Origin: Candidatus Bathyarchaeota archaeon
Lineage (GTDB): Archaea > Thermoproteota > Bathyarchaeia > 40CM-2-53-6
DNA length: 64,000 bases
Direction: 5' to 3'
Assembly: GCA_005881615.1 (NCBI GenBank)
Contig: VBBR01000032.1
Span: 3,183 to 67,182, forward strand
Below, piece after piece: positions 1-64,000 of this stretch. The first letter of the stretch is position 1; every line of letters begins with the position of its first letter. The translations under genes were made by a program, and so were the position numbers. The notes beneath the pieces are model-generated. The model worked only from the letters and a program-made list of their open reading frames with translations, ran no database searches and had not been told where the DNA came from.

Positions 1-302
1 CCCGCTGCCTTGAAGTGCCGAAGGGCGTCTTCCAAGAGCAGCTTCGCGATGCCGTGATTCCTGTGAGCCTTCGCCACGGCAATGTAGTACACATAGCCGA
101 CGTTCGACTCTATCGTCTTCAGCATGACCAGCCCGACAGGTTTGCCTAGCAAGATTGCGGCTCTGACCACATCTACGTTTCGGAGGGTCCCTTTCGAATG
201 TCTCAGGTACCATCCTTCAAAGCTCTCGTTAAGTATCCATTCCAGGCCCGCCCTTTTCTCGACGGGAATGTCGACGATTACGGCTCCCTCCTGTTCTGTC
301 AT
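1..302 (-). CDS. GNAT-family N-acetyltransferase, N-terminal part only (gene runs off the left edge of the window)
   Basis: Reverse-strand translation from ATG at 302..300: MTEQEGAVIVDIPVEKRAGLEWILNESFEGWYLRHSKGTLRNVDVVRAAILLGKPVGLVMLKTIESNVGYVYYIAVAKAHRNHGIAKLLLEDAL. Typical GNAT motif A (R-x-x-G-I-A-x-x-LL). Its ATG overlaps the TGA of the upstream amidohydrolase (ATGA), suggesting coupling. Not in the ORF track because no stop falls in the window. Confidence 0.55.
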   Translation of the reverse strand, partial: MTEQEGAVIVDIPVEKRAGLEWILNESFEGWYLRHSKGTLRNVDVVRAAILLGKPVGLVMLKTIESNVGYVYYIAVAKAHRNHGIAKLLLEDALRHFKAA

Positions 303-1126
303 AGACGGAACACTCGCTCCGCATTGTGCGACAAGATTTTTTCCTTGTCGCGTTCATCCACTTCCAATCTCCTCACCAGCGCCAACGCGTCGGAGTGTTT
401 GGTGATAGGATAATCTGTTCCGAAGATGACTTTCTCGGCGTTGCCTGCGAAATAGATGGCTTCGCTAATCTTTCTGGCGAGCCACGCCGCATACTTCTCC
501 GCGTATGCAACATCGCCTGTGATCAATCCGGAGATGTCGGCGTAGACGTTAGGGTGTTTGTAGGTTAGCTCCGCGGCATCCTCGAACCATGGATTGCCAA
601 AGTGGCAGAGGACTATGGTCAGCTCCTCTCTCCTGTTCGCTAGTCGGTCCAGGGTTAGCGGGTGCGAGCGGGCGAGGTCTCCAGTGCTAAACGCAGTGTC
701 TCCGGTATGAAAGAGCACTGGGAGTCTCTTCGACTCGGCATAATCATATAGTTCGTCGAAAACCGGACTGTCTGCCGATGCCTTCACGTAACCCAGCCTG
801 ACTTTGAAGGCCTTAACCTCCCCCGGGTTCTCCTCAGCGAGCTTGAGTGCAGCCTTCACCTCCTTCATTGAGGGTTCTACCGTAACTACCGGCGCGAGAA
901 TTCCGTCGCTCCTCCTGCACAGCCTGATGACTTGCTCGTTGGGAAGAGCGGTGGTTCCTTGTAGAGGCGGACTGAGGAGCAGCCCATTTTTGACCTTGCA
1001 TCTTCGCATGGTGCCCAGTAGTTCGTTCATATTGTAGCTGAGACCGTTTATCCGCGCGAATCTGATGAGGGCGTCATCTCTACGCTCGGACAGGTGGACA
1101 TGGGCGTCGATTATTTTTGCGGCCAT
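299..1126 (-). CDS. metal-dependent amidohydrolase (amidohydrolase-2 / TIM-barrel hydrolase family)
   Basis: 275-aa ORF. N-terminus KIIDAHVHL (His-x-His metal motif) and C-terminal D-x-H...TDYP are typical of amidohydrolase_2-type TIM-barrel hydrolases. Confidence 0.7.
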   Translation of the reverse strand: MAAKIIDAHVHLSERRDDALIRFARINGLSYNMNELLGTMRRCKVKNGLLLSPPLQGTTALPNEQVIRLCRRSDGILAPVVTVEPSMKEVKAALKLAEENPGEVKAFKVRLGYVKASADSPVFDELYDYAESKRLPVLFHTGDTAFSTGDLARSHPLTLDRLANRREELTIVLCHFGNPWFEDAAELTYKHPNVYADISGLITGDVAYAEKYAAWLARKISEAIYFAGNAEKVIFGTDYPITKHSDALALVRRLEVDERDKEKILSHNAERVFRL

Positions 1127-1258
1127 TTCTCACACTCGCCTTCTTCCAGCGGACCCCGCTGTAGGACAGATCAATCCTGCCGGAGACTCCCACTAATACC
1201 TCCTTGCGTAAGCTGGGCAGAAAGCAGATATGGAAAAGCATACCGTTAGCCACTCACC

Positions 1259-1822
1259 ATGGGCGAACTGGTCGTCAAAGAACTAACGCCGTCTCTGAGA
1301 GACGACTTCCTGCTGTTCTTCGATAGTGTGGCGTTCGCGGACAATCCTGACTGGTCTGACTGTTACTGTTCCCTCTATCATTTCGCAAACAAGGGAAAGG
1401 CTGAGAGTCGCCGCCAGGCCTCAAGCCACATCGAGGAGGAAAGGATCCACGGATTCCTTGCCTACGACAATGGAAAACCCGTTGGCTGGTGTAACGCCGC
1501 CAACCGCAACAGCTACCCCACGCTCCACTGGCTGATGGGTCCTGGTCCCGACAAGTCAGAGCGAGTTGGTGCAATCGTCTGCTTCGTAATAGCCGCTTCA
1601 CATCGCAACCAAGGAGTCGCCTCCCACCTACTGGACGCCGCGTGCAGAAAATTTTCACAAAAAGGATTAGAATTCGCTGAAGCCTACCCGGTGAAGGAGT
1701 CAAAGTCATCTGCTTACAACTTTCCAGGCCCGCTGTCAATGTACCTCAAGAATGGTTTCACCCAACATCGCGACGCCGATTGGTATCTGGTAGTGCGAAA
1801 GCGACTCGAAACAACATCCTGA
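1259..1822 (+). CDS. GNAT-family acetyltransferase
   Basis: 187 aa. Central segment VGWCNA...IVCFVIAASHRNQGVASHLLDAACRKF matches the GNAT acetyl-CoA binding motif (R/Q-x-x-G-x-A/G). Confidence 0.55.
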   Translation: MGELVVKELTPSLRDDFLLFFDSVAFADNPDWSDCYCSLYHFANKGKAESRRQASSHIEEERIHGFLAYDNGKPVGWCNAANRNSYPTLHWLMGPGPDKSERVGAIVCFVIAASHRNQGVASHLLDAACRKFSQKGLEFAEAYPVKESKSSAYNFPGPLSMYLKNGFTQHRDADWYLVVRKRLETTS

Positions 1823-1897
1823 GGCAGACCGCCCCCTTTCTAACAATAGGCAGCTCCAGCAACGACCTGGGATGCTGGAAATCCAACAGTAATGTGA

Positions 1898-1912
1898 TGG
1901 GCCCGCCCGGAT
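1898..1912 (+). repeat. 15-nt direct copy (tgggcccgcccggat) of the 3' end of tRNA(CAU) at 10159-10274; putative att-core remnant
   Basis: Exact match to the tRNA acceptor/T-stem 3' strand at 10162-10176, in the same orientation. Lies in a non-coding 540-bp gap. Confidence 0.5.
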
Positions 1913-2359
1913 ACTACCGGCTAGCCTAGTGCGCCAGGAGAACTGTTCCTTTTTTTTGTGGCGCAGAACCTTTTGCACAACAGAATCTTCCTGTCGTTAG
2001 TTGTCATAAACGACAGGGCCTTTTTCAGCGTTACTAGTCGGCGAACTAGTCGATCAAGGAATGGTCCCTGCCCCGGTGTTTCTTGATGGACCCTGTTGTT
2101 GACGAAGTATCTTTCTAGTGTTCAGAGTTATCATAATCGAACCGGTCGGCCCTTGCGAAATCGCCCAGCCTACAGTCGCGTAGCTTGCAGGAATGGCTTC
2201 CAAAGCTCCCTACCGTCACTACCGGCATAGCGAGGTGAATCAATTCCTGGAATACACTAAGGTAGACTCGAGACATACGGAGCGCGCTTTGGCAATCCGC
2301 CGCCGGTCGTATATTGGCTAGTCTTATCTACGCATCTCTGGCGAAGTTATTCCCGAAAA

Positions 2360-4432
2360 ATGGTTATGATTTCTAAGTTAATGCGCGTACGACTGAATAC
2401 ACCAAGACTAAATCAACAACTGGTCACGAAGGCATTCTTGGTAATCGCAATCCTATCAGTCTCGACTCTCTCGGCCCTGCCCTCTGTGGCAGGTCAAACG
2501 ATCACGGGATCTCTGACCTTCCAAAGAGGTGAGAACAATGCCTTCACAGGTCTGATCGATGCAACCCACGGGTTTGCATACTTTGCGACCGATACTCAGC
2601 CAGGACAAATCGTGAAGGTTAGACTCTCCGACTTCACTAAAGTCAGCACTTTGGTGCTGAATCCACATGAGGATTTCCTGTCAGCTGGAGTCATTGACCC
2701 AGGCAACGACTTCGCATACTTCGGGACCTACAACCTTGGATCTCCAAATGCAAGCATAATCAAAGTCAGGCTATCCGACCTGACACGTGTAGGCGCGATT
2801 CAGATCAGTTCAAGAAACAATAGATTCTTCACGACCGCCGTGATCGACAGCGCGAACGGTTTCGCGTACTTCGGAAGTCTCCGAGGGGGCGTTATTGACA
2901 AGATCAGACTGTCAGACTTCACGCTGGTTGCTACGCTGAACCTTCCGAATGGCTTTGGGCTCTTCGGGTCAGCTATCGACACTACCGGGTTCGCATACTT
3001 CTCCACAGGCACCGGAACCGGTTACATCTTTAAGATCAGACTCTCGAACTTCACCTTGGCGAAGACGCTCACGGTGGGGGAACCGTTGGGATCAACCCCG
3101 CTAATCGACCCGACCACGGGGCTCTCTTACTGGCCAACCGACACTAACCCAGGGTCAATACTGCGAGTGAAAGTATCAGACCTCACCATCACCGGGAACA
3201 TGACTCTGAATGCGGGAGAATTATCCCCGAATTCCGGCGTGATCGATCCTTCCGAAGGTTTCGCCTATTTCGGAACACAAGGGACCCCATCGGAGATTGT
3301 TAAGATCAACATTGCAACCTTCAAACTGGCAAACACGTTGAAACTCGCGCCCTACGAGTCCCTGCTCTTCTTGAGCGCAGCAGGGGTGATTCAGAGTGAA
3401 ACGAGGGGTGGTAGCTTCGGCTACTTCGCGACCTACACCTCTCCGAGCTTCATTGTAAAGGTCAAACTGTCCGACATGAGCCGCGCTGGTACAATGACTC
3501 TCAAGCAGGGAGAGCAAGCCTTCGACAATTCGATAATCGACACGGCAGCAGGATTCGTATACTTCGGGAGCGATTCAGTGTTTGGGACGGGATCGGGTAC
3601 TGGCGCAATATCTAGAATAAGGACCTCCGATTTCACGGATGCTGGAACACTGCTGCTCAACCCTGGCGAAGGCCCCCTATGCTCGGCGGTCATAGATACG
3701 ACTAATGGGTTTGCCTACTTCGGAACGAGCACCTTTCCGGCAAAGATCATCAAAGTCAGACTCTCGGACTTCAGTCGCGTCGGGGTTCTCACGCTCGCCA
3801 CGGGCGAGGACCTTGCTTGTACGGGCGTAATTGATCCTCTGAACGGTTTCGCGTACTTTGCTACCCAAGACGACCCCGCAATTGTCCTCAAGGTCAGACT
3901 CTCCGATTTCTCTCTAGTTGGAACAGGCACCTTGGGCGCCTTCGAAGGTATCCCCATCAGCTCTATCATAGACGTTCAGCACGGTTTCGCCTATTTCGGA
4001 ACACTAAGTTTCCCTGGAGTCATTGATATGGTGAGACTCTCCGACCTTACGGAGGTAGCGTCGCTGACAATCGACCAGGATCAACCGGCCGCCGCCGCGA
4101 TTGACACTTTAGGAGGCTTTGCCTACTTCGGAACCTTTGAGGGCGTAGTGAAGCTTCGGCTGTCTGATTTCAGCGAGAACATGTCGATGACGCTGAATGG
4201 GCTTCAATCCTCCGTCGGCTCCGTCGTCCTCGACTTGTCTCTCGGTTTCGGCTACTTTGGAGGTGTCGGTTTCGTCGCGAAGATTCAGCTCTCGACCTTG
4301 AACGAGGTCGGCTCGACGATGACAGCGAGTCCGAACGATTTTCTCTTTAGTGCCAGCATCGATCCTGCGGCTGGAACAGCATACTTCGGCGTCCTATCGG
4401 ACCCAGGCAAAGTCTACAGAGTTAGCCTCTAA
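2360..4432 (+). CDS. secreted tandem-repeat protein (about 12 repeats of roughly 55 aa; beta-propeller-like)
   Basis: 690-aa ORF with an N-terminal hydrophobic signal/anchor (AFLVIAILSVSTLSALPSVAG). The unit 'IDxxxGFAYFGTxxxPGxIxKVRLSDFTxVxTLxL' recurs about every 55-57 residues along the whole length. The true start may be an internal Met (MRVRLNTPRL). Confidence 0.7.
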   Translation: MVMISKLMRVRLNTPRLNQQLVTKAFLVIAILSVSTLSALPSVAGQTITGSLTFQRGENNAFTGLIDATHGFAYFATDTQPGQIVKVRLSDFTKVSTLVLNPHEDFLSAGVIDPGNDFAYFGTYNLGSPNASIIKVRLSDLTRVGAIQISSRNNRFFTTAVIDSANGFAYFGSLRGGVIDKIRLSDFTLVATLNLPNGFGLFGSAIDTTGFAYFSTGTGTGYIFKIRLSNFTLAKTLTVGEPLGSTPLIDPTTGLSYWPTDTNPGSILRVKVSDLTITGNMTLNAGELSPNSGVIDPSEGFAYFGTQGTPSEIVKINIATFKLANTLKLAPYESLLFLSAAGVIQSETRGGSFGYFATYTSPSFIVKVKLSDMSRAGTMTLKQGEQAFDNSIIDTAAGFVYFGSDSVFGTGSGTGAISRIRTSDFTDAGTLLLNPGEGPLCSAVIDTTNGFAYFGTSTFPAKIIKVRLSDFSRVGVLTLATGEDLACTGVIDPLNGFAYFATQDDPAIVLKVRLSDFSLVGTGTLGAFEGIPISSIIDVQHGFAYFGTLSFPGVIDMVRLSDLTEVASLTIDQDQPAAAAIDTLGGFAYFGTFEGVVKLRLSDFSENMSMTLNGLQSSVGSVVLDLSLGFGYFGGVGFVAKIQLSTLNEVGSTMTASPNDFLFSASIDPAAGTAYFGVLSDPGKVYRVSL

Positions 4433-4649
4433 ACACGCTGCGAAGCGGCTCCAACCTTTCCCCTTTTTTCTCGTCGAAGAGTTCCTACGTCGATCTGGTG
4501 CTCCTAACTGCTTTGTGACGTGGTCATCTCGTTTTGTTCCCGCTTCTGTTGCTTCAACCCAATCCCTGAAACAAGGATGCCCTTTGTCGACAAGCTTGGA
4601 GACCAACGCAAAAGCAGCCATCCCCGGAATGTCCACTAGGCTAAACTGC

Positions 4650-4667
4650 TGGGCCCGCCCGGATTCG
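4650..4667 (+). repeat. 18-nt direct copy (tgggcccgcccggattcg) of the tRNA(CAU) 3' end; putative att-core remnant
   Basis: Matches 10162-10179 (tRNA 3' strand) 18/18 and is followed by 'ct' as at 10141-10149. Same orientation as the copy at 1898 and as the intact tRNA. Confidence 0.5.
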
Positions 4668-4844
4668 CTTGAAAACTACAGCGAATCCATTCTCTGTGTT
4701 CGAAACCCTTCTAGATTCTCCTAAATTCAGATGCTTCTTGGACACCAGTCTGTACAGGTATATGCTAGAGTTGATTTTCGACGACCTCGCCGTGCCTCAG
4801 GGTCGCAGTTTATGGAAACTGTCGAAGTCGAACTGTCGCTGACA

Positions 4845-5192
4845 TTAGGCCTCCGCTATCCCCCAGATTTGCCCACCTGGTGCCTGGAAGTAGAAGCGGT
4901 TGCTAATTGGATGTTTCACTTGGGACAAACCCGCCGCCAGAACCTTCTTTTTCAGAGCAGACGGATCCTCAGTCTTGACCTCCAGCCAGGCCCCCCGCCA
5001 AGGTTGCTTCCCGTCGAGTGCGTCCTTGGCAAACTCGACGCTCAACGAAGCCCCGTTGGGAAATACGAAGACAAGCATTGACCCTGGCAACGCCACAAGC
5101 TCGCAACCAAAGATATCGGTGAAAAAACTGGTCAACCTTTCTTTATTCTCGAGTCTTGCAAAAGTATGCACACGATTCGTCATGCCTATCAT
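4845..5192 (-). CDS. VOC (glyoxalase/bleomycin-resistance/dioxygenase) family protein
   Basis: 115 aa, single betaalphabetabetabeta-like module. C-terminal FYFQAPGGQIWGI is typical of glyoxalase-fold proteins. Weak. Confidence 0.4.
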   Translation of the reverse strand: MIGMTNRVHTFARLENKERLTSFFTDIFGCELVALPGSMLVFVFPNGASLSVEFAKDALDGKQPWRGAWLEVKTEDPSALKKKVLAAGLSQVKHPISNRFYFQAPGGQIWGIAEA

Positions 5193-5247
5193 GATACTTT
5201 CCTTTTCTGGATGAGTTGGCCCAGGTGGGGTTAAAAAATTAGTGTGT

Positions 5248-5460
5248 CTAGCCGAAACTAGGGATGATGTCTCTGGCGAACTGTTGCATGGAGTCTAAGC
5301 AGTTATTTTGCCGGAACCCGATCACAAAGTAATGGCAGCCTCTCTCCTCCGCCTCTTTTATCCTGGTAGTGCAGGCTTTTTCGTCGTACTTCGGGCTGAA
5401 GTCCGTGTCAGCGAACGAGACTTTGCTGGCCCGGTTGTGCTGTTTTGCTTCCTGTGACAC
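5248..5460 (-). pseudogene. C-terminal fragment of a luciferase-like monooxygenase (LLM / F420-dependent oxidoreductase) gene
   Basis: The 70-aa ORF ends ...RIKEAEERGCHYFVIGFRQNNCLDSMQQFARDIIPSF, matching the conserved LLM C-terminus (...FAeeVmPaF). No upstream LLM body is present; the ORF abuts the next gene. Confidence 0.4.
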
Positions 5461-5605
5461 GACCGTTTAACGAATTCGGCCCATGTTACCAAGAAAGATC
5501 TCCTCAAACGGTACGCATTTATTGTCCCTGCAGGTTTTATTTGAACATGAAAACGGGACCTGTGCCCGTCCAAATCCCACTCCCGGTGATCTTCAGGTCG
5601 CTCAG

Positions 5606-6016
5606 ATGATGACGAGGAAAACCGGGTCTCTGCAACATATTGAAATCAACGTGACAAACCTGGAGACGTCGAAAGGCTTCTACGATGGCTTCCTTACTTG
5701 GATAGGCTATAATCGCGTAATGGACGAGAAGGACATAGCAGGATGGAGCAACGGTGATATTCAGATTTTTCTGGTCAACTGCGAACCCCACTATCGCAGT
5801 GCAGAGTTCCACCGAAAACATGTAGGCCTAAACCACGTTGCGTTTAGAGCTAGCTCCAGGGAAGATGTTGATAGGTTCTTCAGCGAGTTCCTATCCACAA
5901 GGAGAATCACAGTTCTGTATGGTGGACCGAAAGCGTATCCTGAGTACAGCCTGACGTACTACTCGGTGTACTTCGAGGACCCTGACAGAATAAAACTCGA
6001 ATTCATGCATGCGTGA
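5606..6016 (+). CDS. VOC/glyoxalase-family protein
   Basis: The ORF frame (5483..6016) contains HIEINVTNLETSKGFYDGFLTWIGY...HVGLNHVAFRASSREDVDRFF...YFEDPDRIKLEFMH, a typical VOC fold with the metal-binding H/E pattern. Start placed at the internal Met doublet (MMTRKTG); the upstream 41 codons look non-coding. Confidence 0.6.
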   Translation: MMTRKTGSLQHIEINVTNLETSKGFYDGFLTWIGYNRVMDEKDIAGWSNGDIQIFLVNCEPHYRSAEFHRKHVGLNHVAFRASSREDVDRFFSEFLSTRRITVLYGGPKAYPEYSLTYYSVYFEDPDRIKLEFMHA

Positions 6017-6172
6017 TTCGACGTGCGACCAGTCAGAATCTCCGATCTTCAGAGACATTATGAAAGACGGGCGCCGAAGATGGCTTAGAGTCGGGGTCGA
6101 TGATCATGCATGTTCAGCCTGCTTCAAGTCCCAATGCGTAACGGGCCCATTCTGACTGACCATTACTCATCT

Positions 6173-6709
6173 CTAATGGCATCTCTTCACTTGGATCGAG
6201 ACCTGGTCTCTCATTGAGACAGCTCGATCCGTATCCACGGCTGGAGGGTTTCTCAATCGTGGAGACCCCAAGAGGTGGCGGTCCTTCTGGCTCAAAGCAC
6301 AGTTGCTCCGATCCTCCATCGTCAAAACGGATGGTCCTCCGCGTTGTTTGTGCATGAGAAGTAGCGTGTGACCGTCGGGGTCCTCAAAGTAAATCCATCG
6401 ATGCCTCTCGTTGTCCGATCTCCATTCTTCAATCTCGCCTTTCAGGTTCGCCCCCGCAGCCTTCAGTTCCCGCACGGCGCTGTCCAAGTCTTCTACCAGA
6501 AGCCCCACTGCTGGACAGCGTCCGTCCTGTCTTCTCGCGAGACGGGTATCCCTTGCAAGAATTTCAAGATTTGTTGTCTCATCGATCGCGTAATAGGCGT
6601 AAGCAGGCGTATCCTCAACAAGGTTTAGCCCAAGAACCTCAGCATAAAATCGCCGCGTCTCTGGACGATCACTTACGAGACCCAACCAACCGATCCCAGA
6701 GACTTTCAT
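6173..6709 (-). CDS. VOC/glyoxalase-family protein
   Basis: N-terminus MKVSGIGWLGLVSDRPETRRFYAEVLGL...WIYFEDPDGHTLLLMH is a glyoxalase-like module. Its stop sits 4 bp inside the next gene (6706), suggesting an operon. Confidence 0.65.
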   Translation of the reverse strand: MKVSGIGWLGLVSDRPETRRFYAEVLGLNLVEDTPAYAYYAIDETTNLEILARDTRLARRQDGRCPAVGLLVEDLDSAVRELKAAGANLKGEIEEWRSDNERHRWIYFEDPDGHTLLLMHKQRGGPSVLTMEDRSNCALSQKDRHLLGSPRLRNPPAVDTDRAVSMRDQVSIQVKRCH

Positions 6710-7170
6710 GGATAGTTACCGATGTGCCACTGCCATTTCTTGCCGTCCAGTCGGACAAAGTCTTCGAAAGCAGACGGTCCCTTTCGCTGGTACTCACACC
6801 AAGACGCGATTTTTCCGTCACGAACTTTGACGATGACAACACCATGGTCAGCAGAGGATTTGCCTTTCAAGCCAAATGAGAACTCGCCAGCACCAACTTG
6901 GTTTGACTCGTCAAACGAAAGATGGTGAAAGACCATGAAGGTCCCAGGCGTAAGGGCCCCAAAGTAAGAACGCAGCTGTTCTTGTCCATGATAAAACTGA
7001 ACATCCGGTGGCTCAAAGTAAACCGCGTCGCTTGTGAAACACTCCAGCGCAGATTCGGTATCCTGTCGACTCCAGGCCTGAGCAAGCTTTGTCATCAAGG
7101 CATGGTATTCCTGAGGACCCAACACTAACATGCCGACACCCCGAATCGCGTCAGGTCTCAGTAAATACAT
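6706..7170 (-). CDS. SnoaL-like / NTF2-fold protein
   Basis: 154 aa; ...LAQAWSRQDTESALECFTSDAVYFEPP...DGKIASWCEY matches the SnoaL-like (NTF2-like) pattern. Confidence 0.5.
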   Translation of the reverse strand: MYLLRPDAIRGVGMLVLGPQEYHALMTKLAQAWSRQDTESALECFTSDAVYFEPPDVQFYHGQEQLRSYFGALTPGTFMVFHHLSFDESNQVGAGEFSFGLKGKSSADHGVVIVKVRDGKIASWCEYQRKGPSAFEDFVRLDGKKWQWHIGNYP

Positions 7171-7502
7171 TTGTCTCCAAGCAACACTCTGAGTCGCTTC
7201 TCGAAACCACTCGTAACACCGCGGTGGTGAGAGGGGAGGGGGTCCGAGTATCCAAACATGTGTCGAGCCATGGGTTGAGCGAGTAACACGCTGTCGTCTG
7301 GTCGAATTGATGGTGGGTGACGTCCCAAGAAAAAAAGCCGCAGCTGCGAATCAGCCTTTGATGGGCAAAACCACTACAAGGGTGCCTGAAAATCAAGATT
7401 CAAAAGTCATGAGACACCGCCAGAGAGACATCGCGCAAAATCCGTGTCGCTCAATGAGGCTAGTCTATTAGACGATTCCAAACCAGGCTCGGCAGATTAC
7501 TA

Positions 7503-8342
7503 TTGGAGTCCGGATTGCTTCAAGTCGACGACGGCAGGCTATACTACGAGGTCAACGGTCGCGGCGACCCGATCGTCCTCATACACGCAGGCTTCCTAGA
7601 CAACAGAATGTGGGACGAACAATTCCAATTATTCGCCCAGCACTACAAGGTCATCCGTTACGATGTAAGAGGCTACGGCAAGTCCGACGAGCCAAAAACC
7701 AGTTTCTCCGACTATAAGGACCTCCACAGGCTACTCGCCCATCTAAGCGTCAAAACCGTCCACATAGTCGGCGTCTCAAACGGTGGAAGAATCGCCCTTG
7801 ACTTCGCCGTGGAATACCCTGAGATGATTCACTCTCTGATTCTGGTCGGAACGGGGGTTAGAGGCCGCGGGGTCTCGGGGCCAGAAGAGGAAAAGTTCTG
7901 GGGCGAGTTCGAGACGCAGATGAAACTCCAAGAAGAGGCTGTCAAAGGAGACAGGCTGGCCGAGGCTACAGAAATAGATGTGGACACTTGGGCCACTGCT
8001 CAGACACCCGCTTCACAAAAGCGCATTCTCGAAATAGCCCTTGAAAACTCCCACGTTCAAAAAGACGAACCTGGAAAATTCCAAGTGTCACCCGAGCCAG
8101 CTGCTTACAAGAGGCTATCCGAAATACGCGCCCCGACTCTGGTGATAATTGGAGACCGAGACGTTCGAGGGATGCGGTATATCGCCGATGACGTTCACTC
8201 GAAAATCCAAGGCTCCAAGAAACTGGTGGTTCAGGGAGCAGACCATATAGTCAACATGTCCAAGCCAAAGGAATTCAACAAGATGGTTTTAGAATTCTTG
8301 GAAAGCAGTGCAGATCCTCCGCAAGATGTGGTCAGAGGATAA
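7503..8342 (+). CDS. alpha/beta-fold hydrolase
   Basis: 279 aa; YYEVNGRGDPIVLIHAGFLDNRMW (oxyanion-hole HGG-like region) and GVSNGG nucleophile-elbow (G-x-S-x-G) variant. Confidence 0.7.
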   Translation: MESGLLQVDDGRLYYEVNGRGDPIVLIHAGFLDNRMWDEQFQLFAQHYKVIRYDVRGYGKSDEPKTSFSDYKDLHRLLAHLSVKTVHIVGVSNGGRIALDFAVEYPEMIHSLILVGTGVRGRGVSGPEEEKFWGEFETQMKLQEEAVKGDRLAEATEIDVDTWATAQTPASQKRILEIALENSHVQKDEPGKFQVSPEPAAYKRLSEIRAPTLVIIGDRDVRGMRYIADDVHSKIQGSKKLVVQGADHIVNMSKPKEFNKMVLEFLESSADPPQDVVRG

Positions 8343-8410
8343 AGCGAGCTTCAACGGCAAGTTCTACCGGATAAAAGATGCCTACTGTAACCCCGAGACA
8401 GGTCGTTCTG
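8308..8410 (+). pseudogene. short N-terminal-like fragment of an LLM/F420-dependent oxidoreductase
   Basis: MWSEDKASFNGKFYRIKDAYCNPE resembles the conserved LLM motif (W.ed.vsf.Gkfy.l.da...P). Fused out of frame to the 3' end of the hydrolase gene, with no remaining LLM body. Confidence 0.3.
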
Positions 8411-8562
8411 TCTTATACTGTTTGCTCTTGGCAATCCGGCACGAACCAACTATCCAGTACCGAGGGAGGGGAGAGGCAGGTCTCACGTTGGAACTATTCT
8501 CGGCCGACTCCAGCAGAATATTAATCACAGGATGTTGGAACGTCCGTTGCAAGCGGTAAGAA

Positions 8563-9309
8563 ATGTCAGCTAGTCGAGAGGAGACTTTCGCACGGATGTC
8601 CTCCCGTGACTGGCCCACGGAGGTTCATACGCTTGATGATCTAGAGGGCCAAGTAGCGCTGGTCACAGGTGCATCTCGGGGCATAGGCGCAGCTGTTGCT
8701 GCGGAATTGGACGACCTCGGAGCAATTGTATATGGTGGAATGCGAAGGCCAAAGGCTGTAAACGGCCTGAAGCCAATCGTCCTCGATGTTACTCAAGAAG
8801 CCATAATCTCAGCCGCAATCGACCAAATCCAACACGAAGCGGGCCGCCTGGACATCCTAGTCAACAACGCGGGCGTAGGCGTGTCGGACGGGGACTTGGC
8901 GGTGATCTCTACCGAGGAGATAAGAGAGGTGCTGGAGACAAACCTCCTAGGGCCCATGCTTGTGAGCAAGCATGCTCTCCCCATTCTACTGAAGCGGCGC
9001 GGCGGGAGGATCGTGAACGTTTCCAGCCTCGTCGGAGCTGTGACGGGGGGCATGGAAGGTAATTACCCCGCTTATCGGATCTCCAAGACTGGCCTAAATG
9101 GGCTCACGGTCTATCTTCACGGGGAATATGGGCCACAGGGCCTTATCGCGAATTCCGTCTGTCCCGGACATACTAGGACCGACCTAGGCGGGCCAGACGC
9201 CGAACGTAGCGTGGAAGAAGGAGCTGAAACTCCAGTATGGCTCGCGACCTTTGCTCCTGGAGGTCCCGGGGGGCTCTTCTGGCGCGACAAGAAGGTTATT
9301 CCTTGGTGA
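8563..9309 (+). CDS. short-chain dehydrogenase/reductase (SDR)
   Basis: VALVTGASRGIGAAVAAEL (TGxxxGIG Rossmann motif), NNAGV, and YRISKTGLNGLT (catalytic Y-x-x-x-K). Confidence 0.8.
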   Translation: MSASREETFARMSSRDWPTEVHTLDDLEGQVALVTGASRGIGAAVAAELDDLGAIVYGGMRRPKAVNGLKPIVLDVTQEAIISAAIDQIQHEAGRLDILVNNAGVGVSDGDLAVISTEEIREVLETNLLGPMLVSKHALPILLKRRGGRIVNVSSLVGAVTGGMEGNYPAYRISKTGLNGLTVYLHGEYGPQGLIANSVCPGHTRTDLGGPDAERSVEEGAETPVWLATFAPGGPGGLFWRDKKVIPW

Positions 9310-9447
9310 CATTTCGACCGGACTGCACCTACCTGGCCACTTACCAACCTAGGGTCCGCTTCATCAGAGGTATGATGGAGAGCATTCGTAGCCTAAGGGA
9401 CAGACCGCGTAACCACTCGCTTCTAGGAAACCCTCGAGAATATCTTG

Positions 9448-10158
9448 GCGGGGTCTATGGCTATTAGGTCAGGGTTTGGGCCAGATCTTTATGGCCTGAT
9501 CGGCAAGCGTCTGGGCTCTTTGAGCTATGGACTCCTGATTCCATGTCTGATACTTGGCAACTTGCTTGTTCAGCTCAAGATTGCTGGTCGAGTAGGTTTG
9601 CTTCTTCTCCGAGAATGGCCTGTTTGGACAACTCAGGGTTGTATGCTGATAGGGTAAGGTTGCCTAGCGTGTGGAGCCATGCTTGATGAACTTCTTCATA
9701 ATTCGCGCCGAGATCCTTGACCCAGGGGGTCGTTCAAGGTTTGAGGCATGATGTGCTCGACCTGCGTGTTCTCTAGAAGAGCGGGTTCTTTGTGATGATA
9801 GCTCCCTTCCAGGGAAGAGAGAATGTTCCAAGCACCCAGTCCCATGTATAGTTGGGCTGTCTTGAGACCCTAAGTGAAGGCGTTGTCATCAGGCCAGCCG
9901 TAATGCGTCAACCCTTGGACGAGTGATCCCAGGACATTTCCTTTGTCGACAGATTTCGAAATTGCTGGAAAGTATCTGTTCAAGGATCTTGCAGAATAGT
10001 TGAGGACGAGCCTCCGTACCAGAAAGGACTCGATGAGCTCGAGCCCTGTCGCAAAATCATTCATTGGCAAAGCGCCCTCTGAGTGTATTTCGTAGAGTTT
10101 CAGGAGCAAAGGATAGGCTGTGTTTACATCCCACCAAAAAGGATTCGCTGAATTTTTT
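9448..10158 (-). pseudogene. remnant of a GmrSD/DUF1524-type (His-Me finger, type IV restriction-like) gene, 5'-truncated at the tRNA and carrying at least three frameshifts
   Basis: Minus-strand frames give ...FATGLELIESFLVRRLV...GWPDDNAFT* / ...LENTQVEHIMPQTLNDP / WVKDLGANYEEVHQAWLHTLGNLTLSAYNPELSKQAILGEEANLLDQQS* / LNKQVAKYQTWNQESIAQRAQTLADQAIKIWPKP*. The (V/I)EHI-x-PQ ... lGNLtL...N pattern is the DUF1524 HNH-like core. The listed ORF 9870..10298 is an artefact fusing the first fragment to the antisense of the tRNA. Confidence 0.45.
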
Positions 10159-10274
10159 TGGTGGGCCCGCCCGGATTCGAACCGGGGACCGTCAGGTTTC
10201 CCGAACTTGGGGCTATGAGCCTGCCGCTCTTTCAGTTCTTCAACCTGAAGAAAACCTAGCTGAGCTACGGGCCC
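10159..10274 (-). tRNA. tRNA(CAU) (elongator Met or Ile2) with two introns (D-loop and canonical 37/38)
   Basis: Reverse complement: GGGCCCG-TA-GCTC-AGCTAGGT[TTTCTTCAGGTTGAAGAACTGAA]A-GAGC-G-GCAGG-CTCATA[GCCCCAAGTTCGGGAA]A-CCTGA-CGGTC-CCCGG-TTCGAAT-CCGGG-CGGGCCC-A-CCA. The 7-bp acceptor, T-arm, CAU anticodon and encoded CCA are all in place; both bracketed inserts can form hairpins (BHB-like). Confidence 0.7.
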
Positions 10275-10611
10275 TCCAAGAAAGCCGCTCGCACACACCT
10301 AATTCTTAATGGTTTAGCGCAGACTCAATCCTGTAACGACCTTAATTTGCGACATGTAATAGCTACTCTACGGTATCGGTAAGGTACGTTGTAGCGGTTC
10401 TTGGGACTTTTCTGATTTTGTTTGGGCTCGTTGCACGTTCTACGGGCCTGATGAAGAGTCGAAGAGACTCAAACTATGGTCTGGCGACAGTCTGGTTCAA
10501 TCCCGTTTCTCTCGGAGCGATATTCATACTGGACGGGTTTTTCGTCTTGTAGATGATGCTGCCTATCTTTTAATAAACGGGGCTTGTCGGGTTGTCGGTT
10601 GCCGCCGGCTG

Positions 10612-10760
10612 TATGCGGGCCGCCGTTCCCTCAGAGGTTTGGGGGCGCGAGCTCAGTGGTAGAGCAGCGGACTCGGCTTGTGGCTGAGGCTGAAGCTGTT
10701 AAAGTGGAAGGTCCACTGTAGCAACCCGTTGGTCACAGGTTCGAACCCTGTCGGCGGCGC
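10612..10760 (+). tRNA. tRNA with multiple non-canonical introns; best guess tRNA-Thr(UGU)
   Basis: Perfect 7-bp acceptor GCCGCCG (10612-18) / CGGCGGC (10750-56) followed by G-CCA. Canonical D-arm GCTC-AGTGGTA-GAGC, T-arm ACAGG-TTCGAAC-CCTGT, and a clean anticodon arm CTCGG-CTTGTGG-CTGAG (anticodon TGT). About 70 extra nucleotides are spread between acceptor and D-stem, before the anticodon stem, and in the variable region. Exact exon boundaries unresolved by eye. Confidence 0.5.
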
Positions 10761-11479
10761 CAACTTCGAGAAACCTAGCATTTGGCTGGGGCCACCAGAA
10801 CGACCTGAGACTTGGGTTTGCCCTTGCTCAGGCGTTCTTAAGTGATCCCTTCGTGGTTACAACATTTCTAACTGTCCGGGCCGCTACTTCTGAGCCCATA
10901 TCATCGGCTGTGAGAACGAAAGAGTTCCTTGAGTTCCATGGCACTGTCAACTCTTCGGTTGCTGTTTCTTGTTCTTCGGTCGTCTCTAACTGTTTTGTTC
11001 GAGGAGTGACCGATTATTCGTTAGGGGCGTTCGTCAGATGAGCCCTGTTACGCTTGGGGGAGGTGACTGGTTGGTTGGCCACTGTAAAATCCCTGCCTTG
11101 CAACGGGCCAAGCTACCACGCTACGGGCGTGAGGGGGCGGTTGAGGTTCGACCGTTCCCTGCCGAAAAGAGGCTCGGTGTCCCTGAGGCGCAAGGGCTCT
11201 CAGGTGAAGCAGTGAAGGGGAACCCGATGACGACGGTAATCCTCGGAGTCGATGAGAACAAGTCTAGTCTTCGAACAACCGAAGACTTGACAGAACCAGT
11301 TCCAGCAAACGCTAAGGGAGCTAGAAAGCCAGGTTCGTAAGCTCCTGAAGGAAGCAGCGGAAAGCGGTCCTTCCGAGAGAACCCGGGATCTTACTGGGAG
11401 AGTCTACGATCTGGCCGAACGAGCCAACCAAATTCGGCCCCAAGAAGCTAGGAACCAGTCTACTACCAACCAGTCAGTC

Positions 11480-11881
11480 TTGGAAAAGCTTCCCGAAGAG
11501 TTCAATGAGGATTTTGGTAGATTCAAGGCATTGGTAACCTTCGTTGAACCGGTCCGAAAGCAGCACTATAACGCCACGGGTCACAATATAGGAAGAACCT
11601 ATGGTTCCTTTGGAACCAGTGAACTCTCGCCAGGACACCACCACGGCAAGTCCGTCATCAGTACCCTAGAAATCCGTTGCGACGCCTGCGGTAACGAATC
11701 CCCCCAGTCAGAAAGAAGAGATTACCCAATTCACGTTCTGCTTCACGACCGAGAACAATGGGAAGTTTGTACCGGTCAATCCGGCTGTGAATGCCAAGGC
11801 TACGAGGGCAAGGGCGTTCGAATTGGCGTCAACCTTTCTCCTGAGAGAGTAGGGAAAAGGGAAAGAGCCCAAGCTCTCTGA
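11480..11881 (+). CDS. hypothetical Cys-rich protein (frame is open from 11291 with no canonical start before the TTG at 11480)
   Basis: C-terminal CDACGN...CTGQSGCECQGY suggests a metal-binding module. The upstream in-frame segment (QNQFQQTLRELESQVRKLLKEAAESG...) looks coiled-coil-like. ORF 11038..11340 in another frame may be part of the same gene disrupted by a frameshift. Confidence 0.3.
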   Translation: MEKLPEEFNEDFGRFKALVTFVEPVRKQHYNATGHNIGRTYGSFGTSELSPGHHHGKSVISTLEIRCDACGNESPQSERRDYPIHVLLHDREQWEVCTGQSGCECQGYEGKGVRIGVNLSPERVGKRERAQAL

Positions 11882-12155
11882 GTAGTTTTCGCATACCGCT
11901 CCACGTATAAGTCGAACTCTCGGTTTGCTGGCAAGTCACTCACTGATCATTTTTCGAACGTTCTTCCGAAAAATAGGCACGCTCTTCTCAAGAAGCGGTT
12001 TGGGAAGATTCATAATCCTTGTCGCCGTTGTGACCTAGGAAATCGCTATCCATGCAAATATGTATCAAAAGATAGAAATCGGATTGATGATTTGTCAATC
12101 CTTATTATTCGCGGCGACGAGTATCGACGATAAGGACGCTTTGACAAATGTAGAT

Positions 12156-13493
12156 ATGCGCCTCAGGGCTGATGCTGAACGACTTTCTCAGTCTTGGCTA
12201 TCAGACCGCTGGAATGGAATCCGTCGGCTTTACTCGGCCGAGGACGTCTGCAAGCTCCGGGGGACCGTCCATCCAGAGTGCACCTTGGCTCGACTCGGTG
12301 CGGAAAAGTTTGAGCGCCTCTTAAGGGACGAGGCGTACATTCCCACTCTCGGCGCTCTGACTGGGGTACAAGCTGTCCAGATGGTCCAGGCTGGGCTCAA
12401 GGCGATCTACATGAGCGGCTGGCAGGTAGCCGCAGACGCTAACCTTTCAGGCCAAACTTACCCTGACCAAAGTCTGTACCCGGCCAACAGTGTTCCGAAT
12501 CTAGTGAAGAGGATCAATCAGGCATTCCAGAGAGCCGACCAGATACAATTCGTGAGTGGCCAAGGGAGAATCGACTGGCTCGCACCGATCATTGCCGACG
12601 CAGAGGCAGGGTTCGGAGGCCCCCTCAACGCCTTCGAACTGATGAAAATGATGATAGAGGCTGGAGCGGCAGGAGTGCACTTCGAAGACCAGCTCGCTTC
12701 AGAGAAGAAATGCGGCCACCTAGGCGGAAAGGTCCTAGTTCCCACTCACCAGTTCATCAAGACTCTGATCGCGGCCCGACTTGCATCCGACATAATGGGC
12801 GTCCCAACATATCTCATCGCGCGAACAGATGCAATGGGAGCCAAACTCTTGTCGAGCGACTCCGATCCGAGAGACCTGCCTTACATGACCGGTGAGAGAA
12901 CCGCGGAGGGTTTCTACAGAATCAAGCCCGGCATAGAGGCTGCCATTGCGCGAGGTATGAGCTACGCGCCTTACGCTGACATCCTGTGGTGTGAGACTTC
13001 CACTCCGGACCTTGAGGAGGCGAGAAGGTTCGCAGATGCTGTTCACAGAGTGTTCCCTGGAAAGCTGCTAGCATACAATTGCTCGCCATCATTCAATTGG
13101 GAGAAACATCTGGATCCGGAGAGCATTCGGCGTTTTCAGAGAGAACTGGGCATGATGGGTTACAAGTTCCAGTTCGTCACATTGGCCGGTTTCCACAGTC
13201 TCTCAGTATCCATGTTCGAGCTGGCGAAACAGTACGCTGTTGAAGGAATGGCGGCATATGTTCGCGTCCAGAGGAAAGAGTTCGAAGCCGAACCTGCAGG
13301 CTACACCGCGGTGAAGCACCAGGCGTTTGTGGGAACAGAATACTTCGACGAGGTCGCAAACGTAATCTCGAGCGGAATGTCTTCGACCACAGCCATGAGC
13401 GAATCTACTGAAGCGGTCCAGTTCAAAGAACAATCCGTTCTGGTACCGCCTCCAGTTTCAAGCACCAAATCTGACCGAGACCGGAACCAGTAG
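12156..13493 (+). CDS. aceA: isocitrate lyase
   Basis: ...[13 protein letters not shown]...[11 protein letters not shown]...[20 protein letters not shown] carries the ICL signature K-K-C-G-H. Start placed at the Met of [14 protein letters not shown], where homology to ICL N-termini begins (ORF-track start 12060). Confidence 0.85.
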
Positions 13494-13495
13494 GT

Positions 13496-15109
13496 TTGCA
13501 CTTATCCGACGAAACGAAAAGCCAATCCGCGCTAGCACTGGAACCGCGAAGCCTCAAAATTACAGGGCCCCACATACAGGGTTTAGAAGAGATACTGACA
13601 CCTGACGCTTTAGCCTTTGTCGGAGATCTTGTTCTAGAATTTTCTCCACGTCTCGAGTCGCTACTGGGGAAGAGAATGATCGTTCACGAGAATCTCCGAA
13701 ACGGAGCACTTCCCGATTTTCTGGAAGAGACACGTGAAATTAGAACATCCGAATGGAAAGTCGGACCTATCCCACCTGATCTTCGACAAAGACGGGTAGA
13801 GATCACTGGCCCGGTCGACCGGAAGATGGTGATAAACGCGCTCAACTCTGGCGCTGATGTCTACATGGCCGATTTCGAGGACTCCCACTCGCCGACCTGG
13901 GAGGGAACCGTTCAGGGCCAAGCTAACCTTCGAGACGCGGTAGACCGGACCATTAGATACACTGGTCCTGACGGCCGAGAGTACAAGTTAGGTGAGAAAC
14001 TTGCAACTCTCATGGTGCGGCCTCGAGGCTTACACCTAATTGAGAAACATGTTCTAATCGAGTCCCGCCCGATTCCAGCTTTCCTCTTCGACTACGGCCT
14101 CTTTCTCTACCACAACGCCAATAAATTGATCAGGCAAGGGACCGGGCCGTACTTCTACATCCCGAAACTCGAGAGCTATCTAGAAGCCCGCCTCTGGAAC
14201 GACATCTTCGACTACTCTGAGAAAACCCTCAAGCTTCCGCGCGCCGGCATAAAGTGCAGTGTTCTAATCGAAACAATTCTAGCCGGATTCCAGATGGACG
14301 AAGTCCTCTACCAATTGCGCGAGAGGATTACAGCCCTCAACCTCGGCCGCTGGGACTACATCTTTAGCCTGATCAAATTCCTGGGCCACGACCCGAGATT
14401 TCTAGTTCCCGAAAGACCCCTCCTCCCCATGACAGCACCCTTCCTCAAGTCCAGCTCCGTTCTATTGGCCCAATCCTGCCACCGACGAGGCGCCTACGCA
14501 ATCGGAGGGATGGCTGCCCAGGTCCCCATCAAAGGCGACCCCCGTTCCCAGGAAGCCATCGACAAAGTAGTCGCTGATAAGACGCGGGAAGTTGCTGAGG
14601 GATACGAGGGCGCTTGGGTCGCCCATCCTGGTCTGGTACCAGTCGTGATGAATGTCTTCGACAGCCGTCCTGTAGAATCTAAGAACATTGAAGCGATTAC
14701 GGAGATAAGCCGCGAGGATCTCCTCAAAGTGCCCGAGCCAAAGATAAGCGAACAGTCTCTAAGAGCAAATGTCGCTGTCAGCCTAAAGTATCTAGAATCC
14801 TGGCTGGGAGGTCTCGGTTGCGTCGCAATCAACAACCTAATGGAAGACACTGCCACGGTGGAAATATGCAGAGCCCAGATCTGGCAGTGGATTCATCACT
14901 CCGCCAAGCTTCTTGACGGCCAGACGATTACGCGCGAGCTGTTCAGGAGAATTTTGAGGGAAGAAACGGCCAGAATAAGTGGAGGAGTCAAATCGCAAGC
15001 CGACGCAGAACCCAATTTCAAGATCGCAGGAGATCTGCTTGACTCACTTGTGACTAGTGATACCTTTTCCGAGTTCATCACGCTGCTCGCCTACAACTAT
15101 CTAAGCTGA
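13496..15109 (+). CDS. aceB: malate synthase A
   Basis: RRVEITGPVDRKMVINALNSGADVYMADFEDSHSPTW plus the length (537 aa) are typical of malate synthase A. Starts 3 nt after the aceA stop. Confidence 0.85.
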   Translation: MHLSDETKSQSALALEPRSLKITGPHIQGLEEILTPDALAFVGDLVLEFSPRLESLLGKRMIVHENLRNGALPDFLEETREIRTSEWKVGPIPPDLRQRRVEITGPVDRKMVINALNSGADVYMADFEDSHSPTWEGTVQGQANLRDAVDRTIRYTGPDGREYKLGEKLATLMVRPRGLHLIEKHVLIESRPIPAFLFDYGLFLYHNANKLIRQGTGPYFYIPKLESYLEARLWNDIFDYSEKTLKLPRAGIKCSVLIETILAGFQMDEVLYQLRERITALNLGRWDYIFSLIKFLGHDPRFLVPERPLLPMTAPFLKSSSVLLAQSCHRRGAYAIGGMAAQVPIKGDPRSQEAIDKVVADKTREVAEGYEGAWVAHPGLVPVVMNVFDSRPVESKNIEAITEISREDLLKVPEPKISEQSLRANVAVSLKYLESWLGGLGCVAINNLMEDTATVEICRAQIWQWIHHSAKLLDGQTITRELFRRILREETARISGGVKSQADAEPNFKIAGDLLDSLVTSDTFSEFITLLAYNYLS

Positions 15110-15387
15110 CAAACTGTCCGACCGAAGCGAGCGTGCAAAGGGGCTTTTTCCAAACATTTCCAAAAATAAGCATACTCTTTCTAGACCCCCGGGGTGGTCG
15201 ATTTTCGCGTGTCCCGCCTTCCTGAAAACCTTCCAAAAAAAGGATCTATTCTTGGATAATCGTAACCATGTCGGTTACTATTGTCCATACTATGGATGCG
15301 TGGGTACCGACACGAATTATAAGCCGATTCCGCTAGTAGTCATCTAACGAACAGAAAAGCTACGAGCTTGTTTGTTGGTTTTAGCAA

Positions 15388-15699
15388 ATGAAGCTTGACC
15401 AAGGACCTTCCGGAGAGCTAACTGTCCTAGATTCAGGATACACAGACCAAGTCTTACTAGATTGTGTCAGCGAGGAGTATCTGCGGATCAAAGCGATCAT
15501 CTACAACTCGCTCAACGACATGAACAAGCTCTTCCTGGTCGACCGGGCGTTGTACACGAACAGTCCGGAGAGACCCCTCTTCATGGAGCTGACACCCCAA
15601 AACATGTCGGCCATGAGAAAGCCCCTAGTGATCTCGGAAGTGAAACTGTACAGCGTGGAGAGGACTTGGGGTCTATCCACACTTAGAATGATGAAGTAA
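15388..15699 (+). CDS. hypothetical protein
   Basis: 103-aa ORF without recognisable motifs; sits between aceB and albA. Confidence 0.3.
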   Translation: MKLDQGPSGELTVLDSGYTDQVLLDCVSEEYLRIKAIIYNSLNDMNKLFLVDRALYTNSPERPLFMELTPQNMSAMRKPLVISEVKLYSVERTWGLSTLRMMK

Positions 15700-15704
15700 G
15701 ATTT

Positions 15705-15989
15705 TCAGTCGTTTCTTGTCAGAACAATCTCTATGGTGGACACGTTCCGCTGTTCGTCTCCCTCGCCAAGCAACTCAGTCGCAATCTTAACTTCCTTGAT
15801 AACCAGCTTGCCCTGGAAGAACCGGTTCCTAACGACCTCGACAACATCCACGGCGTGGCTGATCGATTGACCACGGGCCTTGACCGTTATTTGTTTGGAA
15901 CCCATGTTGAAGTGCATCATGACAGCCGTAGCATAGGCCATCAAAGGCTTCTTTCCGATGAATACTACGTCCGGCGGAGCCCTGTTCAT
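15705..15989 (-). CDS. albA: Alba (Sso10b-type) DNA/RNA-binding protein
   Basis: MNRAPPDVVFIGKKPLMAYATAVMMHFNMGSKQITVKARGQSISHAVDVVEVVRNRF...VSTIEIVL is the canonical Alba fold sequence. The ORF-track version (to 16076) adds a spurious 29-aa basic leader. Confidence 0.8.
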   Translation of the reverse strand: MNRAPPDVVFIGKKPLMAYATAVMMHFNMGSKQITVKARGQSISHAVDVVEVVRNRFFQGKLVIKEVKIATELLGEGDEQRNVSTIEIVLTRND

Positions 15990-16223
15990 AGGACGTGCAG
16001 GATGTGTCTCAGGGGTTCTTTCCGGGGTTCGTTCTGTACGTGCGGGACGTTTCGGTTCAGTTTTTTCCACTTGCAAACACTAGCCTCTTTGAATCCTTAC
16101 GGTAACGAAGCGGGGAAGGTTCTCGCGACTTAAGCCTTTGCGCACCAACGGTTGCGGAAGAAGAAGAGAAAAAAAGAGAAATTGGGAATTTTGGAGGGGA
16201 GAACGTTCCCCCGAGACGTTGTT

Positions 16224-17354
16224 CTAGATAATGTCTCGGGTGAGAGCTTCTCGGAACTTGACCCTGCAGTCTTGGCACTGGAAGAGGCCGATCAACACGT
16301 TCTTCTTGGATTTGCCGCCTTTGAGTTCCCAGACCTTTGCAGCCTTGGGAACGTCAGCGCCGCACTTTGGACAGACAACCTTGTAGAACTGGCTTGGCAG
16401 CTGTAGGCTTGGCTGGGCCATGTCGGGTCCTGAGGGGATGCCTGGGACAGTTTCGGTGCCAGGGATTGTTGGTGAGATCTCGCTCTCTGTTGTTGCGATC
16501 GCTGAGGAAGCTTCGAGAGTAGGCATGTCATCGACGACTTTGACGACAAGCGCGTCAGCAACATCCTCAACGTATTCCTGAGCTGGTGCTGCATTGAAAG
16601 AATCTTCGACGATGGGTGTGCTTGCTTGAGTCAATGGAATAATTGGGGCTGCGATGGTATCCTCAGAGACTACGGATAGTGGTTGAGCCTGCTCTTGGAC
16701 CGGTGGGGTGAACACCGGAGTCGGAACGGAGACTGGAGCGCTAGTCGGAGCATTGTTTGTTTGAGGATTCGTCCAGGTTGAACCGTTACTGGATGGCTGG
16801 GGCGGGACGGGTGTTGTCGGGGGAGCCCATGGTCTCTCGGAGACAATGGAGCTCGCAGCGAACTTGACGCTTGGCGAAGTGGGCGTCGGTGCTGGTGCTT
16901 GTTGTGCTGGAGATGGTGTCTGTTGTGGAGCATTCCGTGCCCATTCCTCGATGAGAGTTCGTGGAGCCGGTGGATTGGCCTGTTTGAAGTCGGCTGGTGC
17001 TAGGGGTCTGGTCTCAATGTGGGTTAGGACCTCGATCATGTCTTTGATTTCTTCGATGCTGTGGAGGTTTCGCTGTAGGAGGCCCTTGAACTCTTCGCGT
17101 TGTCCGCGGTATTCTTGTTCGCTGACTTCACCGGTAACGTATTTCGTTTCTAGATTCAGCAGTCGTTGTGGTGTGCTGCCGATCTGGTCCTTTGTCTCTT
17201 TGAGGTGCTCGTTCAACGTGTATCCTAGCACGTTGATTCTGTCTTGGAGGTCTTGTGAGGCTCGTCCGTATTCCTCGTATATGGTCCGCATTTTTTCTTT
17301 GTAGCCGTTGATCTCGCTGATTAACTTCTCTAGAGTTAGATCGTTTAGTACCAT
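16224..17354 (-). CDS. coiled-coil / Pro-Thr-Ala-Gln-rich linker / C-terminal C4 zinc-ribbon protein
   Basis: 376 aa: N-terminal ~120-aa heptad-like segment, ~170-aa low-complexity P/T/A/Q-rich region, C-terminal KVVCPKCGADVPKAAKVWELKGGKSKKNVLIGLFQCQDCRVKF (CxxC-x19-CxxC). Divergently transcribed from the cdv array. Confidence 0.6.
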   Translation of the reverse strand: MVLNDLTLEKLISEINGYKEKMRTIYEEYGRASQDLQDRINVLGYTLNEHLKETKDQIGSTPQRLLNLETKYVTGEVSEQEYRGQREEFKGLLQRNLHSIEEIKDMIEVLTHIETRPLAPADFKQANPPAPRTLIEEWARNAPQQTPSPAQQAPAPTPTSPSVKFAASSIVSERPWAPPTTPVPPQPSSNGSTWTNPQTNNAPTSAPVSVPTPVFTPPVQEQAQPLSVVSEDTIAAPIIPLTQASTPIVEDSFNAAPAQEYVEDVADALVVKVVDDMPTLEASSAIATTESEISPTIPGTETVPGIPSGPDMAQPSLQLPSQFYKVVCPKCGADVPKAAKVWELKGGKSKKNVLIGLFQCQDCRVKFREALTRDII

Positions 17355-17689
17355 TTTTTTTCATCCTAGGGAAGCGACTTCTATGAGGTAAAATGGTAAA
17401 AGCGTTCAACCGCAAAAACCTCTGAAAACAGGGGTTGTAAACCCAGAATCAGCAATTTGGTAGAAACAAGACTGTCAATGATGCGCGCTGAATTGACCTG
17501 TTTTTAACTAGCAATGCTAAACTGGGATTGGGGAAAACACAACTTCCTACCAATTTTCTGACACCGCATATAAACCAAAACCGTCCTGTGGCCCGCACAA
17601 CATCCCCGCCGAATATCTGTTGACAACATGCAACCTATTGCCTGAGCTAGAATTTCTCTAGCCCGTATACTACGAAACCATACCCTTAC

Positions 17690-18394
17690 GTGTCAAGAAC
17701 CCACTTGGAACGCGTCCCAAGTAAACCAGCTTTCAAGATAGAAATGTCATACAAGTCCATGAAGAATTGGGACCGAGAGCAGAGAGAGCCTTTGCTCTCG
17801 AAGGTCACCGATCGCATCCACCACCAAGAACCGCTCAAGGAGAAGATCTCACAGGTCGTCTACAAGCTCAAAGTACAACAGAATAGGCTTGAAGGAGCCA
17901 ACCTCAAGACACAGCAACACGACAAGTCACTGTTCGACAAGTGCGTCCAAGCCCAGATGTCCAAAGACACCATGCGCAGCGCAATGTACGCCAACGAGAT
18001 CGCGGAGATCCGGAAAATCGCCAAAGTTACACTCAGAAGCGAACTAGCACTCGAACAAGTCGTACTCCGACTCGAAACAATCCAGGAATTCGGCGACGTC
18101 GCAGCCATGATGGGCCCAGTCGCAGGAGTAGTACACCAGATCAAGAACCAGATCGCGGGAGTCATCCCACAAGTCGGCTACGAACTAGGCGAGATCTCCG
18201 ACACACTAAACAGCGTAGTCATGGAAGTTGGCGAAGCAACGGGACAAGGCTATGATCTGGAGGCATCAGGTCCAGAAGCCTCGAAGATCATTTCTGAAGC
18301 CAACACCATAGCTGAGACACGGATGCGTGAGAAGTTCCCGGAGTTACCCTCTCCAACCGCCACTGCAGAACACGAGATAGTGATTCCAAGGTAG
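17690..18394 (+). CDS. ESCRT-III / Snf7-family protein (CdvB paralog)
   Basis: Snf7-like helical core (...ANEIAEIRKIAKVTLRSELALEQVVLRLETIQEFGDVAAMMGPVAGVVHQIKNQIAGVIP...), closely related to the ORFs at 19196 and 22831. No C-terminal winged helix. Confidence 0.75.
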   Translation: MSRTHLERVPSKPAFKIEMSYKSMKNWDREQREPLLSKVTDRIHHQEPLKEKISQVVYKLKVQQNRLEGANLKTQQHDKSLFDKCVQAQMSKDTMRSAMYANEIAEIRKIAKVTLRSELALEQVVLRLETIQEFGDVAAMMGPVAGVVHQIKNQIAGVIPQVGYELGEISDTLNSVVMEVGEATGQGYDLEASGPEASKIISEANTIAETRMREKFPELPSPTATAEHEIVIPR

Positions 18395-18429
18395 GAGTAA
18401 CTCCGACAACATTTTTTTGGTGCAAAATC

Positions 18430-19143
18430 ATGCCAATAACACTTGAACAAGTCCGACGATTCCTCGGCAGAACCCTCCAAGACCCCTACGGCAGAGCCTT
18501 CGGCAAAGTCGTAGGCATCTCCGCCAACCTCAGAGACGAGGTAACCGGAGTAGGAATAGAGGAAGGCAACGGAGAATTCCTCCAATGCCCCGGCGACAGA
18601 GTCACCATAACAGGTGACACTCTCGTCCTGGCACCGGCCTGGAAGGTGGAAGCAGAGGAGTTCCGGAAAGAATTCGACATCGTAACTAGACGCCTCCGAG
18701 CCCTTGACGAGCTGTTCAGTGTCGGCGACATCCAGAAGGACGTCTACGAGGATCTAAGGAAACAGCACGAGGACGCGATCAACGAGCTGAAAGGCAAGAG
18801 AAAGGAGATAATCGACACTCTGGCTCAACGAACCAGCGTTCTCAACACGCAGTTGCGACAGTTACAGACACACCTCGCAGGCAACAAGATGTTGCATGCG
18901 TCCGGCGAGTTCGACGATATGAATTACAAACAGGCTAGCGACGCTATCGACAGCGGTCTCGTCCGCGCGATGGCCGAGAAGAAGGACGTTGAGTCAATCT
19001 ACAGTTACCTACAGAAGCTCGACGCGGCCCAAGCGCCCCCCGCTGCACAACAGCCCCAACCCATAGCTCCAACCCCTCAACCAACCACAACAACCTCCCC
19101 CGCGAGAGACCCTGTTCTAGTACTTCACGTGAGGGAGACTTAG
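18430..19143 (+). CDS. cdvA: CdvA (PRC-barrel + coiled-coil cell-division protein)
   Basis: N-terminal PRC-barrel-like segment (LGRTLQDPYGRAFGKVVGI...GVGIEEGNGEFL...), a long coiled coil, and a Pro/Gln-rich tail. Located between two cdvB-type genes. Confidence 0.75.
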   Translation: MPITLEQVRRFLGRTLQDPYGRAFGKVVGISANLRDEVTGVGIEEGNGEFLQCPGDRVTITGDTLVLAPAWKVEAEEFRKEFDIVTRRLRALDELFSVGDIQKDVYEDLRKQHEDAINELKGKRKEIIDTLAQRTSVLNTQLRQLQTHLAGNKMLHASGEFDDMNYKQASDAIDSGLVRAMAEKKDVESIYSYLQKLDAAQAPPAAQQPQPIAPTPQPTTTTSPARDPVLVLHVRET

Positions 19144-19195
19144 GAGGATTCAAGGGCTGTTCCGAAAATTCGAGGAGAAAGTCCATCCTATTCCG

Positions 19196-19960
19196 TTGAA
19201 AGAGCGCATAGCGCAAGCTTTGTTCCGACTCGGATCACAGAAAGAAAAACTAGAGCACATGTCCGCTAGGCTCCAGCAACGCGACAAAGAGATGTTTCAG
19301 CGATGCATCGGCGCTCAGCTCTCCAAGGATCCCTCTCACGCAGCTCTCTACGCCAACGAGTGTGCTGAGATTCGGAAAATGGCTCATCTTACGCTCAGCA
19401 GTGAACTGGCCCTCGAACGTGTCATCCTCCGAATGCAGACGGTCGAAGAGTTCGGCGACATTATGGCCCAGATCGCACCGGTCATCGGAGTCGTACGCGA
19501 GACACGCGGTAGAATTGCAGGTGTCATTCCCGAAGTGGCCAACGAGCTTGGCGAGGTCAACAACATGCTAAGTGACATGAGCATGGAAACCGGCCAGGTC
19601 GGCGAAGACCAGGGCTTCGACATGAGCGCCTCAAGCGCCGAAGCACGCAAGGTTCTCGAAGAATCCAGCGCCATTGCATCCCAAGAAATGAAAGAACGAT
19701 TCCCGGAGCTGCCAATGCCTGAGACCCGCCAACCAGTTCGAGAAGCCGCAACACGCGCCCCAGAACAAAGAATCCCCATCGCCATAACCACAAACGGCTC
19801 AGAAGAAGCTCCCCTGGAAGACAGGCTCCTAAGCTACATCAAATCACACAACGGAGAACTCAGCCTCAACAACTGCTCCGCAGAGCTCCTGGTCCCGAGC
19901 GACGACATCAGGCGTTCCCTACAACGGCTCAAGGATGACGGAAAGATAGTCATGGACTAG
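19196..19960 (+). CDS. cdvB: CdvB (ESCRT-III with C-terminal winged-helix-like domain)
   Basis: Snf7 core plus a C-terminal ...LSYIKSHNGELSLNNCSAELLVPSDDIRRSLQRLKDDGKIVMD winged-helix-like module, as in CdvB proteins that bind CdvA. Confidence 0.8.
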   Translation: MKERIAQALFRLGSQKEKLEHMSARLQQRDKEMFQRCIGAQLSKDPSHAALYANECAEIRKMAHLTLSSELALERVILRMQTVEEFGDIMAQIAPVIGVVRETRGRIAGVIPEVANELGEVNNMLSDMSMETGQVGEDQGFDMSASSAEARKVLEESSAIASQEMKERFPELPMPETRQPVREAATRAPEQRIPIAITTNGSEEAPLEDRLLSYIKSHNGELSLNNCSAELLVPSDDIRRSLQRLKDDGKIVMD

Positions 19961-20255
19961 ACGGGAGATAAGTGCTCCCGTCCAAGCCCTTCAGTATCAC
20001 AAGAGGGGACAAGTAATCTCAGCATCCGAAGAACTGGAATCGCTTGCAGTAAAATACGCGAAAGAAGCTATCGAGCTGGAGAGAAAAGGCTCCAAACGGC
20101 TTGCCGCAACAAAATACCAGCGAGCCATCGAAGTCCTCCTCAAACTATGCTCATTATACCCAGCCGCGGTTCAAAACAAGGTCTACACGGAACACGTAGA
20201 AGCATACAAGAAACGAATCCAAGAACTCCAGTCAGACGAACCAATAACTCATTCT

Positions 20256-21161
20256 ATGGATTCGACTGAGACCCGTGAGTCCAAGACCATCAAGCTCGAT
20301 CAGTGGGTCCTGACGGAGAAACCGGACATCAGCTGGAGCGACATCGCCGACCTTGAGAAGCCGAAACGAGCGATCGAAGAATCAATAATCTTCCCCGTTC
20401 GAAGACCGGATCTCTTCCCTCTTGGCTGGCCTCGAGGAATACTCTTCTTCGGACCCCCAGGTTGCGGAAAAACCCTACTCGCTGCCGCCATTGCGAGCGA
20501 GATCAAGGGGATGTTCTTCTGTGCGGACGCCGCTTCCCTAATGTCAAAGTGGCTTGGAGAATCCGAACGAAACGTCTCCCAACTCTTCACAAAAGCAAGG
20601 GAAGTGTCTGAGAACGGGCAACCAGCCATCGTTTTCATCGACGAAATAGACTCGTTAATGGGCGTCCGGGGGGAAGAGGTCGGCGGAGAAGTCCGCGTCC
20701 GAAACCAGTTCCTCAAAGAGATGGATGGCATCCTCGACAAGAACAAGAAATTCCACGTCTACCTCATCGGTGCAACAAACAAGCCGTGGGTCCTGGACGA
20801 GCCGTTCATCCGACGCTTCCAGAAGAGAATCTACGTTCCACTACCAGACGTCAAAGCCCGCATGGACATGTTCCAGATCTATGCCCAGAATCTGAAGTTC
20901 CAGAACAACGTGGACTTCGCTGAGCTAGCGCGAAGGACTGAAGGCTACTCTGGAGGAGATATTCGCGATCTGTTCCAGTCCACCCAGATCAAGGTGGTCC
21001 GCGACTTCTTCCAGCGTGGTGCCGCTAACGATCTCAACGCTATTCCAGACCCGATTACTATGGAGGATTTCGAGACCATCATCGTGGGCCGACGGCCAAG
21101 CGTCTCGCAGAACATCATCAAACGATACTTCGACTGGGACGAATCGTTCAAGGCATCATAG
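20256..21161 (+). CDS. cdvC: CdvC / Vps4-type AAA+ ATPase (ATPase core from the first canonical ATG; MIT domain encoded in-frame upstream, 19959-20255)
   Basis: Walker A LFFGPPGCGKTLLAAAIA, Walker B IVFIDEIDSL, a SRH region and a Vps4 C-terminal helix. Upstream in the same frame with no ATG/GTG/TTG: ...ISASEELESLAVKYAKEAIELERKGSKRLAATKYQRAIEVLLKLCSLYPAAVQNKVYTEHVEAYKKRIQEL, a clear MIT domain. Confidence 0.85.
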   Translation: MDSTETRESKTIKLDQWVLTEKPDISWSDIADLEKPKRAIEESIIFPVRRPDLFPLGWPRGILFFGPPGCGKTLLAAAIASEIKGMFFCADAASLMSKWLGESERNVSQLFTKAREVSENGQPAIVFIDEIDSLMGVRGEEVGGEVRVRNQFLKEMDGILDKNKKFHVYLIGATNKPWVLDEPFIRRFQKRIYVPLPDVKARMDMFQIYAQNLKFQNNVDFAELARRTEGYSGGDIRDLFQSTQIKVVRDFFQRGAANDLNAIPDPITMEDFETIIVGRRPSVSQNIIKRYFDWDESFKAS

Positions 21162-21174
21162 AGGATGAAAAGAC

Positions 21175-21645
21175 GTGAACCTTGACGGAACTGACCTACG
21201 CATCCTCGCGGAGCTCGTGGAGAACTCCAAACAATCCTATGTTGAGATAGGCCGCAAACTCGCCCTCCATCCCAACGTCATCGCCTACAGAGTCAACCGA
21301 CTAGAAGACGCCCACATTATCCGCGAATACACAACACTCATCGACTTCGGAAAGCTCGGCCTCTTAGAACAAGTCATCGTCGCCGCAAACTTCCCCAGCA
21401 GCCCCTCCAGAGAAGACATTCTGAAACAGATATGCGAGATCCCAGAAACCCTCAACGTCATCAGCTCCCTCGGAACCCCAGAAGGACTCGTCTTCATAGT
21501 CGCCCGCAACAAAGAGGTCGTAAACGCGGTCCTGTCAAAGCTCCGTTCAATGAACCTTGACATCGATTTCGCATCCTCAGTCATCAGGACCTATGACGAG
21601 GGACGCTTGGGAATGTTCCTCCGGTCCATGGCAGGCCCAGAATAG
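21175..21645 (+). CDS. Lrp/AsnC-family transcriptional regulator
   Basis: LDGTDLRILAELVENSKQSYVEIGRKLALHPNVIAYRVNRLEDAHII (HTH) plus a C-terminal RAM-like domain. Confidence 0.8.
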   Translation: MNLDGTDLRILAELVENSKQSYVEIGRKLALHPNVIAYRVNRLEDAHIIREYTTLIDFGKLGLLEQVIVAANFPSSPSREDILKQICEIPETLNVISSLGTPEGLVFIVARNKEVVNAVLSKLRSMNLDIDFASSVIRTYDEGRLGMFLRSMAGPE

Positions 21646-21659
21646 AAGGTCGATCCTAA

Positions 21660-22127
21660 TTGGAAAAGCCATCCTGGACCCCAATTGTCCTATCCGGCGC
21701 CATCCCACGAGAAGCCACGGACCTACTCGCAATTCTAGTGATTGGCATAGTAGCCCTCCAGGCGTCTCTTGCCGCAATAGGTCCAACAATCCCCGAGTCA
21801 CGACTCTGGCTCTCTCTCCTAGTTGTTCCACCGACATGTGCCCTAGCGTCTGTATCTACTACGACAAGACGGACGAAGGAGGAATTAGCCCTCTTCGCCT
21901 ACGGAGGCTCCGGCTGGCAGATTCTCCTACGCTACTTCATCAGAGGAGCGATCATTGCTCTGCTCGCATTCTCTCCAGTCCTGCTTCAAGAATTCCTCAC
22001 AACCACTCCGATGCTCGAACTAGCTACAACAGTGATCATTCTGTTGTTCGCAGGAGGTCTGTTCTATTCGCTACCCAGTCTTCGCCGAATACGATCCTCA
22101 TCGTTTGTTGAGCACTACAAGAGTTAG
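21660..22127 (+). CDS. small 4-TM membrane protein with FtsX/MacB-permease-like C-terminal signature
   Basis: RRTKEELALFAYGGSGWQILLRYFIRGAIIALLA resembles the FtsX-domain consensus (R.eiailkAlGas...il.qfl.E.l.l.l). Lacks the large extracytoplasmic domain of full-length FtsX/MacB. Sits 6 nt upstream of the ABC ATPase. Confidence 0.5.
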   Translation: MEKPSWTPIVLSGAIPREATDLLAILVIGIVALQASLAAIGPTIPESRLWLSLLVVPPTCALASVSTTTRRTKEELALFAYGGSGWQILLRYFIRGAIIALLAFSPVLLQEFLTTTPMLELATTVIILLFAGGLFYSLPSLRRIRSSSFVEHYKS

Positions 22128-22132
22128 CAAAC

Positions 22133-22828
22133 ATGCCATCTGTGATCGAAACAAGGTCAGTGGTCGTCGAATACCCTTCAGTCAAAGGGGTTCTGCGGCT
22201 CTACGAGCAAGGCGTTTCCTTGAAAGTGGATCAGGGAGACTTCCTCGCCGTCCTCGGCGGGTCTGGCTGGGGAAAATCAACACTCGTCAACGTAGTCTTG
22301 GGACTGGAGAAACCCATTCATGGGTCGGTCAGCTTTCGCGACCACGACGTCACACGGGAATCATTCGTAAAACGGTGTGCCTTGGTTAAGACAGCCGCCG
22401 TGTTTCAGCGTCCAACCGCGCTCCCGCAGATGACAGTTTCACAGAACCTGCACCTAGCCCTCTCGCTAGCGGGGGTCCCGAGAAAGGATCGAGATGAAAG
22501 GATCAAAGAAGCCCTCGCATTTTTTGGATTAGACAAGATCGAACGATCATACCCTGACGGGCTCAGCGCTGGCCAGCGAAGGCGAATCGATCTCGCAAGA
22601 GCTTTGGCCGTCAAACCCGAACTACTGGTGATCGACGAGCCGACGGGCGACTTAGATGGGTCCGCTACAAACCTGCTAATCCCTCTTCTAAGGGGACTAA
22701 ACCGGAACCAGGGAACAACAATTTTCATGACCACAGCACTGCCTCGTCAAGCGTCGCAAGCAAAGCACCAGGTGCATCTCAGACCGCCTTTGTACCTCAC
22801 TCCGGAAAACAGGATGATCGGAGACTAA
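22133..22828 (+). CDS. ABC transporter ATP-binding protein (FtsE/MacB/LolD-like)
   Basis: Walker A GGSGWGKST, signature LSAGQRRR, Walker B LLVIDEPTGDLD. Confidence 0.8.
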   Translation: MPSVIETRSVVVEYPSVKGVLRLYEQGVSLKVDQGDFLAVLGGSGWGKSTLVNVVLGLEKPIHGSVSFRDHDVTRESFVKRCALVKTAAVFQRPTALPQMTVSQNLHLALSLAGVPRKDRDERIKEALAFFGLDKIERSYPDGLSAGQRRRIDLARALAVKPELLVIDEPTGDLDGSATNLLIPLLRGLNRNQGTTIFMTTALPRQASQAKHQVHLRPPLYLTPENRMIGD

Positions 22829-22830
22829 CA

Positions 22831-23439
22831 ATGTTCCGCGACAATCCCTCATTAACCGACAGAATCCGGGAAGCGATCAAGCCGACACCGATGAAACAGC
22901 GGATCCAGTTCGCTTCCCACAAACTCCGTCTACAAACTACAAGGCTGGAGCGAAGCATTACCCAGATGGAATCACGAGACCAGACACTTCGAGATAAGTG
23001 CACCAAAGCACTGGAGGCGCGAGATACTCAAACCGCGACCGTTTTCGCAAACGAATGCGTCCAAATTCGAAAACTCATCAAGACATCCCTCCGAAGCCAG
23101 ATCTGCCTCGAACAAGCACTACTCCGCCTCGAGACGGTGGAACAGTTCGGCGACCTGGTCCACAGCATGGGCTCAGTCAAAGGACTCCTCGGCGCAGTAA
23201 GAGGCGAGCTAGAAGGCAAACTTCCCGAAATTTCAACAGGTATCGGCGATGTCGAAGACTCGCTAGAGAATCTCACGATGGAAATTGGGGAAGCAGTTGA
23301 CTCGGATGGGATGTCCATCCCGGTCAATGATGAATCCGCTCACATCTTGAAGGAGGCGGATCTTATGGCCGAGCAGAAGATGAAAGAGAAATTCCCTGAA
23401 ATTCCTCAGATAGCGAATCCGGCTCATCGAGTGAGGTAG
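22831..23439 (+). CDS. ESCRT-III / Snf7-family protein (third CdvB paralog, no winged helix)
   Basis: ...TVFANECVQIRKLIKTSLRSQICLEQALLRLETVEQFGDLVHSMGSVKGLLGAVRGELEGKLPEI... is colinear with the ORFs at 17690 and 19196. Confidence 0.75.
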   Translation: MFRDNPSLTDRIREAIKPTPMKQRIQFASHKLRLQTTRLERSITQMESRDQTLRDKCTKALEARDTQTATVFANECVQIRKLIKTSLRSQICLEQALLRLETVEQFGDLVHSMGSVKGLLGAVRGELEGKLPEISTGIGDVEDSLENLTMEIGEAVDSDGMSIPVNDESAHILKEADLMAEQKMKEKFPEIPQIANPAHRVR

Positions 23440-23557
23440 AATCTATCTGCTCTCTCCTGAGCTGGAGACGAAAGCTCTCCTCGGACGAAGTGTCAACGAC
23501 ATCTACGGCAGACTGCTAGGACGGGTAATCGGCATCGAGCGCAACCCCTTCGGAGAG

Positions 23558-24064
23558 ATGGAAGGAGTCCAGATAGAAGCGACAGGCGGAATTATTCTCA
23601 CAGCCAAAGCCAGGCAAATGGCCCTCACCCCGAAAACAATCACGATATCCCCGGAGTGGAAGCTTGAGTCCGAGGACATCATCTCCGAACTGACACTGTT
23701 GAGGAAGAGGATTGGTGCCCTGGAATCGTTGAAAGATTCGAGGGAGATTGACGGAGAAATCTATTCGGAGCTTCTCGAGTCGCAGAAGGCCGGCTACCTG
23801 GACAAGGTGAAACTGGCGAGCGCCCTGGTCGGCTCAATGCGATCTAGACTAGCCGAAATCACTGGACAAATCACGAGCCTGACAAGATATCTTGTCAATG
23901 CGAAGCTTGATCACAAGAGTGGGGAGCTTGACGAGGATTCTCTGAAACTCGCGCAGGGCTCTATCGAGCCGAGTCTTCGGCCTTTGATCGCGGAGAGAAA
24001 CGATCTTTCCCTGTCGATCAAAGTTGTCGAGCAGGTCCTGCCATCAAAGGTCAGCATTAACTAG
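23558..24064 (+). CDS. CdvA-like paralog (PRC-barrel + coiled coil); coding frame actually opens at 23435 with no canonical start before the ATG at 23558
   Basis: The in-frame upstream segment SPELETKALLGRSVNDIYGRLLGRVIGIERNPFGEMEGVQIE aligns with the CdvA N-terminus (MPITLEQVRRFLGRTLQDPYGRAFGKVVGISANLRDEVTGVGIE). The downstream part aligns with the CdvA PRC/coiled-coil region (ISPEWKLESEDI / LAPAWKVEAEEF). Confidence 0.6.
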   Translation: MEGVQIEATGGIILTAKARQMALTPKTITISPEWKLESEDIISELTLLRKRIGALESLKDSREIDGEIYSELLESQKAGYLDKVKLASALVGSMRSRLAEITGQITSLTRYLVNAKLDHKSGELDEDSLKLAQGSIEPSLRPLIAERNDLSLSIKVVEQVLPSKVSIN

Positions 24065-24190
24065 GACCCTACTATCCTTGTCCGGTTGAGGATAGGGAAG
24101 TGGCTACCTTCGACAGTCGGGTCCGGGTACTGTAACAGCCATATTTTCCGTTGCCATTTTCCAAATAACAGCGTAGAGTTGCGATGATTC

Positions 24191-24529
24191 ATGACCAGTA
24201 AAGCGAGAAAGAACAAGCCTACAAGGATCGAAAAGGTCCTGCCCTTGGACAAGGTTATCGGGTTCTTCCGTCAACGATTCCACGATCCCTATCTGAATCC
24301 GGAAGCTGAGTTGAGCTTCGTGGATTTTCAAACCGGCTTCCCGGAAGTTCCGCGCGAGGACTTGGAGGAAGGATTGTCTCACTGGGTTATGAGACCCGGC
24401 GCAAGAGTACTCTCAACGAAAACAACTGCTATTGATGGACTTGAACTGCAAGTGTGGTACATTCATGGGCTTCACGAGGAACACGCGGACTTGGAGGATT
24501 CAATGAGCCGGAGCCCCATCCAAGCCTAG
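24191..24529 (+). CDS. hypothetical protein
   Basis: 112-aa ORF, no recognisable motif. Confidence 0.3.
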   Translation: MTSKARKNKPTRIEKVLPLDKVIGFFRQRFHDPYLNPEAELSFVDFQTGFPEVPREDLEEGLSHWVMRPGARVLSTKTTAIDGLELQVWYIHGLHEEHADLEDSMSRSPIQA

Positions 24530-24984
24530 CAGCGAAAAGACGCAACCTCCATCAATCGACTTTCTTACTAATTAGAGTAGGAAATCATAATTCAATATTC
24601 GTGGGAAAATCTTCCGACCCCCCATTTTGAAATCAATTGTGGGAAATCGCCCATTGTCCGCCCTATTCTGAAATCTGGGACCCCCTCTGAACTCTCCCCT
24701 AAGAATCGTTCGTGTTTGGCTGAAATAATGACAGGTTTCGCCTCGGCATGCGAACTTGGATTGCGCCCTAAATCATTGGACTCGCCCATTATCATTGCAG
24801 ACACGAAATCGTCTCCCGAAAAAGTGGGGTATGTTTCAGCGGTTTTGTGACGCATGAGTGGGCTCCCCGGACCATCGTGAAAGTAATCGCCTCGAGCTAG
24901 CTCATCAATCCCGAGGATTCTCGATTACAGACAATTGAAGCCCTTATACCGATCGAAGACCCGCCGCGAAATCGCGAGATACGT

Positions 24985-25698
24985 TTGAAGGCGTTTGTTC
25001 TTGCCGGTGGCGCGGGAACCCGGCTCTCACCGCTAACAAGCTACGTCCCAAAAGGAATGATACCTATAGCTGGCAAGCCATTCATCGATTATGTCATCAG
25101 CTATCTCGCGAGCCATGGAATAAGAAACATCATCATGTTGCTATCCGATGAGGATAGCGAGGTATATCGCAACCACTTGGACGATGGATCGAAGTACGGT
25201 GTCAACATCGGGTACAGCATCAGTCCTCGAACAGGCACCTCGAACGCGCTCAAAGACGCCAGTAGCCACATTGACGGAACATTCCTTGTCTACTACGGCG
25301 ATGTCCTCACAAGTCTCGACCTAACCGATATGATTCGGTTCCACAGGGAGAAGAAAGCCGTTTGCACAGTCGCACTAAGCACCGGCGTCCGAATCGATTA
25401 CGGCGTCGGACGAGTCGACAAGGATAACAGGATAGAATATTTTGAGGAGAAACCGGTGCTCAAGGATTATCCTGTCGCGATCGGTGTATGCCTCTGCGAG
25501 CCCTCGTTCCTAAAGTACTGTTCAAGCGGATCAGACATAGCAGCAAACGTCATACCAGCACTCGTCGCCAAAGGCGAACGAGTCTACGGATACCTAACGC
25601 CGGAACCACACCACGACATCGGATCATTCAAGCAGCTGGACGAGGTAAAGAAGATCCTAAAGACTCACAGCAAGACGCAGACAAAGAGTCAGAACTAA
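24985..25698 (+). CDS. sugar-phosphate nucleotidyltransferase (NTP_transferase family)
   Basis: MKAFVLAGGAGTRLSPLTSYVPKGMIPIAGKPFIDY matches the G-x-G-T-R-L...K-P-M/L signature of glucose-1-phosphate nucleotidyltransferases. Confidence 0.7.
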   Translation: MKAFVLAGGAGTRLSPLTSYVPKGMIPIAGKPFIDYVISYLASHGIRNIIMLLSDEDSEVYRNHLDDGSKYGVNIGYSISPRTGTSNALKDASSHIDGTFLVYYGDVLTSLDLTDMIRFHREKKAVCTVALSTGVRIDYGVGRVDKDNRIEYFEEKPVLKDYPVAIGVCLCEPSFLKYCSSGSDIAANVIPALVAKGERVYGYLTPEPHHDIGSFKQLDEVKKILKTHSKTQTKSQN

Positions 25699-27098
25699 GT
25701 TATCCAGTGCGTCTCCTCAGCCGAATCCTCAACCACAAAACCAAGCTTGGCCATCCGATCGCGGATGCGATCAGCTGACTCGTAATCACGCTTGCTCCGC
25801 AGCTCGTTCCGCAGCTCCAGGACGAAGTTCACCAGCTCGGAAGCCCGGTTCTGCGCAACAGTCTCGGTCTCCAACACGCCAAGCACAGAGCCCAAGTCCT
25901 CCAAAGCACCAATTATCGCGTTCCCAGATTCGGCCTTCGGATTTCTTGCCTCCTCCTCTGCCAGCCCGACTATTCTGATGTAGGCAGCGAGCGCTCCCGG
26001 CGTGTTGAAGTCATCGTCCATGGCCTTGAAGAACTCGTCTCGCGCCTCGTCCAACGGTTTCAGAACCGAGTTTATCTCATTCTCGTTCCGAGTTATCTTG
26101 TCTCGAGCCAGCGCGAGCTGATCGTGCGCCCGCCTGAACCTTCTCGCAAGGCTAACCGCTTGCTGCAACGCCTCCTCGGTAAAGTCCAACGGACTCCTGT
26201 AGTGCGTTCCTGCGTAGAACACACGCAAACCCGGAGTGCCAACCTTTCTGACCATGTCCCGTATCGGGATAAAGTTCCCGAGCGATTTGTGCATCTCTTG
26301 TCCCTTGATGCTCATCAATCCGGTGTGAAGCCAATAGCGCGCCAATGGTTTCTTACCAGTCAGACTCTCCGCCTCGGCGATCTCAGCTTCATGATGAGGA
26401 AAGATGAGGTCCGAACCGCCACCATGCACATCATACGTTGGGCCAAAGTACGTTAGAGTAATCGCAGTGTCCTCGATGTGCCAGCCAGGCCGTCCCTTTC
26501 CCCAAGGACTCTCCCAGAATATCTCGCCAGGCTTCTGGCTCTTCCACAAGGCAAAGTCTCCAGGATTCTTCTTCCGCGGATCCGGATCAATCCGGTGAAC
26601 CGTAAGATCCGCAAGTTTTTGGTGGGAGAGTTTTCCGTAGCCTGGAAACTTGGAAATGTCGAAATAGACGTCTCCGTCAACCCTGTAAGCTATTCCCTTC
26701 TTGAGAAGTCCAGTGATCTGATCGAGGATTTCGGGAATATGATCCGAAGCCTTCGCGTACAGATTAACACTGTCCACGTGGAGTTCTTTCATGTCCTTGA
26801 AGAAAGCCCTCGCTAACCGATCGGCCAAAGCGAGCGGCTGTTCTCCTATATCGTGAGCCTTGTTGATGATCTTATCGTCAACATCGGTAATGTTGAGCAG
26901 AAAGAAGAGACTGAAGCCCTTCCTCCGCAAATAGCGGGCGATGATATCGTAAGCGACGTAGGTCTTCCCGTGGCCAATATGGGACACATCCCAGACCGTT
27001 GGGCCACAGACAAACATGTTCACCCGGTTGGCTCGGATAGTCTCGAACTTGTCCAGTTTCCGCGTCAGCGTATTGTAGACTCGAAGCTCAGAAGACAT
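25695..27098 (-). CDS. cysS: cysteinyl-tRNA synthetase
   Basis: Class I motifs: CGPTVWDVSHIGHGKTY (HIGH), KMSKS-like EMHKSLGNF; overall length 467 aa. Confidence 0.9.
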   Translation of the reverse strand: MSSELRVYNTLTRKLDKFETIRANRVNMFVCGPTVWDVSHIGHGKTYVAYDIIARYLRRKGFSLFFLLNITDVDDKIINKAHDIGEQPLALADRLARAFFKDMKELHVDSVNLYAKASDHIPEILDQITGLLKKGIAYRVDGDVYFDISKFPGYGKLSHQKLADLTVHRIDPDPRKKNPGDFALWKSQKPGEIFWESPWGKGRPGWHIEDTAITLTYFGPTYDVHGGGSDLIFPHHEAEIAEAESLTGKKPLARYWLHTGLMSIKGQEMHKSLGNFIPIRDMVRKVGTPGLRVFYAGTHYRSPLDFTEEALQQAVSLARRFRRAHDQLALARDKITRNENEINSVLKPLDEARDEFFKAMDDDFNTPGALAAYIRIVGLAEEEARNPKAESGNAIIGALEDLGSVLGVLETETVAQNRASELVNFVLELRNELRSKRDYESADRIRDRMAKLGFVVEDSAEETHWIT

Positions 27099-27160
27099 CG
27101 GATCTATCAGCGCGGAAACCTCACAGCCATTTCACTCAAGCTAGTCCTCTATAACAGGCT

Positions 27161-27658
27161 CTAACTGGTTGGAAGCTTGCCCTGACCCTGCTTGGCTTCT
27201 GAGGAATGGCTCTTCTCGGATTGGATATTGCTCCAGGCCTTCGAAAGCATCTCCTTCTCGTTCGGGTACGACAAGGTATGAAGAGCCTTCTCGTACGGCA
27301 TCCACTCCATCGCATCATGCTCCGTCCCCACCTTCGCATCAGCCTGATCAGTCTCAAAGAGAAAGAAATGGACAGTCTTGTCGTAAGTCTTCGCACGGAA
27401 CCCGAACTGGTACTTGATCGCGCCAAGCTTCCCATGCAGCTTCACCCTGCTCACACCAGTCTCCTCACGCACCTCCCTCATAGCCGTCGTGACCTCGTCC
27501 TCCCCCTCCTCGATCAAACCCTTCGGCAAACACCACACACCTCTCTTATTGCTCGTCAACAGCAGAAAAAGCGGATTATCCTTGTCCCAGCGATAGACGA
27601 CTCCCCCAGCTGATGTAACCCGGATCCTCTGCCTGGGCTGCATTCCGCCCCCGTACAT
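27161..27658 (-). CDS. NUDIX hydrolase
   Basis: Nudix box GLIEEGEDEVTTAMREVREETGV (G-x5-E-x7-REUxEExGU). Confidence 0.75.
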   Translation of the reverse strand: MYGGGMQPRQRIRVTSAGGVVYRWDKDNPLFLLLTSNKRGVWCLPKGLIEEGEDEVTTAMREVREETGVSRVKLHGKLGAIKYQFGFRAKTYDKTVHFFLFETDQADAKVGTEHDAMEWMPYEKALHTLSYPNEKEMLSKAWSNIQSEKSHSSEAKQGQGKLPTS

Positions 27659-27680
27659 GACTACACTCTACGCTCTGCGA

Positions 27681-28889
27681 CTATAATTCGATATCTTTCG
27701 ACAAAGGCGTGATGTTTTCCGAAGGAGAACCAACAACCACAATGTCCTCTATCCTGATACCACCCCACTTGGGCTCGTAGAGCCCTGGCTCGATCGTCAC
27801 CACGGATCCTTTTCTCAGGTTATCCTTGCCGTACAGAGAGAGATACGGCCTTTCTCCAATAGTCAGTCCCACTCCATGACCGAGGCCGTGCATGAACCCA
27901 TGAGTCCGCGCTTCTTTGTTCCCCTTGACCAGTTGTCTCGCCGTTGGGTATCCTTTCCTCTCAAAGATCTTGCAGGCATTTGCCATCATGTCCTTGCAGG
28001 GAACCTGCTCCTTCACCATGTCGAGGGCTGATGTCTGGACCTCGAGAACGGCGTCATACATTTCCTTAATCTTCTTCGGCGCGGAACCGAACAGGTAGGT
28101 CCGAGTCAAGTCATGCCAGTAACCATCCGGCTCAGAGGGAAATATGTCGAAGACAATAGGCTCACCAGCTCGGACAATATCTTCGTCTTCACCTCTATAG
28201 TGAGGGTCACTCGATCTCCTGCCTGGCGCGAATATCGTGTCCTCCGGCGCGACCAAGTTCTGCTCGGAAAGCGACCTTCCGATAACCTTCTTGACGGTTC
28301 CAACACTCAAGGGCGTTGACTTGTAAGATACCCTCTTTCCATTGACCTTTGCTCCTCGTAGAAACCGGAGCGTGTCTTCCACGACTCGGATGGTCTTCTT
28401 TCCGAGAACTCTCAGCCTTTCGACCTCCCAACGATCCTTCGTCTCACGTGCAGCTTCGATGATCGTAGGCGACTTTTCCCCTGTAATCTTCACGCCCTTT
28501 CTGCGAAGAGCATCGATCATGTGCAGTGTATTGGACACGTCATTTCTTCCAGCCAGAATTATGGACCCGTGAAGTCCCTCGTCCTTCATGATTTTCTGAT
28601 AGAATCGGATCCTGGCCTCATCCCGGTCATACTTGCTAGCGATCCGCTCGTATCCATAGTCCGAGTAGGTCTTGATGTTGCGAACCTTTCCTTGGCGCGC
28701 GCTGCCCACGTCGATGTTGCTTACTATGAGCGTTGGGTCATGTGATCTTCGTTTCAGAAATATTCCCCCTCTCGGCAGAGAGGTTCCTGCCGCGTACCGA
28801 AGGTCTGGGTTTCCGACCGTTGAATCTCCGAAGACTATGATTGAATTGAGATTTCTTTTTTCCATCTCCACGTCGAGATCTTTGATCAA
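27681..28889 (-). CDS. M24-family metallopeptidase (Xaa-Pro aminopeptidase / prolidase-like)
   Basis: HGLGHGVGLTIGERP and EPGLYEPKWGGIRIEDIVVV are typical metal-ligand regions of the pita-bread fold. Confidence 0.8.
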   Translation of the reverse strand: MIKDLDVEMEKRNLNSIIVFGDSTVGNPDLRYAAGTSLPRGGIFLKRRSHDPTLIVSNIDVGSARQGKVRNIKTYSDYGYERIASKYDRDEARIRFYQKIMKDEGLHGSIILAGRNDVSNTLHMIDALRRKGVKITGEKSPTIIEAARETKDRWEVERLRVLGKKTIRVVEDTLRFLRGAKVNGKRVSYKSTPLSVGTVKKVIGRSLSEQNLVAPEDTIFAPGRRSSDPHYRGEDEDIVRAGEPIVFDIFPSEPDGYWHDLTRTYLFGSAPKKIKEMYDAVLEVQTSALDMVKEQVPCKDMMANACKIFERKGYPTARQLVKGNKEARTHGFMHGLGHGVGLTIGERPYLSLYGKDNLRKGSVVTIEPGLYEPKWGGIRIEDIVVVGSPSENITPLSKDIEL

Positions 28890-28978
28890 GAAGATGCCCT
28901 AGCAACAGGGGGCGAGAATAGTATATTATGATTGGGAACGATCAGTGCGATAAATTGCTCGATAGATTGATGAAGGAT

Positions 28979-29260
28979 CTAGTTCTTCCTGGCGGAAACC
29001 AGAGGCTTCTGAAGGGAAGTCCGAAACAGCCTTTTCTGAGTGGACCTGCGGTGCCGCCTCTCTAGCTCGCTCTTCAACCGTCTTTCCTCCGCCCCGTGTA
29101 GCCAGTCAGGGATTAGAAGAACCCGGATCAGTTCCTGGACAGTGACGCCTCTCTGAATTGCGAGTTGCTTGAGCCTTAGGTAAACGGCTCGGTCGAGGAC
29201 CTGCATGAACTTGACGGAGTCTTTGGTGCCCCGAGTTCTCGATACTGGCATAGGAACCAC
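28979..29260 (-). CDS. small ribbon-helix-helix-like protein (possible regulator)
   Basis: SVKFMQVLDRAVYLRLKQLAIQRGVTVQELIRVLL shows the beta-strand/helix/helix pattern of CopG/Arc-type RHH proteins. Weak. Confidence 0.35.
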   Translation of the reverse strand: MVPMPVSRTRGTKDSVKFMQVLDRAVYLRLKQLAIQRGVTVQELIRVLLIPDWLHGAEERRLKSELERRHRRSTQKRLFRTSLQKPLVSARKN

Positions 29261-29381
29261 GGGAGTCCACTACTATTCATGGCTCATCTACTCTTCTTAT
29301 AGAATAAACTCTAAACAAAAACAAGCTTCCAACCAGCAGGCGGAAATCGGTTAAATTGGACGACAAAGATAGGAACTGCTC

Positions 29382-30410
29382 ATGCTGGCTTGTCTAATCA
29401 ACGGACCTGGGCTTGCGGAGGTCAAAGAGGTCCCAGTTCCCAGACTCCAGCCGGGCGAAGTCTTGATCAAACTCGCAGCAGCCGGAATATGCGGGACTGA
29501 CGTCGAAAAAGTCCATGGTGCATATGGACTTGGCGGAATCCTCGGCCACGAAGTCAGCGGGACCATCGCCAGCGTAGGTGAGGGAGTGACCGATCTGAGA
29601 AAATCGGACAGAGTCATCGCGCATCATCACGCGCCATGCTACAATTGCGAATACTGCCGATACGGGGACCACACCATGTGCGATCTCTTCAAGAAAACAA
29701 ACTTTGATCCCTGCGGACTTGCAGAGTACTTCCGAGTTCCCGAGGCAAACGTCACTCGAGGAGCGGTAGTACGCTTGCCCAAAGAGACAAGCTTCGAAGA
29801 AGGATCCATGATAGAACCGACCGCCTGTTGCGTGAGGGCCCTCGGCAAGGCGGGAGTTAACCCTGGAGACAAAGTCCTCGTCGTAGGCCTAGGCCCGACT
29901 GGCCTGACACAAATACAATTACTCAGGAAAATGGGCGCGGCAAAAATAATCGGCGTCGATATTCTGCCCCATCGACTCGAAATGGCACAAAAGCTGGGGG
30001 CCGACGAGTCGATTGATCCTTCCTCAAAAGATGTCCCTAAACAAGTTACGAAATCAACCCGAGTTGGTGTTGATTTGGCAATCGTATCGACTGGGAATCA
30101 GAAGGCAATACAGCCCGCGCTTGCCTCGGTTAGAAAAGGGGGCAAACTCCTTCTGTTTGGCGCCCCCGCTCAAGGCGCGACCATTGATCTCGATGTCGGC
30201 GCGTTGTTCAGCCGGCAGATCTCAATTGTGACGAGCTATTCTTGTGTAGAATCGGATATTCATCGCGCTCTCGGATTTCTGGCAAAAAGAGAGATAGACC
30301 TTCGGTCTATGGTTACTGACCGATTTGCCTTACGAGACGCTCCAAAAGCGCTTGAGCATGCTCGAACTTCGAGAACTGCCGTCAAGACCGTGATCTTGTC
30401 CCAAGCGTAA
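29382..30410 (+). CDS. zinc-dependent medium-chain alcohol dehydrogenase (threonine/sorbitol dehydrogenase-like)
   Basis: GICGTDVEKVHG...GHEVSGTIASVGEGV (catalytic zinc), C-x2-C-x2-C-x7-C structural-zinc motif (CYNCEYCRYGDHTMC), GLGPTGL Rossmann motif. Confidence 0.8.
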   Translation: MLACLINGPGLAEVKEVPVPRLQPGEVLIKLAAAGICGTDVEKVHGAYGLGGILGHEVSGTIASVGEGVTDLRKSDRVIAHHHAPCYNCEYCRYGDHTMCDLFKKTNFDPCGLAEYFRVPEANVTRGAVVRLPKETSFEEGSMIEPTACCVRALGKAGVNPGDKVLVVGLGPTGLTQIQLLRKMGAAKIIGVDILPHRLEMAQKLGADESIDPSSKDVPKQVTKSTRVGVDLAIVSTGNQKAIQPALASVRKGGKLLLFGAPAQGATIDLDVGALFSRQISIVTSYSCVESDIHRALGFLAKREIDLRSMVTDRFALRDAPKALEHARTSRTAVKTVILSQA

Positions 30411-30449
30411 CACGATGCCAGAGGGAGTTGGCGCTAGTCTTTCCATGCT

Positions 30450-30779
30450 TTGTTCGAGGCGAATCTGACAACGCAATTTCAGTTTGACGAAAAGGTGGAC
30501 TTGGCGATAGGCAAGTCTGTGAAGGCCACGCTCAGGTTCTACAACGAGCTCAGAAAGCAAGCGGTTGCTCGAGGCGAGGTGGTGAAGCCTCCCAGCTACG
30601 AGACGTTCTCGACAATGGCGAGAGGCCTCATGGATGCAAACAAACAGGTTGATCTCGACCGACTGAAGAACGCGAGCATGCGAGACCTCTTCGAGCGAAC
30701 ATGGTCACAGAAGCTTCTCAACTATTCGACGCAGAAACTTCAGAGAGAGGCCTACGAGACTCTCATGAGGAGATACTAG
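30450..30779 (+). CDS. hypothetical protein
   Basis: 109-aa ORF, helical, no motif recognised. Confidence 0.35.
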   Translation: MFEANLTTQFQFDEKVDLAIGKSVKATLRFYNELRKQAVARGEVVKPPSYETFSTMARGLMDANKQVDLDRLKNASMRDLFERTWSQKLLNYSTQKLQREAYETLMRRY

Positions 30780-31056
30780 GAGCATATTGCACTCGACGCT
30801 TTGTGACTCGACAACGGCTACGGCCCTCATAGATTCTCCTCAGTGGTCGTCGAAATTATCGAGGATCTTTCAGGCTCTAATAGATGTTCTCGTCCCACTT
30901 CTGGGACAAGATGCTGAATAAGCACTTTTCCAGACGATTTCATCTCAAAGAAACTATATTCTCGCTGCTTTTCGCTCTCGTCCCTCATGGATATTCTCGC
31001 GTTCTGCGTGAGTTTCAAATACTACCACGCTCCAGTGCACGCTCAACTGAATAGAA

Positions 31057-31200
31057 ATGCCACAAGCATACTGCGTCAAATGCAAAGCAAATATCGAGAT
31101 CAAGAACCCAACGAACGTCACGCTCAAGAACGGAAAGGCTGCGGTCAAAGGCGTATGCCCCAACTGCGGAACCTCCGTCTTCCGAATCGGAAAGGGTTAG
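31057..31200 (+). CDS. small (47 aa) zinc-ribbon protein
   Basis: MPQAYCVKCKANIEIKNPTNVTLKNGKAAVKGVCPNCGTSVFRIGKG: CxxC-x25-CxxC. Below the 60-aa cutoff of the ORF track; overlaps a less plausible 95-aa ORF in another frame. Confidence 0.45.
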   Translation: MPQAYCVKCKANIEIKNPTNVTLKNGKAAVKGVCPNCGTSVFRIGKG

Positions 31201-31275
31201 CGGCTCATCTTAAGCCTCGCGCTCCCCTCCAATATTTTTCCACGCTGAAACACTCCTCTCGTAGAACCTTTTAAC

Positions 31276-33069
31276 TTGAAGAGAGGTCTCTCTCATGAGA
31301 GAACGGTGAGTACGCTCCGCGTCGCATTAGTAATCGTCCTTATGCTGATTGCAACGATAAGTCTCTCTCACACACAAGGAGCGATGGGAACTAGCCCGGC
31401 CACTCAGATAAATCGACTCTTCTACCTCTCTTCCTCAGGGGCACTTAGTTCGGCACCCCCATCGGGAAGCGCGCTCCCTTCCATGTCCAACATAACCAGC
31501 TCGCCAAGCAGTTTTTCCATTCAAACACCTCTTCTCTCATCGGCTTCGATTATCGGGCAACCTACATTCTCTATGTGGACCGATTGGACTGGAAACAAGT
31601 CCGCCCCCCCGCCCCTCTTGATAGGAGTATTCAGTTATCGGCTCCCTGGACAGATTTGGTCTAACACGACATCGACGGCGCAAACGATTTCCTCAGGACT
31701 CGGACCTCAACATCTTAACCTCACCTTGCCAACGCTTAACGCCAATTTGCTAGAAGGCACGTCCTTAGCCATTCAAGTTGTTGCGACCTTAGTTCCTCGC
31801 CACTCAAACATTACTTTAGATTGGGGGTCCGGTTCCGCTCCTTCCTTTGTCGTGCTGCCGCTCTCGGGTTATACGTCGCTATTTCAGATTAGCATTCTCA
31901 ATCACGATGAAGTCCCGACTACCTACTTCAACGTAAATGCAACTCCTGGAAACAACATCGTTCTTGTTAAGGTACTCGTCAACTCGGCCTTTGGATGTTC
32001 AGACGTATCCAAAGTCAACATGACCATTGTGGATCCTCTTTCCCGTCCCGCAGTCGGCGCATCCAACAGGGCCATGCAACAAACCCCTCCATGCCCGGCG
32101 GGACAGAGTCCCTTCGAATTCATCGCCGCTTGGACCTATCTTCCGGGCGCTGCACAGGCAACTTATCAAGTGTGGGTGGATATTATCGACATACAAGGTA
32201 ACACCGCATACAGTTATCGTGGCCCGGCTAGCTTCGGGCTCGTTCCCCCTGGTTTTATCCCACCACCTTACGATCTGATCCCATATTTCGCTGTCGCTGG
32301 CATAGGAGTTGTAGGAGTCTCAGTTGGAGCATTCTATTATCGAAGGAGAAGGGGCAAGAGCTACCTAGCCCCATTTGCACACTTCAACACCCTAACTTCC
32401 GGCGAATTGAACGGAGGAACCGTATCCATTGAAGGCAACACAGGATCGGGGAAAACCATTCTGTCCGAACAACTCATGTTCGAGGACCTCAAGCGAGGGA
32501 AGCCATGCATCTTCGTCTCCACCGGTGACTTTCCCTCTAACGTAAGATCGGGGATGAAGTCAATGGGTCTTGACGTAAGGGGTTACGAACAGAGCGGGCT
32601 CCTGACGTTTGTGGATGGATACTCGGCTGAGGCGGGGCAGGAATCGACCGAGAAATTTTCAGTCCCATCCATTGGGGACCTGACGACGCTGGGCATGAAG
32701 ATCTCATCATCTCTACCATCGCAGTCCAAGGGGGCGAGCCTCTACTTCGATTCCCTGGTCCCCCTAGCATCCAAGACGAAGCCGGAGAGTATCGTCTCGT
32801 TTGTCCAGTCGATTGGTGCGAAAATGAGAGGGATCGGAGGAAAGGCGGTTTTCACTCTGGGCCCCAGCGTCGATCCGATGGTGCAGAAACAACTAGAGGA
32901 CATGTCGGACTGTGTTGTCCAAATGGAAGCATTCGAAGAGCGCGGAGTTCGTCGTAGACGACTAAAGATTGCAAAGCTTAGAGCGAGGAGGCATCAGGAA
33001 GGTTGGAACGTCTTCGCCATAGAAGATGGAAAGGGAATAATCTTCTATTCGAAGAGGCCTAAGACCTAG
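31276..33069 (+). CDS. membrane protein: N-terminal anchor, ~280-aa extracellular domain, TM helix, cytoplasmic KaiC/RecA-like ATPase domain
   Basis: N-terminal hydrophobic helix (VALVIVLMLIATISL), a Ser/Thr-rich extracellular region, a second TM (IPYFAVAGIGVVGVSVGAFYYRRRRGK), then ...GGTVSIEGNTGSGKTILSEQLMFEDLKRGKPCIFVSTGDFP... (Walker A, KaiC/RecA-like). Confidence 0.7.
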   Translation: MKRGLSHERTVSTLRVALVIVLMLIATISLSHTQGAMGTSPATQINRLFYLSSSGALSSAPPSGSALPSMSNITSSPSSFSIQTPLLSSASIIGQPTFSMWTDWTGNKSAPPPLLIGVFSYRLPGQIWSNTTSTAQTISSGLGPQHLNLTLPTLNANLLEGTSLAIQVVATLVPRHSNITLDWGSGSAPSFVVLPLSGYTSLFQISILNHDEVPTTYFNVNATPGNNIVLVKVLVNSAFGCSDVSKVNMTIVDPLSRPAVGASNRAMQQTPPCPAGQSPFEFIAAWTYLPGAAQATYQVWVDIIDIQGNTAYSYRGPASFGLVPPGFIPPPYDLIPYFAVAGIGVVGVSVGAFYYRRRRGKSYLAPFAHFNTLTSGELNGGTVSIEGNTGSGKTILSEQLMFEDLKRGKPCIFVSTGDFPSNVRSGMKSMGLDVRGYEQSGLLTFVDGYSAEAGQESTEKFSVPSIGDLTTLGMKISSSLPSQSKGASLYFDSLVPLASKTKPESIVSFVQSIGAKMRGIGGKAVFTLGPSVDPMVQKQLEDMSDCVVQMEAFEERGVRRRRLKIAKLRARRHQEGWNVFAIEDGKGIIFYSKRPKT

Positions 33070-33815
33070 AATACCTTGTCGCGCGGGAAAACCTCTATTC
33101 CGGCGGTCCCAAATTGATATGGACGAATCTGCGTGTCATGAGCAATTCCACGCATTTTTTCGACTTGTACCGCTCGGACGAAGTTTCCTTGATGCATGAG
33201 TGTGTGAAGTACAACTACTCCGTGTGAAAGAAACTCCTCAAGTTGAAATCTTCGGTCCAAAAGCGATGTCTTCAACTCGCTCGTCACCAGAGAAGTGCAA
33301 CCCGTATCGGCCAGTGCATCGAAGAATTCCACGGTTGCTCTCCGTCTTTTCACCTCATCCCCGTACCTCAACATAATAGATGTGATAGGGTCGAGAGCGA
33401 TCCGCTCTACGTTCTCGCCCTCAACTAGTTTTGTAAGAGTTTTCAAGACCTCGGTGAAGCCGACCCCTTCAGAGGAGTCGGAAGAAAATAGCGCGTGAGG
33501 TCCATTGTTCTTGGTCTTAGTTCTCCGGAGACCGCTGGCGTCTAAGAACAGGAGTCGGCCTTTCTTCTCGACGCTATCCAGGTCCCAGTTGTAAGATTGA
33601 AAGTTCTGTTTGATCATGTCAGGATATTCGTCCAGAGTAACGTAGAGTCCTGTTTCGCCTTGAAGCGCCCCGCTGTAGAGATACTGAATCGCAAAAGTCG
33701 TCTTTCCGGAGCCAGGGCTCCCAACTACCAGAATGCATTTTCCCAAAGGGAAGCCTCCCCCGAGAAGCTCGTCGAGGCCTTTGATCCCTGTGGGAACTCT
33801 GTCCAACGCGATCAT
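33066..33815 (-). CDS. single-domain KaiC/RadA-like ATPase
   Basis: IPTGIKGLDELLGGGFPLGKCILVVGSPGSGKTTFAIQYLYSGALQGETGLYVTLDEYPD (KaiC-type Walker A region). Convergent with the previous gene and overlapping it by 4 nt. Confidence 0.8.
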   Translation of the reverse strand: MIALDRVPTGIKGLDELLGGGFPLGKCILVVGSPGSGKTTFAIQYLYSGALQGETGLYVTLDEYPDMIKQNFQSYNWDLDSVEKKGRLLFLDASGLRRTKTKNNGPHALFSSDSSEGVGFTEVLKTLTKLVEGENVERIALDPITSIMLRYGDEVKRRRATVEFFDALADTGCTSLVTSELKTSLLDRRFQLEEFLSHGVVVLHTLMHQGNFVRAVQVEKMRGIAHDTQIRPYQFGTAGIEVFPRDKVF

Positions 33816-33862
33816 TAATCAGGCGGTTATCAATGTATAAAAATAGTATTTCGAAATCAGCC

Positions 33863-34738
33863 CTAGACTTCCCGGAATTTTCCAGGTGGATTTTCCAGCC
33901 ATATTTTTGAAGAAACGACTCTAGAACTCACCTTCTCAGTTAGCACTGTGCGTGCTATGTGTCGATTTGCGGGGTCAGCTGCTAGGTTGCAGCCGAGAGC
34001 GAAGCACCAGCATACGCCGATTAGGAGAAGGAAGATGTAAGCGAGGGTGCTGAAGATTGGCCGGGTTAGGGCAGTGTAGAGGAGCGAGAAGCCCCCTGAT
34101 GCACCTATCACCATGGAGAGAATCGTGGTGTGGAAGGGACCCACATCAATGCTCCGAAGCCTCAGCCCTCCAAAGTATGGAAGCGCAAGGGCAACCAGCG
34201 GGAGCATTAGTGATGAGGTCATCGTGAGTGTCACAAAATCCTGAGTTATCAGGCTGACAATGTCTGTTGTCCGGGCGAGAGGCGAGATCAAGGGGAGGTC
34301 TTTGTGATTGGCTTCGTAGGTTGCAAAAGGTACTACAACCGCGAGGATGAATCCGAAGTACATGATCTGTCTACGAAGTTTCAGTCGCAAACCGCGGGAG
34401 GCTTGGACCGTTGAGAGTTCTGAGGTCTTGGATCCGATTACGTGAGTTCCCTTTGTGATGAAGAGATAGAGCTTAATCGCCTTCGTTGATATGACCCCGC
34501 CAAAGAAGTACATGTACGTGAACCCTATTGGAATGCCAATAAGAGAGATTACGAGGGTCAACGTCGCGCTCAACGTTAATGTGAGGAGTCCTAACTGCGC
34601 ATTTCTTGGCAGTATTCTATTCGCCGACTCGAGGATGGGAAGAACTGTAGATGATCCGATGAAAAAGAGAGCGAAAGTGGCAGCGCAGCAGACGAGTAAG
34701 TTTCGTCGGTTGTGTGAGCTTCCAGTGCCGCCTGACAA
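33863..34738 (-). CDS. integral membrane protein (about 8 TM helices)
   Basis: 291-aa ORF dominated by hydrophobic helices; no specific family recognised. Confidence 0.55.
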   Translation of the reverse strand: MSGGTGSSHNRRNLLVCCAATFALFFIGSSTVLPILESANRILPRNAQLGLLTLTLSATLTLVISLIGIPIGFTYMYFFGGVISTKAIKLYLFITKGTHVIGSKTSELSTVQASRGLRLKLRRQIMYFGFILAVVVPFATYEANHKDLPLISPLARTTDIVSLITQDFVTLTMTSSLMLPLVALALPYFGGLRLRSIDVGPFHTTILSMVIGASGGFSLLYTALTRPIFSTLAYIFLLLIGVCWCFALGCNLAADPANRHIARTVLTEKVSSRVVSSKIWLENPPGKFREV

Positions 34739-34827
34739 CGTTGCCCGAGTTGAGAATCCGGTTATTGAACAATATTTAGGAAGGCTGGTCCTCTAGCTCC
34801 ATCTAGCTAGTTAATGGAGAACTTCTC

Positions 34828-35604
34828 TTGCCTGAAGAAATGGATCTGATTCTAAAGATCGTTAGGACGTATCGTCCGACCGGCCGTGTGTCGATCCGAC
34901 GGATCGGGAGTTTCGTCAATGATGTATTCCTGGTTAAGGTGGACAACGAGAAACTGGTGGCCAAAAGGTACACGAACTGGGTGTCTCTCAAGTGGGTGAC
35001 GTTGAGTCTCTTTGGCCTGGGTTCGGTTCACTTCTCGATATCCGGGAAGAGACGGATGGAGGCTGAGTATGCCTTCAACGACCTTTTGTCACGTCGGGGG
35101 ATACCAGTGCCCTCGATTCTTGGGGCTGACCAGAAATCTAGGACGATACTGTTCTCCTTCGTTTCCGGCGACCAATTATCCAGTCTTCTTCCCAAGTTGG
35201 CCGGGGTTGCTCAAATAGGACAAAGGGAGCGAGAAGCAGCGTACCAGGCTGGAAAACTGATGGCGGGTGCACATCAGCTCGAAGCTTCGCTAGGCGATAC
35301 GAAGCCAGAGAACTTTCTCGTTGAAAAGAAAGGCGAGGTAACCCTCGTCGACCTTGAGCAAGCTCGCCACAGAGGGGATTATGCTTGGGATTTGGCGGAG
35401 TTCCTATTCTATTCAGGTCATTACTGGTTCTCGTTCAACAAAACTCTCGAGGGATACGTTGATTCCTTCATCAAGGGCTACAAGGAGCAAGGAAGTGCGA
35501 GCACGATAAGAGCTGCCGCCTCTCCACGATACGTTAGAGTCTTCTCCGTATGGACTCCCCCGAATATCCTGCATAACATGAGAAAGAAACTAACGGAGAT
35601 CTAA
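34828..35604 (+). CDS. protein-kinase-like fold protein (Bud32/RIO/Kdo-kinase-like)
   Basis: GDTKPENFLVEKKGEVTLVDLEQAR resembles a catalytic-loop (D-x-K-x-x-N) and DFG-equivalent (DLE) arrangement of small atypical kinases. Confidence 0.45.
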   Translation: MPEEMDLILKIVRTYRPTGRVSIRRIGSFVNDVFLVKVDNEKLVAKRYTNWVSLKWVTLSLFGLGSVHFSISGKRRMEAEYAFNDLLSRRGIPVPSILGADQKSRTILFSFVSGDQLSSLLPKLAGVAQIGQREREAAYQAGKLMAGAHQLEASLGDTKPENFLVEKKGEVTLVDLEQARHRGDYAWDLAEFLFYSGHYWFSFNKTLEGYVDSFIKGYKEQGSASTIRAAASPRYVRVFSVWTPPNILHNMRKKLTEI

Positions 35605-35633
35605 AGGCACCGTGATTCCTATAACTTGGTAAA

Positions 35634-35692
35634 ATCGCCCATAATCAGCCTTGATCGCGATTCTGGGATGCCGTCTGATTGCGCGGCACGAG
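35634..35692 (+). repeat. 59-bp element, copy 1 of an inverted pair (58/59 identical to 40416-40474)
   Basis: atcgcccataatcagccttgatcgcgattctgggatgccgtctgattgcgcggcacgag. Lower-identity similarity extends to about 35725. Lies in a 375-bp convergent intergenic region. Confidence 0.75.
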
Positions 35693-35979
35693 CGGTTTTC
35701 CCGGGAGTTCTCAGGTGGTAAGGTCGGCTATTTTCAGCCTTGATTCGTGATTTGAACAGGCTCGTCCGAACATGTGATATTTCGTGCTGTAAACCCGGAT
35801 AATTCCCGATCAGCAAAAGCCTGGATCGTGCTTTGATTGTTCTGTCTCGCCCATAATCACCATCAGACAGGAAATGTTCCAGGAAAAAATAGGGGGTATT
35901 AGCGACCGACCCTAGCACCGCATGAGCGGTTCTGCGAGATTGTACGGACAGGCGCTTAAACGAGGAGAGAAGGGATGTT

Positions 35980-37665
35980 CTAGAACTCTTCGTCGCCGCC
36001 GGGCGGTTTGAAGTCTTTTCCGCCACCGGCACCCTTGTCGACTCCTTTGGACGCGATGACATCGTCTATTCTCAGAATCATCGATGCAGCTTCGGAGGCG
36101 GATTTGATCACCTGCTGCTTGACTCTCAAGGGTTCGAGAACGTTCAGTTTTCGCATATCCTTCACATCACCCGTGAAGACGTCGATTCCGAACCATGGGC
36201 TCCCCGCTCGCTCGTGCTTTGAGCGCAGTTCGACCAAGACATCAATCGGGTCGAAGCCAGCGTTTTCTGCAAGCGTAGTTGGCACGGCTTCGAGTGATTC
36301 CGCGAATGCTTCGATTGCGAGCTGTTCTCTTCCGCCTACTTTTACCGCGTATTCTCGGAGGCGCTTGGCCAACTCTGCCTCAGGCGCTCCTCCCCCAGCA
36401 ACAATCTTGCCGTCTTCTAGAGCGTTTCTCACAACGCATAGCGCGTCGTGAAGTGATCTGTCCGCTTCATCGACTACATGTTCCGTTCCTCCACGAATTA
36501 CAATCGTGACTGCTTTCGGGTTCTTGGAATCGCGAATGTAGAGAAGTTTGTCATCGCCAATCTTGACTTCCTCGATAAGTTTCGCTTCTCCTAATGCGTC
36601 TTTCGCTAGATCTTTGACGCTGGCAACTATTCGTGCGCCTGTAGCCTTGGAAATTTTCTCCATATCGCCGCTGCTGACGTTCTTGACTGCGCCTATTCCT
36701 TTCTTTGCTAGATAGTGTAGTGCAACATCGTCTATTCCTTTCTCGCTAAAGACAATATTCGCGCCGGTTTTTTCGATCTGCGAAACCATGTCAACCAGCA
36801 TTTTCTCTTCTTCTTCAATGAAGAGGTGCATCTGGTCAGGATTGTTGATGTTGATCTTTGCATCGAACTCCGTCTTCTCCACTTCGATCTTGGCGTTGAG
36901 TAGAGCGATTCGCGCGCCTGTTATCGTCTTCGGCATTTGAGCATGGGCGAGTTCTTTGTCGATGACAATTCCCTTGACGAGTTCCGTTTCTTCGAGGCTC
37001 TTGCCATGTTTCTTGAGAATCTTGATCTGATCGATATCAGCCTTGATCTTACCATCGGTTTTCTCAGCAATATGCTTTACAGCTTTGACGGCGATATCCG
37101 AGAAGTGTTCTTTCGCAACCGCAATGCCCTTGCTGTACATCGATGTGGTTGCGACTTGTCGAAGGATCACATCGTCCTTCTCTGAGATAGGGATCGATAA
37201 CTTCTCAAGGATCTCGATCGCTTTCTCTGCCGCCTTCTTGTAACCATCAACAATCACTGTTGGATGGACATCCTTGTCCAACAACTTCTCCGCCTTCTCC
37301 AGAAGTTCGCCAGACAATAGGACGGCAGTCGTAGTTCCGTCGCCAACCTCGTTATCTTGGGTTTTGGATACTTCAACAAGCATTTTCGCGGCTGGATGCT
37401 GCACGTCAAGCTCCTTCATTATCGTCGCCCCATCGTTCGTGATCGTCACGTCGCCGATACTGCTTACCAGCATCTTGTCCATTCCTCGGGGTCCGAGGGT
37501 GGAGCGCACGGTTTCCGCTACAACCTTTGCAGCCGTGATGTTATTCCTCTGAGCTTCCTTACCAGTTGATCGTCCTGTTCCTTCCTTTAGGATATAGACA
37601 GGTACTCCTTGGGATCCTTGTGCAGACATTCTTTCAAGCCTTCTCGAATTGGAATTCGAAAGCAA
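35980..37665 (-). CDS. thermosome subunit (group II chaperonin)
   Basis: 561 aa with the full CCT/thermosome pattern (…GPRGMDKML…, …TITNDGATIL…, …VGDGTTT…, C-terminal GGxxGGxxM-like tail). Confidence 0.95.
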   Translation of the reverse strand: MLSNSNSRRLERMSAQGSQGVPVYILKEGTGRSTGKEAQRNNITAAKVVAETVRSTLGPRGMDKMLVSSIGDVTITNDGATIMKELDVQHPAAKMLVEVSKTQDNEVGDGTTTAVLLSGELLEKAEKLLDKDVHPTVIVDGYKKAAEKAIEILEKLSIPISEKDDVILRQVATTSMYSKGIAVAKEHFSDIAVKAVKHIAEKTDGKIKADIDQIKILKKHGKSLEETELVKGIVIDKELAHAQMPKTITGARIALLNAKIEVEKTEFDAKININNPDQMHLFIEEEEKMLVDMVSQIEKTGANIVFSEKGIDDVALHYLAKKGIGAVKNVSSGDMEKISKATGARIVASVKDLAKDALGEAKLIEEVKIGDDKLLYIRDSKNPKAVTIVIRGGTEHVVDEADRSLHDALCVVRNALEDGKIVAGGGAPEAELAKRLREYAVKVGGREQLAIEAFAESLEAVPTTLAENAGFDPIDVLVELRSKHERAGSPWFGIDVFTGDVKDMRKLNVLEPLRVKQQVIKSASEAASMILRIDDVIASKGVDKGAGGGKDFKPPGGDEEF

Positions 37666-37879
37666 GGGAGAACGGGATTTCTTAAGGTTTACCCGCTTCC
37701 CGACTGGAACCGAGGATTGTTCAGGTCAGAATCTAGACGTGCGTCGTTTCGATAGGAGATTGTTGGTGCTGTTGTTAGGATTGAGAACGTTTTGCCGAGG
37801 TTTGCAACTCAACTAGGACTTGAATGATACAAGACCAGTACCACTTTCTTCTTTCAAGGGGCAAGCCTGAAGGTACCTT

Positions 37880-38311
37880 ATGGCTTCATCGCAGAACCCG
37901 ATGGCATATTTGCTGGAAAATGGCCTTCGGAGAGTCGAAAGCGAGAGGCCCGAACTTTCGAACGACTCTAGGTATCAGGAGCTGAAGGAGCAACTGCTTC
38001 AAGATGCCGAGGGCCATTTCCGGGAGATACAGGCCACCTATGCGACTATTCTGAAGACCCAATGCCATTGCGGGGGCCAATTGGAGCCGGTGGACCACGA
38101 CTTCGGCAAGTCAGGAGGCACAATCTATGACAGCGTTATCGCAAAATGCAAGTCCTGTGGCGAGGCGCAGGCTTTCCAATTTCCTAAAGAGGGATTCATC
38201 TCGGAAGCTCGATCAGCCATGGCATTGAGAGACTATCTTCAAGCTACGTACGCGATCGACTACGCGGGCGCAGTCAGAAGCGATCTTGAGAGTCGTGCCG
38301 TAAGACACTAG
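37880..38311 (+). CDS. hypothetical protein with two CxxC pairs (possible zinc-binding)
   Basis: CHCGG...CKSCGE within a 143-aa ORF. Confidence 0.4.
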   Translation: MASSQNPMAYLLENGLRRVESERPELSNDSRYQELKEQLLQDAEGHFREIQATYATILKTQCHCGGQLEPVDHDFGKSGGTIYDSVIAKCKSCGEAQAFQFPKEGFISEARSAMALRDYLQATYAIDYAGAVRSDLESRAVRH

Positions 38312-38335
38312 AGTCTTCAGGTCCCCGTCCGCAAC

Positions 38336-38899
38336 CTAAGTGCCAACGGTTTTCTCGTACATTTTCCGGAATGTCCATCTGACAGCGTTCTTAATCTCGC
38401 TAAGACGAGTCTCGTCCCCATAGTTCTTGACGCGCAGCTGTTTCAGAAGGTTGCCCTCCTGATCGAGATCAAAAGACAACACTCGATCCGGGGATAATCC
38501 GCCCTTTCGTACAGCTTCTTCGTCTTTCTTCTGCATTGGCTCAAGCACCTTTCCGAGAAGGAAAGGCCGGAACGGCGGAGTATTGGTGTCGAACTTCATG
38601 CCTTCACCTAGTACGACGCGTAGGTTTGGGCCGTCAACGTGCATGTCAGCTAAAACCACTCCGCTGATCGTTCTAATGCTCTGCGGAGGAGCCTCCTGTT
38701 TCTTTGTGTCCTGCGCCAGAGTTTTCGGAACCTCAACTCTTCGATAGCTTCGCTCAGTGAGTAGGAGATCTATTACTTCTAGGAAGGATCTCAGTGTTCT
38801 GATCTCTTCCTCATCTTCTAGAACTTTCTTTTCGAGGTAAGCTTTCAGCTCGGCAAGCTTCTTTGTCGACCGTTCTCTCAGCTCTGACATAATCGTCAC
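38336..38899 (-). CDS. hypothetical protein
   Basis: 187 aa with an N-terminal charged/coiled segment; no family recognised. Confidence 0.45.
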   Translation of the reverse strand: MTIMSELRERSTKKLAELKAYLEKKVLEDEEEIRTLRSFLEVIDLLLTERSYRRVEVPKTLAQDTKKQEAPPQSIRTISGVVLADMHVDGPNLRVVLGEGMKFDTNTPPFRPFLLGKVLEPMQKKDEEAVRKGGLSPDRVLSFDLDQEGNLLKQLRVKNYGDETRLSEIKNAVRWTFRKMYEKTVGT

Positions 38900-38955
38900 A
38901 TGGTTGGTCGTATTGGGATTCTTAAATAATCCGAAGGCTGGTCAAACGTTGAGTT

Positions 38956-40275
38956 TTGCGGGGTCTAGAAATGCAGTACGTCGCCGCGGTAAAGGAAGTT
39001 CTGCAAGGAACCTTCGACTCAAAGCAAGTTCTCGTCCGTGGATGGCTGCAGAACAAGCGGACGGGCGGCGGAATAATCTTCCTCCTATTGCGCGATGGCT
39101 CAGGGGTTATCCAGTGTACCCTGCGAAAAGGGAAGGTCGACGAGAAGATTTTCGACGAGTTCCAGTCTGCTCGGATCGAGTCCAGTGTTGAGTTGAGAGG
39201 CGACGTTAGGCCTGATCCTCGAGCGCCTGGTGGGAGAGAGCTTCAAGTGGTTGAGGGGCGCGTCGTGCATCCTGCCCTTGAAGAGTTTCCGATTGCGAAG
39301 CAATTCCATGGTCCCGAGTTCCTCTTGGACAAGAGGCACCTGTTTGTCCGGAGCGACAAGATGCGCTCGACCCTCAGAGTTCGCGCGGTCGTTCTCTCGG
39401 CGGTGCGGGAATGGTTTGACAAGCACAGTTTCACAGAAGTTCACGTTCCAACCCTGACATCGGCCGCGGTCGAGGGCGGCGCGACCCTGTTCGAGGTGAA
39501 ATATTTTGATCAAAAAGCGTACTTGACGCAGAGTTGGCAGTTGTATGCTGAAGCGTTGATCGCTAGCATTGGCAACATCTACACTGTCGCTCCATCCTTC
39601 AGAGCCGAGAAATCTCGGACTAGGAGGCACTTGACAGAGTACTGGCACGTGGAGGCTGAGGCGCCTTGGTGTGACCTGAACTGTATAATCGGGGTGGAGG
39701 AGCAATTGTTGAGCCACATCGTAGCGACTTTGGTGGAAAAATGCAAGACCGAACTGGCACTGTTCGAGCGGAAACTGGAGGATTTGGAGAAGGTGAAGCC
39801 GCCGTTTGAGAGAGTCACATACGACCAGGCGTTCAAGATGATCGGAGAAGAAGAATCGGGAATAAAATGGGGCGACGATCTCGGGTACGAGCAGGAGAAA
39901 ATCCTGACTGCGAAATTTGATCGGCCTTTCTTCGTCACTCATTATCCCAAAAAAGCGAAGGCGTTCTATCACATGCCTGATCCGTCGAATCCAGAGGTGA
40001 CCTTGTCTGTGGACTGTTTGGCTCCTGAAGGTTACGGGGAAATTACAGGTGGAGGACAGAGGATTGAGGAATATGATGCGCTGCTGGCGAGGATTCGCGA
40101 AGAGGGATTAGACCCGAAAAGCTACGAATGGTATTTGGATCTGAGAAAGTTCGGCAGCGTCACCCATTCAGGCTTTGGACTTGGACTTGAACGGGTTGTT
40201 TCTTGGGTCTGCAATCTCGACCACATACGAGACGCAATAGCGTTTCCTCGGCTTATCAACCGAATCTACCCATAA
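38956..40275 (+). CDS. class IIb aminoacyl-tRNA synthetase, asparaginyl-tRNA synthetase-like (AsnRS/AspRS)
   Basis: N-terminal OB fold, motif 2 FRAEKSRTRRHLTEYWHVEAE (closest to the AsnRS pattern FRAE-x-S-x-T-x-RHL-x-EFW), motif 3 GGGQRIEEY...GFGLGLER. 439 aa. Confidence 0.85.
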   Translation: MRGLEMQYVAAVKEVLQGTFDSKQVLVRGWLQNKRTGGGIIFLLLRDGSGVIQCTLRKGKVDEKIFDEFQSARIESSVELRGDVRPDPRAPGGRELQVVEGRVVHPALEEFPIAKQFHGPEFLLDKRHLFVRSDKMRSTLRVRAVVLSAVREWFDKHSFTEVHVPTLTSAAVEGGATLFEVKYFDQKAYLTQSWQLYAEALIASIGNIYTVAPSFRAEKSRTRRHLTEYWHVEAEAPWCDLNCIIGVEEQLLSHIVATLVEKCKTELALFERKLEDLEKVKPPFERVTYDQAFKMIGEEESGIKWGDDLGYEQEKILTAKFDRPFFVTHYPKKAKAFYHMPDPSNPEVTLSVDCLAPEGYGEITGGGQRIEEYDALLARIREEGLDPKSYEWYLDLRKFGSVTHSGFGLGLERVVSWVCNLDHIRDAIAFPRLINRIYP

Positions 40276-40415
40276 AGCCAAGAGCGTCTCGCCCGAGTCA
40301 CGTGTCTCACCACAGTCTCCGACCTGTACAAGGGCTCAAATCGTCCCTAGATGAAGGTCCGCCGAAATGCTATCCTGTCATGACTTGATCACTTTCGAAG
40401 GGGTCTGAGGGAACC

Positions 40416-40474
40416 CTCGTGCCGCGCAATCAGACGGCATCCCCGAATCGCGATCAAGGCTGATTATGGGCGAT
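40416..40474 (-). repeat. 59-bp element, copy 2 (inverted) of the pair with 35634-35692
   Basis: ctcgtgccgcgcaatcagacggcatccccgaatcgcgatcaaggctgattatgggcgat is the reverse complement of copy 1 with a single mismatch. Lies in the convergent gap between the AsnRS-like gene and the dehydrogenase gene, overlapping the latter's last codons. Confidence 0.75.
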
Positions 40475-41456
40475 TCTTGGATCCAGCGTTGTCGAGGAGC
40501 TGCGGTTTTGCTATTCGGGCAGCGGTTTTCTGTGCTTCGGAGACTATCTTCTGCGCAAGCTCCACGCTCTCTCGGCGCTGTGCTTGAAGGGTTTGGGCAC
40601 CTATATGGCAGGTTGCCACAGTGACCCCGTTTGGGAACAATACTATGGCCTTTTCCCATTCGTCGACTGGAGGTTCAAGGTGGAAGACATCTAGCCCAGC
40701 ACCGGCTAGCTGGCCTTGCCGAAGCAGTTCCAGGAGGCTGGGACCATCAACAATGTCCCCTCTCGAAGTGTTGATCAAGTAGGAACCTCTCCTCATCATC
40801 GCTAGCCGTTTACCGTCTAGAAGATGGTGAGTCTGAGGAGTGTACGGAACATGGATCGTAACAATCTCGGATTTTTGCAGGAGTTCTTCGATGGATTCGG
40901 TGAAGTCGTAGCTGAGTCCAGGAACCCCGCGGGGCTTGATCACATCGTAACCAAGGACCTCCGCCTGGAAGCCCACTGAAAGAATCCTTGACACCTCATT
41001 TCCTATCCGGCCCGCGCGTCCGATGACCCCGACTTTTTTTCCCTGCAGCTCTTCTCCCATCAGCTGGTTCTTGATCCAGCGACCGGCCTTCATCTCGCGA
41101 TCTGCTAGGGGAATCCTTCGCAGCAACGACAAGATCAGACCAACTGTTAGCTCTGCAACGCTGGTCGAAGGTGCGGCTGGAGTGTTCCAGACCTGTATTC
41201 CTGCGGCCTTCGCTGCCTCGACATCTATGTTGTCGAGTCCTACTCCAGCTCTTCCGATGATCTTGAGATTTCTCGCTGCCTCGATCGTATTGGCATTGAG
41301 CTTCGTTCGGCCGCGAACAATTGCGATCTCGTAATTCGGGATAACTTCTGCCAGTCTTGCCTTGTCGATGCTCGCCTGATCGTCAACCTGGAAGCCTCCT
41401 GCTCGGAGAATCGCCAATCCATCAGAGTGAATAGGATCGCAAACGAGAACTCGCAA
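40464..41456 (-). CDS. D-isomer-specific 2-hydroxyacid dehydrogenase (D-3-phosphoglycerate dehydrogenase-like)
   Basis: NAD-binding GVIGRAGRIGNEV, catalytic R/E/H arrangement, 330 aa. Confidence 0.8.
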   Translation of the reverse strand: MRVLVCDPIHSDGLAILRAGGFQVDDQASIDKARLAEVIPNYEIAIVRGRTKLNANTIEAARNLKIIGRAGVGLDNIDVEAAKAAGIQVWNTPAAPSTSVAELTVGLILSLLRRIPLADREMKAGRWIKNQLMGEELQGKKVGVIGRAGRIGNEVSRILSVGFQAEVLGYDVIKPRGVPGLSYDFTESIEELLQKSEIVTIHVPYTPQTHHLLDGKRLAMMRRGSYLINTSRGDIVDGPSLLELLRQGQLAGAGLDVFHLEPPVDEWEKAIVLFPNGVTVATCHIGAQTLQAQRRESVELAQKIVSEAQKTAARIAKPQLLDNAGSKNRP

Positions 41457-41460
41457 TTCC

Positions 41461-42861
41461 CTAGTTCTCCACCGTCGTAACTGGACGGGACTTTGCTTGA
41501 GAAGCTTGAAGCTTCCGCAACAATGCCTGGGCCGCGATCGTCACTGGATCCCAGACTGGAGCTAGTGGCGGGGAGTAGCAAGTCTCTACCTGCTCGAATT
41601 CCTCTACGGTCAGTCCTAAGTGTCCGGCCATTGATGCGAAGTTGGCTCTCAAGGTGCCTCCCTCCTCACCTACAAGCTGAGCCCCTAACAACCGGCCATC
41701 CTTCAGGTCTGCCAGAAGCTTGACAGTAAGATCTTTGCCTCCAGGGTAGTATGGAAGCCGAGTAGACCCGGTCACCCTAACAGATATTGAGTGTATTCCC
41801 AATTTTTCCAAAAGTGCTGTCGTGGGTCCGAAGGAAGCTATCTCTAGGCCAAACAATTTGACAGTCGTCACGCCCGTCGAGCCGGGATACTTTGCACTGC
41901 CTCCCGCCGCATTGATCCCAGCGACCAAAGCTTGTCTGACCGCTGTCGTGGAAAGCTGAAAGAAGACATGTCGACGGGTTATTAGATCGTAGGTTTCTAT
42001 GCAGTCGCCCGCGGCATATACGTTCGGTGCAGAGGTCGCCATTCGCTCGTCTGTTTTGATTCCTCCTGATTCTCCGAGAATAATTCTGGCTTGTTTGGCC
42101 AACTCGGTGTTTGGCTTCACTCTGACTGCTACGATAACAGCATCGACTGGATGCTCTTTTCCGGGTAGGCGAACTCCAGAGACCCGACCGTTCCGGCCTA
42201 TTATTGCCTCTAGGGTCGATTGAAGATGGTACTCAACGCCATGTTCCTCAGCGCGTGTTCTGACGATCGAAGCCATGTCGGGGTCGAGTATTGCAGGGAG
42301 AATTTCTGGGACAATTTCTGCCTCGAGAACAGCTATGCCCTGGTGAAGCAGTGCTTCGGCCATTTCAGAACCTGTAAGTCCTGCTCCCACGATTGCTACT
42401 CGTTTAGCGTTGTTTTCAGCGAGATGATTTGTCAGTCTCTCAATGTCACTCAACGTCCGGACGGTGAATACTCCCTTGAGGTTGGATCCGGGGACTGATA
42501 CTGTGCTGGGCCGCGCCCCCGTCGTGACAATTAGCGTATCATACTCGATAGTCTCGGTTGAGTCGTCATTAGTCCTGATGGCTTCTAGGCTTCGCTTCTC
42601 CGTGTTGATGCTTGTGGCTTTCCAGCCGAGGCGGAGGTCTATCCGGTTCATCTGCTCATAGAAGGCTTCGTCATGTCCTATCAATGCTTCAAGGTTTGGC
42701 ACGACATGGCTGAAGGCATAGGGGAGGCCGCACCTGGAGTATTCGGGCAATTCCTCATCGCCTAGAAGAACGATCTGTGCAGTTCTGTCTGTTTTTCGTG
42801 CGTGAAACGCGGCAGTTGTACCAGAGACTCCGCAACCGATGATCACAATACGCCGGGGCAT
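41461..42861 (-). CDS. FAD-dependent pyridine nucleotide-disulfide oxidoreductase (NADH oxidase / CoA-disulfide reductase family)
   Basis: RIVIIGCGVSGTTAA (FAD GxGxxG), single redox Cys in YSRCGLPY, second dinucleotide-binding motif IVGAGLTG. Confidence 0.8.
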   Translation of the reverse strand: MPRRIVIIGCGVSGTTAAFHARKTDRTAQIVLLGDEELPEYSRCGLPYAFSHVVPNLEALIGHDEAFYEQMNRIDLRLGWKATSINTEKRSLEAIRTNDDSTETIEYDTLIVTTGARPSTVSVPGSNLKGVFTVRTLSDIERLTNHLAENNAKRVAIVGAGLTGSEMAEALLHQGIAVLEAEIVPEILPAILDPDMASIVRTRAEEHGVEYHLQSTLEAIIGRNGRVSGVRLPGKEHPVDAVIVAVRVKPNTELAKQARIILGESGGIKTDERMATSAPNVYAAGDCIETYDLITRRHVFFQLSTTAVRQALVAGINAAGGSAKYPGSTGVTTVKLFGLEIASFGPTTALLEKLGIHSISVRVTGSTRLPYYPGGKDLTVKLLADLKDGRLLGAQLVGEEGGTLRANFASMAGHLGLTVEEFEQVETCYSPPLAPVWDPVTIAAQALLRKLQASQAKSRPVTTVEN

Positions 42862-42918
42862 GGCGCTTCATGATTTCCTTCGTCCGATAACGGTTTCCTT
42901 AGCGCGGGGGAAGCCGGT

Positions 42919-43764
42919 TTGTGGGCAAGGGTTAGTTTAAAGTGGGGAAGAACGGATTTTGAGCTTAGAGAATCTATGAAAGCTAACATGAGCAATTTTC
43001 TGAGAGACGGAAAAGGGATGCTGCTCGCATATGATCAGGGTTTCGAACACGGACCCTCGGCGGACTTTAACGATAAGAACATCGATCCAAACTACATCCT
43101 CGACATCGCTGCAAAGGGAGATTTTACTGGACTAGTTCTCCACAAGGGCATTGCCGAAAAATACTATACAGGAAAAATCCCGCTCATCGTAAAGCTCAAT
43201 GGAAAGACCAGTCTGTCCAAGGGCGAACCTGTCTCGACCCAAGTTTGTAGCGTGGAAGAGGCGGTCAGCTTGGGAGCGAAGGGCGTGGGATACACCATCT
43301 ATCTGGGGAGCGCTCATGAGAGCCTGATGCTACAAGAGTTTGGCGAGATTCAGGAGGAAGCCCACGACGACGGGATTCCGGCTATCGCCTGGATCTATCC
43401 GAGGGGTGAGTCTGTGAAAAACGATACCAGCCCGGAAATAGTGTCGTACGCTGCGCGGGCCGGCCTTGAGGTCGGTGCTGATGCTGTCAAGATCAAGTAC
43501 TCTGGGTCGCCTGAGACGTTCAGCTGGGCGGTTAAGGCGGCTGGGTTGATCAAAGTATTCATGTCGGGTGGACCTAAAGCTCCAACCGACGAGACATTCC
43601 TCAGCCAGGTTAAAGGAGCGATGGACGGCGGGGCCGCCGGTCTAGCGGTCGGGCGAAACGTCTGGCAGCACCAAGAACCGCTCAAGATGGCGTCGGCTCT
43701 GAAAGAGATCATCTTTAACGGTCGCGAAGTCGATAAGGCCTTACAGCTTGTAGTAGCGCAGTAG
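42919..43764 (+). CDS. archaeal-type class I aldolase (DhnA/FbaB family; FBP aldolase or ADH synthase)
   Basis: LLAYDQGFEHGP...IKYSG... pattern of the DhnA family with the Schiff-base lysine region. Adjacent fbp/tpiA favours FBP aldolase. Confidence 0.7.
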   Translation: MWARVSLKWGRTDFELRESMKANMSNFLRDGKGMLLAYDQGFEHGPSADFNDKNIDPNYILDIAAKGDFTGLVLHKGIAEKYYTGKIPLIVKLNGKTSLSKGEPVSTQVCSVEEAVSLGAKGVGYTIYLGSAHESLMLQEFGEIQEEAHDDGIPAIAWIYPRGESVKNDTSPEIVSYAARAGLEVGADAVKIKYSGSPETFSWAVKAAGLIKVFMSGGPKAPTDETFLSQVKGAMDGGAAGLAVGRNVWQHQEPLKMASALKEIIFNGREVDKALQLVVAQ

Positions 43765-43776
43765 AGTAGGTTCTCG

Positions 43777-44697
43777 ATGGCGGCACGGAAACTCCGCGAG
43801 CTTCTTGAAACCGAGGACCGGAGTCTTGGCAAGCTTGTAGAGCTTCTTGCTGAACTCTCCCTTAGGATCGTGCGGGAGATTCCTCGAACCCTGGGAATGA
43901 CCGAGGGGGTGAATATTTACGGGGATAGACAGACAGAGCTTGATGTCTGGTCTAATGGGCTTCTGACCAAGAGGTTGCTTAGAAGCGGGCTGGTTCGACA
44001 GGTGGCCTCCGAAGAGATGGAGACGGTAATGAACGCCGATCATGGCGAGTATACTGTTGCGCTAGACCCGCTAGACGGCTCCTCGAACATCAAGACGAAC
44101 AATCTCATGGGCACAATTATTGGAATCTATCATGACGAGTCTCTTCCAGCAACCGGCCGCGACCTATTGTCTGCCCTCTATTTCCTCTACGGACCCTACG
44201 TTGAAGCGGTCGTAGGAACAAAGACCGGTGTATATCTCGCCGCCCCAGCAGGGAGGGGAATTGGGGCATCCAAATTCATCTCAACTGGAGAGCCGCACCG
44301 TCTGCCCCAGAAAGGCTCGATCTACGGGATCGGGGGATCGCGGGACAATTGGACACCAAGGGTTCGTGAATTCGCTGACAAGCTTGAGAAGAGGAAACTC
44401 AAGTTCCGATATGGTGGCTCTTTCGTGGGTGATTATAATCAAGTGCTTTGTAGCGGCGGGTTCTTCGCCTATCCCGATTTACTCGACGCCCCTGATGGAA
44501 AATATCGATTACAGTTCGAGTCGAATCCGATGGGGTACATCACCGAGAAGGCCGGTGGAAAGGCCAGCACTGGAAAAGGGAGAATACTAGATGTTGAACC
44601 TGTCAGTATATCCCAACGTGTTCCTACTTATTTGGGCAACAAGGAGTTGGTTTCTGAGTTTGAAGAGCGCTCCGGCATGAGTGCTGGTTTTTCCTAG
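43777..44697 (+). CDS. fbp: fructose-1,6-bisphosphatase, class 1 (FIG-superfamily, bacterial/eukaryal type)
   Basis: VASEEME...VALDPLDGSSNIKTNNLMGTIIGIY is the class I FBPase metal-binding signature. Confidence 0.75.
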   Translation: MAARKLRELLETEDRSLGKLVELLAELSLRIVREIPRTLGMTEGVNIYGDRQTELDVWSNGLLTKRLLRSGLVRQVASEEMETVMNADHGEYTVALDPLDGSSNIKTNNLMGTIIGIYHDESLPATGRDLLSALYFLYGPYVEAVVGTKTGVYLAAPAGRGIGASKFISTGEPHRLPQKGSIYGIGGSRDNWTPRVREFADKLEKRKLKFRYGGSFVGDYNQVLCSGGFFAYPDLLDAPDGKYRLQFESNPMGYITEKAGGKASTGKGRILDVEPVSISQRVPTYLGNKELVSEFEERSGMSAGFS

Positions 44698-44709
44698 GAA
44701 AGCCAGGGG

Positions 44710-45408
44710 ATGAATCGAATAAAACGAATCCGAACCCCGCTGATACTTGTGAACTTCAAAACCTACATTGAGGCGACCGGAAAGAGGGGTGTTGAGCTAG
44801 CGAAAATCGCTGATCAGGTTTCGAGAGATAGCGGAGTGACCATTGCAGTTGCGCCACAGTTCACTGACTTGAAGACCGTAACTGAGGCTGTCGAGATACC
44901 TGTTTTCAGCCAACACATAGATCCTATCAAGCCTGGTGCCTATACGGGTCATGTCTTGGCCGAGGCGGTCAAGGCCGCAGGCGCATCGGCAACGCTTCTG
45001 AATCACTCTGAGAGGCGAATCAGGATATCAGACATTGAGGAGGTTCTCTCCTTTGCAAGAGTCTCTGACCTTGCCACTCTGGTATGCACTGACACCCCCG
45101 GTGTAAGCGCAGCGGTTGCTTCACTCAACCCCGACATTATCGCTATTGAACCTCCAGACCTCATAGGAACTGGGGTTGCTGTTTCGAAAGCTCGGCCGGA
45201 GCTAATCACGAATGCGATTAAACGGATTAGGTCAATCAATAACTCCGTCGACATTCTGTGTGGTGCAGGGGTAAGCACGGCAGTGGATGTCGGCAAAGCA
45301 CTTGAGCTTGGAACCCGTGGTGTGCTCGTCTCAAGTAGTGTCGTAAAAGGAACGAATCCGGGCCAGCTATTGGAGAACATGACCGACGAAGTCCTCAGGT
45401 CCAAGTAA
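44710..45408 (+). CDS. tpiA: triosephosphate isomerase (archaeal short type)
   Basis: LILVNFKTY...NHSERR...IAIEPPDLIGTG... matches archaeal TIM (~230 aa). Confidence 0.85.
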   Translation: MNRIKRIRTPLILVNFKTYIEATGKRGVELAKIADQVSRDSGVTIAVAPQFTDLKTVTEAVEIPVFSQHIDPIKPGAYTGHVLAEAVKAAGASATLLNHSERRIRISDIEEVLSFARVSDLATLVCTDTPGVSAAVASLNPDIIAIEPPDLIGTGVAVSKARPELITNAIKRIRSINNSVDILCGAGVSTAVDVGKALELGTRGVLVSSSVVKGTNPGQLLENMTDEVLRSK

Positions 45409-45445
45409 GGGTTCTTCATGGTTAGTGGCTAAATAGAAGCGAAGA

Positions 45446-45955
45446 ATGAGGAGGTTCGGTTGTGGAGCCATGGCGTCGCCTAGAGGAACCGTGGGCCTTC
45501 GAATCTTAGCATACGGGTCAGCCCTCTCAACCTACGTGTTAATAGTCATTGGCGGCTATGTTGTCTTCAGTGGCTCTGGGGTTGCATGCGGCAGTTCGGG
45601 CCCAGATTCATGGCCATTATGCAATGGGCAGGCGCTCCCGACACTCTCAGGACCCGTTCTCGTGGAATGGACACATCGGCTTTTCACACTAGTCGTTGGA
45701 CTTTTCGTGCTCGGGACCACGGTAATTGCATGGTCACGACATAGACAGGAAAAGAGAATTCTCCAGCTCTCAACCATCAGCTCACTTGTTCTCCTCGGCC
45801 AAATCTTGCTGGGTATGGCGACCGTCAAGACGGGTCTTGACCCTCTAGTAAGCACAGCTCACCTGGCCGTTGCTTCCGCACTATTAGCAGTAGTAATGCT
45901 AAACGCGATTACGGTAAGACGATTCACCACCTCATCGGATTTGGTTCTGAGGTAG
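45446..45955 (+). CDS. short 4-TM haem A synthase-like protein (CtaA/Cox15 family, single-module type)
   Basis: Four predicted TM helices, a Cys pair in the first external loop (GVACGSSGPDSWPLCNG), His residues in TM2/TM4; located immediately upstream of coxB/coxA. Confidence 0.45.
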   Translation: MRRFGCGAMASPRGTVGLRILAYGSALSTYVLIVIGGYVVFSGSGVACGSSGPDSWPLCNGQALPTLSGPVLVEWTHRLFTLVVGLFVLGTTVIAWSRHRQEKRILQLSTISSLVLLGQILLGMATVKTGLDPLVSTAHLAVASALLAVVMLNAITVRRFTTSSDLVLR

Positions 45956-46005
45956 TCCCGGTTTGCTTTCGTTATAGTCAGTGCATAACGCTTTAAAAAT
46001 GAAGG

Positions 46006-46743
46006 ATGGGCACGAGGAAAAAGCAAGAGACCCAGAAGATGGCGTTCTCCAACACGGAAGTTGTCTTCAACAATCTGTTCAGCCTCTTCACGTATCTAGC
46101 GGTTCTTGTTGGAGTTATCGTCTTCGCTCTGATGGCATTTCTAATCATCAAATACAGAGAAAGGAAAAACTCTCAGGACCCAGAGGATACCCCGAGACTC
46201 GGACGCATCCCGATAGTTAGAGGTCACGGTAGGAACGTCCTAATCACCGTTTCTCTATCAACAATCATCCTGCTTGCACTGATCATTGGGTCCTTCGCCG
46301 CCGTAGATACCTTGTTGACCCCGCCGAACGGAACTTGGTGCTATGGACTTTATCCCGGATATGGCGCACAATCCCCGCTCAACCAAGACTGCCCCCGAAT
46401 CGATGTCACCGGGCATCAATTCTATTGGGAGTTCTCGTACCCTCACGCGCTCCCTCATGCACCTCTCTACACTGAGAAGTATGTCTTTCGAGTACCGAAA
46501 GATGCAACCGTAGTCATAGATGTGACAAGTGCTGACGTCTTCCACGATTTTGGCATTATCCCATTCAAGATCAAGACGGACGCGATACCAGGACGTGTGA
46601 ATACAATTTGGTTTCAACCTTACCAGAATGGCACATATCTAATCCAGTGCTTCGAGCTGTGCGGATCTGGACACTACTACATGAATGCCACACTGATCGT
46701 AATGCAAGTTCCCCAGTTCCAAGCATGGTACAATTCGACTTAG
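46006..46743 (+). CDS. coxB: haem-copper oxidase subunit II (CuA cupredoxin domain)
   Basis: Two N-terminal TM helices then HDFGIIPF...LIQCFELCGSGHYYMNATLIVM (CuA ligands H, C-x-E-x-C, H, M). Confidence 0.85.
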   Translation: MGTRKKQETQKMAFSNTEVVFNNLFSLFTYLAVLVGVIVFALMAFLIIKYRERKNSQDPEDTPRLGRIPIVRGHGRNVLITVSLSTIILLALIIGSFAAVDTLLTPPNGTWCYGLYPGYGAQSPLNQDCPRIDVTGHQFYWEFSYPHALPHAPLYTEKYVFRVPKDATVVIDVTSADVFHDFGIIPFKIKTDAIPGRVNTIWFQPYQNGTYLIQCFELCGSGHYYMNATLIVMQVPQFQAWYNST

Positions 46744-46752
46744 AGGGTTTCA

Positions 46753-49176
46753 ATGAGCCCGGAACAATTGCCAGCCCGAATTCGCAGATGGCTGTATACT
46801 ACTAACCATAAGGAAATTGGTATCCTATACCTAATCACTTCACTATTCTTTTTCGTCGCAGCAGGTGTATTGGCCCTCACCATGAGGAGTCAACTGTCGG
46901 TCCCGGACAATCATCTTTTGAGCGCGGATCTCTTCAACCAGTTTGTAACCGTTCATGGGCTCCTGATGGTCTTCTGGGTCCTTTCACCCTTCGCCTTTGG
47001 TTTTGCCAACTACATCATTCCTTTGCAAATCGGTGCGAGAGACCTCGCGTTTCCAAGGTTGAACGCGATGAGCTACTGGTTCTACTTGGTCAGTGGTGCA
47101 GCGATGATGATGAGCTTCTTTTTCGGCGGAGCCCCGGACCTCGGCTGGACCCTCTATTCTCCTCAGACTTCGTTCAAGTTCACCCCTACAATCGGATTGA
47201 ACCTTGGGGCCGCAGGGCTCATTCTCATCGTCGTCTCGATAACGATGAGCTCCGTGAACTTTCTAGTGACGATGTTCAAAATGCGAGCACCAGGAATGAA
47301 ACTGAAACACATGCCAGTCTTTCCCTGGGCCATCCTCATCACCATTTTCATGATGCTGTACGCCTTCCCCTCGTTCCTTGCAGCGCTCCTTTTGCTGTAT
47401 GTCGATAGAGCGTTTGGAACGTTCTATTTCTCCTCGATTCAAGGTGGAGCTCTCCTGTGGGACAATGTTTTCTGGTTCTTCGGCCATCCAGAAGTGTACA
47501 TCGTCCTGTTTCCTGCGATAGGTGTAATCGCAGACGCCATTTCCACCTTTACAAGACGACCACTATACGGAAGCAAGTACATCATCGGCTCGATGATAGC
47601 CGCTGCCATAATCAGTTTCATCGTCTGGGGTCATCACATGTTCGTGACCGGAATCGGGCTAACTTCCACAAAACTATACACTGTTACGACAATCGCCGTC
47701 TCACTACCCTTCGACGTAATGGTCATTGCGATGATAGAAACACTAGTAAAGGCTCGAGTAAGACTCAAAGCAGCTGCTCTCTTCACATTGGGAGCCGTTG
47801 CGTTATTTGTTATCGGCGGCATAACAGGCGTGTACCTGGCATCGGTCGCTCTCGATCACGCCCTTAGAGGCACGTATTTCGTCGTCGCTCACTTCCACTA
47901 CATCATGGTTGGTGCAAGCATCATGGGACTCATCGGAGGCTTGTACTATTGGTTTCCGAAAATGACTGGTAGAATGTATAACGAGGGCCTCGCGAAAATT
48001 CACTTCATCTTCTCCTTCATCGGTTTCAACATTCTCTACTTCCCGATGTTCCTCCTCTTAGACATGCCAAGGAGAATTGCTACCTACGCGCCAAGCACCG
48101 GGTGGGCCGCTTTGAATTTGATGTCGACGGTTGGGGGTTTCATCTTCGGATTAGCCCAGATACTTCTATTCGTCAACTTGTTCGCTAGCCTGCGAAGAGG
48201 CTCAATTTCTGGCCCCAACCCTTGGGAGGCTTGGACCCTAGAATGGTCCCTTCCTTCACCGCCACCGGCTCACGACTTCGACACGATCCCCGCTATTGCG
48301 GAAGATGGAACGTATCATTTTGGGAACAGTTCTGGCTATCCCAACGGATCCGGCTATCCGAATGGTTCGAAGATGGGAAATGGCACCGTCCATTCGCATC
48401 TCGAAGGACAAAGCCCTTGGCCCGTTGTTGTAGCGTTCGCGGCCTTCATCTTCTTCCTCGGAATTACAATTGGGCAACCAAGCAACCCAAGTGTACCAGT
48501 CACATTCCAGCCTTTCTGGCCCTTGGTTCTAGATGGGGCGATCTTGGGAGTGATAGCGCTGTATGGCTATAGTCGGGAGAGGTTCTCCGTACACGAAGAG
48601 ACCAATGTTGAGAGCTGGCCCTTCCGAGAGGTTCCAAACGTAAAACTCGGAATCTGGACGTTTCTGGGTGCAGAGGTTATCTTCTTCGGGGTCCTCATTG
48701 GCGCGTACTTCTTTGTCAGAACAAACTCCGCCACCTGGCCAGCAGTCGGCTCATTGTTTGAGGTTCGAAGCGGTTTTGCTATGACACTTGTCCTGCTTAC
48801 AAGCAGTCTTACCGCGATCATGGCCCTCGTCTCGGCAAAAGTTGGATCCCGTAACGGCTTGATGGCAAGTTTATTCGCTACTTTTGGATTGGGAGTTGCG
48901 TTTCTCTACATCAAGGCAACAGAGTGGATCTCTCTTGGAGCAAATGGGGTTTTTTCAGTCGCAAACGGTCTTCCGGCAACCAGCTATTTCATCACAACTG
49001 GGGTACACGGAGTGCACGTTTTCGCCGGCATGCTGATGACGCTGTATTTGCTAGTCAACGCCCTAAAGGGCCGCTATCTCAAGGGAGACTATCATGCTAT
49101 CGAGCATTTTGGTCTCTATTGGCACTTCGTCGATATCGTCTGGGTGTTCCTCTTCCCCTTGTTCTATCTCATCTAG
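46753..49176 (+). CDS. haem-copper oxidase subunit I fused to subunit III
   Basis: WFFGHPEVYIVLFPAIG and the conserved His ligands of subunit I. C-terminal ~250 aa (…YWHFVDIVWVFLFPLFYLI) correspond to subunit III. 807 aa, with an Asn/Gly/Ser-rich periplasmic linker (GNSSGYPNGSGYPNGSKMGNGT). Confidence 0.9.
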   Translation: MSPEQLPARIRRWLYTTNHKEIGILYLITSLFFFVAAGVLALTMRSQLSVPDNHLLSADLFNQFVTVHGLLMVFWVLSPFAFGFANYIIPLQIGARDLAFPRLNAMSYWFYLVSGAAMMMSFFFGGAPDLGWTLYSPQTSFKFTPTIGLNLGAAGLILIVVSITMSSVNFLVTMFKMRAPGMKLKHMPVFPWAILITIFMMLYAFPSFLAALLLLYVDRAFGTFYFSSIQGGALLWDNVFWFFGHPEVYIVLFPAIGVIADAISTFTRRPLYGSKYIIGSMIAAAIISFIVWGHHMFVTGIGLTSTKLYTVTTIAVSLPFDVMVIAMIETLVKARVRLKAAALFTLGAVALFVIGGITGVYLASVALDHALRGTYFVVAHFHYIMVGASIMGLIGGLYYWFPKMTGRMYNEGLAKIHFIFSFIGFNILYFPMFLLLDMPRRIATYAPSTGWAALNLMSTVGGFIFGLAQILLFVNLFASLRRGSISGPNPWEAWTLEWSLPSPPPAHDFDTIPAIAEDGTYHFGNSSGYPNGSGYPNGSKMGNGTVHSHLEGQSPWPVVVAFAAFIFFLGITIGQPSNPSVPVTFQPFWPLVLDGAILGVIALYGYSRERFSVHEETNVESWPFREVPNVKLGIWTFLGAEVIFFGVLIGAYFFVRTNSATWPAVGSLFEVRSGFAMTLVLLTSSLTAIMALVSAKVGSRNGLMASLFATFGLGVAFLYIKATEWISLGANGVFSVANGLPATSYFITTGVHGVHVFAGMLMTLYLLVNALKGRYLKGDYHAIEHFGLYWHFVDIVWVFLFPLFYLI

Positions 49177-49184
49177 GTGATCCA

Positions 49185-49496
49185 ATGAACACCACATACC
49201 TCTACCTTCTCGTCTTCGCAATTCTTGTGGGAAGCACCGACATCGAAGTCAACATAGTCGCCTTGTATCCATCAGCCCCAAGTAATGGGGTAATGCTGTT
49301 TGGAACGATTGCGCTTTCATACGGAGTTATCGTAAGCATTCTACTCGGTTTGGCTGGGATGAAGGCGCTCCTGATAGCGTTGTTCTACCAGCATCTAAAA
49401 TATGAGCCTAAGTCCCTATCATCATGGGTCCTCATCGGGCTCGTCATGGCCTCACTTCTAATGTCATTAGTCTTCATACAGCTGCATGTTCACTAA
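49185..49496 (+). CDS. small 3-TM membrane protein (possible oxidase accessory subunit)
   Basis: 103 aa starting MNTTYLYLLVFAILVG, 9 nt after the coxI/III stop. The ORF-track entry 48924..49496 is extended 5' into the coxI/III gene. Confidence 0.5.
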   Translation: MNTTYLYLLVFAILVGSTDIEVNIVALYPSAPSNGVMLFGTIALSYGVIVSILLGLAGMKALLIALFYQHLKYEPKSLSSWVLIGLVMASLLMSLVFIQLHVH

Positions 49497-49608
49497 GAAA
49501 CCGATAAGGACTGGGTCATTCGCCAGTTATGAATTCCAATTAGGGTACTGAGTTGAACGTCACCAAAGGACGCCCGCAAATCCGTCAGTCAAAGGCTGAG
49601 CGGTTTCG

Positions 49609-50457
49609 ATGAAGAATGGTGTATTTTCCGGTGGAACTCGATTATTGAATAGTGCTCTTCTCGGCGGTCTCATGGTGACCTTAGGAGTAGTCACTTATCC
49701 CTTCATAGATGCTCTTGGTCTTTCGCTGGGCATCGGAAACGACGGTTTTGTGGTGAGCTACGCCTATTTGACGCTAGGCCTTACAGTAACCGGATCTCTC
49801 ATTCTATTCTACTGCGCAACCAGAATCCTGACCGATTGGTCGTATGGCGAGAAGTCTATGAATTCGTTGTCTAGCCTCTCAATCCTCGGTCAAGTCTTTG
49901 CAAGGAGGCAATATTCTCGATTATTCCTGTTGTCAGCCCTTGTGTACGGTGCATTCTACGCACTCGCTTCTGGAATGATCGTCTTTCAACCTGCCTTAGA
50001 CTTCTCAGAAGTTTATCATGTGGGCATACCTTCGCTGTCAATCGCCACCTGTTGCGGGCCATTCGGAGAAACCCCAGAGATGGTCATTTACGTTACCCAA
50101 CATCTAGGGCTTCTCTTGGTTCCAGTCAACCTGCTCCTCCTCTTCTCAATTTCGTGGCTTGTTGGTCTAAACGCAAGTTTCGCAGCGTTCGCTCTGTCAT
50201 TTCGAACCAAGAACATCGGATCGAGCTGGATTGGAGGGGCAGGTGCATTCCTCGGCCTTTTTTCCTCGTGTCCGACTTGTGCGGGACTCGCTATTATCGC
50301 GCTCTTCGGTGGGACCGGGACATTATCCGCTGCATTCTTTCTCGGACCTCTTCAGGCCCTGTTCGTTGGTCTCAGCATACCAATACTCATAGGAGCCCCG
50401 ATAATGTCCGCGCGATCGTTACGTAACCTCGAAGGCCAAGGTTGTCCGAGACCTTAG
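49609..50457 (+). CDS. polytopic membrane protein with CPTC motif
   Basis: 282 aa, about 8 TM helices; ...LFSSCPTCAGLAIIALFGG... Unknown family; position suggests an oxidase-associated (copper handling or assembly) role. Confidence 0.5.
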   Translation: MKNGVFSGGTRLLNSALLGGLMVTLGVVTYPFIDALGLSLGIGNDGFVVSYAYLTLGLTVTGSLILFYCATRILTDWSYGEKSMNSLSSLSILGQVFARRQYSRLFLLSALVYGAFYALASGMIVFQPALDFSEVYHVGIPSLSIATCCGPFGETPEMVIYVTQHLGLLLVPVNLLLLFSISWLVGLNASFAAFALSFRTKNIGSSWIGGAGAFLGLFSSCPTCAGLAIIALFGGTGTLSAAFFLGPLQALFVGLSIPILIGAPIMSARSLRNLEGQGCPRP

Positions 50458-50562
50458 TATCGAAGAGACCACGACTGGAATTAGTGCCGGCACTTTATCC
50501 GATCAAACGGTAAACATAGAAAAAAGGAGGTGGGATTCTTGCATCAACGATCCAGGGTCAGT

Positions 50563-50994
50563 TTAGTTTACGTTTATGATGCCTTTCATCCACGCGTGGA
50601 TGGTGCAGTAGTAGTGGTAAGTGCCCTTTACCGTGAATGTGTGGGAGTAGGTCCCGCCGTGTGCGATGGAGTTGGAGGTAAACGTGTCCAAGCCGTTCGC
50701 GTTCAAAGTGGAATTAGTCCCTACCGTGTGATTGACGCCCCCGTCGTTTCTCCAGAAGACCGCCGCGCCGTTTACGGTGGCATTATATGATGCCGGATTG
50801 AAGAGGCAACTAGCGTCGTTGAGACCGCACGCTGTGTCGTCTTGAATAATGACGTTCGCGTTCGTCGGGGTCTGTTGCGTGAGAATGTAAGCTGCGACGC
50901 CGACAACGATCAGTATTACTACGACTATCGCGATGAGCTTCCATGTCATGCTCTTAGGCTTCGATGGTTCAGGTGGTTTTGGTGTTGTTTCCAT
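50563..50994 (-). CDS. membrane-anchored plastocyanin/azurin-like blue copper protein
   Basis: N-terminal TM anchor, then a cupredoxin signature ...YHYYCTIHAWMKGIINVN (C-x2-H-x2-M) with an upstream His (NHTVG). Confidence 0.75.
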   Translation of the reverse strand: METTPKPPEPSKPKSMTWKLIAIVVVILIVVGVAAYILTQQTPTNANVIIQDDTACGLNDASCLFNPASYNATVNGAAVFWRNDGGVNHTVGTNSTLNANGLDTFTSNSIAHGGTYSHTFTVKGTYHYYCTIHAWMKGIINVN

Positions 50995-51152
50995 TTTTTT
51001 CCCTTGATTCGAGTCGGGTTTCCTGCTTTTGGTATAAAGGTTGTTTCAAGCATCTACATACCGATAATCAAGGATGGGATCTGTGGGGTTGCAACCGATT
51101 AAATATGAGCACGGACACTAGCTATCTGAAATCCTAATGAGATGATGGTTGA

Positions 51153-52085
51153 ATGAGCGTCTTTCCTCCGGTCTTCAAGAGTTGGCGGGGCCCGATACAG
51201 GACAAGATTGACAATACTCTTGAAACGAATTTCGATCGAGAAGAAGCGAATCAGATTATCAAGTATATGTTCAAGACTGGGGGGAAACGTTGCAGGCCAT
51301 TGTTGGTCATTCTTTCAACGAAGGCGTTCGGAGGAGACCCTAATGAGGCGCTGGATGCTGCCGCAGCGCTTGAGATAATTCACGCTGCCACTCTCGTCTT
51401 TGACGATCTGATCGACAAGGACCAGGTTCGGAGGGGCGCTCCGTCAGTTCATATGGCGTTTAGCAACGAGAAAGCCTTGACCTCGGGATTATTTCTGGCG
51501 TCCAAAGGTGTTCAGCTCTTGTCGAATTACAAGAACGCAGAGGTCATGAGGATGATCGGCTCGACGCTCGTGGACGTAAGTAGGGGAGAGCTTCTAGACA
51601 TTATTTCCGACTTGAATGCGAGCGTAAGCGAGTGTATTGCGATTGCTGATTTGAAAACAGCATCTCTGTTCGGAAGCGCCGCTGGTATCGGAGCTGCAAT
51701 TGCCGGAGTAGAGGGAAAGGATCTTGTCAGCATGCAAAAATTTGGGCGGTCAGGTGGAATGGCGTTTCAGATTCAAGATGACGTACTGGACTTCCACAAC
51801 GGTTCCGGGGAACAGCTGTTGAAGGGACCGAACATTGTGACTTCCCACTGTCTTCATGAAGCACCACGTCCCAACCATAACTCAGACGTATTGAACTCGA
51901 ACAACGGTCACAGCAACAGAGAGGTCCTTCGATTTTTGAAAAAAACCGGCTCTCTAGAATTCGCACGAAAACGCGCGAGAGACTACGCAATCGAAGCAAA
52001 GGCATCGTTGCGGAAGGTAAAACGGTTGAGAAACCGGAAGATTCTCGAAGAATACGCCGATTATCTGTGGAAGAGGAAGGAATAG
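51153..52085 (+). CDS. polyprenyl (geranylgeranyl) diphosphate synthase
   Basis: First Asp-rich motif LVFDDLIDKD, second FQIQDDVLDF. Confidence 0.8.
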   Translation: MSVFPPVFKSWRGPIQDKIDNTLETNFDREEANQIIKYMFKTGGKRCRPLLVILSTKAFGGDPNEALDAAAALEIIHAATLVFDDLIDKDQVRRGAPSVHMAFSNEKALTSGLFLASKGVQLLSNYKNAEVMRMIGSTLVDVSRGELLDIISDLNASVSECIAIADLKTASLFGSAAGIGAAIAGVEGKDLVSMQKFGRSGGMAFQIQDDVLDFHNGSGEQLLKGPNIVTSHCLHEAPRPNHNSDVLNSNNGHSNREVLRFLKKTGSLEFARKRARDYAIEAKASLRKVKRLRNRKILEEYADYLWKRKE

Positions 52086-52165
52086 GCGCAGAATTACTCT
52101 CTAACTCAAACGTTTATAATAGCTAAACTCCCGGTGGCTCGAAGATCGAACCACGGGTCCAAAAA

Positions 52166-52537
52166 ATGGTCGCACAGGGAATCCCGGAGATCGGAGCCTA
52201 CATTGGTTTTCTCTTCGTCTCGACCGTCGCTCTCATCATCGTTCTAAGACTCCTGGTTACACCGCGAGATCCTCGACCGACCCCTGAAAAGAAGAAACCA
52301 TTCGAATCAGGCCAGATCGCGATCGGACCTGGTAGGACCCGATTCATCATCCAGTACTATCCATACCTCTTGATGTTCGTTGTCTATGACGTTATGGCCA
52401 TGTTCCTGTTCGCTTGGGGACTGAATCTAAGGGCTCTTGGCGAGGCAGGGTCCCTTCCAGTTCTCGTCTTCATCGTCGTGCTCTTGATTCCCCTTGGGTA
52501 CGCGCTCCACCTCGCCGATCATCGGGAGAACTGGTAG
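52166..52537 (+). CDS. nuoA: NADH-quinone oxidoreductase subunit A
   Basis: 3-TM, ...PFESGQIAIGPGRTRFIIQYYPYLLMFVVYDV... matches NuoA/ND3. Confidence 0.8.
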   Translation: MVAQGIPEIGAYIGFLFVSTVALIIVLRLLVTPRDPRPTPEKKKPFESGQIAIGPGRTRFIIQYYPYLLMFVVYDVMAMFLFAWGLNLRALGEAGSLPVLVFIVVLLIPLGYALHLADHRENW

Positions 52538-52552
52538 GAGCTTACACCAAAC

Positions 52553-53560
52553 TTGGCGCCAATGCTGGGCCCGCTGCAACCTCTAGTTGACATGATCACA
52601 AGTCCGCTTTTCCTCATGATTGTGCTCTTTCCAGGCCTAACTTCGATCGCGATCATAGGCGCACTTCTCGGATGGTTAGAGCGCAAGGTGACTGCCCGAG
52701 TGCAACTTCGCATCGGCCCTCTGTACGCAAGCCCAGCTGGCGGGATTCTTCAGATGTTTGCGGATCTGATCAAGCTCTCGTTCAAGGAACTGTTCGTTCC
52801 AGAGAATTCCGACGCCTTCTTCTTCATAATGGCTCCAACTACTGGGCTCGTCATCGGAGCCGCCCTCGTGGGGCTTATCCCATTCGCACCAGGACTTCAA
52901 ATCGCGAACATCGAGGTTGGGCTTCCCGCCTTCCTAGCAATCATCACCCTATCTCCCAGCCTCGTGCTTCTCGCGGGATGGAGTGCGAATAGCAAATTCC
53001 CATTTATCGGTGGACTGCGAGCGCTCTTCCAACAAACAGCATATGAGATTCCCCTCTGGCTGTCCGCGCTTGGAGTGATCATGATGGCAGGATCACTGAA
53101 CCTGGCTCAGATTGTAGCGGCACAATCCGCCGGATGGTTCATCATTCCCCAGGCTCTGGGAGCTTTCATCTTCTTGGTCACTAGTGTCGCGGAGATGGAA
53201 AGACTGCCCTTCGACCTGCCCGAGGCGGAGTCTGAGATCATGATGGGTTGGCAGGCAGAATATCCTGGGGTCTTATTCCTCGCAGCCCAAGGCCCAGGCT
53301 TTGTGAAACTCTACGCTTTCTCAGCCCTCTTCACCACAATATACCTTGGGGGCTTCCTTGGACCGAGCTTTCTTCCCCCGCTGTTCTGGATGTTGCTGAA
53401 AACTCTCGTAATAATCGTCTTGATAATGTTGTTACGGTCGACCTTTCCCAGGGTCCGACTGGACCAGCTTCTCAGGGCGGGTTGGACAACTCTGCTCTCT
53501 CTCGCGATAGTCAACATAGGCGTAACCTACCTCTTGGTCGTAGGACTACCGACGTTCTAA
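52553..53560 (+). CDS. nuoH: NADH-quinone oxidoreductase subunit H
   Basis: ...GWLERKVTARVQLRIGPLYASPAGGILQMFADLIKLSFKE... canonical NuoH/ND1. Confidence 0.9.
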   Translation: MAPMLGPLQPLVDMITSPLFLMIVLFPGLTSIAIIGALLGWLERKVTARVQLRIGPLYASPAGGILQMFADLIKLSFKELFVPENSDAFFFIMAPTTGLVIGAALVGLIPFAPGLQIANIEVGLPAFLAIITLSPSLVLLAGWSANSKFPFIGGLRALFQQTAYEIPLWLSALGVIMMAGSLNLAQIVAAQSAGWFIIPQALGAFIFLVTSVAEMERLPFDLPEAESEIMMGWQAEYPGVLFLAAQGPGFVKLYAFSALFTTIYLGGFLGPSFLPPLFWMLLKTLVIIVLIMLLRSTFPRVRLDQLLRAGWTTLLSLAIVNIGVTYLLVVGLPTF

Positions 53561-53568
53561 TCCAAAAA

Positions 53569-54063
53569 ATGACAGACCTCTTGTTTCTAGCCTTCGCCGC
53601 AGTGACAATCGGCGCCGCAATCCTTGCGATCGAAGCAAGAGATCTAGTTTACGGTGCTGCGGCTCTCGGTATAGCATTCCTCGGGGTAGCAGGATTATTC
53701 TTTCTACTTGACGCGGCCTATGTAGGCTGGTTTCAGATTGCGGTCTACATTGGCGCGGTAGTTGTTCTGATTCTGTTCACGGTTATGCTCGTTGGGCCAA
53801 AGATGGGAGAAACACCGCTGGGGCTCAAACGAGTATCGCTCCTCGCAGCTATTCTGGTATCCTTGCTACTAGGAATGACCGGCGCACTAGCCAACGCAAC
53901 GGCATTTCCGGGACCAGACTCCTGCGGATCGGGTTGCAGTCTCACTCTGCTCAGTACTTCTCTTCTGAAGAGCTACGGAGTACAACTAGAGTTCATGTCT
54001 CTTGTGATGGCGGCTGCCGTAATTGGCGCGTTGGCATTGTCGAAGACAGATCGAGGGCAATGA
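53569..54063 (+). CDS. nuoJ: NADH-quinone oxidoreductase subunit J
   Basis: MTDLLFLAFAAVTIGAAILAIEARDLVYGAAALGIAFLGVAGLFFLLDAAYVGWFQIAVYIGAVVVL = NuoJ/ND6. The ORF-track entry 53248.. is extended upstream over the nuoH 3' end. Confidence 0.7.
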   Translation: MTDLLFLAFAAVTIGAAILAIEARDLVYGAAALGIAFLGVAGLFFLLDAAYVGWFQIAVYIGAVVVLILFTVMLVGPKMGETPLGLKRVSLLAAILVSLLLGMTGALANATAFPGPDSCGSGCSLTLLSTSLLKSYGVQLEFMSLVMAAAVIGALALSKTDRGQ

Positions 54064-54066
54064 CAA

Positions 54067-54375
54067 ATGGAGCCTCTGTCAAGCTTCTTCGCCGTTTCAG
54101 TAATTCTCCTCGGCATTGGAATCTACGGTCTTACGACAAAGCGGAACGCTATCCGAATTCTTTTCTCCGTAGAACTGATCTACAACGCAGCCAATCTCAA
54201 TATCATAGCCTTCGCGCGCCTCCGTAGTCCCCCCCTGGTTACCGGGCAGGTCCTAGTATTGTTCACTATCGCGCTCGCCGCGATGGAAGCTGCTGTCGGG
54301 CTCTCGATCATCATCCTAGTCTCGAGATTGAATGCCGAGATAGATCTCTCCAAACTTTCGAAGCTGAAAGGTTAG
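54067..54375 (+). CDS. nuoK: NADH-quinone oxidoreductase subunit K
   Basis: ...AIRILFSVELIYNAANLNIIAF... NuoK/ND4L. Confidence 0.8.
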   Translation: MEPLSSFFAVSVILLGIGIYGLTTKRNAIRILFSVELIYNAANLNIIAFARLRSPPLVTGQVLVLFTIALAAMEAAVGLSIIILVSRLNAEIDLSKLSKLKG

Positions 54376-54382
54376 ACCCGAA

Positions 54383-55888
54383 ATGACCCTCCTTCTAATC
54401 GGCGCGATAATCGTACCGCTGATGGCCATTCCAATTCTTTACACACTTGCGAGGCGGCTAAAGGAGAAAACCGGATTCGTTTCCTTCGCTCTTCTTCTCA
54501 TCCCGCTCGTAACAATACTCTACGCCGCGCTTCAAGGAACTGGATCCAACCAAGGAACCTACCAAGAACTGTACTCTTGGTCTCCAATCGGAAACTTCGG
54601 CTTCCGAGTCGACAACCTAAGCCTTCCAATTCTCTTCATCATCGGCCTGCTCACATCCCTAGTTTCTCTCTTCTCTGTCCCCTACATGCGTCAAAGAATA
54701 GGCGACGACCCAGGACGCTATGGGCTGTACTACAGCCTCTATGCCCTGTACTCTCTCGGAATGATTGGGACGGTTTTAGCGACCAACCTGATCGAGTTCT
54801 ATCTCTTCTTTGAGATAATGCTCGTTCCATCTTTCTTCCTCATCGCCGAATGGGGTTACGGCGAGAAAGAAAGAATCTCGCTAACATACTTCATTTGGAC
54901 CCATGTCGGGGCGTTGGTGCTTCTCGTCGGGATCCTAGTCACCGCTTTTCTGACTGGCGCTACCGATATGGACGTCGTAATCGGCAACCTCACGGCGACC
55001 CCAGGACTCATCTCAACAACTCTCCGACTTGGGATAGTCGCAGCTATGTGCTTCGGATTTTTCGTAAAGATTGGCCAGTTCGGATTACACGTCTGGCTTC
55101 CATCGGCCTACGCCGAGGCGCCCGCGCCAGTCAGCACAATTCTAGCTGCTGCTATGACGGGAATAGGTGGATACGCGACCGTTAGGATAGTCATGACGAT
55201 ATTCCCGCAGTCCTTCCTGACTTTTTCGGCCTTCTTCGCAGGCTGGGCCCTTATCACAATGATCTATGGTAGCGCGATGGCGCTGGTGCAAGATGACATC
55301 AAGCGGTTGCTAGCATATTCTAGTATCAGCCAGATGGGCTACATTCTATTCGGGCTCGCAGCATTCAACTCGTTCGGCGTTTCGGGCTCTATGTTTCAAT
55401 ACGTGAGCAATGGGACCGCCAAAGGAATACTCTTCATCGTAGTCGGCGCGGTCATGCTTCAGGTCCGAGGCGAGAGAAGCCTAAGCAAACTCGGGGGACT
55501 CGCGAGCAAAATGCCCATCACGGCTACCGCCGCCTTCATCGGATCTCTAACTCTCGCCGGTCTGCCCTCCACCAACGGGTTCCTATCCGAATTCTTCCTG
55601 TTCCAAGGCGGATTCGTAAGAGCTACCGATACAGCCTCGGAATACCGTCTCGTAATTGCTGTCCTTGGAATTATAGCCACAGCCCTCACAGCAGGCTACT
55701 CCCTAATGGCAATGAAGAAGATCTTCTTTGGAGCACCAAACTCGGATACCGCCGATGTCAAGGAAGCGCCGTGGACGATTACCCTTCCTCTCATCACACT
55801 CAGCATCGTAACCTTAGTCTTGGGCATCTATCCGGAGCCTATACTCGGTCGACTACTTTCTGCAGCAAGGGCCATCGTGGGGTCATAG
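54383..55888 (+). CDS. additional NuoM/MrpD-like antiporter-type subunit
   Basis: 501 aa; WLPSAYAEAPAPVSTILAAAMTGIGGYA resembles the NuoM/ND4 TM7 motif but is distinct from the canonical nuoM at 57985. Confidence 0.75.
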   Translation: MTLLLIGAIIVPLMAIPILYTLARRLKEKTGFVSFALLLIPLVTILYAALQGTGSNQGTYQELYSWSPIGNFGFRVDNLSLPILFIIGLLTSLVSLFSVPYMRQRIGDDPGRYGLYYSLYALYSLGMIGTVLATNLIEFYLFFEIMLVPSFFLIAEWGYGEKERISLTYFIWTHVGALVLLVGILVTAFLTGATDMDVVIGNLTATPGLISTTLRLGIVAAMCFGFFVKIGQFGLHVWLPSAYAEAPAPVSTILAAAMTGIGGYATVRIVMTIFPQSFLTFSAFFAGWALITMIYGSAMALVQDDIKRLLAYSSISQMGYILFGLAAFNSFGVSGSMFQYVSNGTAKGILFIVVGAVMLQVRGERSLSKLGGLASKMPITATAAFIGSLTLAGLPSTNGFLSEFFLFQGGFVRATDTASEYRLVIAVLGIIATALTAGYSLMAMKKIFFGAPNSDTADVKEAPWTITLPLITLSIVTLVLGIYPEPILGRLLSAARAIVGS

Positions 55889-55892
55889 GCAA

Positions 55893-57983
55893 TTGGCCAC
55901 CTCTCTTCTCGCATGGCTCATCTGGATCACGCCACTAGTAGGCGCCCTTCTCACCCCGCTAATCGCGAAGATTCACTCTAGAGTTCGCGATATCGCAGCA
56001 GTAGGTTTCACCCTTGTTGCTGCTGTATTGGCGACTATGACGGCACTAACGGTCTCGGCCGGAGACTACACTGTCGCCTGGATTCCCTCTCTCACCATCA
56101 CCGCCGGAGTTCTTGTCGATCCTCTTAGCCTCTTCATGGCAAACATAGTTGCATGGATCAGCCTCGTCATCATGATCTATAGCGTCGGCTACATGAAGGG
56201 CGAATTCGGCATGACGCGATACTGGTTCTTCATGAACCTCTTCATCGGAAACATGCTACTTCTCGTGCTCGCTGACAATCTGCTAATGATGTTCTTCGGT
56301 TGGGAAGGCGTAGGCCTCTGCTCCTACGCATTGATCGGTCACTTCTATCGAGACGAGGCACAATACTGGGTAGGTAGCCCCGGCGACAAAGCACTAGGTG
56401 TCTCGGAAGAATATTCTCCAACAAAGTCAGGGATGAAGGCGTTCATCATGACGAGAATCGGAGACGTCGCGTTGCTGATCTCGATCTTTCTTATCTACGC
56501 TTTTGCGAGGACCTTCAACTACAATCAGCTAGTAATAGAGCTAGGCGGTGCAGGGAGCTGGGCCGCCAATCTAGCTCGACTCGGCCTGCTGCTTCCCACG
56601 GCACTACTGTTCTTCGGAGGACCGATCGGGAAATCGGCTCAGTTTCCCTTGCAGGAATGGCTTCCGGACGCGATGACCGGTCCTGCCTCAGTCTCCGCTC
56701 TAATCCACGCCGCTACGATGGTCAAGGCGGGTGTCTTCCTTACTGGAAGAATGGGACCAGTATTCTTCATCGCGCTATCTCAGTTCAACCAAGTCCCACA
56801 ATTCTTCGGCGTGATCGCTTGGATAGGCGCGTTTACAGCGCTCCTAGCCGCGAGCCAAGCCGCAGTCGCTCGAGAAATAAAGAAAGTCCTAGCCTACTCT
56901 ACAGTCTCTCAGATCGGCTACATGATGCTGGCCCTCGGCGTGGCAGGGCTTAGCGCCAACTTCCTGGCCGGATACACCGCAGGACTATTTCACCTTCTCA
57001 GCCACGCCGTGTTCAAGGCCTCGCTATTCCTTGCAGCAGGATGGGTGTTGCACGTCACAGAATCCCGTTTCATGGACGAAATGGGCGGGTTGGCAAGAGC
57101 GATGAGGCTGACCTCCGCGTCGATGCTTCTGGCTGGGCTCTCTCTTATGGGAATCCCCCCGTTCAGCGGGTTCTGGACAAAAGACGCGATACTTTCGGTC
57201 AGCTTCCTCGGGGGACAATACATCCTCTATGGATTAGCACTCGCTACCGCATTCATCACCGGTTTCTACACGGTCAGAATGCTCGGGATCACTCTTGCTG
57301 GAAAGCCTAGCAAACATGCCGAGGATCTGACGGAGAGTGGAAAGCATCCTCACGAAGCCGGGTTCATGATGCTAATGCCCTATTTGCTTCTGGCCGTTGG
57401 CAGTCTTGGTTTGGGACTTGCTTACCCATTCTACAGTGGTCCATTGACCACATATATTGCGAGCACTTTCAGCTCAGCCCTCTACAAGTTCCCAGCTGCA
57501 ACCATCTCGACTTCTGGTCTTACAGACCTTCTCCTTCTCTCCGTGAGCACACTCGTAGCCGTGACGGGCGGCATAGTGGGTTACCTTCTCTACTTCAAGA
57601 AAACCTACGAGTTCAAAACGGACATGAACCCTATCCAACGATTCCTCTACAAACGATGGTATCTCGACGCCATCTACTACAAAGTCTTCGTATCGGGCAT
57701 ACTCGCAGCGAGCCGTGGACTTTTCACCTACGTTGAGCAGGGGATCTGGAACAGGTTGAACAACGCGTTTGCTCAAGATATCATGGATTATTCCAAGGCG
57801 AGTGATCAGCTTGACACACAGGTTGTAGACCGAGCCGCAAACGAAGTGGCGTCGTACGGCTCGCGGCTTAGCAACTTCCTCCGAAAGCTACAATCAGGAG
57901 TAACTGAGCAGTACGTCATTGCCTTCGCCATCGGAATAATTCTCCTCCTAGCCTACATGCTATTCGTTGTAGGGGCCACCTAA
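55893..57983 (+). CDS. nuoL: NADH-quinone oxidoreductase subunit L
   Basis: 696 aa; WLPDAMTGPASVSALIHAATMVKAGVFL and a long C-terminal extension as in NuoL/ND5. Confidence 0.85.
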   Translation: MATSLLAWLIWITPLVGALLTPLIAKIHSRVRDIAAVGFTLVAAVLATMTALTVSAGDYTVAWIPSLTITAGVLVDPLSLFMANIVAWISLVIMIYSVGYMKGEFGMTRYWFFMNLFIGNMLLLVLADNLLMMFFGWEGVGLCSYALIGHFYRDEAQYWVGSPGDKALGVSEEYSPTKSGMKAFIMTRIGDVALLISIFLIYAFARTFNYNQLVIELGGAGSWAANLARLGLLLPTALLFFGGPIGKSAQFPLQEWLPDAMTGPASVSALIHAATMVKAGVFLTGRMGPVFFIALSQFNQVPQFFGVIAWIGAFTALLAASQAAVAREIKKVLAYSTVSQIGYMMLALGVAGLSANFLAGYTAGLFHLLSHAVFKASLFLAAGWVLHVTESRFMDEMGGLARAMRLTSASMLLAGLSLMGIPPFSGFWTKDAILSVSFLGGQYILYGLALATAFITGFYTVRMLGITLAGKPSKHAEDLTESGKHPHEAGFMMLMPYLLLAVGSLGLGLAYPFYSGPLTTYIASTFSSALYKFPAATISTSGLTDLLLLSVSTLVAVTGGIVGYLLYFKKTYEFKTDMNPIQRFLYKRWYLDAIYYKVFVSGILAASRGLFTYVEQGIWNRLNNAFAQDIMDYSKASDQLDTQVVDRAANEVASYGSRLSNFLRKLQSGVTEQYVIAFAIGIILLLAYMLFVVGAT

Positions 57984-57984
57984 G

Positions 57985-59475
57985 ATGATCGGACTGCTTT
58001 CAATTGCCATCTTTCTCCCAGCAGTACTGGCAGCCCCGACATATTTGCTCGGCAGAAAGAACGCCAAAGTGGCAAAGATTCTGGGATTAGGAACCACTGC
58101 CATCGTCTTCGTTATTTCAATCATGATTCTTGTGGTCTTTCAATATGGTCAGGCCGGGTTCCAGCTCTCTGAGAGCATTCCGTGGGCGGGGTCCTTCGGG
58201 CTCAACTACAAAGTCGGAATTGACGGTATCAGCCTTCCACTCCTCATGATAGCCACGTTTCTGAGCCTGCTATCCGCAGCGGGATCTTGGGATCAGATTA
58301 CCTTCAGACACGCTGAGTACTATGCTCTCTTCCTCATCTTCGAAACGGGAATTATAGGCGTCTTCACTTCCCTCAACCTGATTCTGTTCTATCTTTTCTG
58401 GGAGATCGTTCTCATTCCAATGTTCTTTTTCATCGGAATCTGGGGCGGACCCCGCCGGAGATATGCCTCTCTAAAATTCCTCATTTTCACATATTCCGGT
58501 AGCGCGGTGATGCTCTTCGGTTTTCTTGCCCTATATGCCTGGACCGGAACCTCGGCCTACCCTGGAGGGCCCTCGTTCGATTATGATGTTCTGGCGGCGA
58601 GGATTCCTAACCTTGCACTGCCACTCCAGCTCGTCGTAGCAATCACAACCTTCGTTGGATTCGCTGTGAAGCTTCCAATATTCCCACTTCACACCTGGCT
58701 GCCTGATGCCCACGTAGAGGCCCCGGCACCGGTAAGCGTTCTCCTTGCTGGTTTGCTTCTCAAGATGGGCGGTTATGGATTGATTCGATACAACCTGCTA
58801 CTATTCCCGAAAGCGGTGAATGTTCTCTGGCCCTACTTCACAACCATCGGCCTCATCACAATGATCTATGGTGCATCAGTCGCGCTCGTCGCCAAGGACA
58901 TCAAGAGAATGATTGCCCTTACGAGCGTCAATCACATGGGCTACGTTCTCCTCGGAGCCTTCACCGCTACGGTCGCAGGGGTTTCAGGAGCGGTCTTTCA
59001 AATGTTCAGCCACGGGCTTGCAGTTGGAATGCTCTTCCTCATGTCCGGGTACATCCATGACCATACAGGAACGAGAAATATCGACGAACTCAAAGGGCTG
59101 AGAGGAAAGATGCCCCAGACAGTCACACTCCTCTTCTTGGCGTCAATGGCTGCCATGGCAGTTCCTGGTTTCGCCAATTTCATCAGCGAATATCTCGTGA
59201 TCCAGGGAGCCCTCAGCGTGAGCTATCTCTTCGCGATCGCCATCGTCGCACCAGCTCTCACCGTCGGATACTTCCTCTGGATGCTAAGACGAGTCGCCAT
59301 GACCCCGGGGGTTGGTCCTAAGAACGAACTCAGACTTCACTCGATCCTGATTCTAGTCGCATTTCTCGTCCCGTTGCTGATCTTCGGAGTGTATCCTCCA
59401 CCAATACTAGGGAGTGTGATAACGCCAACGGTGGAGAAATGGATTGGAACGATAGTTGCTCTGGGAGCAAGGTAG
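57985..59475 (+). CDS. nuoM: NADH-quinone oxidoreductase subunit M
   Basis: HTWLPDAHVEAPAPVSVLLAGLLLKMGGYG (ND4-type). Confidence 0.85.
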   Translation: MIGLLSIAIFLPAVLAAPTYLLGRKNAKVAKILGLGTTAIVFVISIMILVVFQYGQAGFQLSESIPWAGSFGLNYKVGIDGISLPLLMIATFLSLLSAAGSWDQITFRHAEYYALFLIFETGIIGVFTSLNLILFYLFWEIVLIPMFFFIGIWGGPRRRYASLKFLIFTYSGSAVMLFGFLALYAWTGTSAYPGGPSFDYDVLAARIPNLALPLQLVVAITTFVGFAVKLPIFPLHTWLPDAHVEAPAPVSVLLAGLLLKMGGYGLIRYNLLLFPKAVNVLWPYFTTIGLITMIYGASVALVAKDIKRMIALTSVNHMGYVLLGAFTATVAGVSGAVFQMFSHGLAVGMLFLMSGYIHDHTGTRNIDELKGLRGKMPQTVTLLFLASMAAMAVPGFANFISEYLVIQGALSVSYLFAIAIVAPALTVGYFLWMLRRVAMTPGVGPKNELRLHSILILVAFLVPLLIFGVYPPPILGSVITPTVEKWIGTIVALGAR

Positions 59476-59481
59476 TCCTAA

Positions 59482-60936
59482 TTGGCATTACTATCGCTGA
59501 CCCCGTTTCTCAGCCTAGCGGTATTCGGGCTACTCGCCACTCCTGCGGGCTTCCTCCGTTTCAGAAATTCGAAGCTTGGTCTCGCGCCCTTCGTTTCTAT
59601 CTTAGGCTTGGCTGTGGCCATGGTCTCCACGGTATGGCTTGGATTCACCAGCTCCTCGCCAGTATCTTTCGGAGGGCTCCAAATTGACTCGTTTACCCTG
59701 TTCTTTTCAGGAGTCCTGCTAATTGTAGCGATGTTCGTGGCTGTTGCCTCGCTGCAATACATGCGAGATGACCCCAACAAGGGGCCGTTTTTCGGACTCC
59801 TGTTGCTTTCGACCCTCGGCATGATCGTTCTGGCCGCTTCAATGGATCTGATCCTTCTCTATGTGGGCTGGGAGTTGATGAGCATTCCCACCTATGCCTT
59901 GACAGCGTTCAGGAAGAACGACCCGAATTCCAACGAAGCCGCTATGAAATTCTTCGTCCTCTCAGCGCTCTCCTCCGCGCTCATCGTCTATGCCATCTCC
60001 CTGGTTTTCGGCATAACAGGCTCAACCGGGCTGACGGCTATTGCGAGCGCCCTATCGACAGCTGGACCAGATGTTCGTCCATTCGGCGTCCTCGCCATAG
60101 TCCTGTTCATCGTCGGGTTCGGGGTGAAGATGGCAGTCGTTCCATTTCACATGTGGATACCCGACGCTTTCGAAGGCGCCCCAGTGACTATTGGTGCGTT
60201 TTTGGCGGCGGGCGCGAAGATGGCCGCATTCGCGGCAGCGTTTCGAGTATTCATTGTAGGAATCTTACCTTTCAACGTGGACTTCTACTCGACATTTGCG
60301 ATTGTAGCGGTGGTAACAATGACTATGGGAAACGTTGCGGCCCTTATGCAGAAGAGCTTCACACGCCTCCTTGCATACTCTAGCATCGCCCAGGCCGGCT
60401 ACGTCCTAATGGCCCTTGCCACTCCATTCACGACGACCAATGTGCCGTTGGGTCTGGCTGGCGGACTCTTCCACGTGCTGAACTATGCAATCCTGAAGAC
60501 CGCGGCATTCGTTGCCGCGGCGGCGATCGCTACCAAGCTTTCAGTTAGAGACCTTGATTCTCTCAACGGGCTCTCCCGAAGAATGCCCCAAACGTCTCTC
60601 AGCATAGCGGTAATTTTTCTCGGCCTCGCAGGAGTGCCTCCCCTGAACGGCTTTTTCAGCAAAGTAATGTTGTTCACGGGCGCGATCTATTCGCCGTATA
60701 GCTGGGGCGGCTACCTAGCATTGGCCGCGCTGATTAACAGCGGTTTCAGCATGAGCTACTATGGTTGGGTCATCAAGAGAATGTATTTTGACGAACCGTC
60801 AGATCAGTCCAGGATTCCCGAACCACGAATCTACATGGCCGTTCTTTGGGCAGCCACGATCTTGATCTTTGCCATAGGACTATATCCTGACCCCTGGATT
60901 CGGTTGGTTCTGAGCGCTGCCGCTGCATTGCACTAG
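59482..60936 (+). CDS. nuoN: NADH-quinone oxidoreductase subunit N
   Basis: MWIPDAFEGAPVTIGAFLAAGAKMAAFAA (ND2-type). Confidence 0.85.
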   Translation: MALLSLTPFLSLAVFGLLATPAGFLRFRNSKLGLAPFVSILGLAVAMVSTVWLGFTSSSPVSFGGLQIDSFTLFFSGVLLIVAMFVAVASLQYMRDDPNKGPFFGLLLLSTLGMIVLAASMDLILLYVGWELMSIPTYALTAFRKNDPNSNEAAMKFFVLSALSSALIVYAISLVFGITGSTGLTAIASALSTAGPDVRPFGVLAIVLFIVGFGVKMAVVPFHMWIPDAFEGAPVTIGAFLAAGAKMAAFAAAFRVFIVGILPFNVDFYSTFAIVAVVTMTMGNVAALMQKSFTRLLAYSSIAQAGYVLMALATPFTTTNVPLGLAGGLFHVLNYAILKTAAFVAAAAIATKLSVRDLDSLNGLSRRMPQTSLSIAVIFLGLAGVPPLNGFFSKVMLFTGAIYSPYSWGGYLALAALINSGFSMSYYGWVIKRMYFDEPSDQSRIPEPRIYMAVLWAATILIFAIGLYPDPWIRLVLSAAAALH

Positions 60937-61523
60937 TCGCCTCGCGAGGCCATGAGCCGCCCATTTAGAATGTCTGCAATCTCAGAGAGGTCGCTGATCA
61001 CCTTCTCCCGCTGAAACTGTCTTTCTTCATGACCAAAATCAATTTGGATGGTTTCAACAACGAAATCACCCTTCTCATCTTTCTGGCTGTAACTCGTGAC
61101 TATGCTTCTGGGCTCCGGCTTCACGAATTCCTTGTCCATCGTTATCGCGAAGTCTTTGACCAGCCTTGCCCTTACTAGCTCCATCGTGGAGTCAGAACTC
61201 ATCTGCCCTAGGGCTGTCCCGATGTCGACACCTGGGTCCTTCTTGCCGTGGATGTCTAGAACATATCTGATTCCATCTTCTGCTATGAAAGTCTCAATGC
61301 CCTTTCGGAGCTCTGATTTCGCAGATTGAATCTTATTCAGATCCAAGAATTCTTTGCTGACCTTACCAATAACAGCATAGGATCTCGAAGTTAAGGCTGC
61401 TTCCTCAACGATTGAACCAGTATAGAGGTCTGCGTCAGGGCTCGCGACGTGCGGAGCAATTAAAAGAACACGTCCTATACCGACGATTTCTACGTGATCA
61501 GGGTGAATAATCTTGACGGGCAC
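60933..61523 (-). CDS. hypothetical protein (possibly amidohydrolase-like, e.g. N-formylglutamate amidohydrolase-type fold)
   Basis: 196 aa; LLIAPHVASP...YVLDIHG pattern hints at a Zn-hydrolase of the FGase/AstE type. Weak. Confidence 0.4.
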   Translation of the reverse strand: MPVKIIHPDHVEIVGIGRVLLIAPHVASPDADLYTGSIVEEAALTSRSYAVIGKVSKEFLDLNKIQSAKSELRKGIETFIAEDGIRYVLDIHGKKDPGVDIGTALGQMSSDSTMELVRARLVKDFAITMDKEFVKPEPRSIVTSYSQKDEKGDFVVETIQIDFGHEERQFQREKVISDLSEIADILNGRLMASRGD

Positions 61524-61689
61524 TCCCTAGGCACCTCGTATGTAGAATAAGGCTTGGAAACTATATCAAAACTGGCTTTGTCAGGCTATCGGTTTTTTTT
61601 GACCACTTTCATTCACCTATCTGTAAAATAGTTCTCTGGCACGTCTATGTTGGTAGTCATCAGTCGATGAAGCCTAGTCTGGAGGCGAG

Positions 61690-61920
61690 ATGTGGGTTTT
61701 GACCCGAAATAGCCGACTGGGCCGATGCTGGGTAGAAGGTTGCCTTGACCAGGCGTAAAACCCTGACTTGCAAACGGTCTAGCTGGCCCGGTGAATGCCA
61801 GGCGAGAACCGTGAGGTTCGCGGCCGTCGCGTCCACAAGTGAAGCAATAGTACGGGAACCCCAGACTGAGGGCAATCCTGAAAGTCGATGCAGATGAGTC
61901 AGGACTCATCAATCAAGGAC
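61690..61920. other. GC-rich, ORF-poor segment with repeated CCAGGCG motifs; candidate structured ncRNA (strand undetermined)
   Basis: 500-bp divergent gap between the gene at 60933-61523 and atpH. The only ORFs here (61613..61912, 61660..61875, minus) have an odd Pro/Gly/Ser/Arg composition. Motifs ttgaccaggcgtaaaacc and atgccaggcgagaacc recur. Confidence 0.2.
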
Positions 61921-62021
61921 CTGACAGAACCTCAAAACCCATCCTCGAACAGTTTTATAGCGATCGTTGAGGGCATGCGTTTGAAACCTCAGTTTCATGG
62001 TGTCTTTGGAGCAGAAATTGC

Positions 62022-62339
62022 TTGTCCGGAATGGAGGCTGTAAGGAAGATTGTGGAAACTGAGGCACAGGCTAAGCGGATAATCGAGGATGCGAAGTTAA
62101 GGGCTCAGGAAATTCTAGAGAGTGCCTCTGCAGAGTCACAGAGGGTTCGGCAGACCGCTATATCTGGTGCAGATCAGGATAAGGCTCGGATATTGAAAGA
62201 GGCACGAGAGAAGGCCGAAGCTGACGCTAGAAGTTCAGACGAAGAGACCAACGCTTTACTGGAGAATTACAAAAATCTCTTCGAGAAAAGGAAAGAAGTC
62301 GCCGTAAAGAAAGCCGTTGAATTGATCTTGGGAGGCTGA
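62022..62339 (+). CDS. atpH: A-type ATP synthase subunit H
   Basis: 105-aa all-helical, Glu/Lys/Ala-rich protein (MSGMEAVRKIVETEAQAKRIIEDAKLRAQEIL...) at the head of an atp operon. Confidence 0.65.
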   Translation: MSGMEAVRKIVETEAQAKRIIEDAKLRAQEILESASAESQRVRQTAISGADQDKARILKEAREKAEADARSSDEETNALLENYKNLFEKRKEVAVKKAVELILGG

Positions 62340-62344
62340 AAGAA

Positions 62345-62950
62345 TTGGCGGAGTCTTTGGAGAAGCTTCACAACCGGATACTGTCCGACGCAAAACTGAA
62401 GGCCGCCGATGTCATCCGAGAGGCAGAAGAAAAGGCAAGGCAGAGTGTAGAAGAGTCTAGGGTTCAGGCACAAAAGGATGCAGACGAGATCCTCTCGAAG
62501 GCCAACTTAGAAGCTGAGAGTATCAGAAGAGGCATTCTCAGCTCGAGAATTAGAGCGAACCGTCTCCGAGTTCTCGATGAAAAGAATAAGATCGTTCAGA
62601 GCGTCCTCAAGTCTGTGGAACAGAGGCTTTCTGACATTGCCAGCACGGATCAGTTCCAGCCAGCTCTGAAACGGTTTGTCGCCGAGGCCGTTGATGCGGT
62701 GGGGGCGGATGATATAGTTGTGAGAGTTGGCTTTCAGAATGCGGAGAGAAAAAGTCTCGACTCTCTGGGACGAACTCTCCCAACGAGGACTAGATTCGTC
62801 GTCGAGGACAAATCCATCGACGACCTAGGTGGAGTGGTTGCAGGCGACGTCGGGGGAAAGATGATTTTCAATAATTCTTTTAGGGCTCGCATTGAGAGAC
62901 TGGACAACCAACTGCTGACGACGATTTCCTCTACAATATTTGGCGAGTAG
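62345..62950 (+). CDS. atpE: A/V-type ATP synthase subunit E
   Basis: 201 aa; long N-terminal helix plus a C-terminal globular part ...DLGGVVAGDVGGKMIFNNSFRARIERL... as in subunit E. Confidence 0.65.
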   Translation: MAESLEKLHNRILSDAKLKAADVIREAEEKARQSVEESRVQAQKDADEILSKANLEAESIRRGILSSRIRANRLRVLDEKNKIVQSVLKSVEQRLSDIASTDQFQPALKRFVAEAVDAVGADDIVVRVGFQNAERKSLDSLGRTLPTRTRFVVEDKSIDDLGGVVAGDVGGKMIFNNSFRARIERLDNQLLTTISSTIFGE

Positions 62951-62979
62951 GTCCGAATTTCTTGCTTAGACCAGAGACG

Positions 62980-64000
62980 ATGCATCAGGTCAGCATCATA
63001 GTCGCAAAGGACCAGATCCACAACCTCCTCTCATACGCCGGGAAAGAACACGTGATCCATCTCGTTACCGTTGAGGATGAAAAACTTCCACCCGGTGCCG
63101 CTCCATTCGAAGCTACCAGTCTTCTGTCCAAATCTGCGACTATCAGGAACCGCATCTCAGCACTATCCGCTGCTCTTCAACCGATTAAAGGTGAACCGGA
63201 GAAGATCGAAGCTCCCATTCATAACATCGATGAACTCGCACTCTTCCTCGATCAGGAAACCTCGAAACTCGAAGGGTCCGTTCACGAACTTGAAGAATCG
63301 CAAGGCAAATTGCTTTCCGACAAGGAGAGAACCTCAGAATTTTCACGGTTTCTTTCAGGGTTAGAAACTATCGGGATGCCACTCGGGGCTATAGGCGGCA
63401 GCGGTTTCTTGGTCACTCTCGCCGGAGAATGCGCGAGAGAGTCAACTGTCGCCATCCAGCGGGACTTAGATGAGCAGACCTACGGTAATCTGATCTTCGT
63501 CATCACCCATAGCACCGAAAGAACTCAGACCTTCTTGGCGATTTTTCCCCATGCCTTCGAAGATGACGCTAAACAAGCGGCCGCGGCACTAGGTGCAAAG
63601 GTGGAAGAGCCTTGGCAGGATCTTCCCCCAGACCCCAAGCAAGCCAAGGACTTCATTGATGCCAGACTCGCGGAGATAGAGGATACAGAGAAGAAACTTG
63701 ATCACCAGCGTGAACTCCTTAGGAAGGAGTACGGACCAAGGCTCAAGACTCTTGAATATCTGACCGAGATTCTGGAAGCCCGATCCAGAGCAGTTTCAAA
63801 TTCTTCCACTACAGAGTCTACCTTCATGCTGAGGGGGTGGGTCGCGAAAGATAGGATCCAAAACCTGACAGAAGGAGCTTCGCAAGCTTGCAAAGGACTC
63901 GTTTCTGTTCACGTAGAGAAGGCTCAAGGGCATCAGATCTCACATGGCGAGTCCCTAGAAAACGGCTTCGAGGCCAGCGACCGCCAGACTCCACCAACTC
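62980..64000 (+). CDS. atpI: A/V-type ATP synthase subunit I (a-subunit), N-terminal cytoplasmic part; continues past the window end
   Basis: Open frame from ATG 62980 to the window edge: MHQVSIIVAKDQIHNLLSYAGKEHVIHLVTVED...STFMLRGWVAKDRIQNL... is typical of the subunit I N-terminal domain. Absent from the ORF track because no stop falls in the window. Confidence 0.7.
   Translation, partial: MHQVSIIVAKDQIHNLLSYAGKEHVIHLVTVEDEKLPPGAAPFEATSLLSKSATIRNRISALSAALQPIKGEPEKIEAPIHNIDELALFLDQETSKLEGSVHELEESQGKLLSDKERTSEFSRFLSGLETIGMPLGAIGGSGFLVTLAGECARESTVAIQRDLDEQTYGNLIFVITHSTERTQTFLAIFPHAFEDDAKQAAAALGAKVEEPWQDLPPDPKQAKDFIDARLAEIEDTEKKLDHQRELLRKEYGPRLKTLEYLTEILEARSRAVSNSSTTESTFMLRGWVAKDRIQNLTEGASQACKGLVSVHVEKAQGHQISHGESLENGFEASDRQTPPT

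Follow-up and report, generated by a model that had tools for sequence, protein, structure and literature searches.

A tRNA(CAU) gene in this Bathyarchaeota genome is a reused landing site with about 8 kb of captured accessory genes beside it, a known kind of archaeal gene capture. Positions 1898-10179 of the window, by which we mean the whole 64,000-nucleotide stretch of DNA that was analyzed, very probably hold a tandem array of two decayed elements, X and Y, for which the integrating enzyme, at least in the family formed by Y and a third element, Z, would have been a tyrosine integrase of the SSV type. A first-pass annotation had read the repeats of the tRNA end as the signature of site-specific integration into a tRNA gene, and the observation is confirmed, while this reading is supported by a break in synteny and by homologies of the repeat flanks.

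The target gene and the three blocks sharing its 3' end are as follows.

10159-10274, minus strand: tRNA(CAU) gene (Met or Ile2) with an encoded CCA and two introns (Rfam RF00005), the integration target (attB side).
10162-10179, plus strand: proximal att core, TGGGCCCGCCCGGATTCG, comprising the discriminator, 3' acceptor strand, 3' T-stem, and part of the T-loop.
4650-4667, plus strand: middle att copy c2, identical to the tRNA end at 18 of 18 positions and ending in TCG; its left flank, ctaggctaaactg, corresponds to the tRNA trailer of L122.
1898-1912, plus strand: distal att copy c1, identical at 15 of 15 positions, 76 nt past the stop codon of a GNAT gene.

Rfam RF00005 detected the tRNA on the minus strand at 10162-10274 (44.9 bits, full model 1-71, anticodon CAU), and since the CCA is encoded, the gene spans 10159-10274. 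It has 25 extra nucleotides in the region of the D-loop and another 16 inserted into the anticodon loop, and is conserved in relatives. ARAGORN called no tRNA at this locus; multi-intron tRNAs that anchor such arrays escape standard tRNA finders.

The 15-mer TGGGCCCGCCCGGAT, the 3' end of tRNA(CAU), has three exact copies in the window, all on the plus strand (1898-1912, 4650-4664, and 10162-10176). The number of matches expected in the window at up to 2 mismatches is 0.21, and 3 were reached in 0 of 100 shuffles; the recurrence at 1898 and 4650 is not due to chance. The first-pass observation that the 3'-terminal 15-18 nt recur in the same orientation at 1898-1912 and 4650-4667, in non-coding DNA, was thereby confirmed by exact matching. 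The repeat is not equally frequent elsewhere, either in the window or in about 1 Mb of related loci, where the same search (up to 2 mismatches) found almost only this tRNA or direct copies downstream of it. Both c1 and c2 are intergenic, directly oriented, and located 3' of the tRNA; the sequences flanking one are unrelated to those flanking the other. The left flank of c2 matches the L122 tRNA trailer at 23 of the 30 nt before the core, including a run of 13 of 13, while that of c1 is similar to the sequence next to the tRNA in L089 and to the flank of the distal copy in L110. Of the tandem or nested arrangements proposed initially, the tandem one fits, with an L122-type trailer at c2 and an L089/L110-like trailer at c1.

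The outer boundary of the array is marked by a conserved gene.

1259-1822, plus strand: GNAT acetyltransferase gene, 86% identical in nucleotides and 89% in amino acids to that of L002, and present also in L110 and L122.

The GNAT gene and the tRNA are syntenic in related soil Bathyarchaeia, with a spacing that varies from 0.15 to 8.3 kb: 150 nt in L122, about 1 kb in L110, and 2.6 kb in L002. L122, which belongs to another species, thus supplies the empty site whose comparison the first-pass annotation had proposed. Both flanks (GNAT on one side, the tRNA onward on the other) are conserved, and no relative has a counterpart of 1823-10158 at this locus; the whole region was not found in conserved synteny in relatives lacking the repeats. 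Contigs of the same species contained no empty site for either X or Y. The regions to the left of GNAT and to the right of a second tRNA are variable too, and no repeat was found of the 3' end of that second tRNA. A degenerate distal copy in L122 (CGGGCCCCCCACGGG) was too weak to count.

At least 8 relatives have inserts of their own, delimited on the distal side by a copy of this tRNA end. Such inserts, of 1-6.3 kb, occur in L004, L005/L120, L099, L104, L110, and L127, and L008/L121 represent the empty state of the L005 insert. The identity blocks of the copies are 14, 15, or 18 nt long. To the right of GGA, the distal copies recurrently read CTCA, which would destroy the conserved C56 of the tRNA, so the part right of GGA is element-derived. 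This is as expected for an exchange between attP and attB. Many of these inserts are single-gene cassettes for large secreted repeat proteins, and cassette content differs among close relatives.

The two elements in the window and their contents are listed here.

1913-4649, plus strand: element X, 2.7 kb, with one gene, found in all same-species contigs.
2360-4432, plus strand: sole gene of X; its 690-aa product has a hydrophobic segment at the N-terminus and repeats of about 40 aa.
4668-10158, plus strand: element Y, 5.5 kb, its first 105 nt swapped for a Z-type tail.
4845-5192, minus strand: weak VOC-like ORF.
5483-6016, plus strand: VOC protein.
6173-6709, minus strand: VOC protein.
6706-7170, minus strand: SnoaL protein.
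7503-8342, plus strand: alpha/beta hydrolase.
8563-9309, plus strand: SDR protein.
9472-10132, minus strand: GmrSD-family pseudogene (Pfam PF07510, E 1.4e-18, profile positions 1-137 of 138).
10133-10161, plus strand: trailer T1, ccaaaaaggattcgctgaatttttttgg, adjoining the tRNA and reading in frame into the core (..KGFAEFFWWARPDS).

Most of the cargo described in the first-pass annotation was recovered (the repeat protein, two VOC proteins and one weak one, SnoaL, hydrolase, SDR, and GmrSD); the supposed LLM fragment at 5251-5466 on the minus strand had no match in a family search. The 690-aa protein had no Pfam match and no match in an exact-protein look-up, and the assignment of X to an element type is tentative. 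The block formed by Y recurs at 98-99% identity in L164 and L174-L183. The nearest homologues of the cargo are found in related Bathyarchaeia, where 55-79%-identical homologues of the hydrolase and the 690-aa protein occur in other contexts with no integrase nearby. In L170-L172, a homologue of the 690-aa protein lies downstream of tRNA-Leu(CAG). Cargo composition (GC, GC3, codon usage, and tetranucleotides) matches the core genome, with distances from same-size windows of +1.4 sd for X and +0.9 sd for Y; the composition check proposed at first pass thus gave no deviation across the cargo and was uninformative. The cargo consists of ordinary metabolic genes of host-like composition.

The GmrSD pseudogene is interrupted by 2 frameshifts and 1 in-frame stop; it retains a whole GmrSD_C domain at the C-terminus but is without the N-terminal DUF262 half and ends about 26 nt short of the tRNA end. 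Full-length homologues are longer than 400 aa and carry PF03235; the search found no close full-length copy, those recovered being less than 40% identical, and one 163-aa fragment was 66% identical across 43% of the query. The truncation is a deletion scar at the position expected for int(N), the N-terminal part of a split integrase gene. T1 would probably be the last nucleotides of the int(N) of Y, some 26 nt beside the tRNA. Alternatively, it could be a native tRNA trailer shared with distant relatives, a similar sequence following the tRNA in L008/L121 and a diverged version in L011/L102. T1 also holds one arm of an inverted repeat of Y (GGATTCGCTG at 10141-10150), whose partner is CAGCGAATCC at 4679-4688; X likewise has 10-bp terminal inverted repeats (TAGCCTAGTG at 1922-1931 and CACTAGGCTA at 4634-4643). 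These 10-bp repeats are putative recombinase binding sites.

The nature of the recombinase is indicated by a sister contig. L174, which is 99% identical, has four cores and an extra 1.77-kb element, Z, at c2. In the sister contigs, Z lies between c2 and Y and consists of an integrase and little else. The Z ORF matches PF00589 at 32.1 bits (cut-off 27.1) over profile positions 3-104 of 172, the phrog_1 integrase at E 3.4e-13, and Pyrococcus abyssi XerA (4a8e) at E 2e-9. The PF00589 match stops at the core (profile position 104 of 172), and the reading frame crosses the core into WARPDS...LLGHQSVQVY at the other end of Z, except for a stop just before the core; the tRNA-derived core itself encodes the W-A-R-P-D-S part of the integrase. 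Stops and frameshifts interrupt the gene in each of the three contigs, and it is from this reconstructed pseudogene, reading through the repeat in frame, that the attachment site can be placed inside int, as in the SSV type. Alignment to XerA covers the Box I region and the C-terminal Tyr motif, while Box II (HxxR/KxxR) is not recognizable, D-S-L-E-N standing at the expected position. Among PDB entries at E <= 0.01, Z matches only XerA (4a8e and 5hxy) and IntI4 and gives no match to SSV1-Int. With no such match to the SSV1/SSV2 integrases, Z belongs to the SSV type by architecture rather than by clade.

A remnant of the same kind of gene lies in the window.

4650-4772, plus strand: int(C) remnant, WARPDSLENYSESILCVRNPSRFS*IQMLLGHQSVQVYARV, identical to the left end of Z in L174.

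By tblastn, this tail is 95% identical to residues 237-277 of the Z integrase (41 codons). Its LLGH..Y aligns with the catalytic-Tyr region of XerA, a match that is not significant alone. Frame continuity and this short motif identify 4650-4772 as the apparent C-terminal tail of a split tyrosine integrase. The remnant was recognized only via the sister contig. No integrase was detected when every non-genic gap in 1790-10320 was scanned in six frames against Pfam and PHROGs, and none that is intact was found anywhere, the 21-64 kb part of the window being covered by visual inspection of its ORF translations. The first-pass statement that no integrase survives is therefore right as regards a functional one, but remnants persist (the int(C) at 4650-4772 and probably about 26 nt of int(N)). 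A right junction of c2 formed by microhomology (GGATTCG in both T-loop and trailer) was dropped as a candidate, the sequence being integrase coding. Viral contigs scanned with the 18-mer gave only unrelated high-GC tRNA or tRNA-fragment loci, and scans of them with exact attP-type junction patterns and the Z integrase gave no matches; no free attP or circular form was found through the junction patterns.

Three states, A, B, and C, co-occur among metagenome contigs that are 98-99% identical. Both the presence or absence of Z and the recombinant junction segregate among these contigs, the Z state being compared within the same population (L177/L182 versus L174/L184). Mosaic alignment shows that 4600-4772 of the window is identical to the left end of Z and that the sequence from 4773 on is identical to Y; the window derives from the three-element state by deletion. 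The description of the island as old and decaying was only half right: decay is evident, but three states coexist and the locus is still varying.

We propose that X and Y inserted site-specifically into the 3' end (T-arm/acceptor) of tRNA(CAU). Each integration would be an exchange within the 15-18 nt core common to attP and the tRNA, rebuilding the tRNA from element sequence and pushing the previous tRNA end and its trailer outward, and c2 and c1 would be such displaced earlier ends. In the Y/Z family, the recombinase would be a "suicidal" SSV-type tyrosine integrase with attP in its own gene, which integration would split into an N-terminal part by the tRNA-proximal core and a short C-terminal tail by the distal core. 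An element whose int is split in this way could not excise alone, so its cargo would be captured. Later, homologous recombination between the int(C) tail of Z and that of Y would have removed Z, with the Z tail left fused to Y at about 4769-4773, and a deletion in the window would have removed the int(N) of Y with the front half of the neighboring GmrSD gene. This order of integration and deletion events is the one we infer.

Other explanations were weighed against this one. The inserts might be integrase-less cassettes of an integron-like platform, each with a partly palindromic attP-like site of about 50-60 bp and moved by a recombinase in trans, rather than decayed autonomous elements. No recombinase was found in X, in Y, or in the inserts of the eight relatives; many of those inserts are single-gene cassettes for large secreted repeat proteins, with content differing between close relatives; 10-bp inverted repeats surround the core symmetrically in X and Y; and Z, as essentially an integrase alone, could serve as a helper. 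Y, however, has seven genes in mixed orientation, and its own int(C)/int(N) scars indicate that it was once autonomous, while the L005 family too begins with a WARPDSL-type tail. Further, no intact trans-acting integrase is known, the arrays seen never exceed three, and the integron hallmark of an integrase flanking the tRNA was not found, IntI4 being only a weak PDB match of the Z integrase. We therefore consider a platform of this kind improbable.

Reshuffling of a variable segment by homologous or illegitimate recombination, with the tRNA pieces as leftovers of duplicated tRNA genes and no mobile elements, is more improbable still. It would accommodate the host-like composition and phylogenetic affinity of the cargo, the variability of the neighboring regions beyond GNAT and beyond the second tRNA, and the Z deletion in the window, which is itself homologous and not site-specific. 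Yet the fragments always start at the same place in the tRNA, are direct and downstream, and coincide with insert boundaries in many genomes, and the integrase of one insert, Z, spans the fragment, which largely refutes this explanation. Transposon-like elements such as non-autonomous casposon derivatives, with the 15-18-nt repeats as target-site duplications and the 10-bp repeats as TIRs, would explain why inverted repeats lie immediately within the two direct repeats of each element, X and Y, but are scarcely credible given that no insert holds Cas1, PolB, or a transposase, that the identity blocks vary (14, 15, or 18 nt) rather than being fixed, that the same non-tRNA substitutions recur across unrelated distal copies, and that the tyrosine integrase in Z reads through the repeat.

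Bathyarchaeia are an abundant class of uncultured archaea whose mobile elements are poorly known, mostly viruses having been described so far. A tandem array of decayed, self-splitting elements at tRNA(CAU) means that self-partitioning integrases and gene capture operate in mesophilic soil members of this class; She et al. in 2001 reportedly wrote of "gene capture in archaeal chromosomes". It also explains integrase-free islets of ordinary metabolic and surface-protein genes beside tRNA genes in these MAGs. The locus supplies a concrete att core and target tRNA, and since turnover occurs among near-identical genomes, the process is traceable in existing metagenome time and depth series. More speculatively, and with only a low chance of being correct, the 3' end of tRNA(CAU), perhaps with those of other tRNAs, may be a standing cassette-exchange site in soil Bathyarchaeia, a tRNA-anchored analogue of an integron. 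Minimal, integrase-only elements like Z may there be the source of a self-splitting recombinase by which cassettes that have no integrase, encoding surface-repeat and small-molecule-metabolism proteins, are inserted, swapped, and stranded.

Bacterial tRNA-linked islands and CIMEs include att-flanked, integrase-less remnants that accrete with a functional element. The array resembles them in its tandem accretion at a tRNA 3' end, its distal direct repeats, and the loss of the recombination module with retention of att, but to our knowledge bacterial integrases are not split by integration. Family-2 casposons target tRNA 3' ends and generate 14-15-bp duplications. Like the array, they combine this type of target with direct repeats of only 14-15 bp, ends marked by inverted repeats, and tandem arrangement. 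Here, in contrast, neither casposase nor PolB is present, the repeats differ in length and are partly element-derived, and a sister element has a tyrosine integrase. Tandem casposons have been reported (PMC6563490).

SSV-type integrases, which have the attachment site inside their own gene, are archaea-specific (PMC8371274). As in the SSV-type elements SSV1/SSV2, pXQ1, pTN3, and pT26-2 (PMC8371274), attP here lies in the int ORF, int is split at the 3' part of a tRNA, the captured genes are trapped, decaying, and flanked by att, and several elements reuse one tRNA. The differences are that the host is a mesophilic soil member of the Bathyarchaeia, that the core is 15-18 nt as against 29-69 bp in Crenarchaeota, and that the split in int falls close to where the catalytic domain ends at its C-terminal side, with about 45 codons remaining as int(C), rather than near the N-terminus as in SSV1. 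The nearest sequence match of the Z integrase is XerA, with none to SSV1-Int, and its Box II is not recognizable.

Cryptic integrated elements described from Thaumarchaeota (Krupovic et al. 2019, PMC6563490) likewise occur in mesophilic TACK archaea and target tRNAs. They can be small (from 2.6 kb), contain no hallmark genes of viruses or plasmids, and accumulate as arrays where one site is reused; their att sites are short, with a median of 17 bp, and one element, NitEve-E3, has a split SSV1-like integrase (PMC6563490). Those elements were defined by an intact integrase, whereas those of the window have lost theirs and carry purely metabolic and surface-protein cargo. The Bathyarchaeia locus adds to the thaumarchaeal study (PMC6563490) presence and absence states documented within a population, which were not part of that work.

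The 15-mer TGGGCCCGCCCGGAT, core of the tRNA(CAU) 3'-end repeat, has three exact copies in the window, all on the plus strand (1898, 4650 and 10162); 0.21 matches are expected by chance at up to 2 mismatches, and 0 of 100 shuffles reached three. The third copy belongs to a genuine minus-strand tRNA, whose 3' end it forms (10162-10274; Rfam RF00005, 44.9 bits, full model covered). Its anticodon is CAU, the D-loop region is longer by about 25 nt, and the anticodon loop carries an insert of 16 nt; ARAGORN missed it and reported no match in the window. The gene includes the CCA and hence extends to 10159. The distal copy, c1 (1898), and the middle copy, c2 (4650), whose match to the tRNA end is 18 nt long, lie in direct orientation on the 3' (downstream) side of the tRNA, in intergenic gaps, and their flanks show no mutual relationship. 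The first-pass annotation had thus placed and described the repeats correctly. They delimit element X (c1 to c2, 2.7 kb) and element Y (c2 to the tRNA, 5.5 kb).

Gene content of the window locus (window coordinates)
299-1126, minus: amidohydrolase
1259-1822, plus: GNAT
between GNAT and the 690-aa protein gene: c1, distal repeat copy
2360-4432, plus: 690-aa protein, hydrophobic segment at the N-terminus, repeats of ~40 aa, without Pfam family
between the 690-aa protein gene and the VOC-like ORF: c2, middle repeat copy
4845-5192, minus: weak VOC-like ORF
5483-6016, plus: VOC protein
6173-6709, minus: VOC protein
6706-7170, minus: SnoaL
7503-8342, plus: alpha/beta hydrolase
8563-9309, plus: SDR
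9472-10132, minus: GmrSD pseudogene, then the tRNA

The GmrSD pseudogene retains a complete C-terminal GmrSD_C domain, lacks the DUF262 half, carries 2 frameshifts and 1 in-frame stop, and is truncated ~26 nt short of the tRNA end. A family search with a putative LLM fragment (5251-5466, minus) gave no match. CdvA and Vps4 genes lie nearby; with the intron pattern of the tRNA and the loci that match best, they assign the window to a soil Bathyarchaeia lineage. At 10130-10172, the tRNA acceptor 3' end, CCA and an A-run (CCCACCAAAAA, RNA strand) are complementary to the trailer end (TTTTTGGTGGG), pairing as an 11-bp helix around a GGATTCGCTG motif that could be a terminator, a processing structure or a by-product of an att arm.

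Using the isocitrate lyase gene (12060-13493) as anchor, we fetched 80 genome and 80 metagenome loci of relatives, which are soil Bathyarchaeia, Angelo-meadow-type MAGs such as VBBP01000045. In DNA and translated comparisons, GNAT (1199-1812) and everything from the tRNA 3' end rightward were conserved, and 1823-10158 had no counterpart at the same locus in any relative. GNAT-tRNA spacing is ~150 nt in L122, ~1 kb in L110, 2.6 kb in L002, where the interval holds other genes without a repeat, and 8.3 kb in the window, and the sequence adjoining the tRNA downstream differs in nearly all relatives. A core scan allowing up to 2 mismatches located distal direct copies bounding inserts in several of them, and L142 also has a distal-type copy.

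Inserts bounded by a distal direct copy in relatives
L110: 0.95 kb, copy 25 nt past the GNAT stop
L005/L120: 1.06 kb, single 278-aa protein
L127: 2 kb
L004: 2.7 kb
L099: 5.7 kb, 1506-aa Kelch-repeat protein
L104: 6.3 kb, GH5-domain protein and GNAT

The trailer beside the L005 distal copy is the one adjoining the intact tRNA in L008 and L121, which therefore represent the empty state of this insert. The left flank of c2 matches the L122 tRNA trailer at 13 of 13 adjacent nt and 23 of 30 overall, and the left flank of c1 resembles the L089 tRNA-adjacent flank and the L110 distal-copy flank. Such matches are predicted by successive integrations, since each pushes the old 3' end and trailer outward, and the array is therefore tandem. 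Several unrelated distal copies have CTCA in place of TTCG right of CCCGGA, a difference that in a tRNA would alter the invariant C56; this part is therefore element-derived, as in an attP x attB exchange, rather than replicated target. The synteny break, the bounded inserts and the flank matches bear out, in essence, the site-specific integration at the tRNA that had been proposed; of the "tandem or nested" events suggested, the flanks favor tandem and speak against nested.

Inserts at this tRNA in relatives mostly encode single large secreted or surface proteins (spans: L099 533-6287, L104 563-6864, L127 216-2193, L005 2126-3204). The L099 insert additionally has a 276-aa ORF, Pfam-negative, with an N-terminal part that looks ribbon-helix-helix-like by eye; the L104 GH5-domain protein has 857 aa, L127 encodes a Pfam-negative 375-aa repeat protein, and the 278-aa protein is common to L004 and L005.

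In GC, GC3, codon usage and tetranucleotides, X and Y lie within the spread seen for core genes and for windows of equal size. The closest homologs of the hydrolase (74-77% identical) and of the 690-aa protein (55-69%) are in related soil Bathyarchaeia, in other contexts, so the genes were captured from within the lineage, and a compositional signal is accordingly absent; the GC and codon-usage check that had been suggested is uninformative here. The hydrolase gene alone (7501-8297) is 79.5% identical at the nucleotide level to a gene of the related MAGs L165-L168. Its chromosomal context there is different, with GNAT, purine-biosynthesis genes and a beta-propeller protein of 660 aa as neighbors, and similarity ends at the gene borders. 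A 58%-identical homolog of the 690-aa protein in L170 (7088-9530; also L171 and L172) lies 240 nt downstream of a tRNA-Leu(CAG) 3' end and is followed by only an 8-9-nt possible tRNA-end repeat (CCGCACCA); it may be another tRNA-linked cassette.

Querying with what remains of GmrSD led to a 142-aa ORF overlapping the tRNA on 11 contigs, whose identity with the window is 98-99.4%. Among these, L174 carries the core four times: c2 is followed by a 1.77-kb element, Z, and then by an additional copy, c2' (TGGGCCTGCCCGGAT). Z is also found in L175, L176 and L184. It encodes a tyrosine recombinase pseudogene that matches PF00589 over profile positions 3-104 of 172 (E 1.2e-7; 32.1 bits, cut-off 27.1) and the phrog_1 integrase (E 3.4e-13); among solved structures its best match is XerA of P. 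abyssi (4a8e, E 2e-9). The gene runs toward and into c2', the Pfam match ending at the core; immediately ahead of the core the frame is broken by a stop codon, which is among the pseudogene lesions. After c2, at the other end of Z, the integrase frame reads WARPDSLENYSESILCVRNPSRFS*IQMLLGHQSVQVYARV, and the last part of this tail aligns by HMMER with the catalytic-tyrosine segment of XerA, not significantly alone. Because the frame continues past the core there, attP lies within the integrase gene, which on integration is divided into N- and C-terminal parts, int(N) and int(C). From its sequence, this architecture appears to be that of an SSV-type "suicidal" integrase, although Box II is not recognisable. 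SSV-type integrases are archaea-specific and the basis of "gene capture" (PMC8371274).

No integrase emerged when all gaps between genes in 1790-10320 were scanned in six frames with Pfam and PHROGs, in line with the earlier remark that none survives, but 4650-4772 is a remnant, an int(C) tail 95% identical to that of Z (tblastn). The L005 family starts with a related WARPDSL.. tail. Beside the window tRNA, a 26-nt trailer continues in frame into the core (..KGFAEFFWWARPDS); at the nucleotide level, this trailer resembles the Z int(N) end. We infer that it would be the last remnant of Y int(N), the rest having been deleted along with the GmrSD front; the data also allow native sequence instead, a similar trailer occurring in the distant L011 and L102/L104. 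X and Y have perfect, symmetric 10-bp inverted repeats just inside the direct repeats (X, 1922-1931 and 4634-4643, equalled in 1 of 300 shuffles; Y, 4679-4688 and 10141-10150, in 0 of 300). Those of Y lie inside integrase coding sequence, 11 nt from the 18-nt core on each side, and both pairs are candidate recombinase binding sites.

An integron-like platform served by a trans-acting integrase is an unlikely but tenable reading, given ten inserts without a recombinase and many that are single surface-protein cassettes; against it, Y and the L005 family bear their own integrase scars. A casposon-like element with TIR and TSD is contradicted by the absence of Cas1 and PolB, the varying length of the identity block, the element-derived substitutions in distal copies and an integrase that spans the core. 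Element Z, and the tRNA fragments that lie at insert boundaries in fixed position and orientation in many genomes, contradict an origin by recombination alone without any mobile element.

X and Y occur in all same-species contigs retrieved, from which three states of the array were read.

States of the array in same-species contigs
A: X-c2-Y, with Y's own tail (L177, L182, L186)
B: X-c2-Z-c2'-Y (L174, L184; Z-c2'-Y part in L175, L176)
C: X-c2-(Z tail)-Y (window, L179, L183)

In the window, 4600-4772 is identical to L174 c2 plus the left end of Z and has ~24 differences from Y's own left end; from 4773 on, it is identical to L174 Y. State C has lost Z through recombination between ~120-nt homologous tails, and what separates A from B is that Z was gained or lost site-specifically at the core. 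Many assemblies end at c2, as expected of a polymorphic site. The array has changed within a time scale of ~1% sequence divergence. We found no intact integrase and, on searching, no free attP; since each integrase copy seen is a pseudogene, the array is decayed, as the description "old, decaying island" had it, but states A, B and C among 98-99.4% identical contigs show that it is not simply old. A C-to-T change (TGGGCCTGCCCGGAT) marks c2' adjoining Z and, in some contigs of the population, c1 as well (L174 258 and 4782, window orientation; also L184, L185, L186 and L189). It could be shared by coincidence, through gene conversion among the copies of att, or as a mark of which copies recombined.

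Neighboring regions vary as well. A second tRNA gene (~10601/10620-10765, plus), divergent from tRNA(CAU), has at least 2 introns, of ~51 nt at the anticodon loop and, probably, between the acceptor and D arms; it is ARAGORN-negative and only at threshold in Rfam (29 bits, partial model 9-63). Relatives match block 10564-10790 at 96% identity, against 80-88% in their coding flanks. Downstream of the second tRNA 3' end, for which a repeat was sought and none found, 10766-12059 is also variable: 10939-11297 is missing from L004, L087-L089, L097, L105, L106 and L161, ~10871-11951 from L002, and in L086, whose ICL is 99% identical, another segment of 2.6 kb takes this place and both tRNAs are missing from the position. 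GSDH directly precedes GNAT in L002; the window species has ~8.5 kb extra between them (window 1-1258 and leftward; L182-L189 1464-9868), with an ABC ATPase, several unknown proteins, two GNATs and the amidohydrolase at 299-1126, so that GNAT is flanked by variable DNA on both sides.

The locus belongs to an already known kind, SSV-type integrase elements with tRNA-linked gene capture. Compared with known SSV-type elements, what is new here is the soil Bathyarchaeia host, the short T-arm/acceptor core and an integrase split near its C-terminus.

Follow-up and report, generated by a model that had tools for sequence, protein, structure and literature searches.

We identified a gene for tRNA-Asn(GUU) with three introns, from a member of the Bathyarchaeia, at positions 10619-10762 of the forward strand of the window (the 64,000-nt stretch of contig VBBR01000032.1 that was analysed). 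Judging from comparison of its sequence with those of orthologues, both its identity and its exon-intron structure are highly probable. The gene holds 69 nt of extra sequence (23 + 24 + 22) in three non-contiguous introns, which bears out a preliminary description of this DNA, made from the letters alone, as a multi-intron tRNA gene with about 70 extra nt. Upstream of it lies a leader segment that could be a novel cis-acting aid to splicing, in the form of a disposable surrogate for the acceptor strand, a reading for which we see slightly less than even chances.

Removal of the three introns leaves a 75-nt product, consisting of a 72-nt tRNA body with the discriminator G73 and the encoded CCA, and reading GCCGCCGU-AGCUCAGUGGUAGAGCAGCGG-GCUGUUA-ACCCGUUGGUCACAGGUUCGAACCCUGUCGGCGGCG-CCA. 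This 75-mer forms a perfect cloverleaf and is called tRNA-Asn(gtt) by ARAGORN, with the anticodon loop CUGUUAA. It has the features of a class I tRNA: a 7-bp acceptor stem, a D-arm with G18G19, a 5-bp anticodon stem with a 7-nt loop (U33, purine at 37), a 5-nt variable loop, a T-arm with a loop of the GTTCGAA type, and the discriminator. Both acceptor strands can be read directly in the DNA (GCCGCCG at 10619-10625; CGGCGGC at 10752-10758, then G73 at 10759), and U8 follows the 5′ acceptor strand invariantly in all orthologues. The canonical D-arm AGCTCAGTGGTAGAGC starts at 10650 and the T-arm, ACAGG-TTCGAAC-CCTGT, lies at 10735-10751. The preliminary description was thus right about the acceptor GCCGCCG/CGGCGGC-G-CCA (10619-10625 and 10752-10762) and about the canonical D- and T-arms; it had placed the start at 10612, which matches nothing in particular, the gene beginning at 10619. 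A37 (t6A) is carried by tRNAs that read ANN codons, and a discriminator G73 is a feature of tRNA-Asn. The positions of all elements are given in the table.

Features of the tRNA-Asn(GUU) locus and its putative leader (window coordinates)
Feature	Position	Strand	Remarks
TATA-box-like element TTTTAATAAA, putative archaeal promoter	10568-10577	+	23 nt upstream of leader GCCGCCG
Leader, proposed 'surrogate acceptor strand' T-GCCGCCG	10600-10607	+	complementary to 10752-10759 (CGGCGGC-G73)
Leader spacer	10608-10618	+	between surrogate strand and tRNA position 1
Exon 1, tRNA positions 1-8 (GCCGCCGU)	10619-10626	+	pairs with 10752-10758
Intron 1, 23 nt, position 8/9	10627-10649	+	BHB
Exon 2, positions 9-30: D-arm, A26, GCGG of anticodon stem	10650-10670	+	
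Intron 2, 24 nt, position 30/31	10671-10694	+	BHB
Exon 3, positions 31-37: G31, C32-U33-GUU-A37	10695-10701	+	anticodon GTT 10698-10700
Intron 3, 22 nt, canonical position 37/38	10702-10723	+	BHB
Exon 4, positions 38-73: A38, CCCGU, variable loop UGGUC, T-arm, 3′ acceptor strand, G73	10724-10759	+	
Genomically encoded CCA	10760-10762	+	in most, not all, orthologues

Exon boundaries were placed by the BHB rule, according to which a 4-bp central helix lies between two 3-nt bulges that contain the splice sites (PMC4090602). All three introns have this arrangement, with inner helices of 3, 7 and 6 bp adjacent to the bulges. The central helix of intron 1 pairs C3-C6 (CGCC) with GGCG at 10644-10647; its bulges are GUU and CGA, its inner helix is CCC/GGG, and its outer helix comprises 4 bp, which the last two G's of the leader spacer (10617-10618) lengthen. 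The motif borrows acceptor nucleotides 3-6 together with D-stem nucleotides 10-13. Intron 2 similarly borrows nucleotides 25-28: C25-C28 (CAGC) pair with GCUG at 10689-10692, between bulges GGA and AAG, with an inner helix of 7 bp and an outer helix of 2 bp. In intron 3, C32-U35 (CUGU) pair with GUAG at 10718-10721, two of the pairs being G-U, in line with the rule that the first two anticodon nucleotides belong to the BHB central helix of a canonical intron (PMC4090602). Its bulges are UAA and CAA and its 6-bp inner helix is AGUGGA/UCCACU, while the outer helix has a single base pair before the removal of intron 2. Folding by the BHB rule, which had been proposed as a check in the preliminary description, therefore yields three introns with BHB motifs and a spliced product that is a cloverleaf.

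Since the BHB motifs overlap helices of the mature molecule, the cloverleaf would form only after splicing. By analogy with the established archaeal pathway, the splicing endonuclease would cleave within both 3-nt bulges of every motif, after which a ligase would seal the exons together. The anticodon stem (27-31/39-43) would be able to form only once intron 2 is gone, and the full outer helix of intron 3 would likewise exist only after excision of intron 2. Intron 2 therefore probably has to leave before the motif of intron 3 gains its full outer helix; such a dependence on intron order has been described for other multi-intron tRNAs (PMC8450103).

The gene escapes standard annotation, as had been anticipated. 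ARAGORN made no tRNA call anywhere in the window; at its default gathering threshold, the Rfam tRNA model picked up nothing but a neighbour on the opposite strand (10162-10274). With permissive Rfam filters, the unspliced gene gave a local match of 29.0 bits, equal to the gathering score, that covers model positions 9-63 and spans 10650-10751. In this match GCGGA is paired with CCCGU as the anticodon stem across a 51-nt insertion, which was the first sign that the hairpin earlier taken for the anticodon arm sits inside an insert.

Neither motif counts nor folding energies locate the introns. BHB-like motifs are not significantly enriched (16 in the region against 12.9 ± 4.3 in shuffles), and the BHB helices are absent from the minimum-free-energy fold of the precursor, so that energy alone cannot place the exon boundaries. 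Brute-force removal of BHB motifs followed by ARAGORN was discarded as unreliable: under relaxed criteria it produced dozens of spurious cloverleaves on the neighbouring tRNA, and under strict criteria it offered Thr, Leu, Phe and Pro besides Asn for the target. Given chance BHB motifs and a permissive ARAGORN, the case for the structure rests on comparative data rather than on motif counts.

Orthologues were collected by scanning one genome per GTDB species with the pattern GTAGAGCAGCGG-N(0-30)-GCTGTTAA-N(0-30)-CCCGTTGG. This gave 77 loci, mostly from Bathyarchaeia, with others from Nitrososphaeria, Caldarchaeales and a few further groups. Another copy of the locus was found on a JGI contig (L004) through an isocitrate lyase homologue with 91% identity; its differences from the window are confined to the leader spacer and the three predicted intron loops. 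The set of parsed genes comprises 74 scan loci, L004 and the window, and each of these 76 parseable genes splices to Asn(gtt) by the BHB rule. The number of introns varies widely among them: 19 genes have none, 10 have one, 7 have two, 31 have three and 9 have four. In the 19 intronless orthologues the anticodon arm is uninterrupted and identical (GCGGG-CUGUUAA-CCCGU). Three intronless genes were scored with the Rfam tRNA model RF00005 and reached 71-76 bits; one orthologue (L011) equals the predicted spliced product except in the D-loop and the T-stem. Exon 3, GCTGTTAA, is unchanged in 79/79 matches to the exon pattern.

An alignment of 30 distinct three-intron precursors was used to test the proposed helices. 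The exons are invariant in it, including exon 2, which the Rfam tRNA model also matches, and 90.1% of the cells at paired columns can pair, as against 36-50% in a control in which partners were slid by 1-3 columns. Changes on both sides were seen at every inner-helix pair of the three introns, with the exception of one invariant pair in intron 2. Among orthologues, the inner helix of intron 1 covaries at all five tested pairs, and the central helix of intron 1 in L060 has undergone a compensatory change to CGTC/GACG. All loci that have intron 2 (53/53) share the central helix CAGC/GCTG; the inner helix of this intron covaries at five of six pairs, and the loop varies in sequence and length. 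For intron 3, the intron-side strand of the central helix reads GTAG, GCGG, ACGG, GCAG, ACAG, GTGG or ATAG in orthologues, with pairing kept in most of them. T-stem pairs covary as well.

These data also decide the identity of the gene. The preliminary description had read the hairpin CTCGG-CTTGTGG-CTGAG as the anticodon arm of a tRNA-Thr(UGU), with inserts at the acceptor/D-stem junction, before the anticodon stem and in the variable region. The hairpin is indeed present (10672-10688), but it is the inner hairpin of intron 2, and we regard the Thr assignment as almost certainly wrong. ARAGORN does draw a Thr(tgt) cloverleaf after ad hoc excision of three segments, and it also answers Thr(tgt) when introns 1 and 3 alone are removed; the latter model, however, has a D stem of 3 bp and an unpaired variable loop of 24 nt. 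G37 and G73, which this assignment entails, do not suit tRNA-Thr. It also requires a 5-nt insert (GCGGA), where no BHB candidate was found and whose size falls far below the minimum of the 11-129 nt reported for archaeal tRNA introns (PMC4090602). Across orthologues the supposed anticodon loop CTTGTGG becomes CTCGCGGG (8 nt; L004), CTCGTGG, CTCGCAG, AAGACAA and others, whereas CTGTTAA and the flanking stem halves GCGG(G)/CCCGT are invariant, and in the intronless genes the same Asn arm stands uninterrupted. The hairpin occupies exactly the site of the inner helix of the intron 2 BHB and covaries like an intron helix. Because this hairpin was taken for the anticodon arm, two inserts were postulated, one of 5-6 nt before the anticodon stem and one of about 40 nt in the variable region, that do not exist; the third, of about 25 nt at the acceptor/D-stem junction, corresponds to the 23-nt intron 1. 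More generally, intron hairpins can mimic anticodon arms, so isotype calls need care.

The lack of a call by standard tools would also agree with a decaying tRNA pseudogene or a tRNA-derived fragment in which the 'introns' are junk insertions. This is extremely unlikely: exons are invariant over at least 45 species-level lineages while introns and flanks have fully diverged, compensatory changes preserve pairing in the intron helices, and the TATA-like box is conserved. In addition, neither the window nor the 8-kb orthologous loci yielded a second tRNA-Asn gene. Default tools overlook the one tRNA-Asn gene seen at the locus, and genomes annotated with them would seem to be without an essential tRNA. 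The gene is flanked by genes for isocitrate lyase and malate synthase. The adjoining isocitrate lyase matches a protein on NCBI contig WNGD01002293.1 (GCA_009772875.1) with 100% identity, and its close homologues are named Candidatus Bathyarchaeota; the true protein has 450 aa, and the 477-aa ORF as listed is not on record.

Four introns occur in nine relatives. The fourth lies at position 50/51 in eight of them (L021, L022, L033, L045, L055, L070, L080 and L083), where the central helix pairs GGTC with GGCC, GACC, GGCT or GACT, and in the T-loop in L041. The L080 copy of the 50/51 intron is broken by an assembly artefact.

A further element was found upstream of the gene, where GCCGCCG occurs a second time at 10601-10607. 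We compared the 45-nt leaders of orthologues with the 3′ ends of their genes. In all 45 non-redundant loci with intron 1, the leader can form a contiguous helix of 7-12 bp with the 3′ end; in the 28 loci without intron 1, the best such helix has 3-6 bp and the clamp is seen in none (0/28). The helix usually runs into G73 and sometimes into C74, C75 and A76. Its seven core pairs are kept in 30/30 aligned precursors and the pair -1:G73 in 26/30, while the spacer between the two copies (5-22 nt) is unconserved in length and sequence among lineages. As the core is invariant on both strands, this is conservation and not classical covariation.

In every locus that has intron 1, the TATA-like box precedes the leader copy by approximately 21-28 nt; in loci lacking this intron, it lies approximately 23-28 nt upstream of tRNA position 1. 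Because the spacing of the box follows the leader copy, the transcript probably begins at the copy, with a predicted start some 18-20 nt upstream of position 1.

This spacing would equally be expected if the upstream copy were the true first exon, followed either by a fourth intron between the copies or by a splice straight to A9; removal of one repeat period also leaves the mature sequence unchanged. We nevertheless consider such a structure very unlikely. No register between the copies offers a consistent 4-bp central helix or an inner helix, a splice to A9 likewise lacks an inner helix and would replace the invariant U8 by G, A, C or U, and pairing of the copy combined with a normal acceptor stem would make a pseudoknot. 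With no BHB between the copies and U8 lost upon splicing from the upstream one, the copy is best regarded as leader and not as exon.

The leader copy might instead be a neutral relic of the duplication that created intron 1, or an integration scar, with no role in the RNA. The exactness of the copy of the 5′ acceptor strand would suit such an origin, and since a single gene family supplies every example of the clamp, one ancestral event might account for its occurrence together with intron 1. Several observations make a relic rather unlikely all the same. The copy has been kept in 45/45 lineages although changes have saturated the spacer beside it and the intron loops, and the sole substitution within it, C to T in L018, leaves a G-U pair. 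Complementarity that reaches G73 and CCA is not explained by plain copying of the 5′ acceptor strand. In three loci (L041, L067 and L079) the leader is not an exact copy at all; it is complementary, in a shifted register, to the 3′ strand and to the non-CCA trailer of its own gene, so these leaders track their trailers. A directly repeated tRNA 3′ end, of the kind left at an integration site, was not found in the window.

The remaining tRNA genes of the fetched loci are free of acceptor-proximal introns and of leader copies, and so provide no independent replicate of the clamp. We also searched for a second family in one metagenome scan with the pattern GGGCCCG-N-GGGCCCGT-N-AGCTCAG. It returned 120 chance matches in GC-rich, mostly bacterial DNA, not one of which combined a compatible central helix with a T-arm and 3′ acceptor strand downstream; the scan was uninformative and carries no weight as a negative.

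A leader that pairs with the 3′ acceptor strand suggests how an intron could be accommodated at a site where splice motif and acceptor stem are in competition. We propose that in the precursor the leader copy pairs with the 3′ acceptor strand and G73 and thereby keeps the real acceptor stem from forming, so that nucleotides 3-6 would be free to pair with intron 1. The same clamp would tether the 8-nt first exon, once cleaved, to the body of the tRNA until ligation. The real 5′ strand would then displace the surrogate, and RNase P would presumably take off the leader. Predictions by ViennaRNA speak for this mechanism: in the precursor with its leader, the helix between leader and 3′ strand has a probability of ~0.99 and the real acceptor stem of ~0, whereas without the leader the real stem reaches ~0.93. 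Forcing the BHB of intron 1 costs 7.0 kcal/mol with the leader and 12.8 without it. A weak point is that the nearest-neighbour model favours the clamp over the real stem even after splicing (probability ~0.98 at 37 °C and 0.93 at 60 °C), and the clamp raises the question of the order of 5′-end maturation after splicing. We give this proposed double function of the leader, in freeing the 5′ strand and in tethering the first exon, nearly even chances of being correct.

Multi-intron archaeal tRNA genes with non-canonical BHB introns are well known, mainly from Thermoproteales (PMC4090602). A passage of that review citing Sugahara et al. 2007/2008 gives introns at 25/26, 37/38 and 56/57 for the tRNA-Pro(UGG) of Pyrobaculum islandicum (PMC4090602). 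Like such genes, the tRNA-Asn gene described here has three short BHB introns, one canonical and two non-canonical, and is missed by default gene finders. Unlike them, it comes from Bathyarchaeia, carries an intron at 8/9 and has a conserved leader helix. According to reviews and the tRNAscan-SE 2.0 paper, a tRNA gene has at most three introns (PMC4033280, PMC8450103); the gene in the window is itself at this known maximum, whereas its relatives reach four. Our literature search, of incomplete coverage, revealed no description of tRNA introns in Bathyarchaeia or of tRNA genes with four introns. The heavy fragmentation of tRNA genes documented mainly in Thermoproteales extends to the widespread soil and sediment Bathyarchaeia.

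Position 30/31 is among the non-canonical positions listed for archaeal tRNA introns, and 3/4 has been described as an extreme case; 8/9 is not in the review's list (PMC4090602). As with the 3/4 intron of Thermoproteales (PMC4090602), the splice motif of the 8/9 intron must involve the 5′ acceptor strand, so both motifs compete with the acceptor stem. A description of a leader:3′-end helix was likewise not met with in the same incomplete search, and the 8/9 position and the leader clamp both appear to be undescribed. If the clamp operates as proposed, it would be a new means by which introns of archaeal tRNAs can spread into the acceptor-proximal region.

A parallel in principle exists with the split and permuted tRNAs of Nanoarchaeum, Caldivirga, Staphylothermus and Thermofilum (PMC4090602, PMC3218864), in which disposable flanking RNA also builds the splicing substrate. 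In those molecules the BHB itself consists of complementary leader and trailer, which the endonuclease removes. In the Bathyarchaeia gene the leader helix is contiguous, with no bulges, and thus does not make a leader-trailer BHB. The leader would instead form a plain helix with the 3′ acceptor strand within one colinear transcript, would not be cut by the endonuclease, and would presumably be removed by RNase P.

The tRNA-Asn gene is paired with a second interrupted tRNA gene, which is encoded on the opposite strand some 345 nt upstream, has GGGCCCG as its acceptor and is of the Met or Ile2 type; the synteny of the Asn/CAU pair is kept in many Bathyarchaeia loci. The D-loop of the CAU gene carries an insert of ~24–29 nt with a hairpin (TTCTTCA/TGAAGAA) and its anticodon loop an insert of ~16–18 nt. 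The sizes and splice sites given for this gene are approximate, since a brute-force search for bulge-helix-bulge motifs combined with ARAGORN returned many spurious solutions. The pair is flanked by a glyoxylate-shunt operon that is widely conserved among Bathyarchaeia and is followed in related contigs by the Alba and CdvA genes. Its isocitrate lyase is listed as an ORF of 477 aa versus 450 aa for the protein on record.

Features of the locus and an example of a four-intron orthologue
Feature	Position	Strand	Score
Second interrupted tRNA gene, anticodon CAU	10162-10274	-	Rfam 44.9 bits
Isocitrate lyase and malate synthase, adjacent (glyoxylate shunt)	12060-15109	+	
Four-intron tRNA-Asn gene, example	L021:3689-3830		

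From position 10940 onward, the window shares 98.6% identity with L001, a contig of another metagenome; upstream of this position the two are unrelated. The point at which they part, ~180 nt downstream from the tRNA-Asn gene (10940 in the window, L001:2766), is a strain-level rearrangement breakpoint beside the tRNA pair. The window was checked for a second, directly repeated copy of the tRNA 3′-end, and none was found.

In the window's lineage, the stretch at 10578-10607, from the TATA-like box to the leader copy (the spare 5′ acceptor strand), reads CTTGTCGG-GTTGTCG-GTTGCCG-CCG. Each of these near-repeats could pair with CGGCGGC through G-U pairs; transcription probably starts downstream of them.

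Among the comparison loci, tRNA-Asn orthologues with four introns were found in L021, L022, L033, L045, L055, L070 and L083, and also in L080 and L041. Introns at 8/9, 30/31, 37/38 and 50/51 form the usual set, the central helix of the 50/51 intron pairing GGTC with GGCC, GACC, GGCT or GACT; in L041 a T-loop intron takes the place of the 50/51 intron. At the L080 locus (DAFH01000062.1, 4890-5100), intron 1 holds a duplicated exon-2 fragment broken by NN (…AGCTCAGTGGTAGAGCANNGGAGGGCGCG…), which most likely arose during assembly or scaffolding and does not reflect a real 47-nt intron. The L083 contig (DASPWZ010000004.1) is labelled Candidatus Dormiibacterota bacterium and is probably mis-binned, because it holds an archaeal four-intron tRNA-Asn gene together with a leader copy. 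Another locus, L046 (JACQRL010000223.1, Planctomycetota), has an ordinary bacterial-type tRNA-Asn with the acceptor TCCTCGG, whose anticodon arm happens to match that of the archaeal tRNA-Asn genes. All four-intron genes yield Asn(gtt) as the spliced product; the published maximum is three introns per tRNA gene (PMC4033280, PMC8450103).

Follow-up and report, generated by a model that had tools for sequence, protein, structure and literature searches.

The window is a 64-kb stretch of DNA from an uncultured soil archaeon of the class Bathyarchaeia. ORF analysis of the window identified nine genes on the + strand between positions 17690 and 24064 with intergenic gaps of 2-55 nt. In order, these genes are a first cdvB (cdvB-a), cdvA, a cdvB with a winged helix (cdvB(wH)), cdvC, the genes for an Lrp-family regulator, a mini-FtsX-like permease and an ABC ATPase, a third cdvB (cdvB-c), and cdvA2; with the start codons revised as described below, the gaps are 35, 13, 55, 13, 14, 5, 2 and 7 nt. 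Divergently oriented genes 5' of the array encode a third CdvA-like protein with a coiled coil and a Zn ribbon, referred to as CCZn, and then Alba. A sequence-only reading had described an array of co-directional cdv genes with extra components, and this description was confirmed: all eleven ORFs were found at or near the coordinates that it gave, and profile searches bore out all gene identities read from the raw sequence, with the CdvA, CdvA-like and Snf7 ORFs all matching the expected families. The identical CdvA protein recurs in independent samples, on 23 contigs in total, with unchanged neighbours, and the gene order is retained where CdvC identity drops to 57-66%; therefore, we rejected chance juxtaposition and assembly artefact.

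cdvB-a (17690..18394) encodes a CdvB1/B2-like ESCRT-III protein (NF041005, E 1.5e-66) that has no winged helix and, by motif alignment, a MIM2-like C-terminus, FPELP; its start codon is GTG, while ATG is used in L007, L014 and L015. cdvA (18430..19143; PF18822, 73 bits; NF041007, E 2.6e-29, model positions 2-196 of 235) encodes a PRC barrel, a coiled-coil hairpin, a Pro-rich linker and the C-terminal beta-strand motif DPVLVLHVRET, which is presumed to serve as the E3B peptide in binding to the winged helix of CdvB. A linker and a hydrophobic-strand C-terminus are found in the CdvA tails of most related loci, and the role of this tail in Sulfolobus has been described (Caspi and Dekker 2018, PMC5840170). 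cdvB(wH) (19157..19960) matched CdvB2 in the PDB (9s97, E 1.2e-42) and aligned with NF041008 to model position 259 of 260 and, therefore, includes the C-terminal winged helix. cdvC (20016..21161; NF041006, E 2.4e-154, model positions 2-370 of 370) encodes a Vps4 protein with MIT, AAA+ and Vps4_C domains, and the motif FPE(L/I)P ends all three CdvB proteins. Altogether, these profile and motif matches showed that the core proteins possess the features required by the canonical Cdv mechanism.

The array is tightly spaced only if cdvB(wH), cdvC and cdvA2 use non-canonical start codons; thus, the tight spacing claimed earlier stands with starts at CTG 19157, ATC 20016 and CTG 23447 but not with the starts in the original list of ORFs. 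cdvB(wH) probably starts at CTG 19157, which is GTG in three sister species and follows TAGGAGG at a distance of 10 nt; initiation at TTG 19196, the first canonical start, would remove the conserved N-terminal LFRKFEEKVHPIP. Similarly, cdvA2 probably starts at CTG 23447, which corresponds to ATG, TTG or GTG in relatives. The cdvC frame contains no ATG, GTG or TTG from the in-frame stop at 19947 to 20256, and ATC 20016 is the probable start. The codon at this position is ATG in 32 relatives, ATC in the clade of the window (17 sequences including the window), and ATT and ATA in one locus each of the same clade; moreover, a GGAGG-like motif is located 7-9 nt upstream of this position. Public gene calls and lists of ORFs give CdvA2 as 168 aa and CdvC from ATG 20256 as a protein of 301 aa without the MIT domain, the latter apparently because the ATC start is not recognised. 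A GC-rich RNA hairpin with an 8-bp stem (19960..19982, + strand; -14.4 kcal/mol, z = -5.1) overlaps the final base of the cdvB(wH) stop codon, and relatives have a hairpin at the equivalent place with other stem sequences (GGCGAGG, GGACGAG).

In addition to the core, the locus encodes a third ESCRT-III protein and two further CdvA-type proteins. cdvB-c (22831..23439; PF03357, 38.6 bits with a gathering threshold of 27.3; NF041005, E 5.6e-44) encodes a protein without a winged helix that ends in FPEIP. cdvA2 (23447..24064, 205 aa; NF041007, E 3.9e-19) encodes a full-length CdvA paralogue that aligned without gaps to CdvA residues 7-187 in BLASTP (28% identity, E 6e-28), and the shorter ORF 23558-24064 already matched the CdvA coiled coil with 36.9 bits; CdvA2 has the PRC barrel and the coiled coil and lacks the linker and the E3B-like, CdvB-binding tail. 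CCZn (16224..17354, - strand, 376 aa; PF18822, 32 bits, above the gathering threshold) consists of an N-terminal CdvA-type helical hairpin without a PRC barrel, a Pro/Thr-rich disordered linker of ~200 aa in which an E3B-like strand motif, EDVADALVVKVVDD (residues 263-276), is conserved, and a C-terminal Zn ribbon. Thus, the locus encodes three CdvA-type proteins rather than the two claimed earlier, while the claim of extra CdvA proteins as such stands. In the AF2 model of CCZn, helices span residues 3-74 and 79-112 (pLDDT ~90), residues 123-323 are disordered, and beta strands lie at 340-371. Among CCZn proteins that are 62-95% identical overall, nearly all columns of the Zn-ribbon region 320-375 are invariant, with variation at 321, 338 and 374. 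We found 268 CCZn homologues, and all those bearing organism names are from Bathyarchaeia.

The mini-FtsX-like permease (21660..22127, 155 aa), which is identified by Pfam matches of orthologues, motif alignment and fold, has a short N-terminal helix, four TM helices with a TM1-TM2 loop of ~8 aa, and no extracytoplasmic domain. The window protein itself had no Pfam match; its positional orthologues in L023, L059 and L029 matched PF02687 with 38.8, 40.1 and 27 bits, respectively (gathering threshold 25.5), and its motifs align with theirs. The AF2 model (pLDDT 81) had FtsX (8x61_C; probability 1.0, TMq 0.56) as its top Foldseek match followed by LolC/E, MacB, YtrF and HrtB, all with weak E-values (0.03-1). 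Two observations on this protein were less favourable: hhalign against the canonical FtsX group gave an E-value of 0.099, which counts against the explanation preferred below, and a profile search of 1.84 billion proteins with the mini-FtsX family did not reach FtsX proteins. In total, the syntenic orthologues and the predicted fold, which best matches FtsX, LolC and MacB, uphold the original mini-FtsX call. The family is small, with 187 and 85 matches in 5.8 billion proteins and 22 cluster representatives in 1.84 billion; three independent contigs carrying it all have the order cdvC-Lrp-TM-ABC-Snf7-CdvA, and searches of both protein sets found no member outside a cdv context.

The ABC ATPase (22133..22828; PF00005, 103 bits) retains Walker A, the Q-loop, the LSAGQ signature and Walker B including the catalytic Glu. 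In place of the H-loop histidine, the window has Ala and relatives have Asn; the histidine is absent from all 22 aligned sequences (window and 21 related loci), which does not by itself prove that the ATPase is inactive. The best NCBIfam model was FtsE with 133 bits, below the cutoff of 265, and the full-length PDB matches were YtrE, LolD, BceA, FtsE and MacB. Therefore, of the earlier label 'FtsE-like', the identification as an ABC ATPase holds and the specificity is lost, as LolD, MacB and YtrE fit equally well. By contrast with true FtsEX, which is defined by an extracytoplasmic domain and the H-loop histidine, the pair encoded here has neither.

Upstream of cdvB-a, ATATAAA (17568..17574, + strand) is, by its position, a candidate TATA box of the cdv operon promoter; it is kept as (C/T)ATATAAACCAAAA in ten of eleven aligned sequences (window and nine related loci) and is degenerate in L023. 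The palindrome TGTGGcccgCACA (17587..17599) lies ~25 nt 3' of the TATA centre, at the expected transcription start, has a single exact match within the window and is preserved in the alignment down to L023. A second, degenerate copy, TGGGGaaaaCACA (17529..17541), lies 58 nt away on the 5' side of the TATA box and is kept in the close clade only. TGTG-N5-7-CACA is present 5' of the first cdvB in 26 of 41 Lrp-bearing loci vs 1 of 27 Lrp-less loci; the sole exception, L022, is truncated inside cdvC, and none of the 26 complete Lrp-less loci has the motif. Based on this co-occurrence and the alignment, the palindrome is a candidate operator for the operon-encoded Lrp/AsnC-family regulator (21175..21645; HTH_AsnC, 41 bits; HTH_24, 41 bits), which is a candidate autoregulator of the cdv operon. 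The motif is absent from the region scanned in 15 of the 41 Lrp-bearing loci, which counts against our preferred explanation.

In a comparative set of 80 species-level genomes, the core cdvB-cdvA-cdvB(wH)-cdvC was present in 58 of 62 loci and is the standard arrangement across the class Bathyarchaeia. Lrp together with a third cdvB was found in one clade (7 loci), and the full Lrp-miniFtsX-ABC-cdvB-cdvA2 array in 17 of 52 informative loci; the order Lrp-TM-ABC-cdvB-cdvA2 is constant from 99% to 57% CdvC identity. The distribution of the extension is nested on the CdvC tree and limited to a sub-clade consisting mostly of soil MAGs. In the preferred explanation, the array grew stepwise: Lrp and the third cdvB came first, then mini-FtsX/ABC and cdvA2, and then the divergent Zn-ribbon CdvA-like gene. 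One locus with the ABC module, L059, falls apart from the other ABC-bearing loci in the NJ tree, which counts against the preferred explanation. The sole earlier mention of the enlarged array is a single supplementary sentence (Ravi et al. 2024, Text S2.2), and additional CdvA-like proteins have been recorded in Bathyarchaea (Makarova et al. 2024). In total, we conclude that the enlarged operon is a real, conserved variant of the known Cdv system. The synteny comparison qualifies its novelty, as the four-gene core is ordinary for the class and the full array the norm in the sub-clade; as judged from gene order, the enlarged array is a lineage trait rather than a one-off. Moreover, the conserved order, the restriction of mini-FtsX to the cdv context and the co-occurrence of palindrome and Lrp support the proposal that the Cdv module is self-contained and co-regulated and includes additional components.

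Altogether, we consider it likely that the locus is a Cdv (CdvA/ESCRT-III/Vps4) membrane-scission operon in a lineage-specific enlarged form, and propose a working model. By analogy with Sulfolobus, CdvA would form a ring template on the membrane and recruit CdvB(wH) by its tail, the CdvB paralogues without a winged helix would form the constricting polymer, and CdvC would take the polymers apart via MIT-MIM2 contacts. The Lrp-family protein would bind TGTG-N5-7-CACA over the transcription start and the second site 5' of the TATA box, and this binding would set the timing of expression of the whole array. Mini-FtsX and the ABC ATPase would form a minimal MacB/FtsX-type (FtsX-fold) complex; because the extracytoplasmic domain and the H-loop histidine are lacking, a slow membrane switch or anchor gated by ATP is likelier than a transporter. 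Together with the adjacent tail-less CdvA2 and CdvB-c, this complex may act as a second membrane-attached CdvA/ESCRT-III sub-assembly. Finally, the weak non-AUG starts of cdvB(wH), cdvC and cdvA2 and the hairpin between cdvB(wH) and cdvC probably tune relative dosage.

Bathyarchaeia have been reported to have FtsZ homologues besides CdvABC (PMC9723716), and Cdv may, therefore, not be the principal divisome. The reported FtsZ homologues speak for a second explanation, which we regard as unlikely though far from negligible: not cytokinesis but membrane maintenance, the repair of envelope stress or the budding of vesicles would be the task of the extension (Lrp, mini-FtsX/ABC, cdvB-c and cdvA2), or even of the entire locus. 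The FtsX-type ABC pair would then be an envelope sensor/effector comparable to bacterial BceAB and YtrEF, membrane would be patched or budded by ESCRT-III together with CdvA2, and division would be left to FtsZ. In line with this explanation, TACK ESCRT systems also produce extracellular vesicles (Makarova et al. 2024), two of the ATPases of known structure nearest in sequence, YtrE and BceA, are components of envelope-stress systems, and the extension occurs only in a largely soil-derived sub-clade. However, the extension lies directly 3' of cdvC in the same tight array behind a promoter with a candidate operator, no stress-sensor domain (kinase, large extracytoplasmic loop) is present, and the 64-kb window, to which the search was confined, contains no FtsZ signature. 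We deem it improbable that Lrp and the ABC pair are housekeeping genes, a small transporter and its regulator, that landed by chance between duplicated cdv genes and stay there by operon inertia without a functional tie to Cdv. Both ABC ATPases and Lrp regulators are ubiquitous, the ATPase gave no match specific to one family and the TM protein of the window has no family recognisable by sequence; however, the constant order across the divergence of CdvC, the confinement of the TM family to the cdv context, the cdv genes flanking the module on both sides with gaps of 2-14 nt, and the co-occurrence of the Lrp gene with the palindrome in the cdv promoter argue against it. Pseudogenisation, sequencing error or a programmed cdvB(wH)-cdvC frameshift in a partly decayed array would fit the 102 codons without ATG, GTG or TTG 5' of 20256 and a cdvC frame that opens 11 nt ahead of the cdvB(wH) stop codon, but is very improbable given that the MIT region is conserved at the protein level in all relatives, the codon aligned with the ATG of the relatives is a one-base variant (ATC, ATT, ATA, GTT) behind a conserved GGAGG-like motif, identical sequence is present on many independent contigs, and no slippery site is evident while ATG-bearing relatives share the layout.

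In the preferred reading as an enlarged Cdv operon, a single transcript is predicted; against this, transcription could end in part at a T7 oligo-T run (18414-18420) in the cdvB-a/cdvA gap. The Alba DNA/RNA-binding protein encoded beyond CCZn (15705..16076, - strand, 123 aa; NF003088, 102.8 bits with a cutoff of 90; PF01918, 53 bits) has a basic N-terminal extension of ~35 aa, and its gene adjoins the cdv locus in >25 Bathyarchaeia loci.

The gene list that the sequence-only reading had drawn up from the raw sequence was borne out by an ORF listing together with Pfam and NCBIfam searches. The first gene of the plus-strand array, cdvB-a (17690-18394), and the last but one, cdvB-c (22831-23439), code for ESCRT-III paralogues without a winged helix, and cdvB(wH), which ends at 19960, codes for one with a C-terminal winged helix. 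All three products match the CdvB1/B2 model NF041005 (E 1.5e-66 for cdvB-a, 1.4e-53 and 5.6e-44 for the other two), and among them cdvB-c alone exceeded the Pfam Snf7 gathering threshold (38.6 bits). CdvB(wH) was aligned to position 259 of 260 of NF041008, and its best solved relative is CdvB2 (PDB 9s97; E 1.2e-42). Each of the three paralogues ends in FPE(L/I)P, in which F, P, E and the final P are invariant, and this motif would act as a MIM2, the C-terminal motif that binds MIT domains. The cdvA product (18430-19143) scored 73 bits with PF18822 (gathering threshold 30) and aligned with positions 2-196 of 235 of NF041007 (E 2.6e-29; the equivalog cutoff of 350 lies above its score); this alignment takes in the PRC barrel, which lies at the N-terminus of the protein and precedes the CdvA coiled-coil domain. 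CdvC, whose gene ends at 21161, matched NF041006 over positions 2-370 of 370 (513.7 bits, below the cutoff of 650; E 2.4e-154) and contains MIT, AAA and Vps4_C domains (26.7, 124 and 21.5 bits). The NCBIfam scores of the Cdv proteins are thus highly significant yet all below the equivalog cutoffs, which presumably were calibrated on cultured Crenarchaeota.

Downstream of cdvC lie the genes for an Lrp/AsnC regulator (21175-21645), for a 155-aa membrane protein that we refer to as mini-FtsX (21660-22127) on the basis of its predicted fold and positional orthologues, and for an ABC ATPase (22133-22828) that starts 5 nt downstream of the mini-FtsX gene; cdvB-c and the CdvA paralogue gene cdvA2, which ends at 24064, complete the array. 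The regulator exceeded the gathering thresholds of HTH_AsnC (41.2 bits) and HTH_24 (41.3 bits), but its match to the RAM domain (AsnC_trans_reg) was weak (16.5 bits; threshold 25). Two genes lie divergently upstream on the minus strand: one codes for an Alba-domain protein (NF003088, 102.8 bits, cutoff 90; TIGR00285, 93.2 bits, cutoff 88.25) and the other for CCZn (16224-17354), a 376-aa protein whose 32-bit match to the CdvA coiled-coil domain exceeds the gathering threshold and which has a terminal Zn ribbon. From the raw sequence, three ESCRT-III and two CdvA-type proteins had been counted; the former number stands, whereas the PF18822/CdvA-domain matches raise the latter to three.

Three genes of the array, cdvC, cdvB(wH) and cdvA2, have no canonical start codon at the beginning indicated by the alignments. 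In cdvC, the MIT domain is coded in frame 5' of the first ATG (20256), and the frame contains no ATG, GTG or TTG between this codon and the in-frame stop at 19947. An alignment of this region with its counterparts in 80 related genomes shows which codon directly precedes the conserved SASEELE: it is ATG in 32 of the aligned relatives, TTG in six and GTG in three, whereas the window clade has ATC (17 sequences, that of the window among them) or ATT or ATA (one locus each), and two sister species have GTT. A GGAGG-like motif is always present 7-9 nt upstream. Only if translation begins at ATC 20016-20018 is the MIT domain encoded, and cdvC appears to start at this codon. An alternative start at ATA 19968 was rejected because this codon is unconserved even among close relatives. 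A +1 frameshift that fuses cdvB(wH) and cdvC was also considered and rejected, because a conserved Shine-Dalgarno-like motif and a near-cognate codon at the position of the ATG of the relatives argue for separate initiation of cdvC.

By the same type of comparison, cdvB(wH) appears to start at CTG 19157-19159, a codon that is CTG in 20 of 20 close-clade sequences (the window and 19 loci), whereas three sister species have GTG at this position. A TAGGAGG motif that includes part of the stop codon of cdvA is found 10 nt 5' of the CTG, and a start at TTG 19196 would drop a conserved N-terminal segment. Similarly, CTG 23447-23449, which matches ATG, TTG or GTG in relatives, appears to be the start of cdvA2, since the first ATG (23558) would remove half of the PRC barrel. 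If the three genes begin at these codons, the eight gaps within the array measure 35, 13, 55, 13, 14, 5, 2 and 7 nt. Moreover, it follows from the ATC and CTG starts that public gene calls truncate CdvC and CdvA2: in all six relatives compared, CdvC is annotated with 301 aa and no MIT domain and CdvA2 with 168 aa, and CdvB(wH) is probably truncated as well. Surveys in which the presence or completeness of Cdv systems is scored from such gene calls will be misled.

For the comparison of synteny, we scanned one genome per GTDB species for CdvC and annotated the resulting 80 loci, nearly all of which are labelled Bathyarchaeota or Bathyarchaeia, by phmmer with the window proteins as queries. The closest loci are from meadow-soil MAGs with 97-99% identity, and some soil MAGs were deposited as 'Crenarchaeota archaeon 13_1_40CM...'. 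The order cdvB-cdvA-cdvB(wH)-cdvC was found in 58 of the 62 loci with enough upstream sequence; in the remaining 4/62, cdvA between two cdvB genes was not detectable by phmmer. Classes downstream of cdvC were scored on the 52 loci with at least 3.3 kb after this gene: 24 had nothing related by phmmer, three had Lrp only, seven had Lrp and a third cdvB, one had cdvB only, and 17 had the ABC gene, cdvB and cdvA2. In a neighbour-joining tree of CdvC, these locus types are nested: a large extension-free group is followed by a clade with Lrp, and the loci with the full extension fall inside the latter; one locus, L059, is an outlier on this tree. The CCZn gene is limited to the soil clade and locus L023. 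In addition, 23 contigs, which come from independent samples, code for a CdvA identical to that of the window, and the gene neighbours were the same in all six places shown. Together, the synteny counts and the nested tree indicate that the four-gene core is the ordinary Bathyarchaeial arrangement. We conclude that this core has been elaborated into the nine-gene array in a conserved and lineage-specific manner. The array recognised by the sequence-only reading is therefore real, and it represents an enlargement of a known system.

The three CdvA-type proteins differ in architecture. CdvA2, read from CTG 23447, has 205 aa and aligns without gaps to residues 7-187 of CdvA (28% identity, E 6e-28), and it therefore comprises the PRC barrel as well as the coiled coil. 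CdvA2 ends after the coiled coil without a tail, whereas in CdvA proper this part is followed by a Pro-rich linker and then by DPVLVLHVRET, a short hydrophobic strand; in most related loci, CdvA likewise ends in a linker and such a strand. According to Caspi and Dekker (2018, PMC5840170), the winged helix of Sulfolobus CdvB is "broken", and the E3B strand at the C-terminus of CdvA completes it. The C-terminal winged helix is retained in CdvB(wH); an E3B-type contact between CdvA and CdvB is putative here. In L059, the downstream CdvA2 (11456-12160) keeps a linker and a strand-like tail, EPIVLQLEG, unlike CdvA2 of the window clade; hence, the second CdvA is not tail-less in every locus.

In the AlphaFold2 model of CCZn, a CdvA-like helical hairpin is confidently predicted for residues 3-112; about 200 residues, more than half of the model, are disordered, and the Zn ribbon comprises about 35 C-terminal residues. 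Residues 320-375, the Zn-ribbon region, are almost all invariant among proteins that are 62-95% identical overall, a conservation which implies that this region has a strongly constrained partner, e.g. nucleic acid or protein. The linker contains a conserved internal motif, EDVADALVVKVVDD (residues 263-276), that resembles the C-terminal strand of CdvA. Thus, the CdvA features are divided among the three CdvA-type proteins, with barrel, coiled coil and tail in CdvA, barrel and coiled coil in CdvA2, and coiled coil, tail-like motif and Zn ribbon in CCZn.

The assignment of the 155-aa membrane protein to the FtsX type is based on positional orthology, motif alignment and predicted fold, and not on a sequence match of the window protein itself, which had no Pfam match at E up to 10 and no NCBIfam match. 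Its counterparts between the Lrp and ABC genes in distant loci have 160-170 aa, and the orthologues in L023, L059 and L029 match the FtsX permease family PF02687 with 38.8, 40.1 and 27.0 bits (gathering threshold 25.5). A comparison of the window-type and this canonical group by hhalign gave a weak match confined to the signature helix (E 0.099); in a joint alignment, this helix, R-x-x-E-hydrophobic-A-hydrophobic-hydrophobic-x-x-x-G, and a C-terminal basic motif are in register in both groups. AlphaFold2 predicted a short N-terminal helix and four long helices for the window protein (pLDDT 81, pTM 0.75). In a Foldseek search of the PDB with this model, the top match was FtsX (8x61_C; probability 1.0, TMq 0.56), and the top 50 matches were mostly FtsX, LolC/E, MacB, YtrF and HrtB with weak E-values of 0.03-1. 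Thus, the model has the four-helix FtsX/MacB fold, and the gene is adjacent to that of an ABC ATPase. The large extracytoplasmic domain found between TM1 and TM2 of FtsX is absent from the 155-aa protein, in the model of which about 8 residues separate TM1 (19-38) from TM2 (47-65); the canonical relatives, of 163-170 aa, have PF02687 only, with no match to PF12704 (MacB_PCD) on record.

The mini-FtsX family is small: among 5.8 billion proteins, its two sequence groups had 187 and 85 matches, and from 1.84 billion cluster representatives an HMM search returned 22 proteins, none of which was recognisable as FtsX. Moreover, the order cdvC-Lrp-TM-ABC-Snf7-CdvA was found on all three independent contigs examined. 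This gene order and the restriction of the family to the cdv context strongly suggest that the ABC pair is functionally linked to Cdv, and they support the earlier reading of the locus as a Cdv module with extra components.

The ATPase encoded next to mini-FtsX is LolD/FtsE/MacB/YtrE-like without a specific match to FtsE. The FtsE model TIGR02673 was the best NCBIfam match, but with 133.4 bits it lies below the equivalog cutoff of 264.85, and LolD, MacB, DarD and others scored nearly as high. Walker A, the Q-loop, the signature motif (LSAGQ in the window, LS(F/V/S)GE in more distant members) and Walker B with its glutamate are all kept. By contrast, the switch histidine of the H-loop is absent from 22 of 22 aligned ATPases (the window and 21 related loci); it is replaced by Ala in the window clade and by Asn elsewhere, and in the window the region (residues ~202-207) reads FMTTAL. 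The H-loop histidine is required for efficient hydrolysis in ABC ATPases. Given its loss and the missing extracytoplasmic domain, the mini-FtsX/ABC pair may function as a slow ATP-gated switch or anchor rather than as a transporter.

In bacteria, FtsEX/MacB, LolCDE, YtrEF, BceAB and HrtBA likewise combine an FtsX-fold four-helix permease with a LolD/FtsE/MacB-like ATPase. FtsEX is a type VII ABC component of the divisome, and the Bathyarchaeial pair is likewise encoded by adjacent genes within a cell-division cluster; as in the FtsEX/MacB group, it is a candidate ATP-driven membrane switch and not a pore-type transporter. The Bathyarchaeial pair differs from this group in that it lacks the PCD/ECD domain, the H-loop histidine and an FtsE-level score. 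To our knowledge, the PCD/ECD domain is the output module of all characterised members of the FtsEX/MacB/LolCDE group. Moreover, the partner machinery would be ESCRT-III/CdvA in the Bathyarchaeion, and it is FtsZ/FtsA with peptidoglycan hydrolases in the case of FtsEX. A search for the FtsZ signature (GGGTGS/TG), which covered the 64-kb window and bears on this part of the genome only, found no match.

The divergent intergenic region upstream of the array comprises 335 nt and contains a candidate TATA box, ATATAAA (17568-17574), that is conserved in 10 of 11 aligned sequences. A palindrome, TGTGGcccgCACA (17587-17599), is centred 22 nt 3' of the TATA centre, i.e. 19 nt past the TATA end, and thus close to the expected archaeal transcription start; a degenerate second copy (17529-17541) lies 58 nt upstream of the first. 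This promoter block can still be discerned in a genome whose CdvC is 66% identical. TGTG-N5-7-CACA was found upstream of the first cdvB in 26 of 41 Lrp-bearing loci compared with one of 27 loci without Lrp, and in this single Lrp-less locus the contig ends inside cdvC. Based on this co-occurrence, the Lrp protein encoded in the array is the obvious candidate for binding the palindrome. Scans for sigma-70 promoters and intrinsic terminators gave counts at background, their models not being meaningful for an archaeon.

Two signals were identified within the array. Oligo-T tracts can terminate archaeal transcription; a T7 run (18414-18420) is located in the gap from cdvB-a to cdvA and may in part uncouple the first gene from the other eight. 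Further downstream, an 8-bp GC-rich RNA hairpin (19960-19982; -14.4 kcal/mol, z = -5.1) includes the final base of the stop codon of cdvB(wH). Relatives have a hairpin with other stem sequences at the same site, and each variant folds on its own; the support consists of this separate folding and not of covariation counts, as MAFFT left the differing stems out of register. The hairpin may act in processing, stability or attenuation and so reduce cdvC in relation to cdvB, and the T7 run, the hairpin and the weak start codons could plausibly be devices that set subunit ratios.

In Sulfolobales, cdvABC form an operon, and cdvB1, cdvB2 and cdvB3 are dispersed (Lindas 2008; Samson 2008, 2011; review PMC5840170). 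The window and Sulfolobales share the CdvA, CdvB and CdvC families, with cdvA, cdvB(wH) and cdvC adjacent in both, as well as a CdvA with PRC barrel, coiled coil and C-terminal strand, a single winged-helix CdvB, MIM2-like CdvB C-termini and an MIT domain in CdvC. The window differs in that a second cdvB ahead of cdvA and a third after cdvC are part of the same array, in that there are three CdvA-type proteins, and in that the array includes genes for a transcription factor and for an FtsX-type ABC pair. In Sulfolobales, the dedicated cell-cycle transcription factors aCcr1 (RHH; PMC9976892), CCTF1 and TFB2 control cdv genes. The concept of a small DNA-binding protein that recognises a short palindrome near the start of cdv promoters would be common to these factors and the window Lrp; however, the latter belongs to the Lrp/AsnC family and is encoded inside its putative target operon.

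A minimal CdvABC system in TACK archaea has been described by Makarova et al. (2024, mBio, PMC10936438), as have extra CdvA-like proteins in Bathyarchaea, which carry a fused Glu-rich sequence and whose genes are not part of the cdv locus. The core of CdvA, CdvB and CdvC is common to those Bathyarchaeial loci and the window, whereas in the window two extra CdvA-like genes, one coding for a tail-less and one for a Zn-ribbon protein, are located in or beside the locus; by term search of the main text and part of the supplements of PMC10936438, no Lrp, ABC or FtsX component was found to be linked to a cdv locus. CCZn resembles the Thermoproteales arCOG03733 proteins (Zn ribbon and CdvA-like), which have arCOG03734 paralogues (Makarova et al. 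2024), in that CdvA-like helices are joined to a Zn ribbon by a long linker and the gene lies beside another CdvA-like gene. This likeness is one of architecture: the Zn ribbon is C-terminal in CCZn and N-terminal in arCOG03733, and the CCZn linker, unlike those of arCOG03733/arCOG03734, is Pro/Thr-rich with an E3B-like motif. Bathyarchaeia are reported to belong to the lineages that encode a full CdvABC and also FtsZ homologues (Kohtz et al. 2022).

The enlarged array has already been glimpsed in the literature. One sentence in Text S2.2 of Ravi et al. (2024, mSystems, PMC11237479) is on such a locus, and the arrangement, as far as the retrieved passages go, is very probably the same as that of the window. 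In these passages, the TM protein is not called FtsX-type, the second and third CdvA are unmentioned, and an Lrp regulator or operator, the loss of the H-loop, the distribution and the start codons do not figure. Similarly, full-text literature searches returned no paper in which the TM protein is identified as FtsX-type and no account of the link between Lrp and the palindrome, of the H-loop loss, of a tail-less CdvA2 or of the start codons.

What we propose for the mechanism of the ABC pair, and for a role of the locus in division as opposed to other membrane remodelling in this uncultured lineage, we infer. One comprehensive reading, which we regard as tentative and rather unlikely in its entirety, is that mini-FtsX/ABC would be a dedicated, hydrolysis-impaired ATP switch in the membrane that anchors or gates a second CdvA2/ESCRT-III polymer, i.e. 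an archaeal, ESCRT-based counterpart of FtsEX. On this reading, the operon would encode its own Lrp autoregulator, subunit ratios would be set by weak non-AUG starts and an intercistronic hairpin, and the locus as a whole would form a division cassette that is self-contained and self-timed. If this reading were true, FtsX-type ABC modules would have been recruited independently to the FtsZ and ESCRT division machineries. Cdv/ESCRT-III division has been studied almost solely in Sulfolobales. With regard to the attachment of the polymers to the membrane and their regulation there in other TACK archaea, the locus offers candidates for additional components with a genetic link to the core: an ABC switch with a fold that bacteria use in their own divisome, a tail-less CdvA, CCZn, and a transcription factor for which an operator is predicted. 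Each of these components is a small soluble or four-helix protein, so that reconstitution in vitro or expression in Sulfolobus is feasible.

The array is flanked by small ORFs of 112 aa (24191-24529) and 103 aa (15388-15699). The former, which is co-directional, lies 126 nt downstream of cdvA2 and is retained in the close clade, had no Pfam or NCBIfam match, and the counterparts of the latter in gene calls of relatives have no Pfam match on record. Two genes of the glyoxylate shunt, which code for isocitrate lyase and malate synthase, lie side by side at 12060-15109 just upstream of Alba and the cdv genes and are conserved in close relatives, an unexpected metabolic trait for a Bathyarchaeion beside its division locus. 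Finally, Alba lies directly upstream of the cdv locus, in either orientation, in many Bathyarchaeia without the CCZn gene (among loci L028-L061, e.g. L034 5006-5380 and L041 5125-5466), which suggests that the linkage between Alba and cdv is conserved.
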